Assembly (NCBI GenBank): GCA_964609395.1 | Contig: CAZSRU010000004.1 | Location: 6,263-70,262 of the forward strand | Source: an uncultured Victivallales bacterium | Lineage (GTDB): Bacteria; Verrucomicrobiota; Kiritimatiellia; UBA8416 | Reading direction: 5' to 3' | Length of the DNA: 64,000 bases | In this document: positions 1 through 64,000 of the stretch, in pieces | Layout: each line of letters opens with the position of its first letter | Position numbering within the stretch: the first letter of the stretch is position 1 | Position numbers and translations under genes: made by a program | The notes under the pieces: generated by a model | What the model was told of the DNA's origin: nothing | The model's input: only the letters and a program-made list of their open reading frames with translations | The model's database searches: none

Positions 1-164
1 TCCAGCAGTTTCGGCGTCGCATCAGTGGAACCGTCGTCCACAATCACCCACAGCGCGGGCGGCACGGTCTGCGCACGCACGCTGTCAAGGGTCCGCTGCC
101 CGTAGTCCGCCTCATCGCGGCATGGGGTTATAAGGACGTATTTCGGCTTACCTGCTGTTTTCAT
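1..164 (-). CDS. glycosyltransferase family 2, N-terminal part (gene continues upstream of window)
   Basis: Minus-strand ATG at 162-164 overlapping the TGA of the next gene (ATGA); translation MKTAGKPKYVLITPCRDEADYGQRTLDSVRAQTVPPALWVIVDDGSTDATP is a typical GT2 N-terminus. Confidence 0.55.
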   Translation of the reverse strand, partial: MKTAGKPKYVLITPCRDEADYGQRTLDSVRAQTVPPALWVIVDDGSTDATPKLL

Positions 165-1402
165 CGTGGCCCCCGTTCATGGCTGCTGATGTTGTTTACC
201 ATACGAGCGATATTGACGCCAAGCGCGAATTCACGAGACACCGCCAGACGCCCGCCCTCCGCCAGTGCCTGGCGCCGTGCGGAATCCGTGCAAAGACTGG
301 CCAGCGCCGCCGCGAGCGCGTCGGTCTTCCCCGGGGCAACCATCAGTCCGCTGCGCCCGTCCTCGATCAATTCGCGGATGGCCGGCAGATCGCCACTGAT
401 CACGGTCGCGCCGGCCGCCATGGCCTCCATCAGCACGACAGGGATCCCGTCCCGGTCACCATCGCCGGCGATGCAGCAAGGCAGGGCGAACACGTCGGCA
501 TCGATCATCTCCCGGCGGACCGCCTCGTTGGCCATCGCCCCGGCCAGGCAGATGCGCCCGGCGCAGGGGTGCGCGGCCGCCTGCGCCTGCAGGGCGTCGC
601 GTTCCGGCCCGTCGCCGATCAGGCGCAGTTGCCAGGGGAGATCGCGCAGCACCGGGGCGGCAAGGGCCTCCAGCAGGATATCGAACCCCTTCTTGCGGAC
701 CAGCCGACCGGTCGCCAGCAGGCGCACAACCCCATCGGTGCGCGGCACCCGCGGCGGGAACTCGGCGGGATCCACGCCGCAACGCACGACCGGGTAGTCG
801 GCGTCCGTACGCGGCACAAGCTGCCGGTAGAACTCGCAGTGCCAGGTGCTGATGCAGTTGACGAACGCGGCCCGGCGCAGCTTGACCGCCAACAGCGCCC
901 GGTCGCGGAACAGGTCCGCGGCATGGCCGGTGAAACTGAACGGGATGCCGAGCTGGCGGGCCGTGAAGAGCGCGACGGTGGCCGGAACATGCGCCATGTG
1001 CGCGTGCAGCAGGCTCGGACGAATCGGGCGCAGGCGCCTGGCGAGGGCGAGCGACGCGAACGCCTGGAACAGGGTCTTCGCGCGGGCAGTCAGCCCGCGC
1101 AGGTCATCCGTCGTCAGGGAAAGCCGCAGCCCTTCCGCCAAGGTGCCCATTGCCCGCCAGGGATGGGCGGCCAGCTCGCCAAGCGCGTCGCGGGCCAGTG
1201 CGCCCCCCCCTGCCCCGTACAGCGGGATGACCTCCGCCTTCAGCGCCTCGAGGGCGGCATCCTGCATGTCATCGGAGGAAGCGTTGACCGAGACCACCGG
1301 CACGTCGACCCCGGCGGCACGCAGTCCCAGCACCTCGCGGTAGACAAACGTCTCGGAGAGTTTCGGGAAACTGGCGGCGATGTAGACGACCGGCCCGTTC
1401 AT
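161..1402 (-). CDS. glycosyltransferase family 1 (GT4-like)
   Basis: 413-aa ORF; GT-B fold signatures incl. C-terminal E-x7-E region (VFALPCCIAGDGDRDGIPVVLMEAMAAGATVISGD); 4-nt overlaps with neighbours indicate operon. Confidence 0.8.
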   Translation of the reverse strand: MNGPVVYIAASFPKLSETFVYREVLGLRAAGVDVPVVSVNASSDDMQDAALEALKAEVIPLYGAGGGALARDALGELAAHPWRAMGTLAEGLRLSLTTDDLRGLTARAKTLFQAFASLALARRLRPIRPSLLHAHMAHVPATVALFTARQLGIPFSFTGHAADLFRDRALLAVKLRRAAFVNCISTWHCEFYRQLVPRTDADYPVVRCGVDPAEFPPRVPRTDGVVRLLATGRLVRKKGFDILLEALAAPVLRDLPWQLRLIGDGPERDALQAQAAAHPCAGRICLAGAMANEAVRREMIDADVFALPCCIAGDGDRDGIPVVLMEAMAAGATVISGDLPAIRELIEDGRSGLMVAPGKTDALAAALASLCTDSARRQALAEGGRLAVSREFALGVNIARMVNNISSHERGPR

Positions 1403-1917
1403 GATGCCGCCTTTCCCGGCAGGATCCGCGCCGGTATGCCGACGGCGGTACAGCCGGGCGGCACATCGTCGAGCACGACGCTCATCGCCCCGATCACGGC
1501 CCCGCGTCCGATGCGGATCGGCCCCAGGATCTGGGCGTAGGCTCCGACGTTCACGTCGTCCTCCAGCACGGGCACGCCGCCACCATCGGTCTTGTTGCCG
1601 ATCGTGACGCCCTGGCGCAGCGTGCAGCCGGCACCGATGCGGGCATCCGTGTGGATGAAGATGTTGCCGAAATGATGGATGCGCAATCCCGGCCCGATCT
1701 CGCAGTGCTTGTTGAAGCTGATGCCCGTGAGGGTCTCGACGATGCGGAACAGGAACCAGTAGAGGCGGTCGTTGAACCGCCGACGCCAGCCCGGCGGACG
1801 CTGGTCGTTGCCCCGCCCGAAGCGATAGAGCCGGATCGCCCAGAGCGATTGCTCACGCTTGAAGGCGCGATCGGGATACCGCGCGCGGTCGGCCAGGTAT
1901 GCCTCGCGTTGATTCAT
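1399..1917 (-). CDS. hexapeptide-repeat acetyltransferase (serine O-acetyltransferase/WcaB-like)
   Basis: Table ORF 1399..2316 trimmed to internal ATG 1915-1917 (MNQREAYL...) which overlaps stop of upstream GT2 by ATGA; left-handed beta-helix hexapeptide repeats (GAGCTLRQGVTIGNK...VNVGAYAQILGPIRIGRGAVIGAMSVV). Confidence 0.75.
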   Translation of the reverse strand: MNQREAYLADRARYPDRAFKREQSLWAIRLYRFGRGNDQRPPGWRRRFNDRLYWFLFRIVETLTGISFNKHCEIGPGLRIHHFGNIFIHTDARIGAGCTLRQGVTIGNKTDGGGVPVLEDDVNVGAYAQILGPIRIGRGAVIGAMSVVLDDVPPGCTAVGIPARILPGKAAS

Positions 1918-2939
1918 GACTTGTACTCGATGATCTTGATGACACGTCCCTCGCGCCGGTCCCGGCGGTAGCGCCGCTGGCCGGCAACCTGCGCCCATTT
2001 GCCGATCATGGTGAAAACCCCGTATTCGAGGGCGGCCACGGTGGAGGCGGCACGGCGGCGGACCCCGCGGGCGATACGCAACGCCTGGAACACCTGCAGC
2101 CCCGCCGCGGCCGCAAGACCGGCCAGCGCACCGGGCCAGCCCGCGGCAAGGGCCCCGGCCGACGTCAGCAGGACGACCAGCCACAGCCAGCGCACCGTCC
2201 AGGAAACCGCGCTGGTCGTGAGGTGCCCGAACGGGATATCGGCATCCGGAACGGTTCCCGCCAGCCGGGTACGCACGTCCAGGGCGCCATACCCCCCGCG
2301 CAGGGTGCGCCGCCACCAGGCACCAAACGCCAGGATGGCGGCATCATGCAACGTCATTTCGGCATCGATCCGGTCGATGCCCCATCCGGCCTGGCGCAGT
2401 CGCAGGCAAAGCTCCGGTTCCTCGCCGGCGATCAGCGACTCGTTATAGCCGCCAACGGCGGCAAGGGCCTCGATCCGCATCAGGGCGTCACCGCCACAGG
2501 ACAAGGCCGGACCGACGGGCGTATTCCACTCGGTGTCGCAGAGGCGGTTGTAGACGGATTTGGCGGGATAACGCTCGCGGCGGCGCCCGCAGACGGCGGC
2601 ACTCCGGGGGTGCGCCTCCAGCCAGGCACGAGCCTGTCCGAGCCAGGTTCCGACAAGTTCGCAATCGCCATCGACAAGCTGCACGAGCCGGATACCGGGG
2701 CGGCATTCACGCAGGCGGGCGATGCCGGCATTGCGGGCGCGCGCCATGGAGAACGGGCTGGACATATCCAGCTCCACCACCTCGGCCCCGACGGACCGGG
2801 CAAAGGCGACACTACCGTCGGTGGATCCGGAGTCGACATAGACGATCACCTCGCAGCGACCGGCAAGCGAGCGCAGGCAGCGCTGCAGGCGCTCGCCCTC
2901 GTTGCGGGCAATGGCGACGGCTCCAATCGGTTCAGACAT
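1914..2939 (-). CDS. glycosyltransferase family 2
   Basis: 341-aa ORF, N-terminal GT-A domain (AVAIARNEGERLQRCLRSL...VYVDSGSTDGS), C-terminal TM helices; start overlaps stop of FemAB-like gene by 8 nt. Confidence 0.8.
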   Translation of the reverse strand: MSEPIGAVAIARNEGERLQRCLRSLAGRCEVIVYVDSGSTDGSVAFARSVGAEVVELDMSSPFSMARARNAGIARLRECRPGIRLVQLVDGDCELVGTWLGQARAWLEAHPRSAAVCGRRRERYPAKSVYNRLCDTEWNTPVGPALSCGGDALMRIEALAAVGGYNESLIAGEEPELCLRLRQAGWGIDRIDAEMTLHDAAILAFGAWWRRTLRGGYGALDVRTRLAGTVPDADIPFGHLTTSAVSWTVRWLWLVVLLTSAGALAAGWPGALAGLAAAAGLQVFQALRIARGVRRRAASTVAALEYGVFTMIGKWAQVAGQRRYRRDRREGRVIKIIEYKS

Positions 2940-4056
2940 CCATCCCCTCCTCTTCCGTGACCGGAGTTGCCCGTTGCCGGTAGTAGGCGCCCAGCAGCCC
3001 CGCGCGGGTGGTCATCCGCCGTGCATGCTCCTTCCAGCGGCGGGCTGTACGCCAGGCCCTGGTCCGCCAACCGGGACGATCATGGATCAGACGGAAATGC
3101 AGTACCGGACGGGCTCCGATATAGTCCTTGAACAATGTCAGATTGAGACGGGGCGACCCGCCGAAGTTGATGGAGAGAGGTGCGCCCCATTCCTGCCGCA
3201 TGGCGAGCGAGACCTTCCAGTAGAGCGCCGGGATCACCGTATGGGCCTCGGGATCCGCCTGGTAGGCGCAGCGCCACAGGTAGACCGTGCGGTCGTCACG
3301 GCTGAGCAGCGCGATAACCGCCGCCTTGAGTTCACCCTCGGCGGTTCTGGCGGTGAAGAGACGGCCAGTATCCCATGCGTGCAGCTCCTTCATCCGGCGG
3401 CGCAGGTCCGCATCCCAGCAAGGGAGCGGCACCCAGTCGAACTTGGTGATCAGTTGCCGGTAGAGGACCAGGAATTCATCCACAGCCTGCCCCCAGGTTT
3501 CAAAGCCGAACCGCAGCGTTTCCATTGATCGCCTGATCAGGCGACGCTTCTCGCGGTTCATGCGGTCCCAGACCTGGTCCGGATCATCCATGTCCCACAC
3601 ATGCGTGTATAGCGGCACCGCCGCCCACCCGGCATAGAGGAACGGGCGCACATCCGTCACGGCAGGATGCGTCTCGGCCTCGATGATGTCGATGAAGCCG
3701 GACTGGGCGGCAGCCAGCGCCTGCATGACATCGATGCGCTCGCGGGCGTGGTGGACGGAGCCGGACTCCAGTTCCGGGTGCAGGAAAGGACCGGCGTAGA
3801 AGAACTCGAAATAGGTTGAATAGCGGAATCCCGCGCGAGTCCGGTATGGCAACGCCCATGCACCACGCATGGTGCCATCGGTGCCGAAGACTGCCACACG
3901 GTGAAAACAGACGCCATAGGAATCCGTCCGCGCGATCATTTCCAGGCATGCACTGCGCAGGAAACTGTTGGCGGCGGGTGCTATCCCGACCAATGCGTCC
4001 CAGGCTGTGTCATGCACGGCGCTCACGGTCACGGACTGGCAGGAAGCCAGAATCAT
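2932..4056 (-). CDS. FemAB-family/GNAT-fold protein (type found in exosortase/PEP-CTERM-associated EPS loci)
   Basis: Table ORF 2932..5229 is over-extended (antisense to the kinase gene); plausible start ATG 4054-4056 preceded by GGAGGG; ~374 aa with FemAB-like length and motifs. Confidence 0.55.
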   Translation of the reverse strand: MILASCQSVTVSAVHDTAWDALVGIAPAANSFLRSACLEMIARTDSYGVCFHRVAVFGTDGTMRGAWALPYRTRAGFRYSTYFEFFYAGPFLHPELESGSVHHARERIDVMQALAAAQSGFIDIIEAETHPAVTDVRPFLYAGWAAVPLYTHVWDMDDPDQVWDRMNREKRRLIRRSMETLRFGFETWGQAVDEFLVLYRQLITKFDWVPLPCWDADLRRRMKELHAWDTGRLFTARTAEGELKAAVIALLSRDDRTVYLWRCAYQADPEAHTVIPALYWKVSLAMRQEWGAPLSINFGGSPRLNLTLFKDYIGARPVLHFRLIHDRPGWRTRAWRTARRWKEHARRMTTRAGLLGAYYRQRATPVTEEEGMDV

Positions 4057-4248
4057 CGGGAACCCTCCGGTTACGGTGCAACCTTCATCGTTAGGGGAAG
4101 AATAGCAGGTTGCACAAAACCTGCAAACACAATCGTCTTGAGAATCGCATTGCATGACGCCCAGATTCACGCTAGATTCCCCGGCATCGTGGAGGGTCGA
4201 TCCGCGGACGGTACAATCATGACAGCGCCCACAACAGAAGGATTCGGC

Positions 4249-5688
4249 ATGAGCAACGCAGTTTCCGGAGCAGGGATGGCGATTAGGAGCGACTTCAAGG
4301 AGGTCTGCGACGAGCGCTCCTGCCGCGTCCTGATGGATGTGCCGACGGTGGCCGTGCAGGGTTACCTCGCCGACGGGACCACCGTGTTCTGGAACCGCGC
4401 CTCGGAACGGTTTTACGGGTTTACGGCCGAGGAGGCCATCGGGCGCCCGCTGACCGACCTGATCATCCCCCCCGAGATGCACGACCATGCCAGGAAAGGC
4501 ATCCGGGAAATGGTCGAGACCGGCAAGGCGGTTCCGGCAGGGGAACTGATGCTGATGCGCAAGGACGGCTCGCGCATCCCGGTCTACTCCAGCCACACCG
4601 TGATCCGGATGGAGGGGGAGACGCCCCAGCTCTTCTGTCTCGATGTCGACCTGACCCGTTGCCGCCAGGCCGAGGAACGGCTCCGAACGATTGTCGATTG
4701 CCAGCTTGAGTTCGGGCACGACACCAGGGCCAACATCAACCGGCTGGTGACGATCTGCGGGCAGGAGATGGATGCCGCCTGCGCCCTCTACAACCGGCTT
4801 GACGAAGGGATGCTCTGCTCCATCGGGCAATGGCACACGCCCCCCGGCTTCCAGGATCGCAACAAGCCGGCAGGGCATATCTGCAACGACGTGATCCGGC
4901 AGGGCGGCGAAGAAGCGGTGGTTATCCGCAACCTGCAGCAATCCGACTACCGGACCACCGACCCGAACGTGGCCAGCTACGGCCTCCAGACCTATGTAGG
5001 CGTTCCCGTCAAGAGCCAGGGCGAGACGGTCGGGTCGCTCTGCGCGGTCTACCAGGTGGACAAGCCGCCGACGCGCGAGCAGACCGACTTCATCAGGCTG
5101 ATCGGCATGGCCATCGGGGTCGAGGAGGAGCGGCAGGAGGCACTGGACCTGAATGAGGCGATTGCAGGCATGCTCCAGTTGCTCCAAAGCCTGGTCGGCT
5201 GCGAGACCGAACTGAATTGGATCCCGCAAGACGGGCTGTGGCTGACGTACATCGATTCAGGACAGGTCGTGCAGATTCTGACCAATCTCTGCGTGAACGC
5301 CCGCGATGCCATCGGCGGCGGAGGTGGCCGCGTCGCGATCACGACCGCCAACGTCGTGCTGGACGAACCCTACTGCTGCACACACGAGCACTGCCGGGCC
5401 GGTGACTATATCAAGCTGACGGTCGGCGACAACGGGTGCGGGATACCGGCAGACGTTCTCGCCCATGTATTCGAACCCTTCTTCACGACCAAGCCGGCAG
5501 GCAAGGGTACCGGTCTCGGCCTGTCAACGGTCTACGGGATCATCAAGCAGAACAACGGTTGCATCACCCTCTCCAGCCGTCCGGGGGACGGGACCGTGGT
5601 CGATATCTACCTGCCGCGACATACCGGGTCCCTTCCGACCGGGGACGCGTCGGATTCGGCAGGCGGAGGGGCGGAGCCATGCCGGTGA
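4249..5688 (+). CDS. PAS-GAF sensor protein with HATPase_c (GHKL) domain but no recognisable H-box
   Basis: ATG 4249 preceded by AGAAGGA (alt. ATG 4219); PAS ([22 protein letters not shown]), GAF, then X-region directly followed by N/G1/G2 boxes ([25 protein letters not shown]); region homologous to the DHp helix-1/His of the paralog at 18096-20075 (VAHDFNNML) is absent. Confidence 0.7.
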
Positions 5689-8600
5689 GGATACGGGGAC
5701 TGACGGGAACAGCGGGACGTCGCGCCCGATGGCGCCAGATGCTGGTGGTCCTGCTGGCATTGACGGCGGCGGCAGGGGTGTTTATCGCCAGGACGATACA
5801 CCAGGTCGATCAGGCGATGCGCGACGAGTGGTGCCAGCGCACCGTGCAGGCGGCACACACGCTGGCAGGCGACACCGTCGAGGCAATCAACGCCGACAAG
5901 ACGGGCAAGCAGGACACGGAGGCCCGACTGCGGCTCGGCATCCGCCTGGCCTCGTTCCGTGCCGCCACTCCAGACTGGGGCTTCGCCTTCCTGCGGACCC
6001 GCCCGCCAACCGGGCGTCTCCTCGCCTCCGCAGGCACCGTACCCACCTGCATGCTGCTGGGCCGCCCGCTTGGAGAGCAGGCGGAAGCGGTCAAGGCGGC
6101 CAGCACCAGAGCGCTCGAGACGGGACATGGCGTGGTCATCGGTCCGTACACCATCGAAGCAGGACGTTTTGTCAGTGCATTCGCACCGGTACGCGAGGCT
6201 CCGGGAGGCGAGGTGGTCGCTATTCTCGTGATCGGGATCGACGCCTATCGCTGGAAACAGGAACTCGTGCAGCGCACGGCACAGCCCGTCATCTTCTCGC
6301 TCGCACTCCTGGGCGCGATCGTCACGCTGGTATCGAGCCATCTCGCCCGGGTCGGCATCCGGGATCGCGAGGCATTCCTGCGGACCACCATCAACGCGCT
6401 GGCACAGCCGTTCCTGGTGATCAATGCCGACACACACCAGGTCGAGGTGGCAAACGCGGCGGCAGGCGGCGACGCCGTGATCGGCCAGTCTTGCCACAGC
6501 ACCATCATGGGCCGGGAGGCTCCTTGCAGCGGCGAGCATATCCCCTGTCCGCTGGAGCGGCTGCGGCTGGAGCGGAAACCGGTCGTCGTCGAGCACACCG
6601 ACCTTGCGCAACCGGAGGCACCCCGGTATTCCGAGGTGCATGCCCACCCGATCCTCGACGGGCGCGGGAGGCTCGCGCATATCATCGAGCACCGTATCGA
6701 CATCACCGACCGCAAGCGGGCCGAGTTCGAACTGCTCCGGCAGACCCGGATGCAGGAAATCCTCACCTCGATTTCCGCGACCTACATCAACCTTCCGCCG
6801 GAACTGGCGGACACGGCCATCGAGCGTTCCCTTGGGGAGCTGGGCACCTTCGTCGGTGCCGAACGCGTCTACCTGTTCGACTATGACTTCGCGCAGCAGG
6901 TCTGCACCAATACCCATGAGTGGTGCGCCGATGGCATCGCCCCGCAGATCAACGAGCTTCAGGCCGTGCCGATCGCGATGGTCGAGGACTGGGTGGCAAC
7001 CCACCGGCAGGGGCGCGTCATGCTGATCGAGGACGTCTCGGCACTGCCACCGGACAACGGCGTACGGCAGATCCTCGAGCCACAGGGGATCAAGAGCCTG
7101 ATCGCCGTACCCCTGATGGATGGCGATGCCTGCCTCGGGTTTGTCGGGTTCGATTCGGTTCGACGGCATCATGCGTATACCGAGTCCGAACAACGGCTGC
7201 TGACCGTGTTCGCGCAGATGCTGGTCAATGTCCGCAAGCGGCGGGACATGGTGGCCGCGCTGCATCAGAGCCGCGAGGAGGCGGAAGCAGCCAACCAGGC
7301 AAAGAGCGCGTTCCTGGCTAACATGAGCCACGAGATCCGCACCCCGATGAACGGGGTGATCGGCATGACCGACCTGCTGCTGGATTCGGAATTAACGGCG
7401 GTCCAGCGGCGCTATGCCGAAACCGCAGTGGCCTCGGCGGAGTCGCTGCTGGCCTTGATCAACGATATCCTCGACTTCTCGAAGATCGAGGCCGGGAAGC
7501 TGGATCTGGAGTCGCTTGATTTCGACCTGCGGGATGTCATGGACGAGGCCGTCATGCCGCTGGCGCTGCGCGCACAGGGAAAGGGTGTGGAGTTCATCTG
7601 CGCGATCGCGCCCGATGTGCCGGCCCGCTTGCGCGGGGACCCGGTACGCTTGCGGCAGGTGCTGGTCAACCTGACGGGCAACGCCGTCAAATTCACAGAG
7701 AAGGGCGAAATCGCGGTCCAGGCGGAGTGGATCGGAGAGAGGGCGGTCACCGACCTGCCCTCGACAGCGCCCGATGCGGGAGGGGGAACCGGCAGGCCGG
7801 TCGAGATCCGTTTCTCCGTACGGGACACCGGCATCGGCATTCCGGACACCAAGATGGAGCACCTGTTCCAGAAGTTCAGCCAGGTGGACACCTCGACCAC
7901 GCGGCGCTACGGCGGCACCGGGTTGGGGCTGGTCATCGCCAAGCAGCTCGCCGAGATGATGGGTGGCCGCATCGGGGTGGATTCGGAACCCGGCAAGGGC
8001 TCCACCTTCTGGTTTACCGCCTGCTTCGAGAAGGCGGCGACGACCAATACGCCCAGTAAGCCGGCGGAGGACAGCCCGGCTACACTGCCGCACGCGCACA
8101 TCCTGATCGTCGACGACAACGCGACCAACCGGGAGGTGCTCTCCGCCCAGTTGCAGGCTTGGAGCATGAGGACAAAGAAGGCCGACGACGGTCCATCGGC
8201 CCTGGAGGTCATACGCCGGATGCATGCCGGCGGCGACCCGTTCCAGGCGGCGATCCTGGACATGCAGATGCCAGGCATGGACGGCATGGCACTGGCCCGC
8301 GTGGTGCAGGCGGATCCCGCGTATGCAGGTGTGAAGCTGATCCTGCTGACGTCCATCGGTTACCAGGGCAGCGCGGAGCAGGTTCGTCAGGCGGGGTTCT
8401 GCGCGTGGCTGACGAAACCGGCCCGCCAGTCTGACCTGTACAACAGCCTGGCCGAGGCTCTCACACCGGACAGGGCGGACGCCGGCACCCCGGTACCGGA
8501 AATGCCAGCCACTCCGGTTGCATTGCAGACAGGTGGCGGGCGCGTCCTGCTGGTGGAGGACAACCCGGTCAACCGCATGGTGGCGGAAACGATGCTTGAT

Positions 8601-8972
8601 CGTCTCGGGATCGGCCATGTCTCGGCGTCGGACGGCGCGGAAGCACTTGCCGAACTGGCCCGCACCCCCTGCGACCTGGTGCTTATGGACGTGCAGATGC
8701 CGGTCATGGACGGGCTCGAGGCGACACGCAGGATCAGGAGCCAGGAGGCGGAGAACAGAGGGCAGAGGGCTGAGGGCAGAGGGCAGGAGGTCGGAGGGCA
8801 GGAGACAGCCGGGGCGAAGCGTCTGCCGATCATCGCCATGACGGCTAACGCCTTCGCGGAAGACCGCGAACAGTGCATCGCGGCCGGGATGGACGATTAC
8901 ATGACCAAACCGGTTTCCTTCCACGCGCTGGCGGCAATGCTGGCGAAGTGGCTGCCCGGCAGCGCGTCTTAA
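5679..8972 (+). CDS. hybrid sensor histidine kinase (TM-periplasmic sensor-TM-PAS-GAF-HisKA-HATPase-REC-REC)
   Basis: Start ATG 5679 after GGAGGGGCGGAGCC, overlaps previous stop by 8 nt; H-box [17 protein letters not shown]; two receiver domains ([15 protein letters not shown]..., [14 protein letters not shown]...[13 protein letters not shown]). Confidence 0.85.
8752..8806 (+). repeat. intragenic tandem heptamer tract (AGAGGGC)n in second receiver domain of kinase 5679-8972
   Basis: gagaacAGAGGGCAGAGGGCTGAGGGCAGAGGGCAGGAGGTCGGAGGGCAGGAG encodes low-complexity insert [21 protein letters not shown] after RRIRSQEA. Confidence 0.6.
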
Positions 8973-8989
8973 CCGCCCCCTCAGAGAAA

Positions 8990-11698
8990 TCATGCCTTTA
9001 TCGCATAGCGGGCGGCTAAACCCGCGAGTGTCATTTGATCCTGGATCTGGTCGTGGGGGATGAGGAGGTAACGCCAAGGCTTGCCGCCGTTCTCCTTGGC
9101 GTGTGCCGTGGCGTGTTCGCACCATGTTGCGGCTGCATTGGCTTTGGCGATAACGGTTTCATCCGTCATCTCTTTTGACTGTTTTGGTTCGCAGAGCAGT
9201 TTCTCCGTCTGCGTCTCAACGACGAAATCAGGCTCGTAGGATTCGTCATGGCGAAAGTGAATCTGGAAGTCGCCCTTGGCGGGTTTAAACCACTTCAGAA
9301 CGGTGCCTTCATTCTCGAGGATCACCGCGAAACGACGTTCGGAGTCGGAGTCGAATTTCTGGATGGGGTAAAGGCATTTGCCAAAACTGCCGAATACCAT
9401 CGAGCCGATGTGGTTACGCTGGCCCTCGGGAACGGGAACGCGGAAATCACGTGTGTTCTCGTCTGCCGCAGCGGAGTAGTTGTTCGACCGGAGTGTACGG
9501 AAGCCTCTTGTCACGTGGGCCTCGTATTCACTCGCGGATTCGACAAAATGCTGTTGCATTTGAGAATGGATCAGGTTCGCGAGGGCCTGCTGGTGGAACT
9601 GGAGGACATTGATCACGTCGTCTTCCGTGGTCAAGTAAGATTGCAGGCGTGAAACGACCTGCCCTGCCAGCTTATACAGCAGGGCCGCGTGTTCGTCGTA
9701 ACTGACATCGTCGAAGTCGACCAGACCGCGAATCAGGTAGTCCTCTGGACGGTTTTCCATAACGATGCCGGTCCCATCCAGCAACCGATACCGCTGGTGC
9801 TCGTGCAGATGCTGGATCAGGATGTCCTGAGAGACCGGCTGGAGGTTGATATTCCTGACATCGAGGTTAAAGTCATTGTAGCCGCAAGAGACTTCACCTT
9901 TGGGAAGCACCACGATTTTGGGGATATCAATGGAGAGGTCGCAGAAAAGCGTCGTCGTGTCCTTGACGACCTTGGCGACATTCGTGATCTCGTAGACACC
10001 GGCTAATTCGCCTTGGGCCGGACGAACGATCTCCTGAACCTTCTGAACGATCTCCTGCTGAACGGCGGCATCATGGAGCTGATCGCTGCCCTTCAGGCGT
10101 TCGTACTGTTTGATGACTTGAAAGGTCGCCTTGGCAACCGACTGGTCCTCCGGCCTCTCGAAGAGCGTACGCTGCACTGCGGCCGGCTGGCCAAGGGCTG
10201 CGGGACGGGCAGGAACCATTCCACCGGAAAGGGCTTGCTCGAAGGCGCTCTTCACCTCTACGGCTTTGCGTCCGGCGTCGGGAATATCCCGACCGATCAC
10301 GACACCCGCCCGAATAATCGAGGTCGGATCGTTGGCGTGGTCCACGATCTCCTGGAACTTGTCGTGCGAAACGATGGTCAACCGGTCCACCGCCGGAACG
10401 CCTACGCGTTTCCCGTAGGGAAGACGCAAGCCACGCCCGATCGACTGTTCGACGAGAGTGCGCGAATTCGCTGCCCGGAGCGGCACGATCGTGTAGAGGT
10501 TCGTGACGTCCCAGCCTTCCTTGAGCATATTGACGTGGATGACGATCTCAACGGGATTATCCGGATGCTCGACGGTCAGAAGCTGCTGGACAACGTCATC
10601 CTTTTCCTCCCCGCGTATGTTGGAGTGGACTTGGATGACCTTGCCCTTATAGCGCCCCTCAAAGAACGCATCGCCTTCGATCAACTGTTGCAACGTGTTG
10701 GCGTGGGTGGTATCGGTTGCCACGACAAGCATGAACGGCTTGACAATGGGCTTGTCGTTATTGCGGGCGTAGATCTCCAGTTCGACCTTCGTGTTCTCAT
10801 GGATGCGCACGCCATCTTCCAATTTCACCTTTTCCAGCCCCTCGGGCGAGTAGGCGTTGGCATCGAAGTTCTCGCGGGTGGCGACAGCGGGCTCCTTTAC
10901 GAAACCGTCGTCCATTGCCGAAGAAAGCGGATAACTGTAGATGACGTTATTGAAAGGCACCGATCTGCCCCCGGTCTCCACCTGCGGCGTGGCAGTCAAC
11001 TCCAGTCCAAGAATAGGCTTGAGCTCGTTAATAGCGCGTACACCTGCGGTGGCGCGGTAACGGTGACTCTCATCCATGAGTACCACCAGATCTTCCAGGC
11101 CGGCGAGATAATCAAAGTAGCTTTCGCCGATGTACTCGCTTAGACGCTTGATCCGGGGAGCGTTCCCGCCACGCACCTCGCTGTTGATCTTTGAGATATT
11201 GAAAATATTGATGTGGACATCCTGTCCCCAGTCTGTCCCCGGCAACATGTCGGCACGACGCACGCCGCGACCGTCCTCGTAGGTGTCACCGGTCACGACA
11301 AGCGGGGGGTGGACGGCAAACTCACCGACCCCCTTGAAAACATATTTGGGCGTATTGGGTGTAAAATCGGCAATCAGCTTGTTATAGATTGTGAGATTGG
11401 GAGCCAGTACAAAGAAGTTGCGAATACCCTCTGACTGATAGAGGTAGGTTATGAACGCGCCCATGAGGCGCGTCTTTCCGACGCCCGTTGCCAAGGCGAA
11501 GCAAAGCGAAGGGAAATCCCGTTCAAACCCCTCGACCGAAGGGAACTCACTGCGGATCGTGTTCAATGCCGCGGCAGGATCGGCATCCTTGGACAAGTCG
11601 ACGATCTCGCATAAGCGGGCCAGAATTTCGAGAGAATCACGCTGCGGGGTGCGGAGACTCAGGCGATTGCTGATGGAGTTAATGTGCTGAAGCGCCAT
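8990..11698 (-). CDS. res: Type III restriction enzyme Res subunit
   Basis: 902 aa; helicase motif I (LATGVGKTRLMGAF) and II (VLMDESHR); C-terminal PD-ExK nuclease (YEPDFVVETQTEKLLCEPK); start 4 nt after mod stop. Confidence 0.85.
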   Translation of the reverse strand: MALQHINSISNRLSLRTPQRDSLEILARLCEIVDLSKDADPAAALNTIRSEFPSVEGFERDFPSLCFALATGVGKTRLMGAFITYLYQSEGIRNFFVLAPNLTIYNKLIADFTPNTPKYVFKGVGEFAVHPPLVVTGDTYEDGRGVRRADMLPGTDWGQDVHINIFNISKINSEVRGGNAPRIKRLSEYIGESYFDYLAGLEDLVVLMDESHRYRATAGVRAINELKPILGLELTATPQVETGGRSVPFNNVIYSYPLSSAMDDGFVKEPAVATRENFDANAYSPEGLEKVKLEDGVRIHENTKVELEIYARNNDKPIVKPFMLVVATDTTHANTLQQLIEGDAFFEGRYKGKVIQVHSNIRGEEKDDVVQQLLTVEHPDNPVEIVIHVNMLKEGWDVTNLYTIVPLRAANSRTLVEQSIGRGLRLPYGKRVGVPAVDRLTIVSHDKFQEIVDHANDPTSIIRAGVVIGRDIPDAGRKAVEVKSAFEQALSGGMVPARPAALGQPAAVQRTLFERPEDQSVAKATFQVIKQYERLKGSDQLHDAAVQQEIVQKVQEIVRPAQGELAGVYEITNVAKVVKDTTTLFCDLSIDIPKIVVLPKGEVSCGYNDFNLDVRNINLQPVSQDILIQHLHEHQRYRLLDGTGIVMENRPEDYLIRGLVDFDDVSYDEHAALLYKLAGQVVSRLQSYLTTEDDVINVLQFHQQALANLIHSQMQQHFVESASEYEAHVTRGFRTLRSNNYSAAADENTRDFRVPVPEGQRNHIGSMVFGSFGKCLYPIQKFDSDSERRFAVILENEGTVLKWFKPAKGDFQIHFRHDESYEPDFVVETQTEKLLCEPKQSKEMTDETVIAKANAAATWCEHATAHAKENGGKPWRYLLIPHDQIQDQMTLAGLAARYAIKA

Positions 11699-11700
11699 GA

Positions 11701-13485
11701 TTATTTATCTCCCGCAGGTTTGATGGTATCCATGTCGAAAAGTGTCGGGCCGGAATCCTTACCCTTGCCGAATTTCCGCGCCGGGCGCTTCGGCACAACA
11801 GAGGCGACGGAGGCTGCTGCTGGCAAGATTTCTGGCGCTTTTGGTAAGTTACTAATCTCCAGCGAATAATCGTCGTGCCCCCATTCGCACTTTTTCAGAA
11901 CCGCCTTGGGGATCTTCTTTACGGTTAAATTCTCAAACTGGCTGACATCGCACTTGAAGGCGGCACAGCAAACCAGAAGACTTCGATTCGGGCCGACGTC
12001 GTCGCTGAGTTTGATCAGCATCTCCTTGGTCATCATCTGCGTGGTCACATAGATGAAATCCTCCTCCGAGCTACGCCCCTGCTGCCAATATACATCAGGG
12101 TTCGGATCGAAAGTGAAGCCCTCCAGCTTGCACAACGCCTCGGCCAGCATGCCGGCATTGAAGGCGGGATTGATGACGGGGTTATCCCACTCGTCCTTGG
12201 CAATCAGAGACGGCCCAAGCCGGTAGTAGCGGAAGCCGCCGCCACCTTGCCAATTAACTGCATTGCTGATCCCGCCCTTATCCCCGCCGTCAATGACTTT
12301 CTGCAAGCGCGGAATGATGTGCGTGTGGCAATGCTCGCCCAGTTCAACCATGATCCACCGCCGCCCCATCTTATGGGCCACCGCGCCGGTGGTGCCGGAA
12401 CCCGCGAAAGAGTCGAGAACCCAGTCGCCGGGGTTGGATGACAACGAGAGAATGCGATGGACTAGTTTCTCAGGCTTTGGCGTTCCAAAGGGATCATCTT
12501 CGTTGAACGTCTTGGCCTCCTGCATTGCGATCCGATTTTCGCCGACCTCATCATAGTGCCAGGTTGTCATCGCAACGACGCCCTTGTCCTCAATCTCCGA
12601 GAGAAACCGCTTGATGCAGGGTTTGTTGCTGCCATCCTTGCCGAAGTACACGCGGTTGTCTGCCCTGAGCCGCTCGTATGAGGATTTCACATAGGCCCAT
12701 GCTCTGCCCTTTGCTGGCAGCGCAACTCTACCGGAAGGAGTGATGATCTCGTAGATATTGTCGCTGTGGCCGGTCTTTGCAAACTGCTTTCCTCGCTGCC
12801 CCGAAGAAAGACCAATTGTGAAGTCGCCAGGGAACCACGGGCCGCGCCCGTACGACTTGCCAGACTCATCAATGCCGTCGTGATCATCCGACTGTTTGTA
12901 AATTGCATTCTGTGCTTACGTCCGCTCCAGTTTCCCGGGGCGCCATAGCTCTTTGTTCTTGGCGAAGACCAAAATGTGATCGTGGCTCTCTGATAACCAC
13001 ACAGCATTGCTCTGAGGAGATGACTTCTTCCACCAGATCACGTTTGTGACGAAGTTGATGCGACCGAATATCTCGTCCATCAGAACCTTGCAATAGTGTC
13101 CCTCATTATCGTCGAGATTCACCCAGATTGATCCATCATCCGTTAGCAGCCGCCTCAGAATTTCAAGGCGGTCCCGCATCAGTGAAAGCCAAATCGAGTG
13201 TTCCACGCCGTCGTCATAGTGTGTGAATGCGGAACCCGTGTTGTAAGGCGGATCGATGTAGATGCACTTGATCTTGCCGGTGAACTCCTGTTCCAGCGCC
13301 TTGAGGGCGAGAAGGTTGTCGCCGAAGATCAGGCGATTATCGAAGAGATCGTGATTGGTCACGCGCTGGGCGGCGTGATAGGATTTCTCCGGTTCCTCGA
13401 CCAGGATGCGCGGTTCCAGTTGCGGCCGGTTCTCCTTGCCGATCCAGGTCAGTTCAAGCCGTGTGTTATTTTTTGCCATAATCAA
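11701..13485 (-). pseudogene. mod: Type III R-M Mod (N6-adenine/N4-cytosine beta-class methyltransferase) interrupted by one in-frame TAA
   Basis: Table ORFs 12916..13485 (DPPY motif IV: CIYIDPPYNTG) and 11701..12690 (motif I: VLDSFAGSGTTGAV) are in the same frame; the 225 nt between them translate without stops; only stop is TAA (tta on + strand) at 12916-12918; intact length would be ~594 aa. Confidence 0.75.
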
Positions 13486-13517
13486 TCCTTGGTCGTTGCG
13501 CGCGGAGGGGCGTGAGC

Positions 13518-16043
13518 CTATGTAGAGATTCCAATTGAGACAGGCACCTGAAGTTGAATACGAACGGGGGTGTAAAGATCGACTTTTGTTTCCGGTGTTT
13601 CAATCGAAACGATCAAGGCATAACGGGTTGTGCGATCCCACTTGCCTTTCTGGGGGCGTACGCGCCACCAACCAATGAGTGGCGTTATCACGATTAGGTT
13701 TGACTCGGCGAGCTCTGCTGCCGTCCCCGACCAGATATCCGAATGGATAGAACCTTTGTTGCGGGCCTGCCCAAGAAGCCAATGACTCGATGGGCTGTTG
13801 GTGCCCGGATGCCCGTTTTCCTCATCCCTGGCCGCATCATTAATGCGCCGCTCAAACTGCCCTCTATCCTCGGTGGGCGAATTCAGGTCAAAGCGGAGTC
13901 CATGGGAAGCATAACGGTAGCGGTCTTTCCATCCGACCTCGCCGGGACTCGGCTCGATGAAATAGGACAGCGTGACCCGCATACGGACAGTGGCATCCGG
14001 TGCCATCTGCTGCAAGGCTTCCTTTGGCCACGGCAACTCATAGAGATGCATGTCGCGAGTGCGGTAGCCACCGCTCTCCCTTTTATCGAACGGCTGGATT
14101 GCCTCTTGCGCGATAAGAGTCAGTCGGTTGCTGGCTGAATGCAGGGCCTTCTCAAGACTTGGAACCCCGTAGCCACAGGAACGCAACAGGCGTTTATAGG
14201 CCGTCTTGCTTTCGTCAGCGCAAAACTGCTGTTTGAGTGTATCGGTCCAGTCAGCGGAGTGGATCATCAGCCCGCGGACGGTTTCCGGCCAGAAATCAGG
14301 ATAGCGGACGCTGATCTGTGCGGCCATCCAAGCCGCTTGGGCGGTTGCGGCGCTGGTCATGCAAAACGGATAGAAATGTGCCTTTTGAGGATCGAAGAAG
14401 GTGGACAGCAATGACAAGTCGGCGCATTGGCTGATGAAGTTCGATGTCTGTTCCCGTGCCAGATTACCGCCTTCCAGGACAAGCTCTGGTTTAATGGGCC
14501 AACTGTCATTCCAAACCGTTGACGTTGTGCTAAACGGCGAGAGGCCGCCGCTTGGGGCAATGGGTGCATAACCGGACATACTGGGTTCACGAATCTCGTC
14601 GAGCTGTGTGAAAGCCCCGATGGTGAGAGCATTCCATGACTGAGCGGGATCGTGAACGGAATCCGTTTCTTGTGCGTCTGGGTAAGTGCCGCGGCCGTGT
14701 TCTTGCGAATTGCCGGCACTGACAATCAGCAAACGCCTGTGATCATCCTCCGCCCCCGAGCACAACTGATCCAGCGCTCCCGACCAAGACGAGGGGCGTC
14801 CCTGGTCGCGGTTGTCCGTCGTTGTCACAGCCATGCAGCCAATGCGTCGACGTTCGGGTGCTTGTATCTCGGCCTTGTAGATGGATTCTGCCGTGATGTG
14901 TCCCCATAGATGCGGGGCATTCCCTCCAGTTGGAGGGAGGATTTTGACGGACTCAAGGCAATGCGCCAGATTGACAGAACCCTTGCCAAGCATGAGTTCC
15001 TGCAAATCGTTGTATGCAGCGAGCCCCGCCATCAAGGTCCCGTGCTTATCGTGATCGTGTGTCCCCCAGGCTGCATCGAAACTGGCGCAATCGTCGGCGG
15101 ACAAGACGGGGGCCAGCAATGGATGACCGCGGTTGACGCCGGTATCGAGAATGCAAATAGACGTATCGGAATTCGGAACCACGTTGATTCTTTCGAGAAC
15201 GGATTCGACCCATTCGGCTTGATCCTTGTTATCGAGATCAAGCCAGAATGCAGCGGTTTCCTTGGCGCGACGATATTCCGCCACATCGTCGGATAATCGA
15301 CTAATGGACGCAAGCTGATCGCGGTTGACATGCACGAGCTTCACCGCCCTATCCGGGAACTTGATGCAGCCCGGTTTGCAATTAATTTGCTGGCTCGTGA
15401 GTAGGGTTTCAAACCGCTGGATGATGTCGTCACTGTCGGAGCTCAACCAGACTTCACACCATTCCGGGCTAGCGGCGGGGATTAAAGCCTTCTCATCCTG
15501 CCAAAAGGATTCAATTTCCAAGGCTTTACGAATACCGGAAATGCTTTCCAATAACACAGCGTGCTTAGGGTTATCCGATCTACTGTTCTCTTCTGTGGCG
15601 TACTGTTCGATTTTATTAAAGAAGGCGTCCTTCTTGCTGTGCGGGATAAAAATCGTGGCATAGGTAACCTTTTGCCCATCTTCTCCGGAAGATGGGCCGA
15701 CCGGTTCGCACCTGACGTTAAGCAGGCGCGTTCTATCAGCAATATCGCGAGGAACAAGATTCTCGAGGCTCTTGGTTACGAGTTGATACCCAGGCTCCCC
15801 TTTAATCTCGACAAAGACGCCATTTCGACCCGTATGGTGAACCACCTGCTCCTGCTTTGCCTCTGCCCATGCGGCAGCGAGCTGCTGTTTGAGAAAAGCA
15901 CTATGCCCGGCGCGATCGCGTGTGGGTACCGGGGGCGTCGTAACTTGAGATTGGCCGGGAGAGAATGTGCTCGTTTCGAATTGCTTGATTAACAAATGAG
16001 GGAGCTGGCTTTCCATCGCGACTATGCAACCTTCCGTCCACAC
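13518..16043 (-). CDS. subtilisin-like S8 serine peptidase, large cytoplasmic-type (IetS-like)
   Basis: 841 aa; S8 triad elements in D-H-S order: ICILDTGVNRGH, DKHGTLMAGLAAY, CMTSAATAQAAWMAA, plus oxyanion AGNS; no obvious signal peptide; overlaps upstream AAA ATPase gene by ~20 nt. Confidence 0.7.
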   Translation of the reverse strand: MWTEGCIVAMESQLPHLLIKQFETSTFSPGQSQVTTPPVPTRDRAGHSAFLKQQLAAAWAEAKQEQVVHHTGRNGVFVEIKGEPGYQLVTKSLENLVPRDIADRTRLLNVRCEPVGPSSGEDGQKVTYATIFIPHSKKDAFFNKIEQYATEENSRSDNPKHAVLLESISGIRKALEIESFWQDEKALIPAASPEWCEVWLSSDSDDIIQRFETLLTSQQINCKPGCIKFPDRAVKLVHVNRDQLASISRLSDDVAEYRRAKETAAFWLDLDNKDQAEWVESVLERINVVPNSDTSICILDTGVNRGHPLLAPVLSADDCASFDAAWGTHDHDKHGTLMAGLAAYNDLQELMLGKGSVNLAHCLESVKILPPTGGNAPHLWGHITAESIYKAEIQAPERRRIGCMAVTTTDNRDQGRPSSWSGALDQLCSGAEDDHRRLLIVSAGNSQEHGRGTYPDAQETDSVHDPAQSWNALTIGAFTQLDEIREPSMSGYAPIAPSGGLSPFSTTSTVWNDSWPIKPELVLEGGNLAREQTSNFISQCADLSLLSTFFDPQKAHFYPFCMTSAATAQAAWMAAQISVRYPDFWPETVRGLMIHSADWTDTLKQQFCADESKTAYKRLLRSCGYGVPSLEKALHSASNRLTLIAQEAIQPFDKRESGGYRTRDMHLYELPWPKEALQQMAPDATVRMRVTLSYFIEPSPGEVGWKDRYRYASHGLRFDLNSPTEDRGQFERRINDAARDEENGHPGTNSPSSHWLLGQARNKGSIHSDIWSGTAAELAESNLIVITPLIGWWRVRPQKGKWDRTTRYALIVSIETPETKVDLYTPVRIQLQVPVSIGIST

Positions 16044-16990
16044 GCATTTTGACGGTCCGCAATCGCTGCAATCAATTCACAAGCCTCGACATGCTTTTTA
16101 TCGCTAAGAACCACACTCTTAATCGCATCCCGGCAGGCATGGTCAATCTCTGCATGGCTCAAGCCGTTACAAGCGTCGATCACACGTTTCCATGAGAAGC
16201 GTGGCGCGATAAATGTACCCAGCACATTTTCAATCAAAGGTTTGACCTGATCGACTGATGGGCGCTCGTAATGCAGCACATCGTCGAAACGGCGGAACAA
16301 GGCATGGTCCAGCAAGCCGGGATTGTTTGTGGCGGCAATAATCAGGCTGTCTGATGTGTCCTGCTCGATGAATTGAAGAAAGGCATTTAGAACCCGCCGG
16401 ATTTCGCCGACGTCGTTATCGTGCGAGCGATCTCCGCCAATAGCATCGAACTCATCAAAGAGATAAACGCCATGAGCCTGCTGCATTAGATCGAATATCT
16501 GCCGAAGCTTAGCGCCCGTCTCCCCCATAAATTTAGTAACAAGGCGATCCACCTGGATGGTGTTCAGTGAAAGATTCAATTCCTTGGCCAAGACTTCCGC
16601 TGTCATGGTCTTGCCGGTTCCGGGAGGACCAACGAGCAGAATCTTGCGACGGTGAACCAATCCATGCTGCTTCAGCTTGTTCTGCTGCCGATATTCATGG
16701 ATGATTCGATCAAGCCGGGATCTGATGGTCGCCGGCACAACCATAGCCGAGATTGGCGTTAGAGGCTCCGTGGACAGGACCAGCCCTTTGAGATCAGCAG
16801 GGAAGCTAAGCAGCCGCGGACCCGCCTTCTTGCGTTCGGAGTCTATGATTTCGCGTAAATCGTGGGCCAAGGCGGCATGGCCCTGTCGAGCCTCCCCTGC
16901 GGCCAACTGCAATGAAACCGAGTAAAAGCGTTCGGCGTCATCACTGAAGTGCGACCGTATCAAAGACTTAAGTTGTTCGGCAGTAGCCAT
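16022..16990 (-). CDS. AAA family ATPase (IetA-like)
   Basis: 322 aa; Walker A LLVGPPGTGKTMTAEVLAKEL, Walker B VYLFDEFDAI; sits in AT-richer block directly upstream of S8 peptidase. Confidence 0.8.
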   Translation of the reverse strand: MATAEQLKSLIRSHFSDDAERFYSVSLQLAAGEARQGHAALAHDLREIIDSERKKAGPRLLSFPADLKGLVLSTEPLTPISAMVVPATIRSRLDRIIHEYRQQNKLKQHGLVHRRKILLVGPPGTGKTMTAEVLAKELNLSLNTIQVDRLVTKFMGETGAKLRQIFDLMQQAHGVYLFDEFDAIGGDRSHDNDVGEIRRVLNAFLQFIEQDTSDSLIIAATNNPGLLDHALFRRFDDVLHYERPSVDQVKPLIENVLGTFIAPRFSWKRVIDACNGLSHAEIDHACRDAIKSVVLSDKKHVEACELIAAIADRQNACGRKVA

Positions 16991-17111
16991 ATTAACCTCT
17001 CAATAAAACGTGGTCGTAGCTTAGCAGAAGCTGCGTTTAATTACATCACAAAACAGCTCTTGTCATAATTAGTAGGAAGCGAAACGATGCGCAATGCCCA
17101 CCCCTCAACGT

Positions 17112-18035
17112 TTACCCGCCACTCATGGAGGGTTCGCCGCCGTCCAGGCAGACGCGGTTACGGCCTTCCCTTTTCGCACGGTACAAGGCGGTGTCCGTTG
17201 CCAGGAACAACGTGTCGATGGTATCACCGTCGCGAACGGATCGGAGACCGATGCTGACCGTAATGGCAATATCCCCGGCCCGTGTCGATATCGGATTGTC
17301 CGCCACTATCATCCGAAGCCGTTCGAACAAAAGCCAGGCATCGTTGATCCCGGCGATGGCAATGACCAGGAACTCCTCGCCTCCGATCCGCCCGAAGTAG
17401 TCGTAATCCCGCAGGCCGCCTTCCAGCAGGCGAACCAACCCGCGCAGCGTCTCATCGCCAACCCCGTGACCGTATGTATCGTTGATTCTCTTGAAAAAAT
17501 CGATATCCAGAATGCCCACGGCCAGTCCCTGCCGGTGACGGGACTCGCGAGCAAGCTCGCGCGCAAGGGCTTTTTCAATCGCCCGGCGATTAAGGACACC
17601 CGTCAACGGGTCGTGCGAGGCTTCGTGCGCAAGTGCATCGCGCGTCCGGTATAGTTCTTCCTGCATCGCGATCAGGCGGCACCCCACTTCGACGCGGGCG
17701 CGTAACTCGCCGACGTCGAACGGTTTGGCCAGATAGTCGTCGGCCCCGGCCTCCAGCCCGGCGATGATGTCCGTCTTCCCGCTCTTGGAGGTCAGCATAA
17801 TCAGGTAGGGCGGCCTGTCGGTTTCCAGGGCGCGGACCCGGCGAATGACCTCCAACCCATCCATACCCGGCATCATCCAGTCGAGAATGGCTAGCCGGGG
17901 CGCATCCGCCTCCTGCAGCTTCTCCCACGCCGCAGAGCCATCAGTGACTTCCGTCACCTCGTGCCCGGCTTTCCCCAGGACAGCCGCCAGTATGGTTCGG
18001 CTGGTCAAATCGTCTTCAGCGATCAGTACACGCAT
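17112..18035 (-). CDS. response regulator with GGDEF diguanylate cyclase output (PleD/WspR-like)
   Basis: REC (VLIAEDDLTSRTIL...LDWMMPGMDG) + GGDEF with GGEEF active site (RIGGEEFLVIAIAG) and upstream RxxD-like region. Confidence 0.85.
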   Translation of the reverse strand: MRVLIAEDDLTSRTILAAVLGKAGHEVTEVTDGSAAWEKLQEADAPRLAILDWMMPGMDGLEVIRRVRALETDRPPYLIMLTSKSGKTDIIAGLEAGADDYLAKPFDVGELRARVEVGCRLIAMQEELYRTRDALAHEASHDPLTGVLNRRAIEKALARELARESRHRQGLAVGILDIDFFKRINDTYGHGVGDETLRGLVRLLEGGLRDYDYFGRIGGEEFLVIAIAGINDAWLLFERLRMIVADNPISTRAGDIAITVSIGLRSVRDGDTIDTLFLATDTALYRAKREGRNRVCLDGGEPSMSGG

Positions 18036-18095
18036 GATGTGTGCCTCCATTCGAGCCGTTCATATATTCCGGACGTATGCGCCATTCGCGAATTC

Positions 18096-20075
18096 ATCCT
18101 AGCACCTCCCGCATCTTGATCGCCAGATCCGTCTTCGAGAACGGTTTCTGGAGAAAATGCACGCCGTCTTCAAGCATGCTGTGGTGGGCGATGACATCGG
18201 CTGTGTAGCCGGACATGAACAGGTGCCTGATGTCCGGGTAGAGCGGAGCAGGTTCGCGGCCAGATCCCGTCCGTTCATCTCGGGCATGACCAGATCGGTC
18301 ATGAGCATATCGATCTGGCCCGCATGCTCCCGGGCCAGGCGAATGGCCTCGCCCGGTGTCGTGGCCCTGATCACGGTATACCCCAGCTTTTGAAGCATCA
18401 TCGCGGTCACTCTCAGGACGAATGCTTCGTCCTCCACCAGCAGGATGGTCCCGCCACTGGAGAGCGCCGGTTCCGGCAATTCCGCATCGGCATTGGCATG
18501 CGGTACATCCTGATGCCTTGGCAGGTAGATCCTGAAGGTTGTCCCGCGGCCCGGCTCGCTCTGCGCGTCAATGAAACCCTGGTTCTGCTTCACAATGCAA
18601 TACACCGTGGCCAGCCCCAGGCCGGTGCCCTTGCCCGCTGCCTTGGTGGTGAAGAAGGGCTCGAACAGATGGCCGAGGATCTCCGCATCCATGCCGACGC
18701 CATTATCACCGACAGCCAGCATGACATAGTCGCCGGGCACAAACCCCGCGCGAGCGGCACAGAACGCTTCATCAAGGGAGACGTTGCCCGTTTCGATGGT
18801 GACCTTGCCCACGCCCGCGATGGCGTCCCGTGCATTGACGCACAGATTGGCCAGGATCTGGTCGATCTGGGAGGGGGCCACCCGGACCGGCGTGAGGTTC
18901 CAGCTGGGTTGCCAGGCCAGTTCGATATCTTCGCCGATAAGCCTCCGCAGCATCTTAATCATGCCTTCGACGGATGCGTTCAGATCGACGACCCGGGGGG
19001 CGATCACCTGCTTGCGGGCGAACGCCAGAAGCTGGCGGGTGAGGTCGGCGGAACGCTTCGCGGCCTCACTGACCTCCTGCAAATCGGCAAAGAGCGGCTG
19101 CTCCGGCTCAAGCCGTTCCAGGGCCAGTTCCGCATGAGCGAGGATCACGCTCAGCATGTTGTTGAAATCGTGGGCCACCCCGCCCGCCAACCGGCCCACC
19201 GATTCCATCTTCCGGGCCTGGGCCAACTGGGCCTGAAGCTTACCATTCTCCTCTTCCGCATGCTTGCGCTCGGTAATGTCGCGCGAGACGCTGAGGCTCG
19301 CAAAGCCGCCATCCCATGGAATGCGCCGCTCGTTGATTTCCACCTCGACGGGCGTGCCGGCTGTCGAAAGGTAGGCGGCCGCCCCCCGTTTCATCCAATC
19401 CAGGGCCAATTCCGGCGATGGGTCTCCGGTCACCATCAGGCAGGCGCAATCGGGGTGGCCGGCCCGGCAGTAGTCAAGGAGCGTGTCGGCCAGTCCGTCG
19501 GGCAGATGGTAGTCCACGACGGCCACGTCATAGTGCTGCCTGGACAGGGCCGCTTGGGCCTCGCGGATGGTGTGCGCCATGTCGGCCCGGTAGCCATGGG
19601 CGGCAAACCTTCGTTGTAGCATACATGCCAGGTCCCCGTCATCATCGACAATCAGCGCCTGCGGCTGGCAGCGCACCTGCCTGCCATCCAGCAGCGCCCG
19701 CACCCGGGTCGTGAACGCATTCCCGTCCACGGGCGAGGGCAGGAAGGCATCGGCCCCGATGTCGGCGGCGATGCGCTCGGGTTGGTCGCCAGCAAAGGTG
19801 GCCGATACAACCAGGATGGGGACCTTGTTGAAGGCCGCATACTCGGGCGAGCGCAGCAGGCGGCAGAAGCGCCAGCCATCCAGCCCCGGCATACAGAGGG
19901 CGGTGACGATAAGCGAGGGCGGACGGGTGGCATCCATGGCCTCCAGTGCCGCCTCGACCCTCTCAAAGGCAACCGGGGCGATGCCGACCTTTTCGAGCAG
20001 TCCGGACAGGATCTTGAGTTGGGTCGGTTCATCGTTGACCACGACGGCTGTCGCGTCGGGCTTGATCTCATTCAT
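18096..20075 (-). CDS. hybrid histidine kinase (pseudo-REC, REC, HisKA, HATPase, C-terminal REC) with apparent -1 frameshift near 18245
   Basis: H-box GGVAHDFNNML; HATPase boxes; C-terminal REC (MLMTDLVMPEMNG) reads ...LAANLLRSTRTSGTC... in the table frame but the adjacent frame gives canonical LYPDIRHLFMSGYTADVIAHHSMLEDGVHFLQKPFSKTDLAIKMREVLG* ending at TGA 18096-18098; one missing C in ctccgc[c]tctacccg. Confidence 0.65.
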
Positions 20076-20137
20076 GTCGTTTTCCCTTTGGAATAGAATA
20101 ACAGATGAACTGATGGGGTCAGCATTTTTCTTGAGAA

Positions 20138-22936
20138 TTATTCGTAACTTTCCATCTTGTGCCGCAGGTGGTCAAAGGCCTCCACTAATGAGGTCACGTG
20201 TTCCCTGGCGGCATCCAGATCCCCTGCCCTGGCCGCCTGCTCGATCTCAACGGCGATGCCGCGCAGGGCTTCACCGCCGACGTTGGCTGAGGCACCCTTG
20301 ATGGTGTGGGCATGTCGCTCGGCACCCGTTGCGTCGCCTGACTTCAGGAACGCATCAAGAGCGCTGATCTGCCTGGGTAGGTCGTTCAGGAATCCGCGGA
20401 TAACCGTTGCGGCCAGATCCTCGTCATCCATCAGCCGCTCCAGCATACCCGCCCGGTCCCAGACCGAAGGAGAGACGGCAGACTGCAGACTACAGACTTC
20501 TGAAACTCCACTTTTGTCCTGCTGTTGACCGACTCCGGTCTGCAGTCTGCGGTCTGTAGTCTGCGGTCTCCCCCCGGTCTGTAGCCTGCGGTCTCCCCCC
20601 GCCCCACCCGGCAGCCATTTTGCCAGCACGGCCGCCAGTGCTTTCGGCGATATGGGCTTGGCAATGTAGTCGTCCATGCCGGCTTCCAGGCACATTTCGC
20701 GATCACCCTGCATGGCATGGGCGGTCATGGCGATGATGGGAATGCTCCGATTGCGGATTGCGGATTGCGGATTGCGGATTTGCCTTGAGGCTTCCAAGCC
20801 ATCCATTACGGGCATCTGGACATCCATCAGGACGAGGTCGTACGTTTCTCGTTCCAGCGCCGCCAGCGCCGCGACGCCGTTGCCAACCGTATCGGTTCGC
20901 AGGGCCAGCTTCCTGAGAATCCCCTCGGTCACGAGCCGGTTGACTGCGTTGTCCTCAACCACGAGGATGCGCACGTCGCGCAGGCTTGCCAACTCCATGG
21001 CGGAAGCTGCCGCCGTTTCGCTATCGTCCGCCCCTTCCACTGCCGAGCCTTGCTCCAGGCCGAGAGTGAACCAGAACGTCGTGCCCCGGCCTTCCTCCGA
21101 TTCCACCCCGATCTGCCCCCCCATCAGTTCCGTCAGTTGCCGGGCAATCGCCAGCCCCAGTCCCGTACCGCCGAACCGGCGCGTGCTGGAGGCGTCCACC
21201 TGACTGAACTTCCTGAACAGCAAGCCCTGCTTGTCCGCCGGAATCCCGATCCCCGTGTCGGTCACCGAGAAGCGAAGGCAAATGCCGCCTTCCGGTTCCG
21301 GGTCACCAGATGACTGCCGACTGCTGCCCGCTGACCGCTGACTGTCGATTTCTGCATCCTGCCCGCTGACTACTGACCGCTGACTACTGACCTCCGCCCC
21401 CCCCCGCTCCACCCGGACCGTGATTTCCCCCTTCTTCGTGAACTTCACCGCGTTGCCCACCAGATTCACCAGAACCTGCCGCAGCCGGAACGGGTCGCCA
21501 CTGAGCCGGTCCGGAACATCGGGATCGGCGGCGCAGATGAACGCGACACCTTTCCCCCGCGCCTGCAGCGCCAGTGGCGCCGCGACCTCGTCAAGCAGTT
21601 TGCGCAGGCTGAAATCGCAGCGATCCAGCTCCAGTTTTCCGGCCTCCATCCTGGATAAGTCGAGGATATCGCCGAGCAGGGCCAGAAGCGACTCGGCACT
21701 GTTCATGGCCGTCTCGGCAAAGCGCCGCTGCTCGTCGTTCAGCGCCGTATCGAGCAGCAGGCCGGTCATGCCGATGACCCCGTTCATGGGAGTGCGGATC
21801 TCGTGGCTCATGTTGGCCAGGAATTCGCTCTTGGCCCGGTTGGCCGCTTCAGCCTTGCCGGCCAGTGCCTGGGCCTGGGCCGTGGTTTCCTCAAGTTGAC
21901 GGTTGATCGCCAGCAGCCTCTGCTCGGCCTGCTTGCTCCTGGTGATATCGTGAAGAATGACCAGATAGCCTGTAAGCCGCTCCGTATCCGTTTGAAGCGG
22001 CAGGATGCACAAGTGCCAGGTTTCCACCCCCAGATGCACCTCCTGTTCGCCGATCTCCCCGGCGATGCCGCTGCCTGGCAGCCGGTTGAGACTCGACACC
22101 ATCCCCTCAAAATGCTGTTTGAATACCGGATTGCGGATGAGACGGGCACCCACGGGATTCGCGTTGACAATGTTGATCTGCCTGTCAAGAACGATCAGCG
22201 CGTCCGGCAGACGGTCAAACAAGGCATCCAGCGCCTGGGGAAAGACATCGAAAAGCCCCACGCGAAACACGCCATGGAACAACAGCAGCCCCATGACCAT
22301 GAACCCCACGGGGGTCAGGTCCAGGAACCCTCCGGGCTTGAACCCCATGCTGTAGGCCACATTGAGAGCAAAGGGAATCGCGATGCCGGCCAGGATGTAT
22401 CCGACCCGTCGGAGGTCCATCCCGCGCACCCGGAACAGCAGGCGGATCATCACCGCGATCGACGCCACCACGCATAGATAGGAATAGACCAGATGGACCC
22501 ACCAGAAAGGGCCCGGCGACAGCACCTGATGGGAGAAGCCGCCGAATTCCCCGAGGCTCACGCGGGCGTAGTACAGGGAATGCACGGGATTGGTGGCCAC
22601 CAGCGCAACCACCCCTGCCGGGATCAGGAAGAGCGCGATCACCCGTCCCCGCGTCAGGAGATGCCGTTTGCCCGCATGGGACAGGCAGAAGCCCAGCAGG
22701 CAGGCCGGCACGGAAGCCAGTCCGACATAGGCCACGGCGGTAGTCCACCGCATGCCATCCAGGCTCCGCAATCCCAGTTCAACGGAATATGCCAGCGACC
22801 AGATCGAAACCCCGCCCATGAGCGCCGCAATCCATGCCGCCGACGGCACAGCACCGCGCTGCCGCCAGGAGCGCAGGGCCAGCCAGAGGCTGGTCGCCCC
22901 GGCCAGCCAGATCGAAGGGATAGCGGCGTTCCACAT
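20138..22936 (-). CDS. hybrid sensor histidine kinase with N-terminal 7TM sensor, PAS, HisKA, HATPase, REC and C-terminal Hpt
   Basis: 932 aa; seven predicted TM helices at N-terminus; H-box [21 protein letters not shown]; REC ([13 protein letters not shown]...[13 protein letters not shown]); Hpt ([17 protein letters not shown]). Confidence 0.85.
20460..20590 (-). repeat. intragenic inverted + tandem repeat block with C6 tracts in REC-Hpt linker of kinase 20138-22936
   Basis: gacggcagactgcagactacagac ... gtctgcagtctgcggtctgtagtctgcggtctccccccggtctgtagcctgcggtctcccccc; encodes [22 protein letters not shown]. Confidence 0.6.
20750..20781 (-). repeat. coding-strand heptanucleotide tandem repeat (AATCCGC)x4 inside receiver domain
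   Basis: + strand gcggattgcggattgcggattgcggatttgcc; encodes [10 protein letters not shown] at the RQIR...PIIAMTA loop. Confidence 0.7.
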
Positions 22937-22939
22937 ACG

Positions 22940-24063
22940 TCACCGCCTCCACAAGGGGAAGGCGAACCAGACTTCCCAGTAGGAATCCGAATAGGCCGGA
23001 CTGTTCCGTGCCCGTTCCAGATGCCAGTAGCGCACTTCGGCAAACAACGGAATCGGCATGACACCCTTCTCGTAATCCGTCATCCCGTCGTACCCGAGTG
23101 CCGCCTTTCCCCAGAGGTAGTCCTTGCCGGTCGCATCGCGCGCACCGTCGATCCTCGACGCACTCTCCTCGCGATACCACGCGCCGACCGTGGCGGTCAC
23201 CCGCCTGGCCAGCCAATGCGTCACCAGCTCCAGTTCATGGGTCATGTAACGGCCAGGTGTGTGGTGAACGTTGACGACGCCCTCGCCGGGCCGGAACACA
23301 TCCCGGCTGCCTTCCAGGGGATACTGCAGTTCAAAGCGGTAGTTCAGGTTCGCATTCGGCAATAGCGCAAAATCCACAACGTGATTGAAAAGCGCCGCCT
23401 CGCTTTCGCGGGTGCCGACATTGAGTTTTTCCGTATTATGGGAGAAATCGGTGGACAATTCCTGTGTCCGCCATCCGGCCCCCGCCGCCAGCTTCAAGCG
23501 GGGCATCTCATGGTACTGGTGATAGAGCCAGAGATGGGCGTCCCCCCAGCCGTCGCCCTTGAGCGTCTCGTTGCGGAACCCCATCGCCTCGAGTTGGGCG
23601 AGAATCGCCTGATCGAGCGGCGGGGGGGCCGCGATATCCACGCGCTGGCGAACCTCGCTGCTGAACCTGGGAATCTGGAGGTGAAAGGTGGTCCGGGCCG
23701 TCAGGCCGGCATAGAGATCGAAGACAACATACTCATAGTCCGCCTCATAGCGTCCCGCGACAAGCTCCCCGCCGAGGGCGGCATTGAACTGATCGACCAG
23801 GTCGGAACCGATCGGCCGGTCACGCCGCTGGTTGTCCCAGCCGTTGCGGTACTCGAAAGGCGCATAAAGCAACGCACCGGCCCAGACACCCTCCGGAACC
23901 ACGGCTGCCGAACCGGCACCGGATGAAAGAGGGGCGATTATGCCAGCCAGAAGGAGCGCGAGGACAATAACGAACCGGTGCCCGGCAGGCAGGGGGCGGC
24001 GTAATCGTCTGTCCCCACCTGATCGAACCTGTATTAAGAAGCGATTGAATTGAGATTCCGTCA

Positions 24064-24067
<4 letters not shown>
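22940..24067 (-). CDS. hypothetical exported protein (signal peptide; possible outer-membrane beta-barrel)
   Basis: Start at tandem ATGATG 24062-24067 overlapping TGA of upstream kinase (ATGA); hydrophobic N-terminus [25 protein letters not shown]; aromatic-rich C-terminus ...[13 protein letters not shown]; sandwiched between two paralogous kinases. Confidence 0.45.
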
Positions 24068-29379
<5,312 letters not shown>

Positions 29380-29595
29380 ATTGCCTCCTGGATACAAACG
29401 CCGACCCGACATTGTAGCGTATACACGGGTTCCAGAATAGCAGGTGAACGCGATCCGTCAACAGACATTTCGCAGAGTGCCGCTGTGCAGACGCATCCAA
29501 AAGGGGCCACAGATGCATGGAAAACCGTGATAATCGACTAAGACTGTGGTTTAAGCGTAACCAAGTAAGTGCGAGACTAAGGGTGGTACCAAGAG

Positions 29596-30228
29596 TCAGA
29601 GGAAGTCGGCCAAGTGCGCGTCCTTGAAGATGTCGATGCCCAGCCAGCTTTTCAACAGGTAGAGGGCCAACAAGGCCAGCAGGCCCAGCGCGGTGGCCAG
29701 CGCGATGACACTCGCCGCCACGGCGAACCCGAACCCGCCCAGGGCGATGATCGCGCGTCCGGTGCGCCCTGTTCGCTCGACGGCCTCGTCCTCCGCCATC
29801 ATCAAGTGTCCGCCCTTCTCCTTCAGCAGCCATTCCTGCTGCTGCCGTTCGTGATGCGCCTCGGCGTCCTGCAGGACCTGCAGCATCTCATGCCTGGAGA
29901 ACGGTTTCACCAGGAAGCGGAACAGCGCCTGGCTGTTGAGCGCATCAACCAGCAGCGCGAGCTCGTCGTGGCCGGTGATCATGATCCGGACGGCAGGATG
30001 GCGACGGCGATGCAGCCACTGGCAGAAATCCAGACCGTTCTCCCCCGGCATCATATGGTCGCAGACAATCACCTGGACCGTCTCGCGCTGCAGCGTCTCC
30101 CGCGCCGCCCCTGCATCCGCACACGTGATCACGTCGTAATCCTTGCCCAGCATCATCGCCAGCCAGGCGCACACGCCCGGCTCGTCATCCACCACCAGCA
30201 CCCGCACCTTTGTCTCGTGTGCGCTCAT
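29596..30228 (-). CDS. single-domain response regulator with C-terminal transmembrane tail
   Basis: Start ATG 30226-30228 overlapping stop of upstream GT1 (ATGA); REC (VRVLVVDDEPGVCAWL...VIVCDHMMPGENG); C-terminal hydrophobic segment AIIALGGFGFAVAASVIALATALGLLALLALYLL. Confidence 0.7.
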   Translation of the reverse strand: MSAHETKVRVLVVDDEPGVCAWLAMMLGKDYDVITCADAGAARETLQRETVQVIVCDHMMPGENGLDFCQWLHRRRHPAVRIMITGHDELALLVDALNSQALFRFLVKPFSRHEMLQVLQDAEAHHERQQQEWLLKEKGGHLMMAEDEAVERTGRTGRAIIALGGFGFAVAASVIALATALGLLALLALYLLKSWLGIDIFKDAHLADFL

Positions 30229-31394
30229 GCCAGCAGCTCGCGGAAGAACGTGGCATATTGCCGGCAGACCACCGGCCAGGCGAACCGCTCGGCAATCGCG
30301 CGGTGCGCGGCCTGCGCGCGCACGGCGGGGTCCCTGGGACCGCGGGCGTCCCGCCCGCCACCGCTGCCACCGCCATACGCGTCCCGTACACACGCGGCAG
30401 TGGCCGTATCCGCCAGCACCGAGCGAAGCAACCGGACCAGGGCATCCGCATCGGAGGTGTCGGCGAAGTGCCCCTGCTCCCCGAGTATCCAGCGGGTGAC
30501 GGGCGTATCATGGGCCACGACCGGCACGCCGCAGGCGGACGCCTCGATGTAGATGTTGCCGAAGGCCTCGTCGCGGCTGAGGTGCATGAACACGTCGCCG
30601 CAGCGGTAAAGGGAGGGCATGCGCGACATGGGCACCGTCACCCGGTGATACCGGTCGCCCAGCAGCTCGCGGCCCAGCGCGTCGCACGGCTCCTTCAGCG
30701 GCCCGTCGCCACCCAGCAGCAGGTGCGCCTCCGGCAGCGCCGCCACGGCGCGTATCCCGTCCATCGGGAACTTGGAGGGGATCAGGGCGCTGACCATGCA
30801 GACCACCGGGACGGACGGCGGCAGCCCGAACGCCGCGCGATCCCCAACCCCCGGCGTGAACCGATCCGTATCCACCCCGTTCGGGATCAGTACACTGCGG
30901 TATTTCGCCTGGTTGCGCGCGAGGTATTCCGGGTTGGTGCAGACCAGCCCGTCGCAACCGAACCAGCGGTACTCGCGCGTGCCGGCGCAGGCGGGCCAAT
31001 CCCCGTTCTCGGTCACGAAGACATGCAGGGGGTGCCGCTTCGCGCGATGTTTCGCGCGCAGCAACCAGTTGACAAACGGGTAACTGCAGGTGACGGTCAG
31101 GTCGTAGGCGGCCGGATCATAGAGCCGCCAGAGAGACGGGGCGAAGGTCAGTTCCTCCCAGCGGTACTCCGATCGCAACGGCGGGAACGAAGGCCAGCGG
31201 CGGAAACGCTCACGCGGGGTCAGGCGTCCCTGCAGGTAGGCGTAGGGCCGATCCGGCAGCGGCGAGCCCGCGCCGATGAGCGTGACGTCGAACCCCTCGC
31301 CGCAGAGGCCGGCGGCGATCTGCTCGAAGGCGGCTTCGGCACCGCGGGCGACACGGTGCAGGCCGGGCAGGGCGAATAGGATGCGGTTTTTCAC
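30225..31394 (-). CDS. glycosyltransferase family 1 (GT4-like)
   Basis: 389 aa; GT-B fold; EX7E-type region (MHLSRDEAFGNIYIEASACGVPVVAHD). Confidence 0.8.
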   Translation of the reverse strand: MKNRILFALPGLHRVARGAEAAFEQIAAGLCGEGFDVTLIGAGSPLPDRPYAYLQGRLTPRERFRRWPSFPPLRSEYRWEELTFAPSLWRLYDPAAYDLTVTCSYPFVNWLLRAKHRAKRHPLHVFVTENGDWPACAGTREYRWFGCDGLVCTNPEYLARNQAKYRSVLIPNGVDTDRFTPGVGDRAAFGLPPSVPVVCMVSALIPSKFPMDGIRAVAALPEAHLLLGGDGPLKEPCDALGRELLGDRYHRVTVPMSRMPSLYRCGDVFMHLSRDEAFGNIYIEASACGVPVVAHDTPVTRWILGEQGHFADTSDADALVRLLRSVLADTATAACVRDAYGGGSGGGRDARGPRDPAVRAQAAHRAIAERFAWPVVCRQYATFFRELLA

Positions 31395-31400
31395 TGGCGA

Positions 31401-32369
31401 CTAGGGATTCAAGGGATGCGTTAACGTATGCAATCCGGACGCGATACTGCGGTACAACAGCGTGCCGCGGCGCCCGGTAACCCGGATCCAGAGCAGGCGC
31501 AGCGCGAAGGCCAGGATATAGACGGCGCGGATCCAGACCTCGGAGAGCAGCCCGTAGCAGCGGCGCTGCACCAGGAAGCGCGCCTTCCAGAGCAGGATCT
31601 CGCGGCGCTTGTCCAGCATGCGGGTCGAGTCCGACGAGGCCCCGCCCAGGTGCGTGATCTCGGCCGCGGCATCGAAATGCACCCCCCAGCCGGCGCGGTG
31701 GAAGCGGTGGCACCATTCGCAGTCCTCGCCGTAGAAGAAGAAGGACGTATCCATCAGCCCGACCTCGCGGACCGCCTCGGTACGCAGCAGCATGAAGGCG
31801 CCCCCGATCCACTCGACCGCCTTGTCGCGGGCACCCTCGCGCGGCCAGCCGGAATCCTCCAGATCCGCCCAGCCGAACAACCGGGGCCACACGTAGGGCA
31901 GGCCCAGCGCGCGCACGGTTTCCCGGTCGGGCCGCGGGAACAGGCGGCAGACGTTCTGGACGCTGCCGTCCTTGTTGCGCAGCATGCAGGAAAAGGCACC
32001 GGTGCGCGGATGCGCCCGCATCCATTCCAGTGATGTCTTCAGGCAGCCGGGATGGACCAGCGTGTCGCTGTTGAGCAGCAACTGGAACGGGGACGCCTCC
32101 GGCGATTCCAGACCGCGGGCCAGGGAGTGGTTGTTGCCGCCAGCAAACCCCAGGTTGCGATCCAGCGGCAGGAACGTGACCCAGGCGTCCCACCCTTCCC
32201 GCTCCAGGGCCGCCCGGATCCGCGGGACGGAGTCATCGCCCGAGGCGTTATCCACCAGCGTGACCTCGAAATCGGCGTACGTTGCCCGTTCGGAGGCCAG
32301 CGTGCGCAGGCAGTCGATCGTCAGGTCCGGGGTACGGAAGTTGATGACGTGAATGGTCAGTTGTCTCAT
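31401..32369 (-). CDS. glycosyltransferase family 2
   Basis: Start trimmed to ATG 32367-32369 (MRQLTIHVINFRTPDLT...); DxD/DNAS region EVTLVDNASGDDS. Confidence 0.8.
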   Translation of the reverse strand: MRQLTIHVINFRTPDLTIDCLRTLASERATYADFEVTLVDNASGDDSVPRIRAALEREGWDAWVTFLPLDRNLGFAGGNNHSLARGLESPEASPFQLLLNSDTLVHPGCLKTSLEWMRAHPRTGAFSCMLRNKDGSVQNVCRLFPRPDRETVRALGLPYVWPRLFGWADLEDSGWPREGARDKAVEWIGGAFMLLRTEAVREVGLMDTSFFFYGEDCEWCHRFHRAGWGVHFDAAAEITHLGGASSDSTRMLDKRREILLWKARFLVQRRCYGLLSEVWIRAVYILAFALRLLWIRVTGRRGTLLYRSIASGLHTLTHPLNP

Positions 32370-32383
32370 GCGCACTCCAGGGT

Positions 32384-33814
32384 TCAAGGCATGTCGTTCA
32401 CGGGGCCGGTCGATACAAGACGTTTGGGCAGCACCCGGAAGAACATGCCCACGTCGCGCAGCCAAGATCGTCTATGGATGTAATGCAGCGCGAAGATCCC
32501 GCGCAGCGAGGCGGGCGCATCGGGGGCCAGCAGAAGCTCATCGCTGATCGCGGCCGGATAATAGGCAGGCAGTTGACGGCGGCAGACCGGGGCATTCGCA
32601 GGATCGACCGGCGCATGGCCACAGAGGAACAGCCTGCCCGCCATTACCGCCGCCAGGGCCGGCACCCGGTCCAGGCTCAGCCGCCGGAACAACGCGGCCA
32701 GACGGCTGCCGTCCCCGCCGGCAAACTCCGTCAGCAGGAACTCCCGGTCATGACGGTCCAGCAGCGATTGACGCCGGAAGCGCCCCAGGCCGGTGATCCT
32801 GAACAGACTGCGGAAGAGAAGGAAGCCGGGAAGCATCGCCAGCCACAACACCAGGGCGACCAGCCGACCGGCCTGGGCCTGCAGCATGACCAGAACCTGA
32901 TTCGGCGGGCTGACCCTGTCCAGCAGCAGCGGATCGTTCAACTCCAGGCGCACCCCGCTTTCGGGGTCAAGCATGGTGCCGCCGCCGACAATCTTGCCGG
33001 TGATGTCGAGATTCCTGCCGATATAGGTCCCGTCCAGCACCACGCAGTCGCTAAGCTCGCTCTGGGAATCCACCACCACGCGGCTGCCGATGACGGCCGA
33101 TGGCCCGATCTTGCAGAGCGGGCGCAGGCGGGTGTCGCTGCCGATCATGATCGGCGGGGCGAGTATGCACGAGGGCGGGATGACGACGTTGTAGCCGATG
33201 TAGGAATCGTCCTGCAGTGAATAGCCCGGCGTCAGGTACCGCGTGATCTCGCCGCGCACCAGATCCATGTTTAGGCGGTAGTAATCCAGCGCGGTAGCGA
33301 GCGGGAATGCCTGGAGGCCGATGGTGCCGGGATCGGCAGTGGAACCGGGCGTGGCGCATGGGGCGGCGGCCAGGAAGGCGTCGAGGAATCCGGTGTCGCG
33401 GCTGCAGAATCCGAGTTGCCGTCCATCGCGCCTGAACAGCACGGTTTCCCCCGCTGCCGGGCACCGCACGGTCTCGCCGGTGCGGCGCGGGAAGAAAAGC
33501 TCGCGCACATAGAGCAGTCCGTCGCGCCATCGCGCCGGGTCACGCCGGGCAAGCCGGTCAGGGTCCGCTCCCTCGCGCAGCAGCAGGTACTCAATCGTCA
33601 CGCCCCAGCGGCTGCCGTCGCCGGCATACTTCTCGACCTCCAACGCCCCGTCACCCAGCACCAGGGTGATCTCGCGGATATCCATCGCCAGACAGCACTC
33701 GATCCAGAATTCAAGCAACGGACGGTTGCCCGCCGGTAGAAGCGCCAAGGGGTAGCGCACCGCATCTTCCGCCAGCCAGTCCGGGGTCTCGCTCGTGCAG
33801 AGAAGCGCTTTCAT
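32384..33814 (-). CDS. nucleotidyltransferase-like + left-handed beta-helix domain protein with hydrophobic C-terminal region
   Basis: N-terminal NTP-transferase-like fold (LALLPAGNRPLLEFWIECCLAMDIREITLVLGDG); hexapeptide-like repeats (IGSRVVVDSQSELSDCVVLDGTYIGRN); degenerate, family assignment tentative. Confidence 0.45.
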   Translation of the reverse strand: MKALLCTSETPDWLAEDAVRYPLALLPAGNRPLLEFWIECCLAMDIREITLVLGDGALEVEKYAGDGSRWGVTIEYLLLREGADPDRLARRDPARWRDGLLYVRELFFPRRTGETVRCPAAGETVLFRRDGRQLGFCSRDTGFLDAFLAAAPCATPGSTADPGTIGLQAFPLATALDYYRLNMDLVRGEITRYLTPGYSLQDDSYIGYNVVIPPSCILAPPIMIGSDTRLRPLCKIGPSAVIGSRVVVDSQSELSDCVVLDGTYIGRNLDITGKIVGGGTMLDPESGVRLELNDPLLLDRVSPPNQVLVMLQAQAGRLVALVLWLAMLPGFLLFRSLFRITGLGRFRRQSLLDRHDREFLLTEFAGGDGSRLAALFRRLSLDRVPALAAVMAGRLFLCGHAPVDPANAPVCRRQLPAYYPAAISDELLLAPDAPASLRGIFALHYIHRRSWLRDVGMFFRVLPKRLVSTGPVNDMP

Positions 33815-34152
33815 ACCGGTTTACCAACCGCCTCGTCCACGCTGTCGAACACCTCGAAGATGCGGTGCGTGCGGGTCAGCTCGAACACCATCCGCACGGC
33901 TTTGCGCAATCCCGCCAGCTTCAGGTCGTCCCCGCGCGTGGCCATCTGCTTGAGCATCGCGATCAGCAGCCCCAGCCCGGCGCTGTCGATCATCTCGACC
34001 CCGCCGAGGTCAACCACCACATCGCCGGAAGCCCACTCGCCCTGCAGCCACTCGCTGAAGCGCCGCCGCAGGCCGTCGACCTGCCCGGCACTCAGGATGC
34101 CCGCGAGGGTCACGACACCGATACCGCGTTCATGGGTGAATGTTGATTGCAT
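33811..34152 (-). CDS. STAS-domain anti-sigma-factor antagonist (SpoIIAA/HsbA-like)
   Basis: ~113 aa; GIGVVTLAGILSAGQVDGLRRRF...VVVDLGGVEMIDSAGLGLLIAMLKQMATRGDDLKLAG. Confidence 0.75.
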   Translation of the reverse strand: MQSTFTHERGIGVVTLAGILSAGQVDGLRRRFSEWLQGEWASGDVVVDLGGVEMIDSAGLGLLIAMLKQMATRGDDLKLAGLRKAVRMVFELTRTHRIFEVFDSVDEAVGKPV

Positions 34153-34172
34153 CGTCCTGTCCACCTTTCTGC

Positions 34173-34907
34173 TTAATACGCCCCCTTGCCCAGCAGGACA
34201 GCGGGGATGGTTTTGAGAAGAATCCCTATGTCATTCCAGACGCCCTGTGTCCGGATATACCGCACGTCGAGCTGCACCTGCTCGCGGAAGGGGATGTCGG
34301 AGCGGCCGGAGACCTGCCAGATGCAGGTGATCCCCGGAGTCACATGCAGGCGCTTGCGGTCCTCCAGCGTGTACTGCGCCACCTCCGCAGGCACCGGGGG
34401 CCGGGGACCGACCAGCGACATGTCGCCCAGCAGCACATTGATGAGCTGCGGGAGCTCGTCGAGACTGTAGCGCCGCAGGAAGCCCCCGATCCGGGTAATC
34501 CGCGGGTCCTTCTTCATCTTGAAGATGACGCCGTCGCCGGATTCGTTCTGCGCGAGCAGTTGCGTCTTGATCGCATCCGCGTTGCGCACCATCGAGCGGA
34601 ACTTGTAGAACCGGAACACGCGACCGTTCAGCCCGACCCGCTTCTGGAAGAAGAAGACAGGGCGCCCGTCCTCGATGATGATGATGGCCGCCAGGGTCAG
34701 GAACACCGGCGAGAGAACCACCAGCCCGGCCAGCGAGGCGGCAATGTCAATCAGGCGCTTGACCGCGAAAAGCGTGCCCAGGCTGGCCTCCCAGACCAGC
34801 AGCTTGACTTTCTGGCGGCGCTGGAACCGGCGCACCCCGGCCTTCGAGACGGGGAGATCGAGCGTTTTGAACACTTCCATCCTGGCCTGGTAGATATCTG
34901 CATTCAT
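34173..34907 (-). CDS. polyprenyl-phosphate sugar phosphotransferase (bacterial sugar transferase, priming enzyme)
   Basis: Start ATG 34905-34907 overlapping stop of upstream gene; motifs KFRSMVRNAD, LDELPQLINVLLGDMSLVGPRP, PGITCIWQVSGRS. Confidence 0.85.
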   Translation of the reverse strand: MNADIYQARMEVFKTLDLPVSKAGVRRFQRRQKVKLLVWEASLGTLFAVKRLIDIAASLAGLVVLSPVFLTLAAIIIIEDGRPVFFFQKRVGLNGRVFRFYKFRSMVRNADAIKTQLLAQNESGDGVIFKMKKDPRITRIGGFLRRYSLDELPQLINVLLGDMSLVGPRPPVPAEVAQYTLEDRKRLHVTPGITCIWQVSGRSDIPFREQVQLDVRYIRTQGVWNDIGILLKTIPAVLLGKGAY

Positions 34908-37045
34908 AAGCCGCTCCCGCCTTTCCCGTTCGCGCCAGGGCCGGTGTCGCCACAGTCCGGCAAGTCCTCCGATGCCAGATCCGCGCACAGGCGCTTCGCG
35001 ACCCCGGCATCCAGTTCATAAAGCGTATAGTTGCAGTCGTCGCGCCGGAAACTCCAGATCCGCTTGGTGATGCTCCAGATCATCTGCAGGCCGCGCCCGT
35101 TCTCCTGCGTGTCCGGGGTTGCGCTCGCGGACCGTTTCCGGATCTCGTCCGGCAGGTTCCACGGAATTCCATGGTCCCGGAACAGGATCGTGCATCCGTC
35201 CGCCGTGCGGCATAGCCGCAGGTGGCACTCCACCCCGGCCGGCAACCGCCCGTGCCGGACGGTGTTGACGTTGTGCTCTGTCGCCAGCAGCCGGGCAAAC
35301 AGCGCCGAATCGGGATCCCAGCCGTCGGCCAGGAGCCGGTCATGGATGTGCCCCGCGATCCGATCGGCATCCTCGACGGACGACAAGGCGTAAGCGGCGG
35401 AATCCAGCAGATCCTGCGGGGCGTGCAGATGCACGCAGAGCAGGCTGCAATCGTCCGTGTCAATCCGGTATCCTGCCTCGGCCAGATTCTCCAGCACCCG
35501 GTCCGGCGGGACCGACGAATTCGCGCGGTAACGGGCGGATCGGATGGCCACCTCCAGTCCCTCGGTACCGCAGGCGCTCCCGTCCGGGCGTCGCGCCTCG
35601 GTGAGCCCGTCGGTGTAGAGGAACACGGACGGTCGATCGGGAAGGGCGACGACAACCTCATCCTCGGGCACGTAGGGCGGCTTAAGACCGGGCGGCATGA
35701 CCCCGATCGGCATCCCGCCAGCCCCATCCGCGTGCAGGTCCCGTCGCTCGCCATGCTCGTCGTAGACCAGCGGCTCCGGATGGCCGCAGGAGATCATCTC
35801 CATCAGCCGGGTTGCCGGATCCAGGCGGATCATCAGCAGCGTGGCATAGATCTCCGGGTCGGGAACGCTCCTGCAGAACCGGTTGTGAATCTCGTTCACC
35901 AGCAGGTAGAGCGGCATCTGCGCACTGCCGAAACCGAAGGCGACATCGCTGACCAGGGCCTTGAGCAGGGCCGACACCAGGGCCGAGGCGACGCCATGGC
36001 CGCACACGTCCGCGACATAGGCCATGAGCCGCCCGTCGGGCAGCTCATGGATATCGAACATGTCGCCGCCGATCTGCTGGCTCGGCCGGTAGGCGACCAT
36101 GACATCGTAGTCCTTTCCTGGCCGGGGCACCCGATTGAAAAGCTTGGCCTGGAGCGCACCGGCGATTTCAAGTTCGCGCGACATGCGCAGGTTCCAGTTC
36201 TGCATGGCGTCGCTCTTGCGTTTCAACTGCAGGGCATTGCCGACACGCGCAAGCAGCTCGCGGATATGGAAGGGCTTGCGGATATAATCGAACGCCCCCA
36301 TCTGGAACGCATGCTCGACATCCTCCGCCGATGTGCGCGCCGTCACCATGATCACCGCTGTGCCAACGGTATCCGGGGACGCGGTCAGCCGGGCGCAGAC
36401 CTCATAGCCGCTGATGCCGGGCATCACGACATCAACCAGCGCGAGATCGGGCTGGCGGCAGCGCACAACCTCCAGTGCCTGCTCCCCGTTGTCCGCCGTC
36501 AGCACCGTGGCTCCACAGGCGGTCAGCAGCTTGCCGAGGTACTCCCGATTGGGGGCCTCGTCATCGACAACCAGGATATTGCCCTGAAGCAACGGCAGGT
36601 CGGCAGGCCAGCCGGACGATTCCATTCCGATGCCTCCTGCAGGAAACGTTTCGCTCCAGCCGACCAGTGCCCGCAGAAGATCCCGGCAGCGGGCGAAATC
36701 ACCTGCGCGCGCGGCCGTACCGAGGTCGTAACCGAGAACGGATATCTCAGGCAGGCCAACGGTCCCCCCCATGCCCTGAAGCGTATGGGCATGACGCCGT
36801 ATCCCCTGCTCGTCGGCTTGCGCGATCGCCTCGCCGATCCCCCGTGCGGCCAGTTCAATCTGCTGGTTGAACGCCTGGCGCAGCGTATCGTCCATGCCGA
36901 CAAAATCGGTGCGGTACGCCTCGCTTCGCGCCGCCAGATCGGGAATCAGCGGCAGCAGCCACTGGCGGGCAAGCATTCCCTGCAAATCCCCCGCGCTGGC
37001 GGGACCTGGCTCTGGCACACTGTAATTATGTTCCCTTTGCGACAT
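34904..37045 (-). CDS. Hpt-REC-PP2C(SpoIIE)-HATPase fusion protein (HptB+HsbR-like partner-switching regulator)
   Basis: Start ATG 37043-37045 (MSQREHNYSV...); Hpt-like HAHTLQGMGGTVG; REC (ILVVDDEAPNREYL...LALVDVVMPGISG); PP2C/SpoIIE (GGDMFDIHELPDGRLMAYVADVCGHGVASAL...TDGLTEA); RsbW-like GHKL kinase (LATEHNVNTVRHG...DHGIPW). Confidence 0.8.
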   Translation of the reverse strand: MSQREHNYSVPEPGPASAGDLQGMLARQWLLPLIPDLAARSEAYRTDFVGMDDTLRQAFNQQIELAARGIGEAIAQADEQGIRRHAHTLQGMGGTVGLPEISVLGYDLGTAARAGDFARCRDLLRALVGWSETFPAGGIGMESSGWPADLPLLQGNILVVDDEAPNREYLGKLLTACGATVLTADNGEQALEVVRCRQPDLALVDVVMPGISGYEVCARLTASPDTVGTAVIMVTARTSAEDVEHAFQMGAFDYIRKPFHIRELLARVGNALQLKRKSDAMQNWNLRMSRELEIAGALQAKLFNRVPRPGKDYDVMVAYRPSQQIGGDMFDIHELPDGRLMAYVADVCGHGVASALVSALLKALVSDVAFGFGSAQMPLYLLVNEIHNRFCRSVPDPEIYATLLMIRLDPATRLMEMISCGHPEPLVYDEHGERRDLHADGAGGMPIGVMPPGLKPPYVPEDEVVVALPDRPSVFLYTDGLTEARRPDGSACGTEGLEVAIRSARYRANSSVPPDRVLENLAEAGYRIDTDDCSLLCVHLHAPQDLLDSAAYALSSVEDADRIAGHIHDRLLADGWDPDSALFARLLATEHNVNTVRHGRLPAGVECHLRLCRTADGCTILFRDHGIPWNLPDEIRKRSASATPDTQENGRGLQMIWSITKRIWSFRRDDCNYTLYELDAGVAKRLCADLASEDLPDCGDTGPGANGKGGSGL

Positions 37046-37166
37046 CGTGGCGCATGGTACAGGCAATTACACTTATTTGGCAAGCGCGTTCTTCCGCCAC
37101 CGTGGTTCAGAAAAGCAACCGTCAACGCGCTTGCATTGCCCGCCATTTTCTGGGAATCTTCCCGCC

Positions 37167-39255
37167 ATGGCTATACAACCCCTTTTCGATGAACCGTTTC
37201 TGCGTGCCCAATGGGGCTCGGAGTTCGAGTCCTTCCAGGAAAGTCCCGAGGCCGCCGCCCTGCTGGCACGTCTGCGGGCCTGGTCGGATCGCGAGCAGCT
37301 CAACGAGCGGTCGTCCGAGACCGCCTTCATCCAGCGCTTTTTCGTGGAAACGTGGGGCTACCGCCTGCAAGGCCATGCCGAAACGGGCGACGCCTATACC
37401 TGCCGCCCGCAATTCGAGGTGGCCCGCGCGGGCCAGTCCGGCGGCATCGGCTTTGCCGATCTGGCACTGGGCCGTTTCGGCCGCGATGGCATCCCCCAGG
37501 TGCTCTGCGAATTCAAGGATATCCGCTCCGGGCTCGACGCCCGCCAGCTCCGCAAGAATAACGACCGCTCACCCGTGGACCAGTGCTTCGACTAGCCATC
37601 GAGAAGACCTTCTACCGCGAATACCACGACTACCGCCAGTTCGTCTTCCGCACCCTTGTCGAAGCCAATCCGGATTTCCCCGGCACGCGTGGCCGTCTTG
37701 TGCGCCTGACCCAGCGCTTTCTCGACCGCTGCATCTTCATCCTCTTCTGCGAGGATATGGGCCGCGTCCTGCGCTATCCGCCCGAGCTGCTGCGCGATCT
37801 GCTGATGGAGGAAAGCCAGAGCCGCTTCTACAACCCCGAGGGAACGCGCCCCTGGGATGCGATGCGCGACCTCTGCCGGGCCATGCGCGAGGGTGGCCAT
37901 TTCGGCCCGCATACGATTGACCGCTTCAACGGTGGACTCTTCGAGCCAGACCCCGAACTCGATGCCTTCCCGAATGGGTCGTGCGCTATCTCGTCGAGCA
38001 GACCCTCGGCACGCGCCTCGACGACATCAAGGCCGAACTCGGCTTTACCGCCCTGCCGCCGCTCGACGAGGCCGCTCTTGCCGAATACCGGGCCTACCGC
38101 AATGACCGCCGCCGCACGGCACCCGCCGCCAGCGCGCATCTCGAGTTCCTCCGCAAATACCGGTTCCGGCTCGACCGCGTGCGCATCGTGGATCCCGCCT
38201 GCGGCTCCGGGGCCTTCCTGATCCAGGCGCTCAACCGCCTTGTCGAGGAATACCGCTGGGTCATCGCCGAGCAAGCCCGCATCGAGGGCGAACAGAGCCT
38301 CTTCGATCAGGACTCCGTCATCCGTTCCATTCTCGCCCACAACATCTACGGCGTGGACATCAACCCCGAATCCGTCGAGATCACCAAGCTCGCGCTATGG
38401 CTGCACACCGCGGCCCCCGGCAAACCGCTCTGCTCGCTGGATGCCAACATCCGCTGCGGCAACAGCCTGGTCGGACCCGACTTCGCCGAGTTCTACCGCC
38501 AGAAGCACACCACGCTCTTCGAGCAGGCCGACGAGAACGAGCGCGAGCGCATCAACGCCTTCGACTGGGAAGCCGCCTTTGCCGACGTCTTCACCCACGG
38601 CGGCTTCGACTGCGTCGTCGGCAATCCGCCCTACATCAAGCTCCAGCACTTCCGCCGTACCCAACCGGACATCGCCGATTACTTAGTAGGGCAAGCTTCC
38701 AGCTTGCCAAATCGCAAGCAAGATGCTTGGGCTACTTACGAAAGCACCCAGACCGGCAACTTCGACATGTACCTGCCCTTCATCGAAAAGGGGATCCGAC
38801 TGCTGCGCCCCGAAGGCCGCATGGGCTACATCGCGCCAAACGTCTGGATGGTCAACGACTACGGCAAGGCCCTGCGCGGTCTCGTGCGCCGTACCCGCGC
38901 GCTCGACCGCTGGGTCGATTTCAAAAGCCACCAGATCTTCGACGAAGCCATCACCTACACCGCCCTCCAGTTCTTCTACGACCGCCCCGACACCCCCTTC
39001 ATCGCGGCCCAATGGCGCTACACCCTCCGCGACGCCAACGTAACGGAAGCCTACGACGGCAAACGCCTTCTCAAAGACCTCCTCACCCTCCGCACCACCA
39101 CCGACACCCCCCTCCGCGACCGCATCCTCACCCTCGACGCCGAAATCACCGCCCTGGACACCACCATAGCCACCCGCGAAACCGCCCTAAACGCCATTAC
39201 CTACCGCCTCTACCGCCTAACGCCGGAAGAGATTGCAACGGTGGAGGCGGGGTGA
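37167..39255 (+). pseudogene. MmeI-family Type IIG restriction-modification enzyme gene disrupted by at least two frameshifts
   Basis: Three table ORFs in three frames (37167..37595, 37583..38221, 37981..39255). N-terminal PD-ExK region (GIGFADLALGRFGRDGIPQVLCEFKD). MmeI-like helical region (IEKTFYREYHDYRQF...CIFILFCEDMG). Gamma-class MTase motif I VDPACGSGAFL and motif IV VVGNPPYIK. C-terminal ...YRLYRLTPEEIATVEAG. Confidence 0.7.
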
Positions 39256-39872
39256 TGAATGCCGGTGTGAACACCGCCAGCAAAACGCCCGCCGCGCCCC
39301 CTCGTCCTGCGCCCCTTGTTCACAAGGGGCCTGTTCACAAGGGGCCAAGAGAAAAGGTGCAAGGCTACCGCTTCCCCACCCGCGATTACCGCCAACCCGC
39401 CTTCTACCTGATCACGATGAGCGCCCTCGACCGCCGCCCGCGTTTCGCCACCTGCGCCGAGAACCGCACCACGCTGACCGAGGACGGCCAGCTCGTTTAC
39501 GACCTCTGGCACCGCATCGCCAAAGACTACCCGCAAATTGCGCTTTCGACGCTGGTCATCATGCCCGACCGCCTGCACGGCATCGTCTCTCGATTCATCT
39601 CGCCGGGGGAAAAGGACATCGCCCGCGCCGCGCTGGATGCGGGCGGCGTGGTCATCCTCATGAAACCCGACGGATTCCCGCCCTGCTTCAAGCCCCACGG
39701 CAAATACTTCGACCTCTGTGTCCAAGGCCGGCTCCTCATCCTCGCCTGCCGCCCGCCCGCGGCAGGCAACACCCCCGTCACCCGCGATCTCTGCCTCGCC
39801 ATGAACCGCTGGTGCCAGCACGTTGCAAAGCCACTATGCCCCGTGGATGGAGAAGATGAGGGCAGGGAATGA
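39255..39872 (+). CDS. IS200/IS605-family (RAYT-like) transposase-related protein, probably inactivated derivative
   Basis: 205 aa; YRFPTRDYRQPAFYLITMSALDRRPRF and VIMPDRLHGIV (HuH degenerate to RLH); 5' end contains two copies of palindromic ccccttgttcacaagggg REP-like unit; start overlaps stop of Type IIG gene. Confidence 0.45.
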   Translation: MNAGVNTASKTPAAPPRPAPLVHKGPVHKGPREKVQGYRFPTRDYRQPAFYLITMSALDRRPRFATCAENRTTLTEDGQLVYDLWHRIAKDYPQIALSTLVIMPDRLHGIVSRFISPGEKDIARAALDAGGVVILMKPDGFPPCFKPHGKYFDLCVQGRLLILACRPPAAGNTPVTRDLCLAMNRWCQHVAKPLCPVDGEDEGRE

Positions 39873-39890
39873 GCATGAATCGAAAACAGC
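39853..39890 (+). repeat. partial/degenerate copy (rep0) of the ~145-bp cassette repeat
   Basis: gggcagggaatgagcATGAATCGaaaacagc resembles core ctgggaatgtgataggaatatgaatcATGAATGCGgaac of rep1-3; lies at the GC-content drop. Confidence 0.3.
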
Positions 39891-39899
39891 AATACCAAC

Positions 39900-40697
39900 G
39901 TGGCAATCGGAAGCAGCGTTATTACAATCGGCAACTATGCGTTCTCAGGCTGCAGAAAACTGACTAACATTACAATTCCAGACAACGTTAGCACCATCGG
40001 TTCATATGCATTCCAATACTGCGACAGCCTGGCCAACGTGATCATGGGCACAAGTGTTTCTTATATCGGTTCCTTTGCTTTTGAAAACTGCTATGGCTTA
40101 CTAAGCGTCGTGATTCCTGACAACGTCACTGATATTGGCAACTGGGCTTTCGGAGGCTGCACAAATCTGGCCCGTGTAACAATCGGCAACGGCGTCACCA
40201 CCATCGGGTCCTACGCTTTCTACTGGTGCTCAACTCTCACCGTTGTGTATTTCACTGGTGACGCACCTGCTCCCGATGCTTCAGTATTCGAAAACTCCCC
40301 CGCCACCATCTACTACTTGCCTAACACTATCGGCTGGGGCGACACATATTCCACCCGTCCCGCCAAACTCTGGAATCCCACGTTCACATTCATCGATATC
40401 AACGCAGGCATCATGACCTATACTATTGCAGGTACTCCGGAGATTCCGATCGCGATTGAAGTTCGTACGAATCTCCTCTCAGGCGAATGGACTCGGCTCT
40501 CCACAACTAACCTTACTGAGGGATTCCTTAATATCCAAATCTCCCGACTCAACCAACCATGCTGCTCTGTTTTATCGTATCGTCGGCCCGTGAGTGGAGC
40601 AGCAGAGCTTTTTTGGGGCTCACCGCTCTTCACCTTGAACTCCCTAATGGGGCAGCGCGATCAATTATTGTGCATGGTAATGACTCTGGGAATGTGA
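39900..40697 (+). CDS. BspA-type leucine-rich-repeat protein, probably a fragment
   Basis: GTG start, no RBS or signal peptide; repeated ~22-aa units (I..IGNYAFSGC..L..ITIPDNVSTIGSYAFQYC..L..V); low-GC; 3' end runs into repeat rep1. Confidence 0.5.
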   Translation: MAIGSSVITIGNYAFSGCRKLTNITIPDNVSTIGSYAFQYCDSLANVIMGTSVSYIGSFAFENCYGLLSVVIPDNVTDIGNWAFGGCTNLARVTIGNGVTTIGSYAFYWCSTLTVVYFTGDAPAPDASVFENSPATIYYLPNTIGWGDTYSTRPAKLWNPTFTFIDINAGIMTYTIAGTPEIPIAIEVRTNLLSGEWTRLSTTNLTEGFLNIQISRLNQPCCSVLSYRRPVSGAAELFWGSPLFTLNSLMGQRDQLLCMVMTLGM

Positions 40698-40775
40698 TAG
40701 GAATATGAATCATGAATGCGGAACTTACAAGGCGTTGTGTGCGGGCGATGACGGAGACCGGCGAGGGATCGCTGG
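40628..40775 (+). repeat. ~145-bp interspersed repeat, copy 1 (rep1)
   Basis: ~85-90% identical to copies at 41803-41950 and 43979-44122 over ...gcgatcattttgtgcatggcaatgactctgggaatgtgataggaatatgaatcatgaatgcggaacttataaggcgttgtgtgcgggcgatgacggaaaccgg.gaggg. Confidence 0.75.
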
Positions 40776-40921
40776 TGCCGCTGTGCCGTAAAATCGTGCG
40801 CAATTTCCACGTGGCCGAGGTTCCGCATCGGAGCAGGCAGACGAAAACAAAGCAAAGCGTCTTCTTGCAAACGTGACCAGCGTCGGTCATAGTCTATCGC
40901 AAAAGCGCAGGCAGGTACTGG

Positions 40922-41722
40922 ATGACAGTTCAGAATTCAATTACTTTTGGCGACTACATCGTCTTTGTCGATGAAACCGGCGATCACGGCTTAAACAGCA
41001 TCAGCAAGGAATTCCCGCTGTTTGGTTTGGCATTTTGCGTCGTTCGAAAATCCGAGTACATCGGCACCATCACGCCCGCTCTGCGTCGGCTGAAGTTTCA
41101 GACATTCGGGCACGATATCATCGTACTGCATGAGCACGATATCAGGAAACGCGAGAATGCCTTTGCCATGATGAGCAGGCAACCTCGTGAGGCATTTCTA
41201 AATGCGCTAACAAAAATCATCGAATCGGCCGCATTTAGACTCATCACGGTCATTATCGATAAACGGCTTTTGTCTCCTTCGCTGGAAGCGCAAAACCCTT
41301 ATCACATGGCGCTTTTGTTTGGTCTTGAACGTGTATACCGCATGCTATCAGAATGCGGGCAGGCCGACACATTTACGCATATTGTCGTTGAGTCGAGGGG
41401 CAAGCGGGAAGATGCTGAACTCGAACTGGAGTTCCACCGCATCACGGAAGGTGAGAATACGTTCGCCAAACCATTGCCGTTCCGTCTGATCATGGCCGAT
41501 AAACGGACCAATTCCGAAGGGCTTCAGCTTGCGGATATGGTTGCACGCCCCGTTGCGCTTTCAATCCTTCGCCCTGATCAGGCAAACCGAGCCTTTGATG
41601 TCTTACGTGACAAATTCTGGACCAGCGCCGACGGCATCATGGATGATTACGGTCTTAAAGTGTATCCGACAAAAACGAAAGGGCCACCGGGAAGTCCCAG
41701 TAGCCCTTCGCCGAACGGGTAG
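40922..41722 (+). CDS. DUF3800-family protein
   Basis: 266 aa; N-terminal YIVFVDETGDHGL and C-terminal SEGLQLADMVARP signature regions; low-GC; flanked by rep1 and rep2. Confidence 0.6.
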   Translation: MTVQNSITFGDYIVFVDETGDHGLNSISKEFPLFGLAFCVVRKSEYIGTITPALRRLKFQTFGHDIIVLHEHDIRKRENAFAMMSRQPREAFLNALTKIIESAAFRLITVIIDKRLLSPSLEAQNPYHMALLFGLERVYRMLSECGQADTFTHIVVESRGKREDAELELEFHRITEGENTFAKPLPFRLIMADKRTNSEGLQLADMVARPVALSILRPDQANRAFDVLRDKFWTSADGIMDDYGLKVYPTKTKGPPGSPSSPSPNG

Positions 41723-41802
41723 TCCCATTCCAAATCTGGTTTGATACTAGCCTGTCTTAGTGAAATAGCCAATCATTTTTTCAGTTGGCATTTGGGGTAC
41801 TC

Positions 41803-41950
41803 CATTCTCCCCTTTGAATTGCCGAGGGGCCGCGATCATTTTTGTGCATGGCAATGCGCTGGGAATGTGATAGGAATATGGATCATGAATGCGCAACTTA
41901 TAAGGCGTTGTGTGCGGGCGATGACGGAAACCGGTGAGGGCACGCTGGTG
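41803..41950 (+). repeat. ~145-bp interspersed repeat, copy 2 (rep2)
   Basis: see rep1; carries conserved short ORF start ATGAATGCGcaacttataaggcgttgtgtgcgggcgatgacggaaaccggtgagggc (MNAQLIRRCVRAMTETGEG). Confidence 0.75.
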
Positions 41951-41999
41951 ATGGTTTTTTGAGAATTGAACGGAGTATGACATTGGAAGGAGGCCGGTT

Positions 42000-43280
42000 A
42001 TGGCCAAGATTGAAGGGTTCAGGGTACGCAACTTTGGCGTGCTGAGGGATGTTACGCTTGGGAAATTGTGGAATTTGCAGACTGCCCAGCCGTTGACCCC
42101 CATGACTGCGGTTATCGGCAAGAACGGCGTCGGCAAAAGCACGTTGTTCAATGCATTCGGCTTTCTCGCGGATGCCTTGAAATCGGGTGTCGAGGAGGCT
42201 TGCGACGCGCGCGGGAGAGGCGGATTCGACAGGATTCGGTCTCAAGGCATCAAAGAGCCGGTAGAGTTCGAGATCTACTACAAGGAAGAGGGCAGTACAC
42301 GTCCAATCACGTACTCACTCTCGATGGATCTGGACAAGACCGGCCGTCCCTATGTGAAGCAAGAACGGTTGCGGCAGCGGCGCAAGGGCCAGAAGCATGG
42401 GTGGCCATTCTCGTTTCTGATGCTGAACGATGGCAAGGGTGTCGCGTGGAAAGGCGAGGATGCCGGCTGGGAGGTGAACGAGGACAAGGAGTTGTTCGAT
42501 CTGGCAGGTCTTATTGACGAGGTGCAGCGCAAGGAAGGTCCTGAAACCGAAGTCGTTGAGTTGCAGGACAAGCGTAAACTCGGCATTGCCACACTCGGGT
42601 CTTTGAAACAACATCCCCGCATCTCGCTGTTCCGGCAGTTTATCGAAGGTTGGTATCTGAGCTACTTCACGCCTGACGCCGCCCGAGGATTGCCGCTGGC
42701 CGGTCCGCAACGCCATTTGAACATTCACGGCGACAATGTCGGTAATGTCGTTCAGTACATGGAGCGGGAATACCCCGCTAAGTTCCAGACCGTACTGGAT
42801 CGCATCTCGAAGAAGATTCCGGGTATCGATAAGATCACCTGGGATAAGACGAAAGACGGCCGGTTGCTGCTCTGTTTTAACGACAAGGGATTCGAAGATC
42901 CCTTTTATGCCCAACAAATGTCGGACGGCACACTGAAAGTATTCGCCTACCTTCTTTTGCTTGAAGACCCTTCGCCCCCGCCGTTCCTATGCATTGAGGA
43001 ACCAGAGAACGGGCTCTATCACAAGTTACTCGAGACTCTGGCGGCTGAGTTCCGTGCCCATGCAACGGGAAGAAAAGGCGGTTCGCAGGTTTTCGTCACT
43101 ACGCATCAACCGTATTTTGTCGATGCACTGACCCCCGAAGAGGTGTGGGTATTGGAAAAGGGCAAAGACGGTTTCTCAACCGTCCGTCGCGCTAGCGACG
43201 ATCAAACCGTACAGAACATGGTAACCGAAGGGTTGCCCCTGGGCGGCCTGTGGTACAGCGACTATCTTGACGCGAGGTAA
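42000..43280 (+). CDS. AAA/ABC-type ATPase of two-gene defence-like module (AbiLi / PARIS AriA-like)
   Basis: ATG after GGAAGGAGG; Walker A VIGKNGVGKSTLFNAFGFL; ABC signature-like QMSDGTLKV; Walker B/D-loop PPFLCIEEPENGLY; H-loop VFVTTHQPYF. Confidence 0.75.
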   Translation: MAKIEGFRVRNFGVLRDVTLGKLWNLQTAQPLTPMTAVIGKNGVGKSTLFNAFGFLADALKSGVEEACDARGRGGFDRIRSQGIKEPVEFEIYYKEEGSTRPITYSLSMDLDKTGRPYVKQERLRQRRKGQKHGWPFSFLMLNDGKGVAWKGEDAGWEVNEDKELFDLAGLIDEVQRKEGPETEVVELQDKRKLGIATLGSLKQHPRISLFRQFIEGWYLSYFTPDAARGLPLAGPQRHLNIHGDNVGNVVQYMEREYPAKFQTVLDRISKKIPGIDKITWDKTKDGRLLLCFNDKGFEDPFYAQQMSDGTLKVFAYLLLLEDPSPPPFLCIEEPENGLYHKLLETLAAEFRAHATGRKGGSQVFVTTHQPYFVDALTPEEVWVLEKGKDGFSTVRRASDDQTVQNMVTEGLPLGGLWYSDYLDAR

Positions 43281-43284
43281 TCGC

Positions 43285-43944
43285 ATGCACTTTGAAATAC
43301 TGGTTGAAGACCAATCCGGGAAAAAGCTGTTGGACGAGATTGTGCCGCGCATCATTGGTGCTCCCCACACCTTTCGAGTACTGCCTTACAAGGGGATTGG
43401 AAAAATCCCGAAAGGATTGAAGCCTGGTTCTGATGCGAGCAAACGAATCCTTCTGGATCAACTGCCCCGCATTCTCAAAGGGCACGGAAAGACCTTTGCC
43501 GGCTACGGTCCGGGCTATCTTGCGGCGGTGGTTATTGTCTGTGATCTGGATCGCAAGTGTTTCCATGAATTCCGCCAAGAGCTTCTCGGAATTTTGGATG
43601 CTTGCGACCCGAGACCAGATACCCGATTCTGCCTTGCTGTCGAGGAGGGAGAGGCATGGCTTCTTGGAGACCGCGAGGCTATTCGAGCGACCTATCCGAA
43701 TGCAAAGTCCGCAGTTCTTGATGGCTACGTTCAGGACAGCATCTGCGACACTTGGGAATTGCTTGCAGACGCAATCCATCCCGGAGGCTCAAGAGCGTTG
43801 ATTGCTGCGGGATGGCAGGCCGCTGGAGCTGCCAAGTCGGCCTGGGCCACAGCGATTTCTCCTCACATGAAGATTGAAGACAACAATTCGCCAAGTTTTC
43901 ACTATTTTCGAAGCAAATTGCTAGAACTTGCTGGACAGAATTAA
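43285..43944 (+). CDS. DUF4276-like protein (predicted Toprim/OLD-like partner of the ATPase; AbiLii-like)
   Basis: ATG 43285 seven nt after GAGGT and 5 nt after ATPase stop; N-terminus MHFEILVEDQSGKKLL typical of DUF4276 (conserved E in ILVE); 219 aa. Confidence 0.55.
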   Translation: MHFEILVEDQSGKKLLDEIVPRIIGAPHTFRVLPYKGIGKIPKGLKPGSDASKRILLDQLPRILKGHGKTFAGYGPGYLAAVVIVCDLDRKCFHEFRQELLGILDACDPRPDTRFCLAVEEGEAWLLGDREAIRATYPNAKSAVLDGYVQDSICDTWELLADAIHPGGSRALIAAGWQAAGAAKSAWATAISPHMKIEDNNSPSFHYFRSKLLELAGQN

Positions 43945-43978
43945 TGGTCTGTTCTGTCTCGCAATTAAGGGGGTGTCG

Positions 43979-44122
43979 CCATTCTCCTCTTTAAATTGCC
44001 GTGTGTCGGCCGCGATGGTTGTTGAGCATGGCAATGACTCTGGGAATGTGATAGGAATATGCATTATGAATGCGGAACTTATAAGGCGTTGTGTGCGGGC
44101 GATGACGGAAACCGGCAAGGGC
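43979..44122 (+). repeat. ~145-bp interspersed repeat, copy 3 (rep3)
   Basis: see rep1; its short ORF (MNAELIRRCVRAMTETGKGLI) ends TGA directly abutting ATG of next gene (TGAATG). Confidence 0.75.
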
Positions 44123-44131
44123 TTGATATGA

Positions 44132-44410
44132 ATGAAGGGCTATGTTAGCTTGTTCCGCACGGGGGTAAACGAAATGGTTATGGTTCAGGCACGAATTCTC
44201 GATCCTACACACTTGGAACTGGCAAAGCCGATTGCGGCCGGGCACGAACGCAATATCTTTGTTCTGATTACGGAACAACCGCATGCGGATGCCGAGAAAC
44301 AGCAGTGGATGGATGCCTCTTCGGAATCCCTGCAGAATGCATACGGTGACACGGAACCAGAGTACACCCCCTCGATGGTACGCGAGGCCAATCCGGAGCA
44401 CCGGGCATGA
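44132..44410 (+). CDS. small DUF104/antitoxin-like protein (tentative)
   Basis: 92 aa; N-terminal MVMVQARILDPTHLELAKPIAAGHERNIFVLI resembles SpoVT/AbrB-like or DUF104 antitoxin N-termini; no partner toxin seen. Confidence 0.3.
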   Translation: MKGYVSLFRTGVNEMVMVQARILDPTHLELAKPIAAGHERNIFVLITEQPHADAEKQQWMDASSESLQNAYGDTEPEYTPSMVREANPEHRA

Positions 44411-44609
44411 AGGAAGGCGTTATTCGGCTGGGGTTTCTCGCGGTCTTACCGAACAAGCGAATCGTGGGAGCAATCGGCCATATTGCTCCTGAGCGACACA
44501 CGCGCCTTCTGCGAACGCTTAGCAGGCATCTGATCGGGAATAGCCCCCTTTCCTGACATTCTCTCTCGCCGCCATCGTCAATTCTAACAACACGGAATGG
44601 CACCGACCC

Positions 44610-45623
44610 TTACCAGCGCAGGTGGCCTCGGCGCAGGTCGCCTGCCGCGCCCGCGGCCACGGCCAGGTTGAGCAGGGTGCGTGCGAGCGCGCCGGGCAGC
44701 GCCTTCCAGACGGCAGCCCCGCGACACTGCCGCAACTGCCGCCAGGGCACGGGCAGCATGATGCCGATCCGCCGCCATGGGACCCGGCGGCCATGCTCGC
44801 GGATCAGACGACGGAACCAGTCCGGGTCAGCCTGGGTCTGGACACGCATCCACCCGCCCACCGCGATGCCCTCGCGCGCCAGCGCTTCCGCCTTCTCGAA
44901 AAGCAGGATGTTGCACAGCGTGCCGATCAGGATCCGCTTCTCGTGGCGGTAAACCGAACCCAGGCTCGTCTCGGCCTCGAACACGTGATACGCGCCTGCC
45001 GCCCGCACCAGTCTCGACTCGTTCTCGGGATGCGTGAATCCGTCGGTCACCAGCATGGCCTTGATGAACCCGTCCTCCACCAGCATGGGTTCCGGCAGGA
45101 AAATGGCGCGCATGGCCGCGGCACGGGCGGCATAGAGCTGCCCGCAGAGTTTCGGGGGGCCGGCCGCCGCCAGCACCGAGGCGGAAAGCGATAGGCGGTC
45201 CCGTACGCGGCTGACCTTGCCTCCGGCAAGATCCTTGACCGGCTGGTCGACGGCGGCGACCGCCTCGGGATTTGCAGCCAGCGCATCGATCAGCGCGCGC
45301 AGGGTGTCCGGCTGCGGGAGGCGTATGTCCGCATCGGCCAGGATCAGGATATCGGCCGCCGCCGGAGCCAGTGAGTGGACGAACTGGTTCCAAGCGTTGG
45401 CCTTGCCTGCCTGCTCCAGGACGACGACGCGATGCGGCACGTCGAACCCGTCCAAGGCCTCGCGCGCCCGCTCCGCCGTGCGGTCGGTCGAGCCGTTCAC
45501 CACCACAACCAGGCTGGCCTCGCCATCCAGCGTCCGCCAGAAGTCCTGCCGCCGTACATCCGCAAGCGTGTCGCCGATGCCACGCTCCTCGTTATGCGCC
45601 ATCATGCCAAGACAGATATTCAT
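44610..45623 (-). CDS. glycosyltransferase family 2
   Basis: 337 aa; GT-A N-terminal domain (ICLGMMAHNEERGIGDTLADV...LVVVVNGSTDRT), DxD ILILADADI. Confidence 0.75.
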   Translation of the reverse strand: MNICLGMMAHNEERGIGDTLADVRRQDFWRTLDGEASLVVVVNGSTDRTAERAREALDGFDVPHRVVVLEQAGKANAWNQFVHSLAPAAADILILADADIRLPQPDTLRALIDALAANPEAVAAVDQPVKDLAGGKVSRVRDRLSLSASVLAAAGPPKLCGQLYAARAAAMRAIFLPEPMLVEDGFIKAMLVTDGFTHPENESRLVRAAGAYHVFEAETSLGSVYRHEKRILIGTLCNILLFEKAEALAREGIAVGGWMRVQTQADPDWFRRLIREHGRRVPWRRIGIMLPVPWRQLRQCRGAAVWKALPGALARTLLNLAVAAGAAGDLRRGHLRW

Positions 45624-45689
45624 AAGGATTTACATTTAATGGGGTTTGCTATAAAAACGCAAGATCATAACCCGCCGAGGAACAAATAC

Positions 45690-47081
45690 ATGACACCAAT
45701 GGTACCGCTAGCGATGTTCGGATGGCCCCCGCTGGCCATCTGGCTATTCGCGCGATTCCGTCACCGCCCGCGCCTGGCGGTGATCGCGGGGTTCCTGCTG
45801 GCCTGGATGTTCCTGCCCAATTACGGCTACAAGCTGCCCGCACTGCCGGATTACACGAAGATCAGCGCGGCCTGCTTCGGCATCCTGCTCGGGGCGGCCA
45901 TCTTCGACCCGGCGGTATTCCGCCGCTTCCGGTTGCGGGGCTGGGATGCCCCGCTGCTGGTGTGGACGCTGGTACCGTTCCTCACCTCGCTGTCCAACGG
46001 ACTGGGTGCGTACGATGGCGTCTCGGCCGCGCTGGGCCGCTTCACGCAATGGGGAATCCCCTACTTTCTCGGGCGGCTCTACTTCAACCGCCGCGAGGCC
46101 CTGGAGGATCTGCTGCTGGGCTTCTTCATCGGGACGCTGGTCTATATCCCCTTCTGCTGGTTCGAGATCGTCATGAGTCCCCGCCTGCACCGTATCGTCT
46201 ACGGTTTCCACCCCCATTCGTTCGCGCAGGCCAAGCGCTCGGGCGGCTGGCGCCCCGTGATCTTCATGCAGCACGGCCTGATGAATTCCATGTGGATGGT
46301 GTCCGGCTTTGTCGCCGGCTTCTCGCTCCTGATCAGCAGGCGGCTGGGCCGTCGCCTGCCCGGTCCCCTGCCCGCCTGGACGGCGGCAATCGCCGTGCTG
46401 TTCGTCACGATCATCCTGCTGAAATCCACCGGGGCCCTGTTCCTGCTGCTGCTTGGAACGCTTGTACTAATGGTGTTCCGCACACTGCGCACAGCCCTGC
46501 CGCTGGTGCTGCTGCTGGCCATACCGCTCACGTATGCCACCGTACGGTCCACCGGACTCTGGGACGGGACTCACCTGATCGAGGCGGCCGCCAGTGCCGC
46601 CAACGCGGAACGGACCGGGTCGCTGGCCTTCCGCATCGAGAACGAGACGATCCTTGCCGGGCATGCCTTGAAACGCCCGCTGCTGGGCTGGGGCGAGTGG
46701 GGCCGCTCGTTCGTCCGCGACGAGGAGGGCCGGATCGTCTCGGTGCCCGACGGGCTCTGGATCCTGGCGTTCGGCAAAAGCGGCTATGTCGGGCTCTCGG
46801 CACTGCTGCTGCTCTTCTTTGTCCCCCCGCTGCTGTTCCTGCGCCGCTACCCGCCTGCCACATGGAAGGACCCCGCCGTGGCCGCCGTGCTGGCGGGACC
46901 GCTGCTGCTGGCGCTTTTCGCGCTCGACAGCCTGATGAATGATATGTTTAATCCCCTGATGCTGCTGCTGGCGGGCGGACTGACCGGCCTCTGGCTGCAG
47001 GATGATCCCGGCGACACGAACGATGTGAGCGGCATGAGCCCCCCCGCGCCGGTGCAGGCGACCGGACCCAGGCTGATCTGA
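45690..47081 (+). CDS. O-antigen ligase/polymerase-family integral membrane protein
   Basis: Start trimmed to ATG 45690 (MTPMVPLAMFGWPPLAIWLF...); ~11 TM helices with large loop (HLIEAAASAANAERTGSLAFRIENETILAGHALKRPLLGWG). Confidence 0.7.
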   Translation: MTPMVPLAMFGWPPLAIWLFARFRHRPRLAVIAGFLLAWMFLPNYGYKLPALPDYTKISAACFGILLGAAIFDPAVFRRFRLRGWDAPLLVWTLVPFLTSLSNGLGAYDGVSAALGRFTQWGIPYFLGRLYFNRREALEDLLLGFFIGTLVYIPFCWFEIVMSPRLHRIVYGFHPHSFAQAKRSGGWRPVIFMQHGLMNSMWMVSGFVAGFSLLISRRLGRRLPGPLPAWTAAIAVLFVTIILLKSTGALFLLLLGTLVLMVFRTLRTALPLVLLLAIPLTYATVRSTGLWDGTHLIEAAASAANAERTGSLAFRIENETILAGHALKRPLLGWGEWGRSFVRDEEGRIVSVPDGLWILAFGKSGYVGLSALLLLFFVPPLLFLRRYPPATWKDPAVAAVLAGPLLLALFALDSLMNDMFNPLMLLLAGGLTGLWLQDDPGDTNDVSGMSPPAPVQATGPRLI

Positions 47082-47091
47082 AGGAACACCT

Positions 47092-48555
47092 ATGAGTTCT
47101 ACACCAACGCCCCGCCACCCCTCGATGCGGCGCCAGGCCATCCTCGGATCGCTCTGGACCCTGTTCGGCTACGGGGCCTCGCAGGTACTCCGGCTGATCA
47201 GCAACCTGGTTCTCGCCCGGCTGCTCTTCCCGGAGGCGTTCGGCCTGATGGCGCTGGTGAACGTGTTCATGCAGGGGCTGCAGATGTTCTCCGATATCGG
47301 GATCGGCCCCGGCATCATCCAGAACCGGCGCGGAACCGACCCCGCGTTCCTGCGTACCGCGTGGACAATCCAGGTCTTCCGCGGCTTCGCGCTCTGGCTG
47401 CTGTGCTGCGCGGCCGCCCCCGCCGTGGCCCGTTTCTTCGCGGCCTCGGATCCCATGGCCCTCGACCTGCGCCTGCTGCTGCCGGTCACCGGACTGACCG
47501 CGCTGCTGGGCGGCTTCACCTCCACCTCGGTATTCACGCTCAACCGCAAGCTCGACATGCGCCGCATGACCCTGCTCGAACTGGTGCCGCAAGGGATCTC
47601 GCTGCTGTTCATGGCGCTCTGGGCATGGCAGCACCCCTCGGTCTGGGCCCTTGTCGGCGGCGGGCTGGTCTTCAGCCTGGTGCGGCTGGTAATGAGTCAT
47701 CTGATGAACCGCGACCATCGCGACGGCTTCGCCTGGGAGCCGGAAGCGCGCCGGGAACTGTTCCGTTTCGGGCGCTGGGTCTTTCTCAGCACCGTGATCA
47801 GCTTCCTGGCGACCCACCTGGACCGGCTGCTGCTGGGACGCCTGCTGACACTCGGGGAACTGGGCATCTACAGTATTGCCATGACGCTGGCGCGGGTGGC
47901 GATCCACACGTCCAGCAGGCTGAGTTCCTCCGTGATCTTCCCGCTGCTCTCCCGCCACCAGGACGACCCGCCCCGGCTGGTGGATTCCTGCCTGCGGGCA
48001 CGCACGGGCGTACTCTTCGCCAGCGGCGCGATCTGCAGCGGCTTCGCCCTCTTCGCCCCGCTCTTCTTCGAGAGCCTCTATGATGCCCGCTACGCCGCCG
48101 CCGGGGATATCTCCCGCTGGCTGGCGCTCTATACCTGGACACACGTGCTGCTGGTCAGCATGGACCGCATCCCGCTGGCACTCGGCCACCCGCGGCAGCT
48201 TTTCCTGGCCAACCTGATCACCACCGCGGGCATGACGGCGGCCGTAGCAGGCTACCGGCTGCTGCAGCTTCCCGGCTTCATCGCCGGCATGGCGTTCGCC
48301 AACCTGCTCTCGCATGCGTTCCTCGCCGCGACGCTGCCGGCACACCGCCGCCGGATGGGGCTGCAGTCGGCCGCCTTCACCGGCGCGTTCGCGCTCTACA
48401 CGCTCGCGGGGGTCGCCGTGCTGGAGACGGCGAAAGCCGCGTGGCCGCTGCTACCCTATGCGGCCCTCGTGTGCGCCGCCGCCGCCCTCCCCTTCCTCCC
48501 CGCCGGACTCTGGATGCTGAAACTGGCACGCCAGAAGAAGAGGGGACGCGCATGA
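47092..48555 (+). CDS. wzx: polysaccharide flippase (Wzx/MOP superfamily)
   Basis: 487 aa, ~12 TM helices; N-terminal signature ILGSLWTLFGYGASQVLRLISNLVLARLLFPEAFGL. Confidence 0.8.
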   Translation: MSSTPTPRHPSMRRQAILGSLWTLFGYGASQVLRLISNLVLARLLFPEAFGLMALVNVFMQGLQMFSDIGIGPGIIQNRRGTDPAFLRTAWTIQVFRGFALWLLCCAAAPAVARFFAASDPMALDLRLLLPVTGLTALLGGFTSTSVFTLNRKLDMRRMTLLELVPQGISLLFMALWAWQHPSVWALVGGGLVFSLVRLVMSHLMNRDHRDGFAWEPEARRELFRFGRWVFLSTVISFLATHLDRLLLGRLLTLGELGIYSIAMTLARVAIHTSSRLSSSVIFPLLSRHQDDPPRLVDSCLRARTGVLFASGAICSGFALFAPLFFESLYDARYAAAGDISRWLALYTWTHVLLVSMDRIPLALGHPRQLFLANLITTAGMTAAVAGYRLLQLPGFIAGMAFANLLSHAFLAATLPAHRRRMGLQSAAFTGAFALYTLAGVAVLETAKAAWPLLPYAALVCAAAALPFLPAGLWMLKLARQKKRGRA

Positions 48556-49382
48556 GCCACCGCGGCAACGATCCATGGCTAGACCTGGCGACAGCCGTCA
48601 GCAACGGGAGCATCCCCGGCATGGAGATCCTGCGCGAACGCGGGCGGGACGTGCGGATCGCGCGGGTCACCGGCCCGGAAGGCCGGTCCGTGATCGTGAA
48701 ATGCTGGTGCCGGACCGGCCTGCGCGGGGCCCTGCGCCGCCTGAGCGGCAGCAACGTGGCCTGGCGGGAGTATGTCGCCCTGCGCCGCCTGCACGCGGCC
48801 GGTATCCCCTGTCCGCCGCCCCTGGCTTATCGTCGGCTTGACCTGTCGAACGCCTGCCATACCGAGGCGCTGGTTTCGGGCGATCTCGGAATATGCCGCG
48901 ACAGCACGGAATGGTACAAGCGGATCCTGCAGGACGACCCGCCCGCCGCCAGGGCCTTCGAGCGTCACCTGGTCGAGGCCACGGCCACGATGGTGAAATG
49001 CGGCCTGATCGATACCGACCATCGCCTGCCAAATTTCGTCATCCCGCCCGATGGCATCCCCGTGCGGCTGGATTTCGAGCTGTGCATTCCCACCCGTTTC
49101 CCGATGTTCCAGCCGGCACGACTCGGACGGATGATCGGCGTGCTGCTCGGCAGCTACCATTTCGCCGTCCAGCCCGATATCGCCCGCAGCACGGCGTTCG
49201 CGCGGCAACTGCTCGCCCGCATCCCGCTTGCCGCGGCCGCGAAACGGCATACCCTGCTCACGGTTGAAGAAATGCTCGACCGGCAGCAGCGCGAGGCCGG
49301 CATCGAATCGGCATTCGAGGCATGGAAAGAGGCGCTGGCAAGGGCGCCTGGGACCAGGATAATGCAGGAGGGTGACGATTAA
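48552..49382 (+). CDS. lipopolysaccharide kinase (Kdo/WaaP/InaA family)-like protein
   Basis: Start ATG 48552 overlapping wzx stop (ATGA); kinase-like VIVKCW...; catalytic-loop-like LIDTDHRLPNFVI. Confidence 0.55.
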   Translation: MSHRGNDPWLDLATAVSNGSIPGMEILRERGRDVRIARVTGPEGRSVIVKCWCRTGLRGALRRLSGSNVAWREYVALRRLHAAGIPCPPPLAYRRLDLSNACHTEALVSGDLGICRDSTEWYKRILQDDPPAARAFERHLVEATATMVKCGLIDTDHRLPNFVIPPDGIPVRLDFELCIPTRFPMFQPARLGRMIGVLLGSYHFAVQPDIARSTAFARQLLARIPLAAAAKRHTLLTVEEMLDRQQREAGIESAFEAWKEALARAPGTRIMQEGDD

Positions 49383-49406
49383 GTGGGTCGGGTAAGCGGG
49401 TTAACA

Positions 49407-50930
49407 ATGAAGTTGACAAAACGCGACGGAACAGAAGGATGGAAAAAAATGGACAGACATAAACAAGCGCGCACGACGCATGACAACCCCGCCGCGATCC
49501 CGCTGGTGATCATGGGCGTCCCCTTCCATCGGGTCACCAACACACAGACAGTGGATTGGTGCCTTGAACACATCCGGCGGCGGGTTCCCGGCTATGTCAC
49601 CACGCCCAACCTCGACTTCGTCATGCACGCCGGGCGCGACCCGGAGCTTTACCGTATCCTGGCGCAATCCGACCTGGTCATTGCCGACGGGATGCCGATC
49701 ATCTGGCTTTCCGGCTGGCTCGGCCCGCGACTCCCCGAACGCGTGGCTGGCAGCGACCTGGTGGTAAACCTCTCCAAGGCCGCGGCGGAGAACGGCATGT
49801 CCGTCTTCAACCTGGGCGGAGCACCGGGGGTACCGGAAAAGGCGGCAGACACTCTGGAAGCCCGCTTCCCCGGCTTCCGCCTGGCCGGAGCCTACTCGCC
49901 ACCCAAGGCGGATCTGCTGGACATGGATCATGACACGATTCTCGGGCTACTGGATGCATCGAACCCCGATATACTCTATGTCGCGTTCGGCGCACCCAAG
50001 CAGGAAAAATGGATCAACATGCACGTCTCGCAGTGGAAGGTGCCGCTGGCGCTCGGCATCGGCGGCAGCCTGGACTTCCTGGCAGGCACCCAGAAACGCG
50101 CCCCGCGCTGGATGCAGAAAACCGGCACGGAATGGATCTGGCGCTTCGGAACCAACCCCGCCCGCTTCTGGAAACGCTACGGGGCCAACTTCGTGTTCCT
50201 GCTGCGCGCCTGCCTGACGATACGGCGCTTGAAAAAGGCCCCGCTGCACCCGGTTGCGGCGATCCTACCGCCCGCAGACAGGCGTGACGGCATACGGACC
50301 TGCGATTGGCAGCCTGTCACCGATGACCAGGCGGCATCCCGTATCATAACCAACTATTGCCGGGAGAACGAACGGCGGCCCTTGATCGTGAATCTTGAAC
50401 ATTGCGAATGGCTCGACAGCCGGGAGCTGGGAGTCCTGCTCACGCTCGGCCGGTATGGCCGCAAACACGGGATTCCCGTGTTTTTCACCGGTGCGGCAGG
50501 TCGCGTTCAACGCTTACTCGCGGTCAATGGCCTGGAGAGCCTGCTCGACGAGGCAAGGGCGGATACCGACTGGACGGCGTTGACGCAACAGGCAGAGGCC
50601 GGCCCGGCGACATCCGTGGCCGATGGCGAATGCCTGCGACTGATCCCCCCGCCAGAACTGACTGCCGTCTCGCTGCAGGCGTGGCGAGGTCCAGTGGATA
50701 ACGCGCTCAACGCCCTGCCGGCGACGGTGCGCATGGTCGAGATTGATACCGCCTGCATGCGGTTCATCGACAGTGCCGCCATCGGGTTCCTGATTGCGCT
50801 GAAGAAGAGGATCGAAAGCGGCAACCGCCGTTTTCTCGTGACACACATGCAGCCAGCCGTGCGCACGACCATGCGCCTCGCCCGTGTGGAATCGCTGCTG
50901 GCCGACAAGGAGCAGGACGCCACAGCATAA
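49407..50930 (+). CDS. WecB/TagA/CpsF-family (GT26) glycosyltransferase fused to two C-terminal STAS domains
   Basis: GT26 region (PLVIMGVPFHRVTNTQTVDW...DILYVAFGAPKQEKWI...ALGIGGSLDFLAGTQKRAPRWMQKTGTEWIWRF); then two STAS-like units (PLIVNLEHCEWLDSRELGVLLTLGRYGRKHGIPVFFTGAAGRVQRLLAVNGL and VRMVEIDTACMRFIDSAAIGFLIALKKRIESGNRRFLVTHMQPAVRTTMRLARV); alt. start ATG 49449. Confidence 0.7.
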   Translation: MKLTKRDGTEGWKKMDRHKQARTTHDNPAAIPLVIMGVPFHRVTNTQTVDWCLEHIRRRVPGYVTTPNLDFVMHAGRDPELYRILAQSDLVIADGMPIIWLSGWLGPRLPERVAGSDLVVNLSKAAAENGMSVFNLGGAPGVPEKAADTLEARFPGFRLAGAYSPPKADLLDMDHDTILGLLDASNPDILYVAFGAPKQEKWINMHVSQWKVPLALGIGGSLDFLAGTQKRAPRWMQKTGTEWIWRFGTNPARFWKRYGANFVFLLRACLTIRRLKKAPLHPVAAILPPADRRDGIRTCDWQPVTDDQAASRIITNYCRENERRPLIVNLEHCEWLDSRELGVLLTLGRYGRKHGIPVFFTGAAGRVQRLLAVNGLESLLDEARADTDWTALTQQAEAGPATSVADGECLRLIPPPELTAVSLQAWRGPVDNALNALPATVRMVEIDTACMRFIDSAAIGFLIALKKRIESGNRRFLVTHMQPAVRTTMRLARVESLLADKEQDATA

Positions 50931-51042
50931 AGAATCGACTCCACAGGCGATCGTTCTCGATTAACCGTTTCTTCATACGGACATCATACGATACTAACGC
51001 CATGCTTTGATCATGCTGCCATCTATTACGAAAGGTGGCAGG

Positions 51043-51891
51043 ATGACTTTATCATACACGCAGGTATTCCACGGCCCTTTGAAACTGGCCGTGCTGGATC
51101 TGGCTGGCACGGTTGTCGATTTCGGTAGTCGCGCCCCGGCCGGAGCCTTTGTCGAATTGTTCGACCGCGAGGGCATCCGCATCAGCGATGCCGACGCCCG
51201 CGGGCCGATGGGCATGCACAAGCGCGACCACATCGCCGCCATCTGCGCCTTGCCGACAGTGGCTGCCCAGTGGCATGCAAAGCGGGGACGCGCGGTCTGC
51301 GACACCGATATCCAGTCGCTCTACGAGACGTTCATCCCGCTGCAGATTGCCGTGCTCCCGGATTACACGGCACCGGTGCCCGGCGCGGTCGAGGCCGTCG
51401 AGGCGCTGCGTGAGCGCGGCATGAAAATCGGTTTCACCACGGGCTACTCACGCGATATGATGGAGATCGTGGTCGAGGCGGCCGCCCGGTACGGTCTGCA
51501 TGCCGATACCGCTGTCTGCGGGACGGACGTCCCGGCGGGCCGCCCGGCCCCCTGGATGGCGCTGGAATGTGCCCGGCGGACGGGCATCTATCCGCCTTCG
51601 GCCTGTATCAATCTCGGTGATACCCTGGTGGATGTTGCGTCCGGCCGGAATGCCGGCATGTGGAGCATCGGGGCCGCCATCAGCGGCAACATGACCGGGC
51701 TTTCACACGCCGCCTGGGAAGCGTTGCCCGACAGCGACCGGCAGAACTACCGTCAACAAGCTGATCAAGCCATGCGCACCGCCGGTGCGCACGCCGTTAT
51801 CGACAGTGTCCGGGACCTGCCCGTCCTGGCGGACCGGATCAACGCGATCATGCAGGAAGGAGGTGGCCCCGAATATAACACGGATTCGTAG
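51043..51891 (+). CDS. phnX: phosphonoacetaldehyde hydrolase (phosphonatase), HAD superfamily
   Basis: ATG 51043 after AAAGGTGG; [20 protein letters not shown] (HAD motif I), [28 protein letters not shown] match PhnX. Confidence 0.85.
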
Positions 51892-51944
51892 ACGCCATGA
51901 CCAACCCATTAATTCAACAGCAACCCTCACACAGGAGAGATAAG

Positions 51945-52973
51945 ATGAGCATTCGTATTGTCAAACGCATCGCCGCCGCCTCAATCGCCGCCGCCACGGT
52001 CGCGATGACAGCCCGCGCTGGCGAGATCACCGTATATACCGCGCTGGAGGATGACGAGATTTCCGTCTACCTGCCGGTATTCGAGAAGGCCCACCCGGAT
52101 ATCAAGGTCAACATCATCCGTGACTCCACGGGTATCGTCACCGCCAAGCTGCTGGCTGAACGCCAGAACCCGGTTGCGGACCTGGTCTGGGGCACGGCCG
52201 CCACCAGCCTGCTGGTCTGCGACGAGATGGGCATGCTGGAGGGCTATAGCCCGAAGGGAGTTGAGAAGGTCCGTGACACCATGAAGGACATGAAAAACGA
52301 TACCACGCACTGGGTCGGCATCAAGGCCTGGGTCACGGGTATTGTCGGCAACACGATCGAGATGAAGGCCAAGGGCATGGCGATGCCGCTGTCCTATGCC
52401 GATCTGATCAAGCCGGAATACCGAGGCGCACTGGTCATGCCGAATCCGGCCTCGTCCGGCACGGGATTCCTGACGGTCTCGGCGATCCTGCAGTTGATGG
52501 GCGAGGAGAAGGGCTGGCAGTACATGGACAAGCTGCATGAGAACATGGCCATGTACACGCATTCCGGCTCGGCGCCGGCCAAGATGGCGGGCAAGGGCGA
52601 ATTCCCGGTTGGAATCTCGTTCGCCTACCGTGGCTTCAAGCAGCGCGCCTCCGGCGAACCGGTGGAAGTCGCGTTCCCGGCGGAAGGGTCAGGCTACGAT
52701 GTCGAGGCCAACGCCCTGATCAAGAAGCCCCGCGTCAAGCAGGATGCCAAGACCTTCCTGGACTGGGCGATCAGCGACGAGGCGATGCAGATGTATGCCA
52801 AGGTCTACCCGATCGTGGCCACGGATATCGCCGTGCAGGCCCCTGCCGGATGGCCGAAGGACCCGATGTCGGTACTGATCAAGAACGACCTGCAGTGGGC
52901 GGCCAAGAACCGCCAGCGGATCCTCGACGAATGGACCCGCCGCTACGACGGCAAGAGCCAGCCGAAAAAGTAA
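51945..52973 (+). CDS. phnS: ABC transporter periplasmic substrate-binding protein (2-aminoethylphosphonate/Fe3+ family)
   Basis: ATG 51945 after AGGAGAGA; signal peptide [17 protein letters not shown]; [36 protein letters not shown]. Confidence 0.75.
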
Positions 52974-52985
52974 GGCGGGATACGG

Positions 52986-53128
52986 GGGTTAATTGTAGCC
53001 CAGTTGCGCCGCAACTGAGGCAGCGGGGATGCGCTTTTGGTTATGCAAATCACCATACGTGCCAACCGGTTGCCTTACAACACAGAAGCCGCACTCGCGG
53101 CGCGAGTGGGCTACAATTTTAATTGGGA
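52986..53128 (+). repeat. structured intergenic element: long inverted repeat enclosing two 8-bp-stem palindromes
   Basis: ttaattgtagcccag ... ctgggctacaatt(ttaa) outer arms; inner cagttgcgCcgcaactg and cactcgcgGcgcgagtg. Confidence 0.45.
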
Positions 53129-53133
53129 ATATC

Positions 53134-54294
53134 ATGAATACGCAGCCACAACCGCCAAACTCCGATGATCTACCTTTCCTGGAGGTCCGGAACATCACCC
53201 GGCAATTCGGTGCCTTTACCGCCCTCGATAACGTCAGTGTCAGTGTCCGCACCGGCGAATTCGTCTCCATACTCGGTCCCAGCGGCTGCGGCAAGACAAC
53301 GCTCCTGCGCATCATCGCCGGCCTTGAGCGTCCTAACCAGGGCGAGATCTGGATCCGGCAGCGCAACGTCACCCGCGAACCGGTCGCCAGCCGCGATCTG
53401 GGTATCGTCTTCCAATCCTATGCCCTTTTTCCCAACATCAGCGTCATCGGCAACGTGCAATACGGCTTGAATCAACGGGATTCGTCCGCCCGCCGAGCAC
53501 GAGCCATGGAGATGCTCGATCTCGTCGGACTGGCCGACCAGGCACGGAAATACCCGGCCCAGCTTTCCGGCGGACAGCAGCAGCGCGTCGCCCTAGCCCG
53601 CGCGCTCGCGCCGAACCCATCCCTGCTCCTGCTGGATGAACCGCTGTCGGCACTGGATGCACGCGTACGCGTACGCCTGCGTGCCGAGATTCGCCAGATC
53701 CAGCGCAAGCTCGGCGTGACCACGATCATGGTCACACATGACCAGGAGGAGGCGCTGACCATGGCCGACCGCATTGTCGTGCTCGATGCCGGACGCCTGA
53801 TGCAGTTCTCCGAACCCGACAGACTGTACAGCAACCCCGCCAACCCGTTCGTCGCCGGCTTTATCGGCACCATGAACTTCCTGCCCGGCTGTCGGCGCAC
53901 CGGCAAAACCACGGCCCGTTTCATGGACTATACGCTCACCATGACCGAAGGCGGGGAACTGCCTCCTGCCGGGGAGGCGGTGACACTGGCGATCCGCCCC
54001 GAGCACCTCCGCGTCGGCGATGCACGCGACGCCGGCGAGAACCGGATCAGGGTCCAGGTACGCGACATTGAATTCCGCGGGTCCGTCTCGCGCGTGATGC
54101 TGCGCGTCCTGCAGGCCAACGGGGAACCGTCCGCCATCTCGCTGGAAATGGATCTGCAACCGAAGGCGGTTGAACAGTTGAAGCTCGGCACGGCAAACTC
54201 GGTTGAAATCCTGCTGCCACCAAAGCACCTGCTGGCCTTTGCGTGCAGCACCCTGCCCCCGCCTGCCGCCATGGAGAACGATTATGCCGCCTGA
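53134..54294 (+). CDS. phnT: ABC transporter ATP-binding protein (PotA/PhnT type)
   Basis: Start trimmed to ATG 53134; Walker [10 protein letters not shown], signature [15 protein letters not shown], Walker [14 protein letters not shown]-terminal TOBE-like domain. Confidence 0.85.
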
Positions 54295-56644
54295 CGACCT
54301 GGACGGGCTTGCCATCAAGCCGCTTCTGGATCGCCCTGCCAATAGCAGGACCGATATGCACGGCTGGATCCAGCGTGGCCTGATCGCGCTCGCCTGCCTG
54401 TGGCTGCTGGTCGGGGTGGTGCTGCCGCTCGGCGAGGTGCTGGAGCGGGCGACCCGGATCGAGCTGCCCGTCGCGATCGAGGAACCGACCGAACAGGAAA
54501 AGACCGAGGATGATTTCCGCGGCGAGATCAACGTCGCCGGCTTCACGATCATGCTGATGGAAACAGACGGGCAACCCTTGCTGTATATCAACAACCAGCC
54601 GGCAACCGTCACCGATGGCAGAATCCAGACCGGTGATCTTGAAATCCGTCTCGCGGCGAACGCGCTCCAGCAGATCATCGTCCGCACCGTACCGACCAGC
54701 GGGCTTCGCGACCGCCGCCGCGCGGTAGCCCCCGTGGTCATCGAACGCGGCGATGCCGGCCGCTGGATGATCGACGGCAAACGCCTGCCGATGGGAGAGC
54801 GCGTGCGCGTGGTGCGCCGTTTTATCGGCATCGCCAACTTCATGGACTATTTCGGCTTGCAGGGCATCAGCCAGTTCAAACTGCTCCTTTCGCTCGCCCT
54901 GATCACCGCGGCCGCCACGCTGATCATCAAACTGATCGTCACGTACCTACAGTCCGGGCCTGCCGGGAGGAGCCCGCTCGCCTCCCGCCTGCTGGCCGCC
55001 GTCGTGCTGCTGCTGGCGGCACAGGCCTTGCAGGCCATGCGGGTTATCGCCAGTGGCAGCACCGGCGGCACGAACTTGGCGCAATCGTCATGGAACAGCC
55101 TGACCGTCGCCATCACTGCCACGGTTATCGCGGTCACACTTGCCTTCGCCTATGCGTATGGACTCACCCGTACCTGCATGCGCGGCAAAACCGCCTTCCG
55201 CGTCATCGCCATGCTGCCGCTGTTCGCCCCGACCATGCTCTACGGGCTGTCGCTGGTCTACATGTTCGGCAACCAGGGACTCCTGACAACCGGTTTCTTC
55301 GGCAAGCTCCCCTGGCTGGCGCACGACATCAACCTGTACGGCTTCACGGGGATCGTCATCGCCGAGATCGCCTTCACCTTTCCGCCGGCGATGATGATCA
55401 TGAGCGTGGCCCTGCAGCATACCGACGCGCGTCTCTATGAGGCCGCCACCGCCCTCGGGGCCGGCTGGCTGCGCACATTTTTCACGGTGACGCTGCCGGG
55501 GGTGAAGTATGGCCTGCTCAGTGCCGTGTTCGTCTGCTTCACGCTCTCGTTTACCGATTTCGGTGCACCCAAGGTCGTGGGCGGCCATTTCAATGTGCTG
55601 GCGGTAGACATCTACAAGCAGGTGGTCGGGCAGCAGAACTTCGGCATGGGCGCGACGGTCAGCATGATCCTGCTGGTCCCCACCCTGCTGGCGTTCGTGG
55701 CCGACCGGATCGTGCAGCGCCGCTCGCACGCCTCGCTGACCGCGCGCAGCGTGCCGCTGACCCCGGTCCCGACGGCGTGGCGCGACGGCCTCTTCACGCT
55801 GTTCTGCGGCCTGATCGCCCTTTCGATCCTCGCCACGCTCTTCACCGCCGGGCTGGCCTCGTTCGTCAAGATCTGGCCCTATGCCTTCACGCACCCGGAG
55901 ATCTACCCGGATGTCTGGACGCTCTCGCATTACACGTTCCAGCATGTCGGCGGCGGGGGTATGCGCGCTTTCCATACCAGCCTGCGCATGAGCCTCCACA
56001 CCGCCGTCTTCGGCACGGTGATCACCTTCATCAGCGCCTGGCTGATCGAGAAGACACGCGACGCGGAACGCCTGCGCCAGGGAGCCTACCTGCTCTCGAT
56101 CGTTCCGCTGGCCCTGCCGGGGCTGGTGATCGGCATCGCCTACGTGTTCTTCTTCAACAAGCCCGTGCTCAACATTCCCTTCACCTCGCTTCAGTTCAGC
56201 AACCCCTTCGCCCGGCTCTACGGAACGATGGCCATCCTGGTGCTCAGCAACATCATCCACTTCTACACCGTCAGCTTCCTGACCGCCACGACGGCCCTGC
56301 GCCAGCTCGACAAGGAGTTCGAGCTGGTCTCCGAGTCGATGGCCGTCCCCTTCTACCGCACGTTCTTCAACGTGACCGTGCCGGTCTGTTTCCCGGCTAT
56401 TATCGAGATCGCGGCCTACTACTTCGTCAGTTCCATGGCGACGGTCTCGGCAGTGATCTTCCTCTACAGCAGCCGCCTGCCCCTGGCCTCGGTGGCGGTG
56501 GTCAACATGGACGATGCAGGCGATACGGCGGCCGCCGCGGCCATGTGCATGCTGATCGTCGGCGTCAATATCCTCGTGCGGGCCGCGGCGGAGGGCGTCT
56601 GCCTCCTCTTCGCGCACCGCACCCAGTCATGGAGAAAAAAATGA
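54284..56644 (+). CDS. phnU: ABC transporter permease with duplicated (fused) transmembrane domains
   Basis: ATG 54284 after GGAGAA overlapping ATPase stop; 786 aa; two BPD-transporter EAA-like loops ([25 protein letters not shown] and second copy). Confidence 0.8.
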
Positions 56645-58110
56645 GCAAGAACAATGTACCCATTCCCGAAATGCCCGAAGGGTTCGAGGACGCCATCAGG
56701 CTCCAGTCCGGAACGGAAAACACGGACGATATGACCCGCCTGCTGGATCAACATGCCGAGGGCGACACCAACCTGTCGGACTGGCGGCGGCGGCTGGCCG
56801 ACACAGCCGACCCCGAGACGCGGCGACTGCTGACCGAGGACGCCCGCCTTTTCCTGCACCAGTCGCTGTCCACCCCCTGCATGGATGTCGTCGAACACGC
56901 CTCCGGTGCCACGCTGCATTGCCGTGGCGGCGACCGTCTCGACTTCCACGGCAACAACGTCCATCAGACCGGGTTCGCCCACCCCGCCGTGATCGAGGCG
57001 GTCAAGAGCCAGCTTGACCAGCTCGTGTTCTGCCCGCGTCGCTTCACCAATGCGACCGCCATCGAACTGGCCGCCAAACTGGTGTCCATCGCGCCCACCC
57101 CGCTATCGAAAGTGCTCTTCGCCCCCGGCGGGGCCGAGGCGGTAAGCATGGCGCTCAAGCTCGCGCGACTGGCTACCGGGCGCTACAAGACTGTCTCGTT
57201 CTGGGACAGTTTCCACGGGGCGACGCTCGACGCGATCTCCATCGGCGGCGAGCGCCTGTTCCGCGATGGCATGGAGCCGCTGCTGCCGGGGTCGCTGCAC
57301 ATGCCGCCGCCGGTGGTCCCGCCGTCGCATCGCGAGTCTCCTGCGATCGAGGTAATGCGCGATCCCGACTATCTCGACTACCTGATGCGCAAGGAGGGCG
57401 ACATCGGTGCCTTTATTGCCGAACCGTTCCGCTATTCGTTCGCCCTGCATCCGCCAGCCGACTACTGGAAGCGGATCCAGCGGATCTGCAAGCGTCACGG
57501 GGCCCTGCTGATCTTCGACGAGATGCCGGTCTGCCTCGGGCGCACCGGTCAATGGTTCGCCTGCCAGTTGTACGACGTCACGCCGGACATCCTGATTCTC
57601 GGCAAGGGTCTCGGCGGCGGGATTTTCCCCTTCGCCGCGATGCTGGCCACCCCCGCGCTGGATATCGGCCAGCACCACGCGCTCGGACATTTCACGCACG
57701 AGAAATCGCCCGTCGCCAGCGCCGCCGCGCTCGCCACGATCCGCGTGATCGAGGACGAGCACCTGCTGCGCCAGGCGCGCTGCAAGGGACACAAGGCGCT
57801 GGAAACACTCAAGGCGTTGCAGACCCGTGACGAGGGCATCGGGTCCGTATCCGGCATCGGCCTGCAACTGGCCGTCGAGCTTGTCGACCGGAGCGGACAC
57901 CCGGATCTCGAGCGGTCAGGTCAGGTACTGAAAACCTGCCTCGCCAACGGACTGAGCTTCAAGGTCGCCAGCGGCAATATCCTCAGTTTCGCCCCGCCAC
58001 TGAATGTCACGGAAGCGGAACTGCAGAAAGCCGCCGCTATCCTCGCAGAGGCATTGTCCAAAACCATGTGTAACACCGATATACAGGAAACAGACAAACA
58101 TATTGATTAA
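56641..58110 (+). CDS. class III pyridoxal-phosphate aminotransferase
   Basis: ATG 56641 after GGAGAAAAAA overlapping permease stop (ATGA); class-III AT regions [36 protein letters not shown]; Schiff-base Lys region [10 protein letters not shown]. Confidence 0.8.
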
Positions 58111-58120
58111 GTATAAACAA

Positions 58121-58205
58121 GGATCGGTTGACGATAGCGGGCGACGATAGCGGATTACGAGTTAAGAGTCCTAATCGTCAACCGATCTCGTCGCCCGTTA
58201 TCGTT
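58121..58205 (+). promoter_or_regulatory. conserved cis-element E1: two tandem 11-mers (GACGATAGCGG-gc-GACGATAGCGG) facing two inverted copies
   Basis: ggatcggttgacgatagcgggcgacgatagcgg...atcgtcaaccgatctcgtcgcccgttatcgt, 20 nt upstream of GT2 start (RBS GAGGAG); related copy E2 at 62058-62150. Confidence 0.45.
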
Positions 58206-58224
58206 CACCAAATGAGGAGCACCC

Positions 58225-59421
58225 ATGCATATTATCACATCATCCCTACTGGCCTTCGTGATGCTGACCATGAGCCTCTGCGCCTGGTATGACCGGCGCC
58301 GAAAACGCGCCGCGGCCACGCCACGCGCCATCACGGTCATTGTTCCGTGCTACAAGGATGCCGATACCGTCGGCGATACCCTGCGCAGTATCTTCGCGGC
58401 CTGGCCGACACGCCTGCTCGATGTGGTCGCGATCAACGACGCCAGCCCCGACGAGTCGCTGACACGCATCCGCGAGGTGGCGGAGCGCTATCCTATCACC
58501 ATTATCGACAACCCGGCCAATCTGGGTAAATCGGAGTCGCTCAACCGGGCCATCGCGGCCGCCCGCAATGATCTCATCCTCTGCCTGGATGCGGACACCC
58601 TGCTGACCGCCAGGGCCCTGCAGGACATGCTCAACCGCGTGGTCCACGATCCGCGGATCGGCGCGGTGAGCTGCCCCTACAGTCCCATCAACCGCGGTTT
58701 CCTGCCCGCGATGCAGGCCATCGAGTACAGCATGCTGCGCCTCACCCAGGGGGCGGGCAACGTCACCTCGGCCCTGGCGCTCTGGGGCGGGTGCCTGATG
58801 CTGCGGCGCGGGGCGTTCAACGCGGTCGGGGGCTTCTCGCACCACGCCATCACCGAGGATGTGGACCTGGCCTTCAAGCTCAACCGCGCCGGCTGGCGTG
58901 TGGAACAGAGCTTCGTCTTCGTCCAGACGCATGTCCCGACGACGTGGAAGACCTGGCTTAAACAGAAGACCCGCTGGACCTCAGGCGGTTTCCAATGCAC
59001 CTTCGCCTACCCTGGCGTCTGGCTGCGCAATCCCCTTCAGGTCCTCTTTGTCGCCGTCTACGCCGCCATGGCGATGCTCTGTGCCTTCGTACCGGCCGAC
59101 GACCACTCGCTGCTGCAGATCGGACGCGATATCGGTGGCCTGATCCGCCTGGACATCCCGTTCCGCATGGTCATGGACCTGGCCATGCTTCAGCACGGCA
59201 CGGACCTGTTGATCGGCCTGCTGGCAAGTTTCACCCTGAACCTGATGTCGCTGATCTACGTTATCCCCACCATCTCGCGGCTGCAGGACTGGCTGCGCCT
59301 CGCACTCGTCCTGCCCTTCTCGCTCGGCTACTTCCCGCTCTACATCATCGTCGCCGCCGCCGGCCTCTTCTTCTGGTTCACCACCCTGCGGCGCACCCCG
59401 GCAGGGCAGCGGGCATGGTGA
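58225..59421 (+). CDS. processive family-2 glycosyltransferase (NodC/cellulose-synthase-like, membrane-bound)
   Basis: DAD motif ILCLDADTLL, ED of ITEDVDL and Q-x-x-R-W motif KQKTRWTSGG; N- and C-terminal TM helices. Confidence 0.8.
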   Translation: MHIITSSLLAFVMLTMSLCAWYDRRRKRAAATPRAITVIVPCYKDADTVGDTLRSIFAAWPTRLLDVVAINDASPDESLTRIREVAERYPITIIDNPANLGKSESLNRAIAAARNDLILCLDADTLLTARALQDMLNRVVHDPRIGAVSCPYSPINRGFLPAMQAIEYSMLRLTQGAGNVTSALALWGGCLMLRRGAFNAVGGFSHHAITEDVDLAFKLNRAGWRVEQSFVFVQTHVPTTWKTWLKQKTRWTSGGFQCTFAYPGVWLRNPLQVLFVAVYAAMAMLCAFVPADDHSLLQIGRDIGGLIRLDIPFRMVMDLAMLQHGTDLLIGLLASFTLNLMSLIYVIPTISRLQDWLRLALVLPFSLGYFPLYIIVAAAGLFFWFTTLRRTPAGQRAW

Positions 59422-59464
59422 GGGGGGGTGTATTCGGACTGAGAAATCGAAAAAGCGGTTCGTT

Positions 59465-59588
59465 TAAGTGTAACCAAGTAAGGGTGGGATTAAGTCAGGG
59501 AATAAGTGTGCGATGAAGTGTTGGAACAGAACACTTAGTCCCACACTTGAACGTACACTTAAACTCACACTTACTTGGTTACACTTAA
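59465..59588 (+). mobile_element. MITE-like element with perfect 19-bp terminal inverted repeats
   Basis: TTAAGTGTAACCAAGTAAG ... CTTACTTGGTTACACTTAA; internal short inverted repeats (aagtgtt/aacactt); solo left-arm-like copy tttaagcgtaaccaagtaag at ~29549. Confidence 0.5.
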
Positions 59589-59680
59589 TCCACCCGCTTC
59601 GTCGGTCATACATGGACAGGAAAAAAGGGAAGCCACCCACAGATTCTGCGGAAGACCCACTAAATAAAGGAAACAAAAAC

Positions 59681-60769
59681 ATGACTAAGCAAGAACTCCC
59701 TTCGAACCCCTACCTGCTGCTGACCCCTGGACCGCTGAGCACGACCCCGTCTGTCAAGGCGGTGATGCTGCGCGACTGGTGTACCTGGGACCGCGACTAC
59801 AACGATATCGTCCAGGACATCCGCCGCCAGCTTGTCGGTCTTGCCGGCGATCACGGCTTCACCGCCGTGCTCATGCAGGGCAGCGGCACTTTCAGCGTCG
59901 AGGCCGCCATCGGCAGCATGATGCCTGACGACGGCAAACTGCTGGTACTGGCGAATGGTGCCTACGGCGACCGCATCGCCGCCATCGCCCGTACCCTGCG
60001 GATCCCGCTGGAGGTGCATGACAGCGGAGAGATCGCCCACCCGGATCTCGACCGCCTGCAGAAGGCGCTGAATGCCGATCCGGCGATCACGCATGTGGCG
60101 GTTGTCCACTGCGAGACCACCACCGGCATGCTCAACCCGGTCGAGGAGATCGGACGCCTCGTCAAGACAGCAGATCGGCTTTTCATGGTCGATGCCATGA
60201 GCAGCTTCGGAGGAATCCCCATCGACCTGGAAAACGTGGATGTACTCATCAGCTCGGCCAACAAATGCATCCAGGGCGTGCCGGGCTTCGGGTTTGTGCT
60301 GGTTCGCGAACCTCTGATCCGCTCGTGGAAGGGGCAGGCGCGCTCGCTGTCGCTCGACCTTTTCGACCAGTGGAACACGATGGAAACGCAAGGCGGCAAA
60401 TGGCGGTTCACCTCGCCGACCCATGTCGTACGCGCCTTCGCGCAGGCCCTGCGCGAACTTGACGAGGAGGGCGGCATCAATGCGCGTTTCCAGCGTTACC
60501 GCGAGAACCAGCGTATTCTGGTCGACGGCATGCAGGCCATGGGGTTCCGGACACTGCTACCTTCCGCCCTGCAATCGCCGTTCATCACCTCGTTCCGCAA
60601 CCCGGTGATCTTCAGCTTCGCGGACTTCTACCAGAAGCTGAAGAAACAGGGTTTTGTGATCTATCCCGGCAAAGTCTCCGTCGCCGACTGCTTCCGCATC
60701 GGCACCATCGGCGACGTCGTCCCCGACCAGATCCGCGCCCTCCTCGCCGCTATCCGCACCACAACATAA
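59681..60769 (+). CDS. phnW: 2-aminoethylphosphonate--pyruvate transaminase (class V aminotransferase)
   Basis: ATG 59681 after AAGGAAAC; [39 protein letters not shown] and [16 protein letters not shown] (PLP-Lys) match PhnW. Confidence 0.85.
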
Positions 60770-60800
60770 ACGTCCCCCTATGGACGTTGGATGTTCGATG
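60768..60800 (+). terminator. possible intrinsic terminator after phnW
   Basis: hairpin aacgtccccctatggacgtt followed by T-containing ggatgttcgatgtt; weak U-tract. Confidence 0.3.
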
Positions 60801-60958
60801 TTGGGCACGAGAATATTTAAATTCACCACTCTGGCTACAGTCCTTTCACCCCAAGGCAATCTAGGATTTGTTGCTGTTCTTTGTCAGACTGGTTGGTCAC
60901 ATGACGTACTGGGATGTTCTTCACGAGCAGTTGTTCGCGGCGCAGGCTTTTCAATCGT

Positions 60959-61273
60959 TCAATCACTACCGGCATCGACCAGCGGCGTTGTTCGTGGGTT
61001 CATTGAGCGAGCATGGGCATCGGATCGGATGACGTAGCAGCCATCCAAGGCTTCTTCAGCGGCAACGACAGCCTTATCCAACGAGAAGGTCAGTTGCCCT
61101 TTCTCGTCGACGAACCAGTTGAAGAACTTTTCAATTTTGTATTTTCCAAGCAGGGCGCCTACACGGGCGCAAACGGCTTGCGGATCCCTCTTTCTTGTCA
61201 CACGGGCGATGGTTGCGAGCTTTGCGGTGACCGCCTCGATAAGCGATTGGCGGGTGAGGGTTTCCCGACGCAT
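60959..61273 (-). pseudogene. transposase gene remnant (IS4/IS1634-like internal fragment)
   Basis: 104-aa ORF without RBS or proper start; ...KFFNWFVDEKGQLTFSLDKAVVAAEEALDGCYVIRSD resembles the DG(x)Y(V/L)(I/L)R(S/T)(D/N) region of IS4-superfamily transposases; no intact flanking ORF. Confidence 0.45.
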
Positions 61274-61362
61274 GGTTTCGGGGTTTTTGCAGAGGACATG
61301 GCATGCTTAAGGCATGCGCATACGTGGCCACTTTCTTGTTCGGTGGCGCTGTATTCTTGTTT

Positions 61363-61986
61363 TCAGAAAAGCCGCAGGACTACCCGGCGGGGTTCAAGTC
61401 CGGCCCCTTTGGGTACATGCACCCGCAACACGCCGTTGGTCAGGTGCGCCTGCGCCTCCCCGGCCTCGCCGACAGGTCCCGGAAGCAGGATGCGCCGCTC
61501 GTAGCGATGACCGCCACCGCCAGCGCCCTCCGCCGGGCACCAGGCCCTTACAGTCAGCACACGCCCATCAAGCAGGACGCCAAGATCATCAGCATTGACC
61601 CCGGGGATGCTGAAGGTCACCAGATAACCGCTTTCCGTATCGCGCATGTCCAGCGTGGGCGACGCCTGCAGCCGGTCCCAGCCCCGGTTGAACTGCACAG
61701 CCGAATGCAGCCGGGCCATGCTTTCCATCATGGCATCCATCGCCATCACCTGCGCCGACGGGAAACGGGATGCCGCCTCATCCGGCAGTTCGGCATGCTC
61801 GGGCAACAGAGGCTCCGTTACCCCTTGTGGCGCCACCTCGGCCACCACTTCCCTTGCCGGCTCTTCCGCCAATCGAGCGGCCCGTATCACCAGCCGCAAC
61901 TGCCAGAACACCGCCAACTGCATGGCCAGCACGGCCAGCAACAGCGTACGCTCCAGCCAACGATGATGTATCCGTTCCGCGTTCAT
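61363..61986 (-). CDS. Hsp20/alpha-crystallin-family protein with N-terminal hydrophobic segment
   Basis: Start trimmed to MNAERIHH...; N-terminal TM-like LLLAVLAMQLAVFWQL; alpha-crystallin domain DTESGYLVTFSIPGVNADDLGVLLDGRVLTVRA...LTNGVLRVHVPK. Confidence 0.6.
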   Translation of the reverse strand: MNAERIHHRWLERTLLLAVLAMQLAVFWQLRLVIRAARLAEEPAREVVAEVAPQGVTEPLLPEHAELPDEAASRFPSAQVMAMDAMMESMARLHSAVQFNRGWDRLQASPTLDMRDTESGYLVTFSIPGVNADDLGVLLDGRVLTVRAWCPAEGAGGGGHRYERRILLPGPVGEAGEAQAHLTNGVLRVHVPKGAGLEPRRVVLRLF

Positions 61987-62057
61987 ACAGGAATTAAATG
62001 CAAGTTCCATGCCATGATATAAGAACTGGGCGCCCTAATCGATTGCGTGAGTAGGGG

Positions 62058-62150
62058 AATCGGTGGACGAGAACGGGCGACGAGAGCGGTGGACAATTGG
62101 GATATTCTCTCCTCGCAATCCGTTCTCGTCGCCCGCTATCGTCAACCGGA
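62058..62150 (+). promoter_or_regulatory. conserved cis-element E2 (paralog of E1)
   Basis: aatcggtggacgagaacgggcgacgagagcgg...ccgttctcgtcgcccgctatcgtcaacc: GACGAGAACGG-gc-GACGAGAGCGG then exact inverted copies CCGTTCTCGTC-gc-CCGCTATCGTC; in 280-bp divergent region between hsp20-like gene and HAD hydrolase. Confidence 0.45.
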
Positions 62151-62268
62151 AAAGGAAACCCGCGCGACAACACGGCACGAGGCTGCGACACCCTGTCACA
62201 CACGAAAGACGCCGACGCCGCAAAAATCAGGCTCGCCATTTTCATGTGTGCTGCCTACCATACCGTCC

Positions 62269-62952
62269 ATGAATACAACCCGTTACGGACTCATCTTCGA
62301 TATGGACGGTGTCATCGCCGACACCGAGGAACTCAACGCGCGCGCCTCGATCCGCGCGTTTGCCGAGCTTTTCAACCTGCCTGGCGTCAAGCGCGAGGAT
62401 TTCGATGCCGGCATCGGGAGGGGGGCCGAAGCCTACACACGGGCGGCAGCCGAGGCGAACGGACTCGCGATGTCGGATGACGACGTCAGACACGCCGTGG
62501 ACGCCCGGCAGGAGTTCCTGCTCGCGATGCTCGCCAGCGAACCGCTGCCGGCGTTTCCCGGCGTGCTGGCGCTGATGCAGGCCGCGCTGGCGTCGCCGGA
62601 CTGGGCCGTCGCGATCGCGACCGGCAGCACACAGGAGATCGCCGATGCCGTGATCAAGTCCGCGAAAGTGCCGTATGCCCAAATGGTGGTGATCACCGGT
62701 TCCGAGCCGCATGCCCGCAAACCGGCCCCCGACATGTTCCTCGCGGCGGCATACCGGCTGGGCGTTGAACCCTCAAGATGCGTCGTCATCGAGGACGCCC
62801 CGAGCGGCATCCAGGCGGCAAAGGCTGCCGGTGCGAAGTGCATCGCGGTGACCAACTCCTTTGACGCCTCACGCCTGGCCGAGGCGGACCTCATCGTCGG
62901 CAGCCTTGCCGGCGTCTCGCTGGAAACGCTGACCGGCTTGCTGGGCTCATAG
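62269..62952 (+). CDS. HAD-superfamily hydrolase, subfamily IA (beta-phosphoglucomutase/CbbY-like)
   Basis: Motif I LIFDMDGVIADT, motif III/IV region KPAPDMFLAA...VVIEDAPSGIQAAKAAGA. Confidence 0.8.
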   Translation: MNTTRYGLIFDMDGVIADTEELNARASIRAFAELFNLPGVKREDFDAGIGRGAEAYTRAAAEANGLAMSDDDVRHAVDARQEFLLAMLASEPLPAFPGVLALMQAALASPDWAVAIATGSTQEIADAVIKSAKVPYAQMVVITGSEPHARKPAPDMFLAAAYRLGVEPSRCVVIEDAPSGIQAAKAAGAKCIAVTNSFDASRLAEADLIVGSLAGVSLETLTGLLGS

Positions 62953-63834
62953 CCATAAGGGCAGGTGGCCGGGAGTCTGGCGGTCAAGCGTACCGGTGGA
63001 CAGCAAGGCATCAAGCTCGGCGAGCAGGCGCGACTTGTCGTGCGGCAGGCGGGCCTCCACCGGGATGATATTGGAGGTGTGATTGGCCCGGAATACTGTG
63101 GCTGGCAGCTCCAGCCGGGCAATCAGTTCGCGCAGTTCCCGCACAATCCCGAACTCGGTCGGCAGACGGAACGCGCCGCTGGCAGCCTCGGCGTGCAGCC
63201 GGGTCCCTTCCACCGGGATCACGCGCAGCGCCGACAGCAACCGGGGCTGCATGCGGTTGATTGCGTCGGCCGTATGGGCGACATGCGACTGGCTGTGCTC
63301 GACCCCACCCAGCCCCAGCAGCACCATCACGGACATGCGCAAGCCCGCCGCCTGGGCGGCCCTGCCGGCCTCGACCATTCCAGCCGCCGTCTCGCCTTTG
63401 CAGCATCGCTGCAGGATCGTTTCATCGCCGCTTTCGAGTCCCATGTAAAGCGTTTGCAGCTTCAGCGCGTGCAATTCGGCCAGCTCGGCCCCGGACTTGG
63501 CCGCAATGGAGGACCCATTGGCATACAGGCTCACCCGGGCCAGGCGCGGGAAGCACTCGCCCAGCATCTGCAGGATCGCACGCAGTTCCTCGAACGGGCG
63601 GCGCATGACATCGCCATCCGCCAGGAACACCCGGCTGGTGCCGGGCTCTTGCGCGGCCTCCCGCTGGATCAAGGCGGAAACCTCCTCCAGCGACCGGCGG
63701 CGGTGCGACACCCCCTTGTACATGCCGCAGAACGTGCAACGGTTCCACGGACAGCCCTCATCGATCTGCAGGATCAGGCTCCACGCCTCGGCGGGCGGAC
63801 GAAACATCGGGTTGTTCGATACACTTCTCATCAT
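62947..63834 (-). CDS. radical SAM protein
   Basis: CxxxCxxC cluster CPWNRCTFCGMY near N-terminus; TIM-barrel-like remainder. Confidence 0.7.
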   Translation of the reverse strand: MMRSVSNNPMFRPPAEAWSLILQIDEGCPWNRCTFCGMYKGVSHRRRSLEEVSALIQREAAQEPGTSRVFLADGDVMRRPFEELRAILQMLGECFPRLARVSLYANGSSIAAKSGAELAELHALKLQTLYMGLESGDETILQRCCKGETAAGMVEAGRAAQAAGLRMSVMVLLGLGGVEHSQSHVAHTADAINRMQPRLLSALRVIPVEGTRLHAEAASGAFRLPTEFGIVRELRELIARLELPATVFRANHTSNIIPVEARLPHDKSRLLAELDALLSTGTLDRQTPGHLPLWL

Positions 63835-63847
63835 TTGAACCCAGCCG

Positions 63848-64000
63848 CTACTTGCAGCCGGGCAGCAGGCGACGGGCATCGGCACCGATAATCTGGTTGA
63901 TGGCTATCGCCTCGCGCACGCGCTCGCACGCCGCGTCCTTCATGCCCAGTTCCTCCAGCAGGATGGCGGTGGCGATGCAGTCCTCGGCCCGCTCGCTCGA
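63848..64000 (-). CDS. C-terminal end of a gene extending beyond the window (unassigned function)
   Basis: Minus-strand translation ...SSERAEDCIATAILLEELGMKDAACERVREAIAINQIIGADARRLLPGCK* ending at TAG ~63848; family not recognised. Confidence 0.3.
   Translation of the reverse strand, partial: SSERAEDCIATAILLEELGMKDAACERVREAIAINQIIGADARRLLPGCK

Follow-up and report, generated by a model that had tools for sequence, protein, structure and literature searches.

Very probably, a recent G>T substitution converted the Glu188 codon GAA into TAA in the mod gene of a Type III mod-res operon, ending translation at 187 residues and leaving a restriction-modification (R-M) system that is predicted to be r-m-. 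The operon lies on the minus strand of the window, the whole stretch of 64,000 nucleotides that was analysed. The mod stop is real and recent, but the outcome is unremarkable: a nonsense pseudogene in an established type of system. The features of the operon are as follows.

8990..11698, minus strand: intact Type III res, 902 aa (Pfam ResIII and Helicase_C; PADLOC REase_III PDLC03648, E 4e-242)
11701..13479, minus strand: Type III mod pseudogene, 592 codons with one in-frame stop, a beta-class N6-adenine methyltransferase by sequence
12916..12918, minus strand: premature TAA, codon 188 counted from the ATG at 13479
12919..13479, minus strand: truncated Mod product, 187 aa, with the N-terminal domain and MTase motifs IV-VIII
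11701..12915, minus strand: remainder of mod 3' of the stop, 404 codons, predicted to be untranslated

Minus-strand translation of window positions 13485..11701 gives 595 codons with a single internal stop. The earlier note had begun the gene at TTG 13485; the true start is most likely ATG 13479 instead, which is preceded by an AAGGA Shine-Dalgarno sequence and was chosen by the public gene callers. Over the resulting 592 codons, the TAA at 12918..12916 is the sole defect, with no frameshift and no further stop, and the G>T change on the coding strand corresponds to an A at plus-strand position 12918. The two mod fragments had been proposed to share one frame, and they do: the 225 nt between the TAA and GTG 12690 form 75 stop-free codons. 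This 75-codon stretch is real coding sequence and not a chance opening, as judged by its low dN (0.018) relative to dS (1.1) against the closest homolog. Public gene callers split mod into ORFs of 187 aa and 329 aa, the second starting at GTG 12690, and the 187-aa ORF is called identically in three public sources.

Both pieces carry recognizable parts of one methyltransferase. The N-terminal piece matches positions 1-110 of the Pfam N6_N4_Mtase profile, with DPPY at aa 76-79, and the C-terminal piece matches positions 132-217, with FAGSG at aa 358; in the reconstructed Mod, the two Pfam halves occupy aa 70-178 and 291-386. PADLOC MTase_III PDLC03636 matches both pieces (E 1e-89 for the N part, 2e-115 for the C part), and the reconstructed Mod is similar to solved Type III Mod subunits (PDB 6K0W, E 4e-34; 4ZCF, EcoP15I, E 3.5e-32). 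The motif order, DPPY followed by a target-recognition domain (TRD) between the MTase halves and then FxGxG, is that of the beta class and of a Type III Mod, in a reading frame that the TAA interrupts at codon 188. Judged by these features, mod belongs to the Type III Mod family through its ancestry, but being a pseudogene it is not a working representative. TAA is the commonest stop in the window and ends 11 of its 24 genes, mod itself included, which indicates that the genetic code is standard and rules out an alternative code as the explanation for the stop. Selenocysteine or pyrrolysine recoding does not apply to TAA.

The Mod family was compared using a 5.8-billion-protein database, 21 of whose Mod homologs were taken into a residue alignment. 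The best 120 Mod matches are all single proteins of 548-612 aa, at 64-86% identity, and the closest homolog (P0001) is an intact protein 86% identical to the reconstructed Mod. The alignment column beneath the stop is Glu in most of the 21 homologs, P0001 among them (…KRTEAQNAIYK…). At the codon level, TAA is aligned with GAA in the closest homolog (L081) and with GAG in the next closest (L082), so that the sense codon that the earlier note had expected orthologs to provide is now at hand. Among 162 homolog loci from genomes and metagenomes, this column is occupied by E at 69, D at 25, A at 14 and P at 11, other residues being sporadic; the residues tolerated there are E, D, A, P, K, R, T, N and Q, and no stop interrupts the alignment at this position in about 155 of the loci. 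With GAA in the closest homolog, the TAA is read as a Glu codon made nonsense by a G>T change, and the ancestral codon 188 was most likely GAA. The lesion is thus in frame, confined to a single TAA and aligned with GAA, which upholds the earlier description of a nonsense mutation as opposed to a frameshift. The claim that mod is not split at a domain boundary is borne out as well, the family being single-gene at this point in the best 120 matches and in the roughly 155 stop-free loci.

The structure of EcoP15I allows the cut to be placed within the domain architecture of Mod. EcoP15I Mod consists of an N-terminal domain (14-60), an MTase domain (62-262 and 390-516), a TRD (263-384) and a C-terminal domain or CTD (539-644); base-specific contacts are the task of the TRD, Res docks on the CTD of ModA, and motif I lies within 390-516 (PMC4490356). 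In the HMMER alignment to 4ZCF, the stop is aligned with D264 of EcoP15I Mod. The Pfam half-domain limits, which independently put the TRD insertion at about aa 179-290, agree with this location. The earlier note had the protein truncated inside the TRD; the TRD is indeed affected, but the stop sits at its very start and removes the whole domain. The TRD and motif X are encoded in the 404-codon remainder, together with motif I for SAM binding (FAGSGTT, aa 358-364) and the C-terminal domain that contacts Res, from which we infer that the 187-aa product would lack the TRD, motifs X and I-III, and the CTD.

Could the two pieces of mod work together as separate polypeptides? Ribosomes would have to reinitiate at an in-frame ATT five codons 3' of the stop, or at GTG 12690, and the products would have to reassemble. 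Split MTases are known, M.AquI being an example, the 404 downstream codons are perfectly preserved, population SNPs outside the clustered tracts are synonymous, and gene callers do annotate the 329-aa ORF from GTG 12690. However, the homologs are single proteins, none is split at the position of the stop, and the downstream piece has no Shine-Dalgarno sequence of its own. The first in-frame start 3' of the stop is GTG 12690 (aa 264), with no canonical start before it, and neither the ATT nor the GTG has a Shine-Dalgarno sequence at a usable distance. GTG 12690 is aligned with EcoP15I residue 352, inside the distal TRD lobe; a product starting there would be missing aa 189-263, a segment that makes up about two-thirds of the TRD insertion and contains many invariant residues. 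The preservation of the downstream codons is equally explained by a recent mutation, and we consider a two-polypeptide Mod highly improbable.

A recent nonsense mutation is what the conservation of the two parts of mod points to. Measured against the columns that are invariant in the 21 homologs, mod keeps 71 of 72 upstream of the stop and all 121 downstream. Relative to the closest homolog, dN/dS is 0.036 upstream of the stop, 0.047 downstream and 0.016 in the 75-codon gap. The complete set of downstream columns, the similar dN/dS values and the lack of any other lesion make the mutation look recent relative to the divergence from any sampled homolog. It is, in turn, at least as old as the small divergence among three haplotypes of the region.

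These haplotypes come from three assemblies, two of which were retrieved by exact look-up of the neighbouring IetA protein. JGI 3300020048 contig Ga0207193_1000690 (L083, 61 kb) matches the window at 99.76% identity (45 mismatches over 19 kb), the Logan assembly of SRR7760390 (L084, 11 kb) at 99.84% (18 mismatches over 11 kb); both align without gaps and represent the species from which the window comes. Both carry TAA at the identical mod codon. The earlier note had allowed for a base-call error, in which case the organism's mod would be intact. The stop is one base away from a sense codon, and the source is a metagenome-assembled contig of 78,455 bp; the three assemblies may share a sample or come from related ones, and they attest to one consistent consensus, not to three separate isolates. 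Against an artefact, the NCBI/ENA contig, the JGI assembly and the Logan assembly differ at more than 50 polymorphic sites yet agree on the TAA, the 19 kb aligned without gaps show no indel-type errors, and the 5.8-billion-protein database holds no intact near-identical protein. Concordance on the TAA amid discordance at so many other sites makes a base-call or consensus error very unlikely.

An intact allele was sought further afield. No allele more than 86% identical to this mod was found in the 5.8-billion-protein database. In metagenome contigs, an exact-pattern scan with N at the mutated base gave no match and a protein-based scan gave nothing closer than 65% identity; a scan of genome contigs gave nothing closer than 69%, in a set of representative genomes that does not include the window's own species.

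Outside clustered SNP tracts, the mod and res polymorphisms among the three haplotypes are synonymous in 3 of 3 cases, a number too small to exclude that the downstream part of mod is still under selection. The tracts themselves are conspicuous. Within mod codons 25-50 (window 13330-13405), L083 differs at 18 sites within 76 bp, 7 of them nonsynonymous, and is otherwise nearly the same across mod; the pattern resembles a recombination tract from a mod allele of the community with about 76% identity, or a chimeric metagenome consensus. In res codons 476-526 (window 10121-10271), 13 clustered SNPs, 6 of them nonsynonymous, are common to L083 and L084, and the window Res differs from the Res of the other assemblies by several residues. 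The latter cluster falls in the least conserved linker of Res (mean top-residue frequency 0.27 vs 0.58 overall) and is probably another imported tract or a hypervariable linker.

A leaky or suppressed stop, whether by readthrough or by a suppressor tRNA encoded elsewhere, would allow some full-length Mod to be made, at a low and perhaps regulated level. Among bacterial stop codons TAA terminates most efficiently, and it is also the commonest genuine stop in the window; no tRNA gene was found in the window, and neither a recoding signal nor a conserved structure is evident. Nor does any homolog have a conserved stop here: a single locus (L047) has a stop at the same column, where it is one of eight in a wrecked gene. 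The position tolerates many residues, so a readthrough product would probably be functional, and there is the precedent of phage P1, for which stop-codon misreading was once proposed to explain the expression of restriction (PMC3874151). On balance, suppression of the stop appears most unlikely.

Phase variation among methyltransferases is classically a property of Type III mod genes (PMC3874151); on this alternative, the locus would be a phasevarion caught in the OFF state. The known phasevarions of Haemophilus, Neisseria and Helicobacter resemble the window in having a Type III mod that is OFF with its partner gene present. Phasevarions switch by slippage of simple repeats in mod, which causes frameshifts, and they typically keep mod under selection while res decays. 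The window differs on each count: mod contains no such repeat, its lesion is a nonsense substitution, and the broken gene is mod, next to an intact res. Tandem Repeats Finder reports only weak matches of 2.0-2.7 copies in mod, with no simple-sequence repeat tract; an in-frame base substitution is not readily reversible; and every sampled haplotype is OFF. Phase variation consequently has a near-negligible probability, and the four alternatives (error, split or reinitiation, readthrough or suppression, and phase variation) are unlikely even when taken together.

The partner gene is complete. The Res protein displays the SF2 helicase motifs (GVGKT72, DESH209 and QSIGRGLR418) and a C-terminal PD-(D/E)xK nuclease (PDF823...EPK837), the two components that identify a Type III Res encoded beside mod, and it is full length. 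It aligns over residues 1-902 with homologs that adjoin mod in other genomes, and the mod-res pairing is kept in most of the approximately 70 genome loci that are long enough to include res (82 were fetched). At positions at least 95% conserved among 91 intact homologs, the window Res keeps 130 of 131, which, with its full length and complete set of motifs, confirms the earlier view that res is intact. The exception is G771S, at about 9386-9388 on the minus strand, where Ser replaces Gly in ...VFGSFGK... ahead of the PD-ExK nuclease motif; the change may be harmless, or it may be an early mark of relaxed constraint. The junction with mod is tight: mod ends with TAA at 11703-11701, followed by TC and then the res ATG at 11698, giving a spacer of 2 nt and correcting the 4 nt given previously. 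A GGGAGA motif lies 10 nt upstream of the res ATG.

The predicted consequence follows from the division of labour in Type III enzymes. Mod supplies DNA recognition, its CTD binds Res, and it stabilises Res (PMC4490356, PMC3874151); it recognises the site and guides Res to DNA, and Res becomes more abundant when Mod is expressed, probably because Mod shields it from proteolysis (PMC3874151). In EcoP1, a 2-bp gap between mod and res has been interpreted as translational coupling (PMC3874151). By analogy, translation in the window would stop after residue 187, at the border of the N-terminal MTase half and the TRD, and the truncated Mod, devoid of recognition, SAM binding and Res binding, would not methylate. 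Res would be left with no partner for DNA targeting or stabilisation. With ribosomes halting 1.2 kb short of the mod/res junction, res would no longer be translationally coupled to mod, and Rho-dependent polarity may lower res expression further; some Res may still be made from its own GGGAGA motif.

Genetic work on P1 bears on whether such an allele can be tolerated: mutagenesis of P1 lysogens yields only r-m- or r-m+ mutants, the r+m- class being lethal (PMC3874151). The removal of the TRD, the SAM motif and the Res-binding domain should place the window allele in the viable r-m- class, and the whole Type III system is most likely inactive, with an r-m- phenotype. The closest parallel is the r-m- mod mutants of phage P1, in which loss of Mod likewise abolishes both restriction and modification and is tolerated by the host, the phenotype in the window being a prediction. 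The P1 c2 alleles, missense changes with a SAM-binding defect, have the opposite outcome, being r+m- and lethal (PMC3874151). Harmless to the cell, unlike r+m-, an r-m- allele would be able to persist while res had not yet decayed. The locus would then provide a clean natural case of the safe loss of a Type III system, with mod knocked out first and Res disarmed, the opposite of pathogen phasevarions, in which it is res that decays. It is very improbable that the TAA allele is not simply dead, with trace Mod made by readthrough or reinitiation, or with Res working with another Mod elsewhere in the genome; if true, residual or second Mod would explain the absence of decay in res and downstream mod in the three haplotypes. 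On the preferred reading of an inactivated system, the annotation should describe one Type III R-M system with a mod pseudogene, not two methylase genes as in the public calls.

The organization of the operon resembles that of EcoP15I and EcoP1I (Mod2Res1; PDB 4ZCF). In both, mod precedes res, with a 2-nt spacer as in EcoP1, and a beta-class Mod (DPPY, TRD, FxGxG, CTD) is paired with an SF2-helicase Res that has a C-terminal PD-(D/E)xK nuclease. In contrast to EcoP15I, the window Mod is only distantly similar and Res matches 4ZCF_C over RecA2 only (E 1e-6), a distance that sets the window mod-res apart as a different Type III subfamily. The best models for the window pair are PADLOC PDLC03636 and PDLC03648, and its mod is a pseudogene.

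Mod genes have been broken elsewhere in the family. Single in-frame mod stops occur at L012 (W261>TAG), L040 (W12>TAG), L044 (L108>TAA), L090, L119, L126 and L137, and L047 has eight mod stops and two res stops. About 4% of the 162 related loci carry their own mod stops, at other positions; that these stops fall at different codons argues that no recoding site is shared, and a conserved recoding site was ruled out on this ground. The stops in other loci are independent events and decay of this sort is routine, and the figure of about 4% of 162 loci offers a rough base rate of independent mod stops in a widely transferred Mod family. Later stages of decay are seen in a 179-aa frameshifted remnant of a related mod (P0247), with no res beside it, found on three unrelated metagenome contigs (L085, L086 and L087). 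A Candidatus Peribacteria MAG (L065) shows 26 apparent stops in mod and 39 in res under translation table 11; these almost certainly reflect TGA read as sense in the CPR lineage, not decay, and the locus is a caution for automated pseudogene counts.

The mod-res genes belong to a low-GC stretch of about 8 kb, roughly 8990-16990, in which GC is 0.53-0.58 (9-17 kb) vs about 0.65 in the flanks, and which is flanked by a hybrid histidine kinase gene on one side and a response-regulator/GGDEF gene on the other. Two further genes complete the stretch.

13518-16043, minus strand: ietS-like S8 peptidase, 841 aa (PADLOC IetS, E 1e-35)
16022-16990, minus strand: ietA-like AAA ATPase, 322 aa (PADLOC IetA, E 9e-72)

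The ietA-like and ietS-like genes overlap by 22 nt, and the pair is co-oriented with mod and lies 38 nt upstream of it. Good PADLOC scores combined with NCBIfam IteA/IteS scores far below the curated cut-offs suggest that the 13518-16990 genes are a divergent IetAS-like pair, which shares the defence island with the R-M system but does not belong to it. The genes ietA-ietS-mod-res may form one four-gene defence operon. Scans for promoters and terminators showed no excess of sites over shuffled controls, and no flanking direct repeats or tRNA genes marking the island were found. At the closest mod homolog with usable context (L082), the neighbours are an SNF2 helicase, an OLD-family nuclease and AbiE; they differ from those in the window, which indicates that the mod-res module moves between defence islands.

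The surroundings of the island have features of their own. For a flanking ABC ATPase, the closest relatives that bear a name are in Pelovirga and Desulfuromusa, which suggests a Desulfuromonadales-like host. The island sits in the middle of an unusually dense run of two-component genes (5436-30393) comprising four hybrid histidine kinases of at most 1782 aa (with CHASE4, PAS, GAF and Hpt domains), the GGDEF response regulator, whose start is placed differently in public gene calls, and one more response regulator. Within this run, two adjacent genes for hybrid histidine kinases, ORFs of 932 aa and 1782 aa, are linked by repeats, 21054-21854 vs 24989-25786 (about 800 bp) and 20612-20961 vs 24109-24458 (about 350 bp), each about 90% identical. 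The window and L083 also differ by a cluster of 8 SNPs at 26172-26296, and together the repeats and the cluster suggest gene conversion between paralogs or assembly ambiguity.

A second low-GC island (GC 0.50-0.55) occupies 40922-43944 on the plus strand and encodes a DUF3800 protein and a strong match to the candidate defence system HEC-01; a BspA-type protein is encoded ahead of its genes.

39900-40697: BspA-type LRR protein, before the genes of the second low-GC island
42000-43280, plus strand: HEC-01A ATPase (E 5e-194)
43267-43944, plus strand: HEC-01B/DUF4276 protein (E 3e-92)

Follow-up and report, generated by a model that had tools for sequence, protein, structure and literature searches.

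A probable intact IetAS module beside a Type III restriction system with an interrupted methylase gene in an uncultured Victivallales bacterium

Identity of the two genes

The window, that is the whole stretch of 64,000 nucleotides analysed here, contains two adjacent genes that very probably (probability about 0.85) represent an intact IetAS, a known two-gene toxin-antitoxin and abortive-infection module directed against phages. The genes are co-oriented with ietA first, the catalytic residues of both products are intact, no export signal is indicated, and the pair is homologous to that of a Ti plasmid. The initial annotation had recognized the two-gene architecture as that of ietAS, and this assignment is borne out by HMM searches: the products match Pfam AAA (2.6e-30) and Peptidase_S8 (7.7e-63), respectively, and IetA and IetS models are their best defence profiles in PADLOC. 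In 80 other genomes, ietA was found directly upstream of ietS at each of the 77 loci with upstream DNA, which belong to many phyla. Comparison of three strains revealed no SNPs in ietA and 3-4 in ietS, all of them synonymous. The features of the locus are collected in Table 1.

Table 1. Features of the ietAS locus, in window coordinates
Feature	Positions	Strand	Basis
Hybrid sensor kinase gene	5436-8972	+	Flanks block, convergent with block genes
Lower-GC block with four genes (ietA, ietS, mod, res)	8990-17050	.	Composition profile, GC3 by gene
Type III res, intact, 902-aa helicase-nuclease subunit	8990-11698	-	PADLOC REase_III, Pfam ResIII
Type III mod pseudogene, 592 aa if uninterrupted	11701-13479	-	Three-frame translation, PADLOC MTase_III halves
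ietS, 832-aa predicted cytoplasmic S8 subtilase, putative toxin/effector	13518-16016	-	PADLOC IetS, Pfam Peptidase_S8, motifs
ietA, 322-aa classic-clade AAA+ ATPase, putative antitoxin/regulator	16022-16990	-	PADLOC IetA, Pfam AAA, motifs
Intergenic region upstream of ietA, 121 nt, where the promoter of the ietAS(-mod-res) unit is presumed to lie	16991-17111	-	Sequence read directly
Response-regulator-GGDEF gene	17112-18035	-	Flanks block, co-oriented with block genes

The IetS protease

Counted from its first GTG, the subtilase reading frame spans 13518-16043 on the minus strand and encodes 841 residues, the size initially reported together with the DTG, HGT, TSAA and AGNS motifs. Reading frame and motifs are present, but the start has to be revised: since all 114 homologues start at the position of the ATG at 16016 (M-x-x-x-LPH), ietS encodes 832 residues and does not overlap ietA. 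The overlap originally proposed between the two genes is therefore replaced by a gap of 5 nt, from the ietA stop (16022) to the ietS ATG.

In the numbering from this ATG, the catalytic motifs are DTG (D291), HGT (H325), SAGNS (N436) and MTSAA (S555), and neither the catalytic triad nor the oxyanion Asn varies among 115 sequences. IetS homologues number more than 5,000. An alpha/beta N-terminal region (residues 1-282) precedes the catalytic domain (283-617), which is followed by a conserved C-terminal region (about 620-832). The PADLOC IetS model PDLC02198 matches residues 197-824 (1.2e-35), and five further IetS models match as well; because this profile covers only that part of the protein, the first 200 residues or so are specific to the subfamily. 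Neither terminal region gave anything significant in the Pfam copy searched, which does not contain PF27160, a family listed for some homologues. A ferredoxin-like, propeptide-like module is located within the N-terminal region, at about residues 185-250, and the conserved segment 242-258 reads SDDIAEYRRAKETAAFW. Propeptides of the I9 type are N-terminal beta-alpha-beta-beta-alpha-beta modules that insert their C-terminal strand into the active-site cleft. Residues 1-282 modelled alone gave a low confidence (pLDDT 64), so that the fold matches of this region are suggestive only. A search of the PDB with the IetS family profile gave just marginal subtilisin matches, indicating that IetS has no close solved relative.

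The N-terminus of IetS is hydrophilic and the highest 19-residue Kyte-Doolittle mean is 1.02; no signal peptide, transmembrane segment or hydrophobic stretch was indicated by this simple hydropathy test, which is not a dedicated signal-peptide predictor. A cytoplasmic location is thereby indicated, in agreement with the initial description of a cytoplasmic-type peptidase.

The IetA ATPase

The reading frame of the ATPase is as first described, with Walker A GPPGTGKT at residues 121-128 and Walker B LFDEFD at 177-182; in addition, a pore loop (K153-F-M-G-E-T158), sensor 1 (T221-N222) and arginine fingers (R233/R234) can be recognized. Among 73 IetA sequences, conservation of Walker A and B, of the pore loop in the form K-(F/Y)-M-G-E-T, of sensor 1 and of the arginine fingers is 95% or higher. 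The PADLOC IetA model PDLC02196 matches residues 2-315 at 9e-72, over profile positions 2-323 of 374; the best matches in the defence library are four IetA models (9e-72 to 2.8e-39), with TRIP13 well behind at 3e-14. Many generic P-loop families are matched weakly too, while neither CbbX nor FtsH, housekeeping families to which the ATPase might have belonged, is among the listed Pfam and PADLOC matches. The N-terminal region of about 100 residues gave nothing significant in the same Pfam copy. Among solved structures, the AAA domains of AFG2, p97 (D2), Cdc48 and VAT are the closest to IetA (1e-38 to 1e-32).

A ribosome-binding site, GAGAGG, is present 6 nt before the ietA ATG. We infer that the promoter of the ietAS(-mod-res) unit lies in the spacer upstream of ietA; a consensus scan found no minus-strand site there, and the counts of promoters and terminators scanned over the whole region were not above those of shuffled sequence.

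The adjacent Type III restriction genes

The two genes that follow ietS are, as had been noted, a co-oriented Type III mod-res; the gap, given as 30 nt, is of 38 nt, from the ietS stop to the most likely mod start, the ATG at 13479. The res gene begins 2 nt after the mod stop, and its product matches PADLOC REase_III (4.2e-242) and Pfam ResIII (3.3e-20), and EcoP15I Res weakly. Thus, a Res with an SF2 helicase is encoded directly downstream of mod, whereas a Mod in one intact polypeptide is not: a single in-frame TAA at 12918-12916, missed in the initial annotation, splits mod into reading frames of 187 and 329 residues. Three-frame translation revealed that the frame is otherwise open, and that the stop separates the DPPY catalytic motif from the target-recognition and AdoMet-binding (FAGSGTTG) parts. 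In PADLOC, one MTase_III model is matched by both halves, the first over positions 4-176 and the second over 266-559 of its 575, and the product is related to EcoP15I Mod (3.5e-32).

The stop is shared with two other assemblies (L001 and L002) at 99.8% identity, and it aligns with a Glu of the intact 553-residue homologue of locus L003, which makes a GAA to TAA change plausible; the related mod of another locus, L036, is intact as well. A metagenome scan for the intact codon, with N at the T of the TAA, gave 0 matches in a collection that apparently does not contain this organism. Because of the nonsense codon, and because Res needs Mod to find DNA, the restriction system is most likely inactive, and the recurrence of the same stop in the two closely similar assemblies suggests that it is probably dead.

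Composition and origin of the block

The four genes form a block that had been described as AT-richer than its surroundings, and indeed its GC content is 54.9%, against 63.1% in the rest of the window; likewise, the four genes have a GC3 of 0.58-0.70, compared to 0.73-0.80 for those on either side. The neighbours are the hybrid sensor kinase and the GGDEF regulator originally identified on its two sides. A search with PhnW gave, as best named match, a Verrucomicrobia MAG (77%), no decisive indication of host taxonomy. A related arrangement of ietAS with Type III mod-res is present in two Kiritimatiellia genomes, and the ietAS pair is patchily spread across phyla. Both the atypical GC content and this scattered distribution speak for the proposed horizontally acquired defence island, and the block was probably acquired horizontally; however, the usual traces of insertion were not recovered. 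No integrase or tRNA marks the block, no Rfam family matches the locus, and direct or inverted repeats at its flanks do not exceed the length of chance matches, none being convincing. Exact-protein look-ups of IetA and of the GGDEF protein gave only the same arrangement and no island-free strain, and a metagenome scan for relatives of the GGDEF protein gave matches of at most 56% identity, in which synteny is not conserved, and no empty site.

Relation to known systems

The founding IetAS is that of pTiC58, an Agrobacterium Ti plasmid (Yamamoto et al. 2009, cited in PMC13069673 and PMC8562856). On the Agrobacterium Ti plasmid used for comparison, as in the window, an AAA ATPase gene is tightly followed by an S8 peptidase gene, of 328 and 836 residues compared to 322 and 832, and homology extends over nearly the full length: the pTi partners, which are adjacent and annotated as “ATP-binding protein” and “S8 family peptidase”, share 49% identity with IetA over its full length (2e-105) and 37.9% with IetS over 98% of its length (2e-152). 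The plasmid homologues aligned are 49% (IetA) and 38-39% (IetS) identical. Unlike the window pair, which is chromosomal, has no DUF6088 gene and adjoins a Type III unit, the Ti pair is plasmid-borne and preceded by a DUF6088 gene.

Gao et al., in 2020, reportedly had ietAS among the anti-phage systems that they tested experimentally. Defence has been demonstrated for ietAS of Bacillus cereus m1293 (10.1101/2022.08.27.505566) and of Escherichia coli ECOR52 (10.1101/2022.08.21.504612). The likeness of the window pair to these tested systems is through the PADLOC IetA and IetS profiles and the intact catalytic motifs, direct alignments having been made to the plasmid homologues only. A Mycoplasma AAA-ATPase/subtilisin-like pair, TA132/133, is also chromosomal, with signs of horizontal transfer (PMC8562856); it resembles the window pair in gene layout, with the ATPase antitoxin upstream of the S8 toxin, but differs in size (353 and 757 residues).

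A helicase-dependent variant, ietHAS (Liu-DS4), has been described as well (PMC13069673). It shares with the window the ietA-ietS core and a large SF2-type helicase gene nearby, which in the window is the Type III res; however, ietHAS contains a SNF2/DrmD-like ietH in the operon, whereas here the response-regulator-GGDEF gene lies upstream of ietA and the only helicase nearby is the canonical Res. A true ietH-ietA-ietS arrangement is found in the related locus L036, where a DrmD-like helicase gene is located upstream of ietA.

Proposed mechanism

The analysis shows the identity, integrity and predicted cytoplasmic location of the pair, its strict gene pairing and its domain folds; together with published work, it is compatible with the following mode of action. 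IetS would be a cytoplasmic subtilisin-type protease acting as toxic effector, and IetA an AAA+ unfoldase of the classic clade, working as a hexamer and translocating substrate through its intact pore loop. In uninfected cells, ATP-driven IetA would hold IetS harmless, in a manner that we infer; a phage cue would end this restraint, and the freed IetS would cut cellular or phage proteins, so that growth stops and the infection is aborted. IetS may also have a brake of its own, in the N-terminal propeptide-like module just ahead of the catalytic domain, as the structural model suggests.

The assignment of the roles follows the literature, in which the protease is the toxin and the ATPase the antitoxin, defence depends critically on protease activity, and ietA mutants could not be built (PMC13069673). 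Deletion of the mycoplasma ATPase gene alone is lethal (PMC8562856), and the B. cereus m1293 system acts by abortive infection, its toxicity being triggered by the yosG gene of phage SPbeta (10.1101/2022.08.27.505566). Alternatively, IetA might be an activator that strips an inhibitory domain from IetS; this idea is disfavoured by the published lethality of ATPase loss.

Alternative interpretations

IetAS might be mainly an addiction module that stabilizes the acquired block, as on pTiC58, with a marginal anti-phage effect, and this would agree with the founding description as cited in PMC13069673 and PMC8562856, which is of a plasmid-stability toxin-antitoxin, with the occurrence of an IetS homologue in 460 plasmid records, 320 of them conjugative, and with the persistence of the block despite its decayed restriction system. 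We regard this reading as rather unlikely: an addiction module can at the same time abort infections, and tested members of the family do provide defence; furthermore, the strong link to restriction operons is a defence context, and no mark in the window qualifies the block as a mobile element in need of stabilization.

This link emerges from the neighbourhoods of ietAS. Restriction genes of Type I or Type III occur within five genes of 19 of the 76 loci inspected and of none of the 80 control loci (Fisher p ~1e-6), and when the neighbours of the 76 loci were clustered, no third gene was recurrent except Type I restriction genes and a YhcG/DUF1016 nuclease. Nine loci have the arrangement hsdM-hsdS-ietA-ietS-hsdR, a layout analogous to that of PrrC. 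PrrC, in the EcoprrI Type I restriction operon, is a latent suicide effector, an anticodon nuclease that the restriction complex itself restrains. IetAS could accordingly be a guard or backup of restriction, located in or near Type I and Type III operons, latent as long as the restriction complex is intact and firing when a phage attacks, inhibits or bypasses it; the four genes of the block would then be one unit, and the pair a working remnant after the loss of mod. In a weaker variant, the intact Res helicase would be kept as an IetH-like accessory.

Besides the neighbourhood counts, co-orientation and the short ietS-mod spacing fit such a unit; locus L036 has the same order and spacing, L003 has a similar block, and the Mod and Res homologues of the two are 59-75% identical to those of the window. 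The existence of ietHAS (PMC13069673) and the helicase gene of L036 point in the same direction, as does a published E. coli survey, which lists “RM III and ietAS” among the non-randomly co-localizing pairs; the co-localization itself is thus already published and not new. Nevertheless, coupling to restriction seems improbable. With the seeds used, 57 of the 76 loci have no restriction neighbour, plasmid copies of ietAS stand alone between IS elements, and ietAS cloned alone is toxic/antitoxic and protective (PMC13069673, 10.1101/2022.08.27.505566, PMC8562856). Many kinds of defence gene nest in restriction operons, so the clustering may reflect shared islands only; in the window itself, the pair is intact next to an interrupted mod, which indicates that it persists without a working restriction partner. 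IetS differs from PrrC in having its own ATPase partner, and PrrC is held by the restriction complex. We know of no physical or functional link between IetS and restriction proteins.

Finally, chance proximity of a housekeeping AAA protein to a subtilase that is secreted or degradative is an exceedingly improbable explanation, even though either domain is widespread and the AAA domain has weak matches to many generic P-loop families. It is contradicted by the specific IetA and IetS profiles as best matches, the invariant pairing across phyla, the lack of an indicated signal peptide on IetS, a gene composition atypical for the host, and the distance from any solved subtilase (best 5e-4).

Implications

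The IetAS assignment is of minor importance in itself, as standard defence finders would call the locus ietAS. Its modest value lies in being a clean natural case, in which ietAS is intact and under purifying selection beside a restriction system that has no methylase; the integrity of the pair after loss of the neighbouring methylase argues that it works alone. The putative propeptide-like brake of IetS is directly testable. The location of a quarter of the sampled ietAS loci in or beside restriction operons provides a concrete lead to the trigger and mechanism of IetAS.

Assignment of the gene pair to IetAS

Translation of the minus strand recovered both reading frames of the initial annotation at the positions and lengths proposed, together with all the motifs quoted for them: GPPGTGKT and LFDEFD in the ATPase, and DTG, HGT, SAGNS and MTSAA in the peptidase. 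The overlap described between the two genes was instead abandoned; homologues (21, then 114 aligned) all start at the position of ATG 16016, with the pattern M-x-x-x-LPH, and thus ietS encodes 832 aa and begins 5 nt past the ietA stop codon.

Features of the defence block and its flanks in the window
Feature	Position	Strand	Description
Hybrid sensor kinase gene	5436-8972	+	Converges on res, 17 nt between stop codons
res	8990-11698	-	Intact, canonical Type III Res; PADLOC 4.2e-242
mod	11701-13479	-	592 codons; otherwise open frame, one in-frame TAA
ietS, longest frame	13518-16043	-	841 aa counted from first GTG
ietS, revised start	ATG 16016	-	832 aa; homologue alignment
ietA	16022-16990	-	322 aa; reading frame
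Response-regulator-GGDEF gene	17112-18035	-	Flank of the block

In the PADLOC defence library, the ATPase matched four IetA models (best 9e-72, spanning almost the whole length) and the peptidase six IetS models (best 1.2e-35), while the families that follow score far weaker; Pfam returned AAA (2.6e-30) and Peptidase_S8 (7.7e-63), respectively, and no other family for either protein. IetAS was first defined on Ti plasmids, as cited in passages of PMC13069673 and PMC8562856. On an Agrobacterium tumefaciens pTi, the gene for a 328-aa ATP-binding protein, 49% identical to the window IetA from end to end, precedes that of an 836-aa S8 peptidase whose identity to the window IetS is 37.9% across 98% of the query. 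Among 72,556 plasmids searched by translation, 460 records hold an IetS homologue, and Agrobacterium accounts for 54 of these. A secreted subtilase and a housekeeping ATPase were the alternatives to be considered: IetS has neither a hydrophobic N-terminus nor a membrane segment, and the IetA models lead the profile matches of its partner, so that neither alternative is favored. The original observation and its interpretation are essentially right.

Conservation and pairing

IetS has more than 5,400 relatives in the protein database; the best 120 are all about 830 aa long, with 56-75% identity, and derive from Desulfobulbaceae, Chloroflexota, Margulisiibacteriota, Riflebacteria, Erysipelotrichia and others, a similarity across distant taxa of the sort commonly seen when a module spreads horizontally. 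Searching with the family alignment recovered 80 genome loci, and an IetA homologue (47-75% identity) lies directly upstream of IetS in all 77 that include upstream DNA. Residues D291, H325, N436 and S555 are invariant in the IetS alignment, and the IetA motifs (Walker A, pore loop K-[F/Y]-M-G-E-T, Walker B, sensor-1 TN and RRFDD arginine-finger) are at least 95% conserved among 73 sequences. Two other assemblies of the same organism, from a JGI metagenome and a Logan run, are 99.8% identical to the window; they show no substitutions in ietA and three to four in ietS, all synonymous. In three surveyed loci IetS occupies two reading frames, of about 200 and 620 aa (L024 5042-7560, L025 8731-11211, L046 10001-12800), possibly pseudogenes or assembly frameshifts.

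Proposed mechanism

Published work assigns the toxin role to the protease and the antitoxin role to the ATPase; defence requires protease activity, ietA mutants could not be constructed, and the anti-phage mechanism is described as unknown (PMC13069673). Defence is abortive, and one phage gene renders the system toxic (10.1101/2022.08.27.505566); in a minimal mycoplasma, loss of the ATPase gene alone is lethal (PMC8562856). As judged from its sequence, IetA is a member of the classic AAA clade with the translocating pore loop kept, and among solved structures it comes closest to the unfoldases AFG2, p97 (D2), Cdc48 and VAT. The N-terminal region of IetS, modelled alone, gave much lower confidence than within the full protein, although its alignment was also far shallower (24 sequences vs 115). 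We prefer a model in which a propeptide-like module and an ATP-dependent IetA hexamer would hold IetS inactive, some phage product or downstream effect of infection would lift the restraint, and proteolysis by the freed IetS would abort infection; the domain assignments come from the data, while all further steps are inferred.

Composition and flanks of the block

The block at 8990-17050, placed between a hybrid sensor kinase and a GGDEF gene as initially described, is indeed AT-richer (54.9% GC vs 63.1% for the remainder of the window); GC3 is 0.58 in ietA, 0.60 in ietS, 0.69 in mod and 0.70 in res, against 0.73-0.80 in the adjoining signalling genes. Its reading as a horizontally acquired island agrees with this composition and with the phyletic pattern, on which it rests, since the borders showed no tRNA, integrase or repeat and the relatives searched yielded no empty site. 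The flanking PhnW has its best match, at 77% identity, in a Verrucomicrobia MAG protein.

A 15-nt unit, GAGGGCAGAGGGCAG, is repeated three times in tandem at 8758-8801, close to the 3′-end of the sensor kinase gene. Two hybrid histidine kinase genes share, at 20612-21854 and 24109-25786, stretches of about 800 and 350 bp with about 90% identity, a recent paralogous duplication inside the signalling gene cluster. About 25 kb from the island, a 426-aa ORF (42000-43280, +) weakly matches the MADS AAA ATPase MAD3 (3.9e-26; 92 bits vs a cut-off of 420), and could be another defence-related ATPase or a generic AAA protein.

The adjoining Type III genes

The Type III system first described beside the pair stands for res, but mod is interrupted by a single TAA (12918-12916), 3′ of the DPPY motif and 5′ of the target-recognition and FAGSGTTG regions. 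The product is related to EcoP15I Mod, and its halves match opposite ends of one Type III methyltransferase profile. The stop aligns with a Glu of an intact homologue, making a GAA-to-TAA change plausible, and splits mod in both other assemblies of the organism. Type III Res is unable to recognise DNA without Mod; with mod broken, the restriction system is most likely inactive. Inter-strain substitutions, about half of them non-synonymous, are concentrated in two short patches (res 10121-10322 and 5′ mod 13330-13405), the rest of the 19 kb being almost invariant, which suggests recombination or strain mixing in the assemblies rather than steady decay.

Association with restriction systems

In two other Kiritimatiellia genomes (loci L003 and L036), ietA-ietS is followed by intact mod (553 and 580 aa) and res, homologous to those of the window (59-75% identity); one also has the window's 38-nt spacing between ietS and mod. 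The window mod and res abut, whereas L003 has between them a 382-aa YhcG/DUF1016 PD-(D/E)XK nuclease gene (6183-7331) and L036, in the same place, a 398-aa ORF (9182-10378) that is its presumptive counterpart. In L036 a gene for a DrmD-like SNF2 helicase (971-3958) also precedes ietA, an order that is the published ietHAS layout (PMC13069673), and the window-homologous mod-res lies downstream of ietS (7525-10737). The arrangement in the window follows a known pattern, since "RM III and ietAS" is among the non-randomly co-localising pairs of an E. coli genome survey (10.1101/2022.08.21.504612).

Type I genes occur within five genes of the pair in 15 of 76 loci, nine in the order hsdM-hsdS-ietA-ietS-hsdR; Type III genes are present in a further four. 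The pair lies inside a Type I operon, usually in the interval from hsdS to hsdR, in L004, L005, L010, L016, L022, L024, L025, L041 and L050, and partly so in L028, L029, L006, L053, L056 and L076; in L016, the candidate defence gene PDC-S11 shares the hsdS-hsdR gap. Type I operons with defence genes nested inside them are a familiar theme; our literature search found no paper naming ietAS with hsdR in this sense. With the same seeds, no restriction genes were found in 80 loci around RR-GGDEF genes (Fisher p ~1e-6), a control from other taxa and with half as much DNA. Plasmid copies of ietAS lie alone, between IS elements.

The pair adds a member to a known system, its neighbourhood is of a known kind, and loss of the methylase in the adjacent restriction system is an unreported detail. 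That IetAS is functionally tied to restriction systems is unlikely; such a possible tie is nonetheless the sole lead of wider value, and it is testable.

Follow-up and report, generated by a model that had tools for sequence, protein, structure and literature searches.

An in-frame heptanucleotide repeat in the receiver domain of a hybrid histidine kinase: probable slippage origin and apparent length stability

A perfect heptanucleotide repeat lies in the gene of a hybrid histidine kinase, designated K1, in the 64-kb stretch of DNA that was analyzed (the window). The tract is a true repeat at the DNA level, not an accident of codon choice. As judged from alignments with homologues, this tract and its counterpart in the paralogue K2 are the coding sequence of the family's canonical receiver loop at its canonical length, not an insertion. 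The original prediction had regarded the tracts of three paralogous kinases as potential phase-variable contingency loci. The interpretation we favor, with a probability of roughly 0.6, is that the K1 tract is an in-frame simple sequence repeat (SSR) that arose by slippage seeded on Ile-Arg codons, is static on ecological timescales, and constitutes a mutational liability and no programmed switch.

The repeat tracts and the loop they encode

The three kinases are encoded as follows.

20138..22936, minus strand: K1, hybrid histidine kinase of 932 amino acids with HisKA_7TM, HisKA, HATPase_c, Response_reg and Hpt domains
24064..29379, minus strand: K2, hybrid histidine kinase with CHASE4, PAS, GAF, HisKA, HATPase_c and two Response_reg domains
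5679..8972, plus strand: K3, hybrid histidine kinase with PAS, GAF, HisKA, HATPase_c and two Response_reg domains

The K3 reading frame is open from position 5436. The HisKA/HATPase and receiver blocks of K1 and K2 are approximately 90% identical in DNA sequence. The nearest named homologues were found in Desulfobacterota-type MAGs. The window contained none of the universal marker genes that were scanned for. As predicted, the tracts occupy the same receiver position in the three paralogues, each lying between the segments 'R[RQ]IR' and 'PIIAMTA' of a Response_reg domain.

20749..20780, minus strand: perfect heptanucleotide repeat of K1, an exact period-7 run in the receiver α3-β4 loop
24246..24277, minus strand: K2 version of the K1 tract, in the second receiver, with three AATCCGC units, AGTCCGC and GATC, encoding a 10-residue peptide
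8756..8801, plus strand: imperfect (CAGAGGG)x6.4 of K3, in the second-receiver loop, encoding 17 residues

On the coding (minus) strand, the K1 tract consists of four AATCCGC units followed by AATC, which corresponds to 4.57 copies of GATTGCG on the plus strand, a total of 32 nt with a TRF score of 64 and a 100% match. The (AATCCGC)x4 repeat described earlier was thus found as an exact 32-nt run, at coordinates one base away from the 20750-20781 first given. The array starts at the conserved Ile-Arg codons that close helix α3 (ATC CGC A...). It lies at codon 719 of 932 in the cytoplasmic receiver domain and encodes 10 residues, with Q before and R after. The three AATCCGC units plus a variant that had been reported for K2 were present (4.6 copies, 88% match), with a perfect stretch at 24256-24277. 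The heptamer tract of K3 was also there, in imperfect form (80% match, 5% indels), in a loop of 30 residues as opposed to the usual 10. Among the three tracts, only the K3 loop is a real insert.

The K1 receiver is a CheY-like PF00072 domain (E = 4e-27, model positions 1-109 of 111, 114 residues) with the 'DVQMP' motif, and belongs to a subfamily with a canonical DPQSAVRNH loop. Of 105 homologue α3-β4 loops, 81 were 10 residues long, as in K1, with the consensus [DN]P[QRK]SAV[RQL]NH. Alignment with solved receiver domains (best match E = 2.8e-33) gave gaps of 0, +1 and -3 residues across the loop. Since the K1 and K2 arrays have the canonical loop length, the protein is an ordinary receiver.

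Matches to three AATCCGC units occurred five times in the window and never in 100 dinucleotide-preserving shuffles. All five were confined to K1 and K2, and no (AATCCGC)n copy was found elsewhere in the window that might have served as a donor for conversion from dispersed copies. A conserved peptide could in principle happen to use heptamer-aligned codons with no repeat-generating process at work. The motif is indeed conserved across phyla with equal length in homologues, K1 and K2 differ by only two transitions, and the partial lag-7 periodicity of distant homologues is a consequence of the peptide alone. However, given the peptide and the codon usage of the window, the K1 codons have a probability of 2.3e-5 to 3.1e-5; AAT (0.30), CAA (0.20) and GCA (0.13) are minority codons. 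The distance to a perfect array is 0 nt for K1, compared with 7.2 expected from its own codon usage, and 2 nt for K2, compared with 9.1. The presence of four more independent heptamer arrays within the three kinases, and the recurrence of heptamer arrays in the receiver loop in other phyla, also argue against coincidence, which we consider highly improbable.

Because 7 and 3 are coprime, each of the three frames of (AATCCGC)n translates into one and the same heptapeptide, NPQSAIR, and both strands are free of stop codons. Only net changes of three units (21 nt, 7 residues) preserve the frame downstream of the tract. In silico, the gain or loss of one or two units in K1 led to a stop codon 15-27 codons downstream and a product of 734-746 amino acids lacking everything from β4 onward, that is, half of the receiver and the entire Hpt domain. 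The truncation proposed to follow from the gain or loss of a single unit, affecting the receiver and, in the 7TM kinase, Hpt as well, was therefore borne out for K1 at the in silico level.

Tract length in related sequences

For a contingency locus, frequent gain and loss of 7 nt would reversibly truncate the kinase after residue ~730 and create subpopulations with the phosphorelay ON or OFF. Several features of K1 are in accord with such a switch: the tract is a perfect repeat within an open reading frame, a perfect 4.6-copy array is the state most prone to slippage, the resulting frameshift would have a clear phenotype, and heptamer tracts occur at the matching position in three paralogues. 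Moreover, there is precedent in Haemophilus influenzae, where heptanucleotide tracts phase-vary, one of them within the hmw1A reading frame (PMC2651432).

The tract length was, however, unchanged between the two paralogues. The receiver segments of K1 and K2 are 89.7% identical without a single gap and the tracts differ only by two G/A substitutions, so the length was held while 10% of the flanking sequence changed. A protein identical to K1 is encoded on a JGI metagenome contig, and the next relative is 60% identical. The contig, from the same population, was 99.81% identical to the window over 22.8 kb that include all of the heptamer tracts of K1 and K2, with 43 SNPs and no indels; both are consensus sequences, in which minority length variants are invisible. 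Similarly, contigs from four samples of another lineage, P0003, were 99.96-99.99% identical with no gaps across the heptamer arrays of their own. A protein search of 5.8 billion clusters retrieved no truncated or frameshifted allele. Relatives with a different copy number were also sought; the search yielded only the identical protein, followed by the 60% relative, and the further assembly without indels. The comparison with related material that had been suggested as a means of detecting changes in repeat number thus gave a second assembly with no indels and a database with no frameshifted allele.

Several observations argue against a contingency locus, 1) the K1 tract has 4.6 copies, compared with 6-38 in the cited H. 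influenzae examples (PMC2651432), 2) the K1 and K2 tracts encode the family's canonical loop at its usual length, 3) this length is constant between K1 and K2 despite 10% divergence, 4) neither the two consensus assemblies nor the protein clusters revealed a length variant or truncated allele, 5) the arrays of K3 and of the HATPase_c domains are degenerate (70-80% match), 6) AATCCGC arrays elsewhere have a fixed modal length and not a broad spread, and 7) the tract is located late in the reading frame, within a domain that is cytoplasmic, and the bacterium is an environmental one. Known loci are typically surface, restriction-modification or host-interaction genes in which the repeat occupies the promoter or lies close to the 5' end. 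What K1 offers is a perfect SSR in a reading frame whose protein is disrupted, in silico, by a unit change; the copy number, the repeat-number polymorphism (as far as consensus sequences report it) and the gene class and position of known loci were not seen. The classification as phase-variable loci was consequently not upheld, and we regard a contingency locus as distinctly unlikely.

Heptamer arrays in other loops and other genomes

Additional heptamer arrays were found in the HATPase_c domains and in the receiver-Hpt linker.

21311..21392, minus strand: degenerate (GTCAGYR)n arrays in K1 HATPase_c, encoding 29 residues
25258..25327, minus strand: HATPase_c loop arrays of K2, equal in length to those of K1 and different only by point substitutions
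20536..20601, minus strand: first arm of the K1 linker, (GACYGCA)n, a 25-nt unit x2.1 with two C6 runs, encoding 20 residues
20473..20498, minus strand: second arm of the K1 linker, an inverted (AGTCTGC)n array that pairs with the first arm

All of the period-7 arrays in the window fall within the three kinases, which make up 18% of its length. The K1 HATPase_c arrays form an insert, some 36 residues long, within a variable loop; in orthologues this insert is short or missing. The linker details previously described were all confirmed over 20460-20600 (a 25-nt unit x2.1, inverted repeats and two C6 runs). The inverted repeats are 18-21 nt long with 86-94% complementarity, and the two arms are predicted to form a long hairpin (-79.4 kcal/mol, z = -4.07). 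The linker segment is missing in the orthologue P0002, and the P0003 sequence is different there; the K1 linker thus has the character of a palindromic insertion, an inverted repeat that forms a hairpin, lies in frame and is lacking in orthologues. Neither the window nor any other locus examined contained dispersed copies of this insert. Significant hairpins were found only in the K1 linker and in the inserts of the homologues L058, L065 and L010, all of them in frame.

Heptamer arrays also occur in homologues. The receiver loop of L207 has four ATTAGGA/ATTATGA units starting from the Ile-Arg codons (lag-7 identity 0.65), and that of L083 has the units ATCAGGA, GTCAGGA, GTCAGCG, GTCCGCA and so on from the same codons (lag-7 identity 0.58). 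The receiver-loop arrays of L208, L010 and K3 likewise begin at Ile-Arg codons. The receiver loop of L058 contains heptamer arrays whose register is out of step with these codons. An Anaerolineales homologue has (GAAGTCA)n in the HATPase_c loop, encoding EVRSQRSEV where K2 has EVRSQRSVV. In 487 kb around the homologues, period 7 was the commonest class of tandem array, with 23 arrays of at least three copies; periods 6, 8 and 9 accounted for 7, 3 and 10 arrays, respectively.

According to the favored explanation, replication slippage or template switching from the Ile-Arg codons would have created and homogenized the array, which doubles as coding sequence for the α3-β4 surface loop, so that the tract would act as a source of low-complexity loop sequence. 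The same process may lie behind the arrays of the HATPase_c loop, the receiver-Hpt linker and the K3 loop, and those of homologues in other phyla. Out-of-frame states would be purged by selection on kinase function, and the tract would therefore be static on ecological timescales.

A metagenome scan for (AATCCGC)x3 gave at least 138 perfect arrays in at least 120 loci with unrelated flanking sequences. Among the matches listed, 33 of 124 arrays fell at the length mode of 32-33 nt, which covers the 32 nt of K1, and 21 of the 124 had an inverted partner. The K1 tract resembles a dispersed element in that its 7-nt units exceed chance expectation, recur at many loci and amount to about four. As far as our searches show, bacteria of soils and sediments commonly carry a dispersed (AATCCGC)~4.6 element that has no description in the literature; the literature search for the unit AATCCGC/GCGGATT returned no relevant paper.

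These arrays raise the possibility that (AATCCGC)~4.6 is a dispersed four-unit heptamer with a function of its own at the DNA or RNA level, for example in protein binding or in regulation through RNA, and is tolerated in the loop because the peptide it encodes fits the motif there. The number of metagenome loci, the length mode and the inverted partners are consistent with such a role, as are the four-unit heptamers of Geobacter metallireducens, annotated as putative regulatory elements (PMC2700814), the reported preference of GGGNATC repeats for four units (PMC4692102) and the regulatory role proposed for TAACTGA repeats (PMC4679880). In addition, in all eight of the distant homologues with a canonical loop, the DNA departed less from the array than expected from the codon usage of each; the excess is small (10.5 versus 12.2 mismatches) and does not separate shared ancestry from maintenance at the DNA level. 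However, the window has no AATCCGC array outside K1 and K2, RNA structure prediction over the K1 receiver tract gave no structure (z = +0.55), and the tract lacks an inverted partner. Among the matches listed, a receiver context was found for none of the 138 metagenome arrays, and none of 80 genome loci had a dispersed array near a canonical receiver. Moreover, no Rfam family reached the gathering score across 5000-30000, and the roles of the heptamer families are proposals, none of them demonstrated. We judge a functional element to be unlikely, if less so than a contingency locus.

Slippage in situ alone accounts neither for the common occurrence of the identical 32-nt array as a dispersed element elsewhere nor for the peak in lengths near four units. 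These two observations hint at a function at the DNA or RNA level or at another generating mechanism.

An extension of the slippage reading is that the conserved motif IR[DN]PQSAVRN, which occurs in a receiver subfamily represented in many phyla, is itself a frozen (ATCCGCA)n that grew from the Ile-Arg codons, the seed site having fired repeatedly across lineages. New loop inserts would then be built from a unit in which the Ile-Arg codons of the site are extended by a single base (ATCAGGA, ATTAGGA, ATCCGAA), some inserts would be inverted arrays folding into in-frame hairpins, and K1 and K2 would represent the sole perfect array state among the homologues examined. We advance this idea tentatively and on balance lean against it.

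Significance and relation to known heptanucleotide repeats

The outcome is mostly deflationary for the locus, in that an apparent contingency locus proves to be ordinary coding sequence for a conserved loop, and nothing was found in support of a phase-variable status for K1, K2 or K3. Seven-base repeats can persist in conserved domains if their translation is stop-free and identical in three frames; consequently, screens that take any non-triplet repeat in a reading frame for a switch will give false positives in environmental genomes. The receiver α3-β4 loop, the variable loop of HATPase_c and the receiver-Hpt linker are recurrent landing sites for heptamer arrays in several phyla, which would account for many low-complexity inserts in hybrid kinases. 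If the frozen-repeat origin is true, it would constitute a route from slippage to a conserved motif with a non-triplet repeat as the source.

Rickettsia palindromic elements are in-frame palindromic inserts that are tolerated in surface loops and linkers, where they add low-complexity peptide. Borg-element tandem repeats, which create new disordered regions in proteins (PMC9879509), are likewise repeat DNA in frame encoding low-complexity peptide. The K1 linker insert differs from both in being made of heptamer arrays.

The heptanucleotide phase-variable tracts of H. influenzae are found in promoters or in reading frames of surface proteins, and include those in the hmw1A and hmw2A promoters, (AATTTTG)14 inside hmw1A and (AACAACC)n in a TonB-dependent receptor (PMC2651432). 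They share with K1 the 7-nt unit and the shift in frame caused by a one-unit change within a reading frame. However, they vary among strains and control proteins of the cell surface or of host interaction in a pathogen adapted to its host (PMC2651432), whereas in K1 no variation was seen and the protein region is one of cytoplasmic signaling.

In G. metallireducens, the element Gmet_H4 consists of four tandem GGACCGG units at 49 sites within and between genes, and its regulatory role is a proposal only (PMC2700814). Its four units are comparable to the 4.6 of the K1 tract, and K1 carries several arrays. The unit is a different one, however, and is dispersed within one genome (PMC2700814), while AATCCGC is restricted in the window to two paralogous receiver loops.

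TAACTGA direct repeats are known from Beggiatoaceae, Chromatiaceae, Cyanobacteria and Bacteroidetes (PMC4679880) and GGGNATC repeats from Xanthomonas and Nostoc (PMC4692102). Both resemble the (AATCCGC)n of metagenomes in that a single heptamer recurs across many genomes and forms short arrays in which a certain number of copies is favored. Most of them lie between genes, and they are under-represented on the coding strand, in contrast to the intragenic AATCCGC of K1 and K2, and the forward orientation of TAACTGA has stop codons whereas AATCCGC is stop-free in six frames. A TAACTGA x3.7 array adjoins a homologous kinase in Chromatium okenii.

An excess of heptanucleotides among long SSRs was reported for large, GC-rich genomes of non-pathogens (Mrazek et al. 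2007; PMC4679880, PMC4692102), and the predominance of period 7 around the kinase homologues agrees with this excess. In those surveys, genic repeats mostly have units that are multiples of three, whereas the K1 and K2 tracts have a 7-nt unit in frame within a conserved domain and motif. In common with the K1 tract, the SSRs described there comprise few tandem 7-nt units, form the most abundant class of long repeats, occur in environmental bacteria and are attributed to slippage.

Heptamer tracts in hybrid histidine kinases

Three hybrid histidine kinase genes, designated K1, K2 and K3, carried a heptanucleotide tract at the same receiver position, between R[RQ]IR at the end of helix α3 and PIIAMTA in strand β4, as originally predicted. 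The K1 tract was an exact period-7 run, as had been claimed, but the predicted coordinates (20750-20781) were one base off.

Kinase genes and their heptamer tracts
K1, 20138-22936, minus strand: HisKA_7TM, HisKA, HATPase_c, Response_reg, Hpt
K1 tract, 20749-20780, coding strand minus: AATCCGC x4 plus AATC; plus strand GATTGCG x4.57, zero mismatches
K2, 24064-29379, minus strand: CHASE4, PAS, GAF, HisKA, HATPase_c, 2x Response_reg
K2 tract, 24246-24277, coding strand minus: AATCCGC x3, then AGTCCGC, then GATC
K3, 5679-8972, plus strand: PAS, GAF, HisKA, HATPase_c, 2x Response_reg
K3 tract, 8756-8801, coding strand plus: imperfect (CAGAGGG)x6.4, 80% match, 5% indels

A three-unit probe, allowing up to 3 mismatches, gave five overlapping matches in the window, confined to 20746-20780 and 24250-24277, and none in 100 dinucleotide-preserving shuffles of it. 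The K1 tract is a real repeat at the DNA level. Given the peptide, the probability of the observed codons was 2.3e-5 under the codon usage of the window and 3.1e-5 when the codon table omitted the three kinases; the minority codons were AAT (0.30), CAA (0.20) and GCA (0.13 of window usage). Mismatches to (ATCCGCA)n numbered 0 in K1 and 2 in K2, against 7.2 and 9.1 expected from their own codon usage, while eight distant homologues with the canonical 10-residue loop averaged 10.5 (12.2 expected; minimum possible 5.4).

All period-7 arrays detected by TRF in the 64-kb window were inside the three kinase genes, which occupy 18% of it. Besides the receiver-loop tracts, they comprised (GTCAGYR)n arrays in both the K1 and the K2 HATPase_c loop and, in the K1 receiver-Hpt linker, an inverted pair, (GACYGCA)n and (AGTCTGC)n, with a long predicted hairpin (-79.4 kcal/mol, z = -4.07). 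The linker features described at the outset were confirmed as well: a 25-nt unit x2.1, two C6 runs, and inverted repeat arms (18-21 nt, 86-94% complementary).

Directly upstream of the 7TM kinase lay a conserved gene whose product has 343-381 aa (window 22940-24085; homologous loci L082 4966-5997 and L083 4894-5997), and a Pfam search of this gene and its orthologues gave no match. Downstream of the 7TM kinase in both orthologous loci was a receiver-PAS-kinase gene, followed further on by a partner-switching set (Hpt-REC-SpoIIE-HATPase_c_2, STAS) and exopolysaccharide genes. The GC content was lower at 10000-18000 and 40000-44000 (0.51-0.57 vs 0.60-0.69 elsewhere in the window). These two stretches, probably defence-type islands that were acquired, encode a ResIII helicase, N6_N4 methyltransferases, an AAA ATPase with peptidase S8 and an AAA_21 (AbiEii-like) ATPase.

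The receiver loop and the origin of the array

Extraction of the α3-β4 loop from the best 120 homologues yielded 105 loops, 81 of them exactly 10 residues long, with the consensus [DN]P[QRK]SAV[RQL]NH (for example, NPQSAVRNHQ and DPQSAVRNHS). Set against this consensus, the K1 and K2 loops were also 10 residues each. The K1 receiver matched positions 1-109 of the 111-position Pfam model with a span of 114 residues, and its loop differed from those of the solved receiver domains 7c1j, 8phn and 7qz2 by -3, +1 and 0 residues, respectively. Since the receiver and loop lengths are normal, the heptamer tract in K1 and K2 is the normal coding stretch for the canonical loop; an insert was ruled out by the loop length, the Pfam span and the alignment to solved receivers. 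Among the three kinases, only K3, whose loop has 30 residues, had a true insert at this position. True inserts were also formed by the K1 and K2 arrays in the HATPase_c loop: the K1 match extended over 149 residues, compared with 111 positions in the model, and the roughly 36 extra residues were absent from orthologues.

In the receiver-loop inserts examined at the DNA level, the first heptad was usually an Ile-Arg codon pair plus one base, which the later heptads repeated.

Heptads of receiver-loop arrays
L207, homologous locus: ATTAGGA ATTATGA ATTAGGA ATTATGA; lag-7 identity 0.65
L083, P0003 protein lineage: ATCAGGA GTCAGGA GTCAGCG GTCCGCA GTCAGAC ...; lag-7 identity 0.58
L208, homologous locus: ATTAGGA ATTACAA ATTAACG
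L010, Desulfobacteraceae: ATCCGAA ATTGGAA ACTTGAA
K3: ATCAGGA GCCAGGA
K1/K2: ATCCGCA x4

A pure ATTAGGA array would contain a TAG codon, which the alternation in L207 avoids. The exception was L058 (Nitrospiraceae), in which the array register was out of step with the Ile-Arg codons. This pattern fits tandem duplication, through slippage or template switching, for which the local sequence was the seed; it is at odds with the arrival of a foreign element.

Heptamer-encodability was defined for each peptide as the fewest nucleotides by which a synonymous encoding of it can differ from a perfect period-7 sequence.

Minimum mismatches to a perfect period-7 sequence
K1 10-residue peptide: 0
Family consensus 10-residue peptide: 1
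IRDPQSAVRN: 2
Random 10-mers drawn from these proteins (n = 4000): median 9-10; at most 2 in 3 of them
Shuffled orders of these residues (n = 3000): always 4 or more

The conserved loop is far more heptamer-encodable than chance. The conserved receiver-loop motif may itself be a frozen heptamer array, a plausible but unproven reading; once periodicity was present, conservation of the peptide alone would maintain it. Slippage seeded on the Ile-Arg codons would generate the array and render its units uniform, and purifying selection would keep the K1/K2 array at the canonical loop length. We favor, with a probability of roughly 0.6, an in-frame heptanucleotide simple sequence repeat made by slippage from Ile-Arg codons and held by selection at the canonical length.

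Tract length and phase variation

The tracts had been proposed to be contingency loci that switch the kinase by gain or loss of units. The frame consequence was as predicted: in silico, a change of one or two units led to a stop after 15-27 codons and a product of 734-746 aa without β4 onward and Hpt, while a change of three units kept the frame. However, the K1 and K2 receiver blocks aligned over 350 nt without a gap at 89.7% identity, so that tract length was constant over the time needed for 10% divergence; the sole differences between the tracts were two G/A transitions (V/I and D/N), and the HATPase_c loop arrays were of equal length. An independent assembly of the population (JGI metagenome 3300020048, contig Ga0207193_1000690) was 99.81% identical to window 10138-32936, with 43 clustered SNPs and 0 indels, in a comparison of consensus sequences, which are blind to low-frequency length variants. 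The search for protein relatives of K1 returned an identical protein, then none above 60% identity, and truncated alleles were not found. In the P0003 lineage, contigs of four samples (99.96-99.99% identity, consensus sequences) had 0 gaps across the heptamer arrays that this lineage carries, one of which has 9 copies. The intergenic (GACCAAT)x9.7 array of this lineage (L083 2901-2971) recurs as a second copy (3229-3259) at a distance of about 330 nt; the single other contig reaching these arrays, L084, spans the second copy only, with no gap there. Moreover, documented phase-variable heptanucleotide tracts in H. influenzae number 6-38 copies, are variable among strains and govern surface proteins (PMC2651432), whereas the K1 tract, of 4.6 copies, lies at codon 719 of 932, within a cytoplasmic domain. 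The contingency-locus reading is therefore unsupported, and switching by unit gain or loss is unlikely.

The longest homopolymer in the window was a C9 run (21397-21405), G9 on the K1 coding strand, which encodes R-G-G-A in the HATPase_c loop and adjoins heptamer arrays. K2 has GGGTGG at this position, 3 nt less, and the second assembly likewise has G9. This run is a more classical slippage-prone tract than the heptamers.

The 43 differences between assemblies were in a few dense patches without indels (10141-10322, 13330-13405, 14040-14628 and 26172-26296), one of them with 17 mismatches in 76 nt (13330-13405) within a small N6_N4 methyltransferase-like ORF. The pattern suggests recombination tracts between strains or else hypervariability at these spots.

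Heptamer arrays in other genomes

Period 7 was the commonest array class in the 487 kb surrounding 80 homologous receiver loci of many phyla, with 23 arrays reaching 3 copies or more (period 6, 7; period 8, 3; period 9, 10). This agrees with Mrazek et al. (2007; cited in PMC4679880 and PMC4692102), who reported an excess of heptanucleotides in long simple sequence repeats. The arrays of homologues in other phyla occupied the same structural sites as those of K1-K3. The receiver loop contained in-frame (GAGAGGC)n plus inverted (GCCCCTC)n in Nitrospiraceae (L058 3190-3285, hairpin z = -7.8) and an in-frame hairpin insert from inverted heptamer arrays in Desulfobacteraceae (L010 3200-3282, z = -3.8). 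An Anaerolineales HATPase_c loop (L065 2205-2300, hairpin z = -3.8) had in-frame (GAAGTCA)n, encoding EVRSQRSEV vs EVRSQRSVV of K2, then an inverted array, and a Planctomycetota linker had in-frame (TCACCAA)x4.9. The best-supported view is that the K1/K2 tract is part of a wider tendency for heptamer arrays to occur in permissive loops and linkers of hybrid kinases. Downstream of a homologous kinase in Chromatium okenii was TAACTGA x3.7 (L003 3955-3980), a heptamer known from Beggiatoaceae and from Thiocystis violascens, which belongs to the Chromatiaceae.

Scanned for exact (AATCCGC)x3, JGI metagenome contigs gave at least 120 loci and at least 138 perfect arrays, none of the 138 listed in a receiver context. 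Among the matches listed (L087-L206), the flanks were unrelated, the median locus GC was 0.59 and 21 of 124 arrays were paired with an inverted (GCGGATT)n array no more than 150 nt away. The modal array length was 32-33 nt (33/124 among the matches listed), that of the K1 tract, and the commonest form, AATCCGC x4 plus AATC, was identical to the K1 string. The repeat is stop-free in every frame on both strands, with the translations NPQSAIR and ADCGLRI. This dispersed repeat is widespread, being common in metagenomes of soil and sediment, and some listed loci had 2-3 arrays within a few kb. The preference for about four units disfavors free expansion and contraction, a further point against a contingency locus. 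It would also be consistent with a DNA- or RNA-level role of the array, which we consider improbable.

The literature search found no mention of the unit AATCCGC in papers. The class to which the K1/K2 tract belongs, heptanucleotide long simple sequence repeats, is already known; the newer elements are the possible repeat origin of the conserved receiver-loop motif and an apparently undescribed dispersed (AATCCGC)~4.6 element. In its preference for about four units, this element resembles the heptamer families of Xanthomonas and Nostoc (PMC4692102) and of Geobacter, with 49 four-unit heptamer elements in G. metallireducens, some inside genes and others between them (PMC2700814).

Follow-up and report, generated by a model that had tools for sequence, protein, structure and literature searches.

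A gene cassette in a 64-kb stretch of Kiritimatiellia DNA (the window) probably encodes a partner-switching-type phospho-switch that is driven by a phosphorelay and whose output would be the first committed step of exopolysaccharide synthesis, a reading that we hold with moderate confidence. The cassette consists of a four-domain regulator, a small monotopic phosphoglycosyl transferase (PGT), a single-domain STAS protein and a 476-aa protein (Table 1). The earlier note had described the regulator as four modules, Hpt, receiver (REC), PP2C phosphatase and GHKL kinase, in one polypeptide, and this is borne out by Pfam scores over the cut-offs and by invariant catalytic residues. The open reading frame was examined at 37045-34904 of the minus strand and encodes 713 aa if ATG is used as the start; the program that listed the reading frames chose a TTG (720 aa), and public gene calls begin at Met24 (36976; 690 aa). 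The Hpt domain scored 32.2 bits against PF01627 (cut-off 24.6) and the kinase domain 32.3 bits against HATPase_c_2, PF13581 (cut-off 27.4), and Response_reg (PF00072, 98 bits) and SpoIIE (PF07228, 110 bits) also exceeded their curated cut-offs. In an alignment of 29 family sequences, the invariant residues were H87, L89, G91, G93 and G94 in the Hpt domain, D161, D162, D205, T235 and K257 in the receiver, and G326-G327-D328, D346, G349, H350, D479, G480, D531 and D532 in the phosphatase, where the motifs GGD, DVxGHG, TDG and DD are thus all retained. The GHKL N and G boxes, on whose presence the earlier note had let its reading depend, were found and are invariant as well (N box E590/N594; G1 G626; G2 G650-R651-G652-L653). 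An AF2 model (mean pLDDT 83.7) places four helices over residues 53-133 in the Hpt region, and Foldseek matched the protein to Pseudomonas aeruginosa RssB (REC-PP2C, 3eq2) and to the RsbU-RsbW tandem of Mycobacterium tuberculosis Rv1364c (3ke6, E 9e-17).

Table 1. Coordinates of the features in the 64-kb window, with the models or comparisons used for each.
Feature	Coordinates	Strand	Evidence
Four-domain regulator, Hpt-REC-PP2C(SpoIIE)-GHKL Ser kinase	34904..37045	-	Pfam, alignment, AF2, Foldseek
Hpt domain, residues 56-127, phospho-His H87 in HAHTLQG	36665..36880	-	PF01627
Receiver domain, residues 157-268, phospho-acceptor D205	36242..36577	-	PF00072 Response_reg
PP2C/SpoIIE phosphatase domain, residues 336-540	35426..36040	-	PF07228
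RsbW-type GHKL serine kinase domain, residues 574-669	35039..35326	-	PF13581, Foldseek 3ke6
Small monotopic PGT (priming enzyme), 244 aa	34173..34907	-	PF02397
Single-domain STAS protein, 113 aa, Ser57 in DSAGLG	33811..34152	-	PF01740, TIGR00377
476-aa protein	32384..33814	-	Pfam, AF2, Foldseek, BLASTP, hhalign
GT2 glycosyltransferase, 322 aa	31401..32369	-	Pfam
GT4/GT1 glycosyltransferase, 389 aa	30225..31394	-	Pfam
Single receiver with C-terminal membrane anchor, 210 aa	29596..30228	-	PF00072, 77 bits
Hybrid histidine kinase CHASE4-PAS-GAF-HisKA-HATPase-REC-REC, without Hpt	24064..29412	-	Pfam
GT2 gene (GT2b)	44610..45623	-	Pfam; L004 and L088 gene order
Divergent half: Wzy-like polymerase, Wzx flippase (47092-48555), conserved unknown gene	45639..49382	+	Pfam
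GT26 (WecG/TagA) glycosyltransferase with two C-terminal STAS domains	49407..50930	+	Pfam
Inserted island	37047..44600	.	Gene content; missing in L004, L088

The gene order, ATGA overlaps and small gaps reported earlier agree with the junctions read directly in the sequence. The regulator stop overlaps the PGT start (ATGA), the PGT and STAS genes are separated by 20 nt, and the STAS stop overlaps the start of the 476-aa gene (ATGA). Gaps of 14 nt to the GT2 gene (start at 32369) and of 6 nt between the GT2 and GT4 genes follow, and the GT4 gene overlaps the REC protein gene by another ATGA. As had been proposed, the regulator gene lies close against those for the priming transferase and for a STAS protein bearing a phosphorylatable serine. 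Judged from these overlaps and this packing, the genes would form an operon and be wired together in transcription, and the same packing suggests that the regulator module may affect the polysaccharide. A promoter and terminator scan performed no better than chance.

The PGT scored 225 bits against PF02397 and 285 bits against TIGR03025, slightly under the model cut-off of 295.55, and its motifs KFRSM, DE and GPRPP are kept across 43 orthologs. The STAS protein scored 68 bits against PF01740, and D56, S57, G59, L60 and G61 are conserved in 49/49 sequences (that of the window and 48 orthologs). The 476-aa protein combines a pyrophosphorylase-like fold, a left-handed beta-helix, a long helix and a degenerate PGT-like domain (AF2 model, pLDDT 87). 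The top Foldseek matches were tlr0611, GMPPA/GMPPB and eIF2B, and the C-terminus matched the PGT in BLASTP (E 3e-6) and in hhalign (probability 94%, E 1e-7). The motifs GGxGTR, KFR and PRP were sought in the 476-aa family and found in none of its 32 members. The protein thus looks like a putative double pseudoenzyme, with a pyrophosphorylase fold that lacks the signature loop and a degenerate PGT domain. The previous label "nucleotidyltransferase-like" took no account of the missing pyrophosphorylase signature or of the PGT-like domain.

The order [Hpt]-REC-PP2C-kinase, PGT, STAS, 476-aa protein is kept in 38 of 54 Kiritimatiellia loci, counted as GTDB species, with four further loci truncated by contig ends; across these loci the regulators are only 37-47% identical. 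With dozens of species sharing this order, chance can be ruled out as its cause. Pontiella sulfatireligans F21T has the cassette by itself, flanked by SecDF/cation-efflux genes on one side and RecJ on the other, and no further glycosyltransferase is encoded there. The GT2, GT4 and remaining genes around the cassette vary between lineages; one single-REC gene also lies near the cassette in relatives. In seven species loci the regulator and STAS genes are present but the PGT and 476-aa genes are not, so the regulator-STAS module is not obligatorily tied to the PGT; these loci count against the phospho-switch. Overall, the interpretation in the earlier note stands in part: the type of fusion and the packing with the PGT and STAS genes were supported, and the nucleotidyltransferase label and the "glycosyltransferase operon" were incomplete or overstated, the conserved partners being the PGT and the 476-aa protein and not a general set of glycosyltransferases.

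Twelve species carry the Hpt domain within the regulator itself; in about 40 species a separate gene directly upstream of the regulator encodes it, and in two loci (L021, L023) it forms the C-terminus of the upstream hybrid kinase. These three placements support a phosphorelay, and the relay suggested earlier for the Hpt domain is likewise supported because the domain undergoes gene fusion and fission among relatives. Of the four hybrid kinases that the window encodes, three have no Hpt. The CHASE4 kinase is a candidate phosphodonor to the fused Hpt; its ortholog in one relative (L013) is 64% identical over the full length and lies on the same strand upstream of the regulator. The 210-aa REC protein carries a C-terminal hydrophobic stretch of about 34 residues, which together with its PF00072 match agrees with its description as a membrane-anchored response regulator.

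In two relatives (L004, L088) no gene stands between the counterpart of GT2b and the regulator downstream of it, the divergent half is syntenic, and the island is absent, so that GT2b abuts the regulator gene. A broken Eco57I/MmeI-type methylase lies in the island, together with a block of low GC content (LRR_5, DUF3800, AAA_21+DUF4276). By this comparison of gene order, the two polysaccharide clusters of the window are one divergent locus in origin, into which an island of 7.5 kb was inserted. The island parts the regulator from its ancestral upstream gene here, which bears on where its promoter comes from and also counts against the phospho-switch. In the GT26-STAS-STAS family the serine is kept in 98/115 members in STAS1 and in 113/115 in STAS2 (DSxxLG), and L004, L009, L022, L053, L088 and the P0088 locus show linkage of the gene with the cassette. 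This enzyme is a candidate second substrate of the kinase and phosphatase.

Comparable systems, judged by domain order and published descriptions, have been reported from several bacteria. HptB-HsbR-HsbA of P. aeruginosa and CrsR-CrsA of Shewanella oneidensis have the same REC-PP2C-GHKL kinase/anti-sigma order, an Hpt-protein input fed by hybrid kinases, in the case of HptB, and a single-domain STAS substrate, HsbA, with a phosphorylatable serine (PMC6482189). The earlier proposal of an HptB plus HsbR-type fusion agrees with this order and with the splitting off of Hpt in relatives. Here, the Hpt is fused to the regulator, although split in most relatives, a priming sugar transferase gene lies between the regulator and STAS genes, the known outputs FlgM, HsbD and RpoS have no counterpart in the locus, and the host lineage is Kiritimatiellia, not Proteobacteria. 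In Vibrio fischeri, the response regulator SypE, with a Ser kinase and PP2C, controls polysaccharide synthesis through phospho-Ser on SypA, a STAS protein that acts below transcription within the syp polysaccharide locus on a target that is not described (PMC10120452). SypE lacks Hpt and is ordered kinase-REC-PP2C, and no pseudo-PGT partner is described in the syp locus; in the cassette the STAS gene has the PGT on one side and a PGT-like pseudoenzyme on the other, a position that suggests a candidate STAS target. In the HenR/Alr3423/All4160 system of Anabaena PCC 7120, known since 2026, a REC-SpoIIE phosphatase and an RsbW-type kinase determine the phosphorylation state of a STAS domain, which directly governs the Bac_transf-family priming enzyme to which it is fused (PMC13555669). 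In Anabaena the genes for kinase and phosphatase stand apart and are not linked; in the window both are fused (with Hpt), the STAS protein is free beside the PGT, and the STAS-fused enzyme is GT26. Because All4160 joins STAS and Bac_transf in one protein, the adjacent PGT and STAS genes can be linked by Rosetta-stone reasoning (PMC13555669). Phospho-Ser control of polysaccharide synthesis via STAS is thus already known from SypE/SypA (PMC10120452) and HenR/Alr3423/All4160 (PMC13555669), and the concept is not new; the earlier note mentioned neither of these closest functional precedents. In Myxococcus xanthus, EpsW~P acts on EpsZ, a Wzx/Wzy priming PGT under post-translational control by a phosphorylated signalling protein (PMC12802240). 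The window likewise encodes a single-domain receiver (30228-29596), but EpsZ, a large monoPGT, is switched on by a receiver protein, without STAS, PP2C or kinase. NCBIfam models of EpsW, EpsZ and EpsA scored far under their cut-offs. Rv1364c resembles the regulator in joining PP2C (RsbU) and an RsbW kinase in one polypeptide. Rv1364c also includes a PAS sensor and a STAS domain in the same chain, has no known REC or Hpt, and is not known to be linked to polysaccharide genes.

An output through transcription elsewhere in the genome is possible, since HsbR-/CrsR-type kinase domains sequester RpoS (PMC6482189). The GHKL domain would then hold a sigma factor encoded elsewhere, the STAS protein would merely titrate the kinase domain, and the polysaccharide genes would be under transcriptional control. 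We consider this account unlikely as a whole. It draws on the domain order shared with HsbR and CrsR, in which RpoS is bound by the third domain (PMC6482189), and on the seven loci without PGT, but no gene for a sigma factor or an anti-sigma factor turned up in the 64-kb window, and the account leaves unexplained both the STAS gene between PGT and pseudo-PGT in at least 38 species and a glycosyltransferase with two STAS domains at the same locus. Less likely still, the main substrates may be the STAS domains fused to GT26, under direct enzyme regulation as in All4160 (PMC13555669), with the free STAS protein as a competing decoy or buffer and not the effector. This account fits the conserved DSxxLG serine and the six or more loci in which the gene lies less than 10 kb from the cassette; however, synteny is stricter for the free STAS gene, P. 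sulfatireligans has no GT26-STAS gene within 10 kb of its cassette, and such fusions occur also beyond Kiritimatiellia, e.g., in Desulfonatronum. It is very improbable that the regulator and sugar genes are mere neighbours and that the switch acts on motility or c-di-GMP via the REC-GGDEF gene downstream in the window (18050-17112), as Pseudomonas HsbA targets a diguanylate cyclase (PMC5085249, PMC6482189), given that the order with 4-nt overlaps persists at such low regulator identity and that the REC-GGDEF gene is not conserved beside the cassette in the relatives' loci compared.

For the favoured phospho-switch, the domains, catalytic motifs, gene packing, cassette conservation and Hpt fusion and fission are observed, and we infer each transfer of phosphate, which way the switch works and which protein STAS acts on. 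A hybrid histidine kinase without its own Hpt, e.g., the CHASE4 kinase (29412-24064), would pass its receiver phosphate to His87 of the regulator, from where it would move to Asp205 in the regulator's own receiver. The phosphorylated receiver would tip the balance of the PP2C phosphatase against the RsbW-type kinase, as in HsbR and SypE, and this balance would fix the phosphorylation state of Ser57 in the 113-aa STAS protein; the DSxxLG serines of the GT26-STAS-STAS enzyme would probably be set likewise. One phospho-form of the STAS protein would then bind the small PGT and/or its degenerate paralog-like 476-aa partner, and the formation of undecaprenyl-PP-sugar would be turned on or off.

The four domains of the 713-aa regulator (see table) retain their catalytic residues. 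When 29 family members (38–83% identical to the window protein) are aligned, H87 of the Hpt domain and D161, D162, D205, T235 and K257 of the receiver are invariant. The PP2C residues GGD326–328, D346/G349/H350, D479/G480 and D531/D532 are likewise invariant, with the metal-binding Asp motifs present, as are the N box (E590/N594), G1 box (G626) and G2 box (GRGL650–653) of the GHKL kinase. A C-terminal domain devoid of these boxes, the outcome that the earlier note had seen as fatal to its reading, is thus not what is found. A chance match as the explanation of the Hpt helix was rejected, because its score exceeds the cut-off, its His does not vary, and relatives carry separate Hpt genes at the corresponding place. 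In the AlphaFold2 model (mean pLDDT 83.7) the Hpt forms a bundle of helices, a long helix serves as connector, and the receiver, PP2C and GHKL folds are all seen. Its best Foldseek matches are Pseudomonas aeruginosa RssB (REC-PP2C) and the RsbU-RsbW tandem of Mycobacterium tuberculosis Rv1364c (3ke6, E 9e-17). Against NCBIfam, which holds no HsbR model, the regulator gave generic receiver matches only, and its best REC-PP2C match, the RssB model NF045505, scored far under the cut-off. All four Pfam domains occur together in about 70 clusters (90% identity), so the architecture is a populated family; the named clusters are metagenome bins labelled Kiritimatiellota, Lentisphaerota or Verrucomicrobiota and a few isolates. 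The start codon is placed at a TTG at 37066 by the ORF lister and at Met24 in public gene calls, the latter giving 690 aa.

The regulator is followed by tightly packed genes for a priming transferase (PGT), a single-domain STAS protein, a 476-aa protein, GT2, GT4 and a receiver protein. The PGT has the catalytic Asp-Glu dyad and the KFRSM and PRP motifs of monotopic phosphoglycosyl transferases (Bac_transf). The C-terminal end of the receiver protein is hydrophobic over about 34 residues, and 183 nt beyond its gene lies a 1782-aa hybrid kinase (CHASE4-PAS-GAF-HisKA-HATPase-REC-REC) in which Pfam finds no Hpt. Farther downstream come genes for a 7TM hybrid kinase that carries an Hpt itself, a REC-HK-REC protein and a REC-GGDEF protein. 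With domains, invariant residues, junctions and neighbours as found, the gene order and domain content reported earlier from the sequence are borne out in every particular. A promoter and terminator consensus scan of 23500–37500 was uninformative, since its counts equalled those of shuffled sequence. Hybrid histidine kinases are unusually dense in this DNA, with four in the 64-kb window, and the 7TM kinase is the only one of them with an Hpt domain of its own. A gene for a 381-aa protein that matches neither a Pfam nor an NCBIfam model overlaps, at its start, the last part of the CHASE4 kinase gene and precedes the 7TM kinase.

Positions of the regulator, its domains, the adjoining genes and other features (window positions unless a residue range or a related locus is named)
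Feature	Position	Strand	Remarks
Regulator ORF	37045-34904	-	713 aa counted from ATG
Hpt domain	residues 56-127		Pfam PF01627, 32.2 bits (cut-off 24.6)
Response_reg domain	residues 157-268		Pfam, 98 bits, above curated cut-off
SpoIIE/PP2C domain	residues 336-540		Pfam PF07228, 110 bits, above curated cut-off
HATPase_c_2 domain	residues 574-669		Pfam PF13581, 32.3 bits (cut-off 27.4)
Regulator/PGT junction			ATGA overlap, read from sequence
PGT	34173-34907	-	Bac_transf, 244 aa
PGT/STAS junction			20-nt gap, read from sequence
STAS protein	33811-34152	-	113 aa
STAS/476-aa junction			ATGA overlap, read from sequence
476-aa protein	32384-33814	-	
476-aa/GT2 junction			14-nt gap, read from sequence; GT2 322 aa
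GT2/GT4 junction			6-nt gap, read from sequence
GT4/receiver protein junction			ATGA overlap, read from sequence; receiver protein 210 aa
Hybrid histidine kinases	5436-8972	+	
	18099-22936	-	
	24064-29412	-	
7TM hybrid kinase	22936-20138	-	own Hpt domain
381-aa protein	22940-24085	-	
Island	37047-44600		7.5 kb
Eco57I/MmeI-type methylase	37047-39255		frameshifted, three overlapping ORF pieces
Gene between Wzx and GT26-STAS	48441-49382	+	5250-6026 in L004; 5277-6104 in L088
GT26-STAS-STAS	49407-50930	+	
Phosphorylase gene (PF00343)	7470-9977		related locus L087
Phosphorylase gene (PF00343)	7097-9592		related locus P0088
Second lower-GC stretch	8990-16990	-	55-56% GC vs about 64%
Transporter and aminotransferase genes	51007-58110	+	

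A scan of one genome per GTDB species recovered 54 loci with a full-length relative, all from Kiritimatiellia or other PVC-group bacteria, and these were searched by tblastn with the window's proteins. Regulator, PGT, STAS and 476-aa genes stand in that order (hereafter the cassette) in 38 of the 54 loci, whose regulators share 37–47% identity with that of the window. A consistent order cut by a contig end was found in four loci, the regulator with STAS only in seven and another arrangement in three; two were uninformative. The earlier description of a glycosyltransferase operon fits the gene packing in the window, where regulator, PGT and STAS are packed with glycosyltransferase genes, and does not extend to the family, as GT2, GT4 and other sugar genes are kept only in close relatives. 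The type strain Pontiella sulfatireligans F21 has the cassette by itself, flanked by SecDF/cation-efflux genes and RecJ. Because the sugar genes vary and the cassette can stand alone, the conserved functional unit, as judged from gene order, is the switch with its priming transferase and the 476-aa protein.

The position of the Hpt domain differs among these loci. In 12 species loci one ORF encodes it together with the receiver; in about 40, among them Pontiella (PF01627, 44.8 bits), it has a separate ORF of about 140 aa directly upstream; and in the related loci L021 and L023 it is at the C-terminus of the upstream hybrid kinase (PAS-HisKA-HATPase-REC-REC-Hpt). Such fusion and fission is textbook evidence that kinase, Hpt and regulator would form one relay, and it matches the earlier reading of the regulator as a fusion of HptB and HsbR. 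The mobile Hpt shows phosphorelay wiring becoming fixed by gene fusion. In several relatives a glycogen/starch phosphorylase gene lies between the hybrid kinase and the Hpt or regulator gene, a hint that the breakdown of storage glucan may be tied to polysaccharide priming.

On the plus strand, at 45.6–50.9 kb, the window carries genes for a Wzy-like protein, a Wzx flippase, a conserved protein and a GT26 (WecG/TagA) enzyme that bears two STAS domains at its C-terminus. In the related loci L004 (a 5-Mb genome) and L088, these and the regulator genes make up one divergent locus: GT26-STAS, unknown gene, Wzx and Wzy are read in one direction, and GT2, regulator, PGT, STAS, 476-aa, GT2, GT4 and REC in the other. 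Two independent polysaccharide clusters were considered for the window and rejected, as the clusters are contiguous and divergent in both relatives. Given that contiguity, the segment at 37.05–44.6 kb is, by comparison of loci, evidently an insertion into an ancestral polysaccharide locus. Besides the broken methylase it holds a low-GC block (50–54% GC) with LRR_5, DUF3800 and AAA_21+DUF4276 genes, reminiscent of defence systems or mobile elements. The gene of about 260–275 aa that always lies between Wzx and GT26-STAS was assigned to no family and gave only a sub-threshold Kdo/WaaP kinase-like match (E 9e-4); the 476-aa, 381-aa, Wzy-like and 313-aa proteins matched no specific NCBIfam family either. 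Elsewhere in the window, a second lower-GC stretch encodes a ResIII helicase, an N6/N4 DNA methylase, an 841-aa S8 subtilase and an AAA ATPase, and is possibly a restriction or defence island. Genes for a HAD hydrolase, an ABC transporter (solute-binding protein, ATPase with TOBE domain and fused permease) and a class-III aminotransferase resemble an aminoalkylphosphonate or polyamine uptake and catabolism cluster.

The free STAS protein (PF01740, 68 bits) carries Ser57 within DSAGLG, and this Ser and the D-S-x-G-L-G motif are kept in all 49 free STAS sequences. PGT and STAS are separate genes in all orthologs recovered (43 PGT, 48 STAS), with no STAS+Bac_transf polypeptide among them; the STAS fusion partner in the window locus is GT26. 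The GT26-STAS-STAS architecture is abundant (115 full-length clusters among the best 120 matches) and occurs also outside Kiritimatiellia, for example in a Desulfonatronum isolate, and no characterised example was found. Its second STAS domain keeps DSxxLG in 113 of the 115 members and its first keeps the Ser in 98. In six related loci (L004, L009, L022, L053, L088 and P0088) the cassette has a GT26-STAS gene no more than 10 kb away. These fused domains may, with lower probability, be the main substrates of the switch; in the preferred reading the substrate is the free STAS, whose gene shows the stricter synteny, possibly together with the GT26 STAS domains.

The 476-aa protein had been described as nucleotidyltransferase-like, and its fold agrees: the model (pLDDT 87) matches left-handed beta-helix sugar-nucleotide pyrophosphorylases, namely tlr0611, GMPPA/GMPPB and eIF2B gamma/epsilon (Foldseek). 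The description falls short in that the GGxGTR(L) pyrophosphorylase loop of sugar-1-phosphate nucleotidylyltransferases is present in 0 of 32 family members, and in that the protein ends in a degenerate PGT-like domain. Residues 341–470 can be aligned to the core catalytic region of the neighbouring PGT (BLASTP E 3e-6; hhalign probability 94%, E 1e-7), and PF02397 is precomputed in four orthologs. This region has no KFRSM segment and no PRP, and D-R/L replaces the Asp-Glu dyad; the KFR and PRP motifs are missing from all 32 members. Whole-protein Foldseek is dominated by the pyrophosphorylase/LbH part and returned no PGT structure among the best 50 matches, so the PGT-like domain rests on sequence and profile evidence. 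We infer a double pseudoenzyme, with a pyrophosphorylase-like fold and a PGT-like domain, both without their signature motifs. The family is small (34 matches), its few named sources are Kiritimatiellia-type bacteria such as Tichowtungia aerotolerans, and in the Kiritimatiellia loci examined the gene belongs to the cassette. The obvious hypothesis is that the protein serves the PGT as a regulatory or scaffolding partner.

Three parts of an RsbU/RsbW/RsbV-type partner-switching core are present, namely PP2C, GHKL Ser kinase and a single-domain STAS with the DSxxLG Ser; a sigma factor as the kinase's switched partner was not found in the window. In the best-supported reading, hybrid kinases that lack an Hpt would feed phosphate to H87 of the regulator, which would hand it on to D205 of the receiver. 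The phosphorylated receiver would tip the balance of PP2C and kinase, in line with the published accounts of HsbR (PMC6482189) and SypE (PMC10120452), and the phospho-state of Ser57, possibly with that of the GT26 STAS serines, would gate polysaccharide initiation through the PGT and/or its pseudo-paralog. We infer this last step from strict synteny, from the lack of any sigma or anti-sigma gene among the Pfam-scanned ORFs of the 64-kb window, and from Anabaena All4160. The latter is a STAS+Bac_transf fusion whose activity is lost when its STAS Ser is phosphorylated and restored by the REC-SpoIIE phosphatase HenR (PMC13555669; preprint 10.64898/2026.04.08.717354). In Myxococcus, EpsW~P activates the PGT EpsZ, which is independent proof of the priming step as a regulatory target (PMC12802240). 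Mere adjacency of regulator and sugar genes is very unlikely, given a gene order kept among regulators of only 37–47% identity. Transcriptional output through a distant sigma factor is less likely than the preferred reading; it has the HsbR/CrsR-like domain order and the seven loci with regulator and STAS only in its favour, and the missing sigma and anti-sigma genes of the window against it. A bolder form of the preferred reading, which we consider unlikely, is that PGT, double pseudoenzyme and STAS make up one regulated priming complex, in which the pseudoenzyme, made up of a pyrophosphorylase-like sensor and a dead PGT domain, would pair with the active PGT in the membrane and sense a nucleotide-sugar (compare GMPPA for GMPPB), with the STAS phospho-state gating the complex. 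If true, this would be an undescribed way of controlling polysaccharide initiation, and would put the priming transferase forward as the target class of SypA-like STAS proteins, for which the search has been long.

Related switches have been described in other bacteria. With HsbR/CrsR, compared here by published description (PMC6482189), the regulator shares the REC-PP2C-GHKL order and, by prediction, an Hpt input; the Hpt domain is fused, adjacent or on an upstream kinase in the orthologous loci, and its role as phosphodonor to the receiver is predicted. The likeness to SypE-SypA lies in a STAS gene inside a polysaccharide biosynthesis locus, the syp STAS acting below transcription (PMC10120452). 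The SypE architecture is not found here, its order being Ser kinase-REC-PP2C (PMC10120452) as against Hpt-REC-PP2C-kinase. With HenR/All4160 the cassette shares the STAS-controlled sugar transferase proposed here, whereas in the All4160/XssP type STAS is fused to Bac_transf. Top-ranked open-access literature matches gave no description of the Kiritimatiellia cassette, the Hpt-fused form or the pseudo-PGT partner, and for Kiritimatiell* combined with STAS, SpoIIE or partner switching none of the 10 best-ranked of 294 papers named Kiritimatiell*.

The means by which bacteria restrain polysaccharide synthesis at its priming step are under active study. EpsW-EpsZ and HenR-All4160, the earliest cases with a mechanism, appeared in 2025–2026, and the SypA target is still sought. 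The concept stressed in the earlier note, control of polysaccharide through phospho-Ser on STAS, is already established by syp and HenR/All4160; what the cassette contributes is a concrete candidate target for STAS-type regulators. Kinase, phosphatase, Hpt, STAS, a minimal PGT and a PGT-like pseudoenzyme lie within four or five adjacent genes, and the cassette has cultured carriers in Pontiella sulfatireligans F21T and Tichowtungia aerotolerans, so that action of STAS on the PGT is directly testable with small proteins. Overall, the cassette extends HsbR-type regulators to the PVC superphylum and represents a compact, class-wide and experimentally tractable natural experiment.

Follow-up and report, generated by a model that had tools for sequence, protein, structure and literature searches.

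Composite heads with a promoter-like block and a small open reading frame precede unrelated modules of a low-GC island in an uncultured Victivallales bacterium

In the window (the whole 64-kb stretch analysed here), a low-GC variable island at 39873–44556 was found to be the seat of a cassette-like array, in which a composite sequence, the head, recurs in front of the modules. The head is approximately 170–190 nt long and consists of La, a distal, fast-diverging part (about 71% identity in 15 copies), B, a non-coding block (89% identity), and R, the opening 19–29 codons of a small-protein gene (MNAELIRRCVRAMTETGEG...). B and R together span about 110 nt, with an identity of about 88% to at least 90%. 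On balance, the head is probably a portable expression or regulatory unit with a leader small ORF, which would double as a stretch of homology on which RecA-type recombination could shuffle cassettes.

The three direct repeats described in the original prediction are real and share one orientation, and each unit after the LRR fragment has one repeat ahead of it (Table 1). A repeat search gave an ungapped core of 103 nt with 81–92% identity among the window copies, their MAFFT alignment contained long invariant blocks, and the invariant 20-mer GGGAATGTGATAGGAATATG occurred three times in the window vs. zero times in 100 shuffles. An nhmmer profile of 15 copies placed the heads at 40612–40776, 41791–41949 and 43970–44125 and nowhere else in the 64 kb; the right end of head 1 stretches to about 40798 when set against other loci. 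The window heads are confined to this island, and a second low-GC island (9–17 kb of the window) has none. A degenerate partial copy had been proposed at 39853–39890, where the profile found no match even at E ≤ 1. The reported GC drop was confirmed by the composition profile and segment values (52.2% in the island, 62.5% and 63.7% in the flanks); head-bearing islands have about 50–52% GC and their hosts about 60–65%.

Table 1. Features of the island and its flanks (positions in the window).
Feature	Position	Strand	Evidence or remarks
MmeI/Eco57I-type R-M gene, three ORFs	37047–39255	+	Pfam Eco57I, MmeI_Mtase, MmeI_hel
High-GC ORF, weak likeness to N-terminal half of REP-associated tyrosine transposases	39267–39872	+	NCBIfam E = 1e-3
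BspA-type LRR gene fragment, left-most unit	39879–40697	+	Pfam LRR_5 E = 4e-36, residues 9–131
Head 1	40612–40798	+	La 40612–40672; B 40673–40711; R 40712–40798 (29 conserved codons)
Small ORF 1, 54 aa	40712–40876	+	MNAELTRRCVRAMTETGEGSLVPLCRKIV + unrelated tail; stop 45 nt before DUF3800 start
Cargo 1: DUF3800 protein	40922–41722	+	Pfam DUF3800 E = 2e-14
Head 2	41791–41950	+	La 41791–41846; B 41847–41884 (1-nt deletion); R 41885–41950 (22 conserved codons)
Small ORF 2, 25 aa	41885–41962	+	Stop 37 nt before HEC-01A start
Cargo 2: HEC-01 candidate defence pair	42000–43944	+	PADLOC HEC-01A E = 5e-194, HEC-01B E = 2e-92; Pfam
AAA_21 ATPase (HEC-01A)	42000–43280	+	PADLOC, Pfam
DUF4276 protein (HEC-01B)	43285–43944	+	PADLOC, Pfam
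Head 3	43970–44125	+	La 43970–44026; B 44027–44065; R 44066–44122 (19 conserved codons)
Small ORF 3, 21 aa	44066–44131	+	TGA adjoins ATG of next ORF
Cargo 3: two overlapping small ORFs	44132–44556	+	92 aa at 44132–44410; 49 aa at 44407–44556
Family-2 glycosyltransferase, right flank, host-like GC	44610–45623	-	Pfam, GC profile

The R-M (methylase) gene to the left of the island serves as a hotspot anchor: its 3′ end is conserved in loci L001 and L004, and different cargo was found at the methylase-anchored hotspot in the three genomes (the window, L001 and L004). The adjacent high-GC ORF scored 19 bits vs. a cutoff of 80 in NCBIfam, has a degenerate HUH motif, gave no match in the Pfam search and was not found at any other head-bearing locus. 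The modules of the island form a foreign-looking defence and toxin–antitoxin (TA) set. The cargo labels LRR_5, DUF3800 and AAA_21 with DUF4276 hold in Pfam, the last pair being HEC-01A/B in PADLOC. The label "DUF104-like" for 44132–44410 was borne out by neither Pfam nor NCBIfam at E ≤ 1; the two ORFs of cargo 3, which match nothing in Pfam, NCBIfam or PADLOC, look like a candidate TA-like arrangement. An in-frame stop at 39876–39878 precedes the LRR ORF, which lacks both a start codon and an N-terminus. Towards its 3′ end the ORF probably contains a frameshift, and the nhmmer profile detected no head upstream of it. Its overlap with head 1 exists mechanically but is doubtful as a genuine gene overlap, since an alternative frame (...FYRIVGP, then stop) ends at 40593, about 20 nt before head 1. 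Given this alternative end and the missing start and N-terminus, the overlap is probably the read-through of a frameshifted fragment.

Substitutions in R are distributed over codon positions 1, 2 and 3 as 9, 8 and 23, and the variant codons comprise 22 synonymous vs. 17 non-synonymous ones, with 26% synonymous expected. This coding signature begins at the conserved ATG. In a sister subfamily, the peptide is about 50% identical with many synonymous codon changes, and C9, C25, G17, G19, R8 and R11 are retained. The sequence comparisons thus indicate that R is genuinely coding, with constraint at the amino-acid level. Conservation had been ascribed to the DNA or RNA and not to the protein, which is wrong for the opening 19–29 codons in view of the codon bias and the sister subfamily; divergence between the small ORFs is limited to the tails past the conserved codons. 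It should be noted that the wobble-aligned antisense frame fits the codon-position signal equally (11 synonymous vs. 14 non-synonymous), and we prefer the sense frame on context only.

The small-protein family is tiny, yet real: 13 matches, the sister subfamily included, were obtained among 1.84e9 representatives, and the gene calls of public assemblies include small ORF 1 (P0004). The full small protein has about 40–55 aa and three predicted helices; its predicted structure (pLDDT 74) matched no recognisable fold, with every Foldseek hit at E > 3. All window copies encode shortened versions with 19–29 conserved residues, and elsewhere the ATG is lost or the frame shifted in some copies (L004_a, L001_c, L015_a). 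As copies can be truncated, frameshifted or start-less, the peptide itself may be dispensable. In most heads, the distance from the small-ORF stop to the cargo start is −1 to 45 nt, and the small ORF overlaps or abuts the cargo in window head 3, L004, L017 and L021_h2; the predicted contact of TGA (44129–44131) and ATG (44132–44134) in head 3 is correct. Because the small ORF comes first and ends 0–45 nt away from the start of the cargo, or in overlap with it, it is at least a leader ORF, and the earlier option of a shared regulatory leader fits such frequent abutment or overlap with the next start codon. A terminator-like hairpin followed by a T-run is located at 41930–41949, within the end of small ORF 2.

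No coding signature was found for block B in any of six frames, despite its 89% conservation. It contains a −35-like TGGCAA (TGGTAA in head 1), a 17-nt spacer and a −10-like TAGGAA, which lacks the canonical final T, 8 nt before the ATG, as well as a pair of direct repeats RGGAATRTG 11 nt apart. Both subfamilies share the arrangement (T)TGGCW–17 nt–TAGRAN–7/8 nt–ATG with unrelated spacers. A generic sigma-70 scan picked TTGGCT–17–TAGAAT in L023 and found no promoter in the heads of the window. B most likely contains the promoter and a regulator-binding site, and the transcript is predicted to be leaderless or near-leaderless, as only 8 nt separate TAGGAA from the ATG. A portable unit of this kind would be set in front of each defence or TA module with the small ORF as the first cistron, its tail varying with the cargo. 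It would drive the transcription of whatever follows, and sometimes also its translation by coupling, and would put unrelated cargo under a single control. A small-RNA function is not supported: the proposed RNA has no Rfam match and no covariation. The central pair of the hairpin cgcaac-ttataagg-gttgtg is present in only 1 of 15 copies, with no compensatory change and folding no better than shuffles.

Approximately 20 further heads, always intergenic, were found at several chromosomal sites in related Lentisphaerota/Verrucomicrobiota contigs. The figure is a lower bound and possibly biased, because the census drew on scans with exact 20/21-mers and on small proteins that had been called. The cargo lies 3′ of the head in the same orientation, except for one recurrent case of reversed cargo, and across the related contigs compared, the repeat consistently flanks variable cargo. 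The cargo includes ParE/PhdYeFM, HigBA, Gp49/HTH, HicAB, AbiLi/AbiLii (AbiL), HEC-01 and DUF3800, and also RhuM (PDC-S05), NYN and a PD-T4-6-like kinase. Subfamily-2 loci show the same architecture, with several heads before HicAB/RES, AAA_21+DUF3226 and M48 peptidase genes, and their islands additionally hold Type ISP R-M and SIR2 genes. Full subfamily-2 heads contain two 15-bp palindromes TTCCGACCGTCGGAA 31 bp apart; in 250 kb, 10 of the 11 occurrences of this palindrome fall within heads, and the 11th precedes the first gene of the L022 island. REP-like 41-nt hairpin units are present at the distal edge of these heads. At head-bearing loci, an IS630-type insertion in L015 is the sole transposase gene.

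The mosaic structure of the heads indicates that recombination takes place within them. The groupings by La and by R are discordant: L009_b and L002_a match fully in R (100%) and at 75% in La; among L001_c, L009_b and L014_a, identity is 90% in La and 80–88% in R. In L007, a lone cassette is bounded by one full and one left-only head, which have an extra 80 nt in common at 97% and then 85% identity. Left-only copies close the arrays in L002/L010, L004, L007/L008, L009 and L017. Terminal copies break at five profile positions (61, 75–79, 92, 95 and 109), and R–cargo junctions vary between codon 3 and about codon 37. No empty site or circular intermediate was seen. Since the approximately 110 nt of B and R are conserved in every head, heads can serve as homology patches. 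RecA-type recombination between heads of one array, or between an array and circular DNA, either incoming or excised, would gain, lose and shuffle modules, and the resulting arrays would be integron-like with no need for an integrase or attC. The window heads are not homogenised in La (54–70% identity), so recombination in this array is not frequent; their longest perfect matches of 22–27 nt are marginal for RecA.

A site-specific cassette system with a recombinase encoded elsewhere in the genome and the head, most plausibly La/B, as the recombination site is a rival reading that we regard as unlikely. Circles of R, cargo and La would be excised and inserted between a resident La and B/R, giving a functional integron analogue with a different site type. 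In agreement with this, several comparisons group La with the neighbour on its upstream side and R with the cargo that follows it, L009 vs. L010 resembles the insertion of an R–ParE/Phd–RhuM fragment–La segment within a head, the RhuM 3′ end is joined straight to La in three contexts, several arrays close with a La-only copy, and B is conserved beyond the expectation for a plain promoter. However, the scattered terminal breaks do not define one crossover point, the R–cargo junctions vary too, and the heads have no inverted repeats. The L007 duplication runs 80 nt past the family consensus, as homology-driven events predict, and no tyrosine or serine recombinase was found in the 64 kb or in the flanks of the other loci (up to 10 kb per side, contig permitting).

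It is also quite unlikely that the heads are passive relics, that is, an ancestral small gene and its promoter duplicated with neighbouring DNA, whose cargo was later swapped by illegitimate recombination and which have no common function now. The many truncated, frameshifted or start-less small ORFs and the variable junctions are what such relics would show, but B and R hold 88–89% identity, whereas the adjoining La drifted to 71%. Furthermore, the −35/−10/ATG geometry is kept in two subfamilies with unrelated spacers, the paired palindromes are maintained in subfamily-2 heads, and in several hosts, at several unrelated places in the chromosome, a head is found each time 5′ of a module.

A non-autonomous transposable element (MITE/REP-like) scattered through the genome with a chance outward promoter appears very improbable. 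Such elements are likewise short (about 170–190 nt here), multi-copy and intergenic, a degenerate RAYT-like ORF adjoins the island, and subfamily-2 heads bear the REP-like hairpin units. Against this, the heads include part of a conserved protein-coding gene and lack terminal inverted repeats, their right ends are variable while the orientation is always bound to the downstream cargo, the 64 kb hold none outside the island, and the RAYT-like ORF is missing from every other head-bearing locus.

An integron type lacking the integrase (CALIN), with the repeats as attC sites, is scarcely credible. The 0.8–2.1-kb spacing in one orientation and the TA and defence cargo, which is typical of chromosomal integrons, would suit it (defence systems are known from integron cassettes; bioRxiv 10.1101/2024.07.02.601719). 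About half of the copies have GTTGAGC, which fits GTTRRRY, where La meets B, but the others, window heads 1 and 2 included, have TTTGTGC or ATTGTGC. What defines an attC site is not its sequence but a conserved palindromic structure, extrahelical bases and the GTT crossover triplet (bioRxiv 10.64898/2026.03.17.712381). In the heads, neither strand folded better as a single strand than its shuffles did (z −0.6 to +1.0), the alignment fold was weak (RNAalifold −13 kcal/mol, covariation term unfavourable), a RYYYAAC...GTTRRRY pair 50–160 nt apart was absent from both strands, half of the repeat codes for protein, and the 64 kb contain no intI. As far as sequence analysis goes, the attC/integron option of the original prediction is refuted, with folds, core pair, covariation and, in the 64 kb, a recombinase all lacking.

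The arrays nevertheless resemble integron arrays (sedentary chromosomal ones and CALINs) in their tandem, same-orientation, single-function modules with a recurring 60–190-nt element between them, mostly TA and anti-phage cargo and variable content at a fixed chromosomal position. They differ in that the head is not a structured attC, acts 5′ of the module with a promoter-like block and a coding start, has no IntI and has junctions away from any fixed crossover.

Promoter-bearing intergenic repeats are known as Correia/CREE, REP/BIME and MITEs. Like these, the heads are short, multi-copy intergenic DNA that may alter the expression of an adjacent gene; unlike them, they are partly coding, not dispersed and without terminal inverted repeats. 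Cassette exchange via conserved 5′ regions is known for the 70-bp repeats of trypanosome VSG genes and for the 5′ UTR and signal-peptide region of Mycoplasma vsp/vlp genes. Here, too, a conserved upstream region and the opening 20–30 or so codons are common to otherwise unrelated downstream sequences, and recombination in the conserved region is evident (La/R discordance in the heads). In those systems, what follows the conserved region belongs to a single protein family whose variants serve antigenic variation, whereas heads precede unrelated defence/TA operons and their conserved codons lie in a separate small ORF.

WYL regulators of the BrxR/CapW type are portable regulator-plus-operator modules heading diverse defence systems. 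The likeness consists in one conserved regulatory cassette upstream of many unrelated defence systems and in palindromic operators, whose counterpart would be the subfamily-2 palindromes. In contrast, the head encodes no WYL/HTH regulator, only a helical protein of 20–55 aa with no DNA-binding fold detectable by structure prediction and Foldseek, and heads are tandemly iterated in a single island. Finally, leader or upstream ORFs couple translation to a downstream gene, as do ORF-11 in attI1 of class 1 integrons and the leader peptides of attenuated operons. The head ORF similarly lies directly upstream of the cargo, often overlaps or abuts its start (TGAATG, TAATG, ATGA) and can bring ribosomes to cargo that has no initiation region of its own. 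It differs in deriving from a conserved gene for a small protein of about 40–55 aa, with selection at the amino-acid level and a sister subfamily, and in recurring before every module, not just at the array entry.

The original prediction of three direct copies of a repeat, largely right overall, was confirmed by a repeat search, an alignment, a 20-mer count and a profile. The repeat search returned direct copies of one element (n = 3) with an ungapped core of 103 nt at 81–92% identity, and the three aligned window copies contain long runs without any variation. In the window, the 20-mer GGGAATGTGATAGGAATATG, invariant between the copies, was counted three times, and 100 shuffles gave none. 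The nhmmer profile was built from 15 copies of the element, which stands before each module and is hereafter called the head; in the 64 kb searched it matched these three sites and no further ones. A degenerate fourth copy, proposed at 39853-39890, went undetected by the profile, as did a possible head remnant at the right island edge.

The features of the window and of the loci in other contigs (designated L001–L023) are collected in the table. The three overlapping ORFs of the left-hand restriction-modification (R-M) gene point to frameshifts or a pseudogene, or to assembly errors. An alternative frame of the LRR fragment ends ...AALFYRIVGP* at 40593, ~20 nt before head 1; this suggests a frameshift in the LRR ORF, which otherwise continues into the head. 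The ORF pair behind head 3 was assigned to no family in PADLOC, Pfam and NCBIfam scans. A second low-GC island of the window does not carry any head copy.

Coordinates and content of features in the window and in related loci
Feature	Location	Content	Remarks
Second low-GC island	window 9000-17000	Type III R-M; unassigned ORFs	52–59% GC
Type III R-M, res	8990-11698
Type III R-M, mod	11701-12690, 12916-13485	In two pieces
Unassigned ORFs, second island	14910-15992
Left neighbour of island	37047-39255	Fragmented MmeI/Eco57I-type R-M gene	ORFs 37047-37595, 37583-38221, 37981-39255
RAYT-like ORF	39267-39872	Between methylase and island	High GC
Head-bearing island	39873-44556		52% GC; surroundings 63% GC
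First island unit		LRR_5 gene fragment	No start codon or N-terminus
LRR fragment, alternative frame	40426-40593
Head 1	40612-40798	Small-ORF ATG at 40712	Profile match 40612-40776
Cargo after head 1		DUF3800
Hairpin, DUF3800 ORF 3′ end	41672-41739 (- strand)	GC-rich 14-bp hairpin, then T-run
Head 2	41791-41950	Small-ORF ATG at 41885	Profile match 41791-41949
Hairpin, small-ORF end of head 2	41930-41959	Terminator-like hairpin, then GATGGTTTTT
Cargo after head 2		HEC-01 candidate defence pair: AAA_21 ATPase + DUF4276	PADLOC E=5e-194, 2e-92
Head 3	43970-44125	Small-ORF ATG at 44066	Profile match 43970-44125
Cargo after head 3		Two overlapping small ORFs
Right neighbour of island		Glycosyltransferase gene
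IS630-type transposase	L015 3722-4851	HTH + DDE_3	Within head-bearing array
M48 peptidase paralogues	L021 1-1911, 13464-15332		36% aa identity
REP-like 41-nt units	L021 10203-10246, 13265-13308; L023 1558-1638, 4686-4726, 5721-5910	CCCCTTCGCCCC..GCCGATGCGGCGATCGGC..	Tandem and inverted pairs
Inserted ~515-bp element	L023 6048-6567		Splits a subfamily-2 head

The census of heads was based on exact words (20/21-mers) and called small ORFs; scans with the former and look-ups of the called small proteins added ~20 copies, found in related contigs that carry the labels Verrucomicrobia UBA6015, Victivallales or unbinned metagenomes. Exact matches in two loci (L003 and L005) were rejected as chance matches within unrelated sequence. 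The head comprises three parts. The distal part, La (~60 nt), opens a short distance behind the stop codon of the preceding gene; it diverges most among the copies, with a mean identity of 71% and distinct subtypes. It is followed by B, the 39 nt directly before the ATG of a small ORF, which has a mean identity of 89% and no coding signature in any of the six frames. The third part, R, begins at this conserved ATG and is 88% identical between copies, with substitutions distributed 9/8/23 over codon positions 1/2/3. Its variant codons are synonymous in 22 cases and non-synonymous in 17, where 26% synonymous would be expected; the corresponding ratios were 6:31 and 6:30 in the other two sense frames and 11:14 in the wobble-aligned antisense frame, the last scoring similarly to the sense frame. 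An antisense ORF through the head was rejected, since its frame shows no constraint within B and is interrupted by a 1-nt indel in head 2.

Besides the window-type heads (subfamily 1), a sister group (subfamily 2) was found, whose small protein MKADLIKRCVRALAEAGDGNFDGLCEQLIQDE(Q/R)RKGH... is ~50% identical, with C9, R11, A12, G17, G19, L24 and C25 invariant. R is considered coding because this sister subfamily keeps the peptide with many synonymous codon differences, which is independent proof. By codon bias and sister-subfamily conservation, the MNAELIRRCVRAM/MKADLIKRCVRAL family qualifies as a protein-coding small gene, the antisense frame scoring similarly within R. The conservation had been placed outside the protein level; since R shows coding constraint, this is wrong for the conserved part (the first 29, 22 and 19 codons before divergence in window heads 1, 2 and 3) and holds for the tails only. 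A search of 1.84 billion representatives gave 13 matches to the small-protein family, all short except two repetitive chance matches. It was therefore rejected that the small ORF is the N-terminus of a larger protein, only proteins of 35–83 aa matching besides those two. The fullest members (~40–55 aa) are predicted to fold into a three-helix bundle (pLDDT 74), and no PDB entry matched the model at E<3.

The geometry (T)TGGCW-17 nt-TAGRAN-7/8 nt-ATG is common to both subfamilies, while the spacers are unrelated. A generic sigma-70 scan flagged TTGGCT-17-TAGAAT in one head of the subfamily-2 locus L023 and nothing in the heads of the window. Full heads of subfamily 2 contain two 15-bp palindromes TTCCGACCGTCGGAA 31 bp apart; 10 of the 11 occurrences of this palindrome in 250 kb lie inside heads, and the eleventh is upstream of the first island gene of L022. 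We infer that a promoter would start transcription at or just before the ATG of the small ORF, with putative operator sites upstream of it or overlapping it.

Modules of L023, HicAB/RES among them, are preceded by recurring heads; each head consists of ~230 nt of non-coding sequence and the small ORF, and one copy is truncated after 6 codons. The ~515-bp element in this locus has entered a head at CTAG, in the stretch that separates the -35-like from the -10-like element; inverted repeats of 35 bp (97% complementary) form the ends of the insert, which resembles a MITE or an IS remnant. The REP-like units lie at the distal edge of subfamily-2 heads. L021, part of a 5.04-Mb contig, has an island with Type ISP R-M, SIR2 and AAA_21+DUF3226, together with the small gene and two heads. 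In its terminal head the small ORF is truncated, and the stop of this ORF shares bases (ATGA) with the start of an M48 peptidase gene; this gene and its paralogue bracket the island.

The small ORF is co-oriented with its cargo except in one recurrent case, in which the cargo is reversed. The distance from the small-ORF stop to the cargo start is -1 to 45 nt in most heads and 126 nt in one (L014_a). Stop and start overlap or abut in window head 3 (TGAATG), L004 (TAATG), L017 (-1) and the second head of L021 (ATGA), and gaps of 33–45 nt are found in most of the others. The cargo is joined at arbitrary points, between codon 3 and ~codon 37. The tails cluster by cargo, one accompanying ParE/Phd at three loci and another AbiL at two; therefore, each cargo was attached to a head a single time, and the two then spread together.

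The cargo following the heads includes PhdYeFM/ParE at three loci, RhuM (PDC-S05) at two and AbiLi/AbiLii at two, as well as Gp49/HTH (HigBA-like), HEC-01, NYN/OST-HTH, a module with a PD-T4-6-like kinase and a two-gene module that recurs in reversed orientation. Head-bearing islands have a GC content of ~50–52%, and their hosts ~60–65%. In L001 and L004, the 3′ end of the window methylase is kept (82–88% nucleotide identity) and the cargo behind it is entirely different; therefore, the site is a hotspot with presence/absence polymorphism. None of the loci obtained was an empty site. Heads were also found at unrelated chromosomal sites, beside SOUL/DUF3592, Rrf2/L31 and URO-D. Three more distant methylase-anchored loci (L018–L020) contain variable defence cargo and no heads, so the head family is phylogenetically narrow.

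The element is best described as a portable head, i.e., a promoter/operator-like block followed by the 5′ part of a small-protein gene, which would serve as a leader ORF. The head is iterated before each defence or toxin–antitoxin (TA) module and would at the same time be a substrate for recombination. The heads are mosaic: L009_b and L002_a share 100% identity in R and 75% in La, and L001_c, L009_b and L014_a share 90% in La and 80–88% in R. In L009, one head contains a 'R-ParE/Phd-RhuM fragment-La' segment that L010 lacks. A left-only terminal copy occurs in five locus families, cut at profile positions 61, 75-79, 92 and 95, and in L001_a the cut is at position 109. The single TA cassette of L007 lies between a full head and a left-only head, and these two heads have an extra 80 nt in common at 97% identity, then 85%. 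Homology-driven integration fits these data because the break points vary and the duplication exceeds the consensus; a fixed site-specific crossover would fit less well. A circle carrying a head with its cargo may integrate by homology into a resident, possibly truncated, head. The head-bearing island of the window starts inside a gene fragment and has no terminal partial head. This suggests that it is part of a donor array whose outer ends were joined illegitimately.

Less probably, a recombinase acting in trans would build the arrays instead. In the 64-kb window, Pfam and NCBIfam searches of GC3-supported ORFs of at least 90 aa revealed no integrase, resolvase or transposase, and among the called genes of the other loci the only recombinase was the IS630 transposase of L015. 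This gene is the sole transposase seen near any head.

An integron reading was also considered, since the heads are organized like an integron array and the cargo is of the same kind (TA pairs, AbiL, HEC-01, RhuM, DUF3800). An attC site is defined by a palindromic structure with extrahelical bases and a GTT crossover triplet (bioRxiv 10.64898/2026.03.17.712381). On neither strand did the ssDNA folds of the three window copies exceed 200 shuffles in stability (z -0.63 to +1.03). In RNAalifold, 15 copies (~170 nt) gave -13 kcal/mol with an unfavourable covariation term of +0.43 and compensatory pairs at 1 of 28. A hairpin had been proposed for each copy; its central pair exists in one of the 15 copies, and it is no better than shuffles. 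No RYYYAAC...GTTRRRY pair 50–160 nt apart was found on either strand of 39800-44700, and the GTTGAGC motif at the La/B border is missing from window heads 1 and 2. The ssDNA and RNA folding, the alignment fold and the core-site search thus argue against an attC or CALIN array, and a complete integron was rejected, as no intI tyrosine recombinase with attI and Pc beside the array was revealed by the Pfam and NCBIfam searches of GC3-supported ORFs of at least 90 aa. Of the two options in the original prediction, the shared regulatory leader is the better reading and attC the unsupported one, for want of a hairpin, a core-site pair and, among the ORFs searched in the 64 kb, a recombinase.

A known cis-regulatory RNA or sRNA was rejected as well, given no covariation, no Rfam match in the heads at E<=5 and none at the gathering threshold in 64 kb. 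A MITE or REP is unlikely, as no inverted repeats were reported in subfamily-1 heads and the right ends vary. All copies occupy intergenic DNA on the 5′ side of TA/defence modules in low-GC islands, with none elsewhere in the window; the heads are tied to module starts, and this is not the distribution of a generic scattered repeat. The RAYT-like ORF matches the N-terminal half of REP-associated tyrosine transposases at 19 bits (cutoff 80), with RLH as its HUH motif; it occupies its position in this genome only and is missing from all other head-bearing loci, and it was rejected as a candidate recombinase on its sub-threshold score and lack of co-occurrence. A tRNA-targeted island was dismissed, there being no tRNA gene in the window, and the repeat had no match in BLAST against plasmids and phages or in a scan of viral contigs.

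To our knowledge, integrons are so far the sole well-understood builder of ordered arrays of single-gene modules, and we know of no described family with the head anatomy; literature searches for comparable arrays returned nothing relevant. The portable heads are not members of the integrons: the recurring element is wholly different, a promoter-like block and a conserved small ORF together forming a 5′ head, without attC and without an integrase. They behave as conserved 5′ regions do in recombining multigene families, yet they do not belong to such a family. It is a rather improbable idea that they form an undescribed cassette platform of Lentisphaerota/Verrucomicrobiota, integrase-independent or with an unknown recombinase, in which the promoter-plus-small-ORF unit would be both expression signal and recombination site, and modules would be accumulated, reshuffled and passed from one chromosomal hotspot to another as in an independently evolved integron analogue. 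Should the heads be common control regions, defence modules that are otherwise unrelated would make up one regulon in the little-studied PVC bacteria, and the operator sequences and the small protein would offer a handle for finding its regulator. If they also mediate exchange, defence islands would be assembled and diversified through homology alone. In addition, the head profile offers an inexpensive way of finding new defence/TA candidates, several cargo genes behind heads being without a family assignment.

Two hairpins in the window should also be mentioned. The one at the 3′ end of the DUF3800 ORF, with weak sub-threshold Rfam matches to BjrC68 and ctRNA_pGA1, may be a bidirectional terminator. 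The other, present in head 2 only, may act as an attenuator between the small ORF and HEC-01A.
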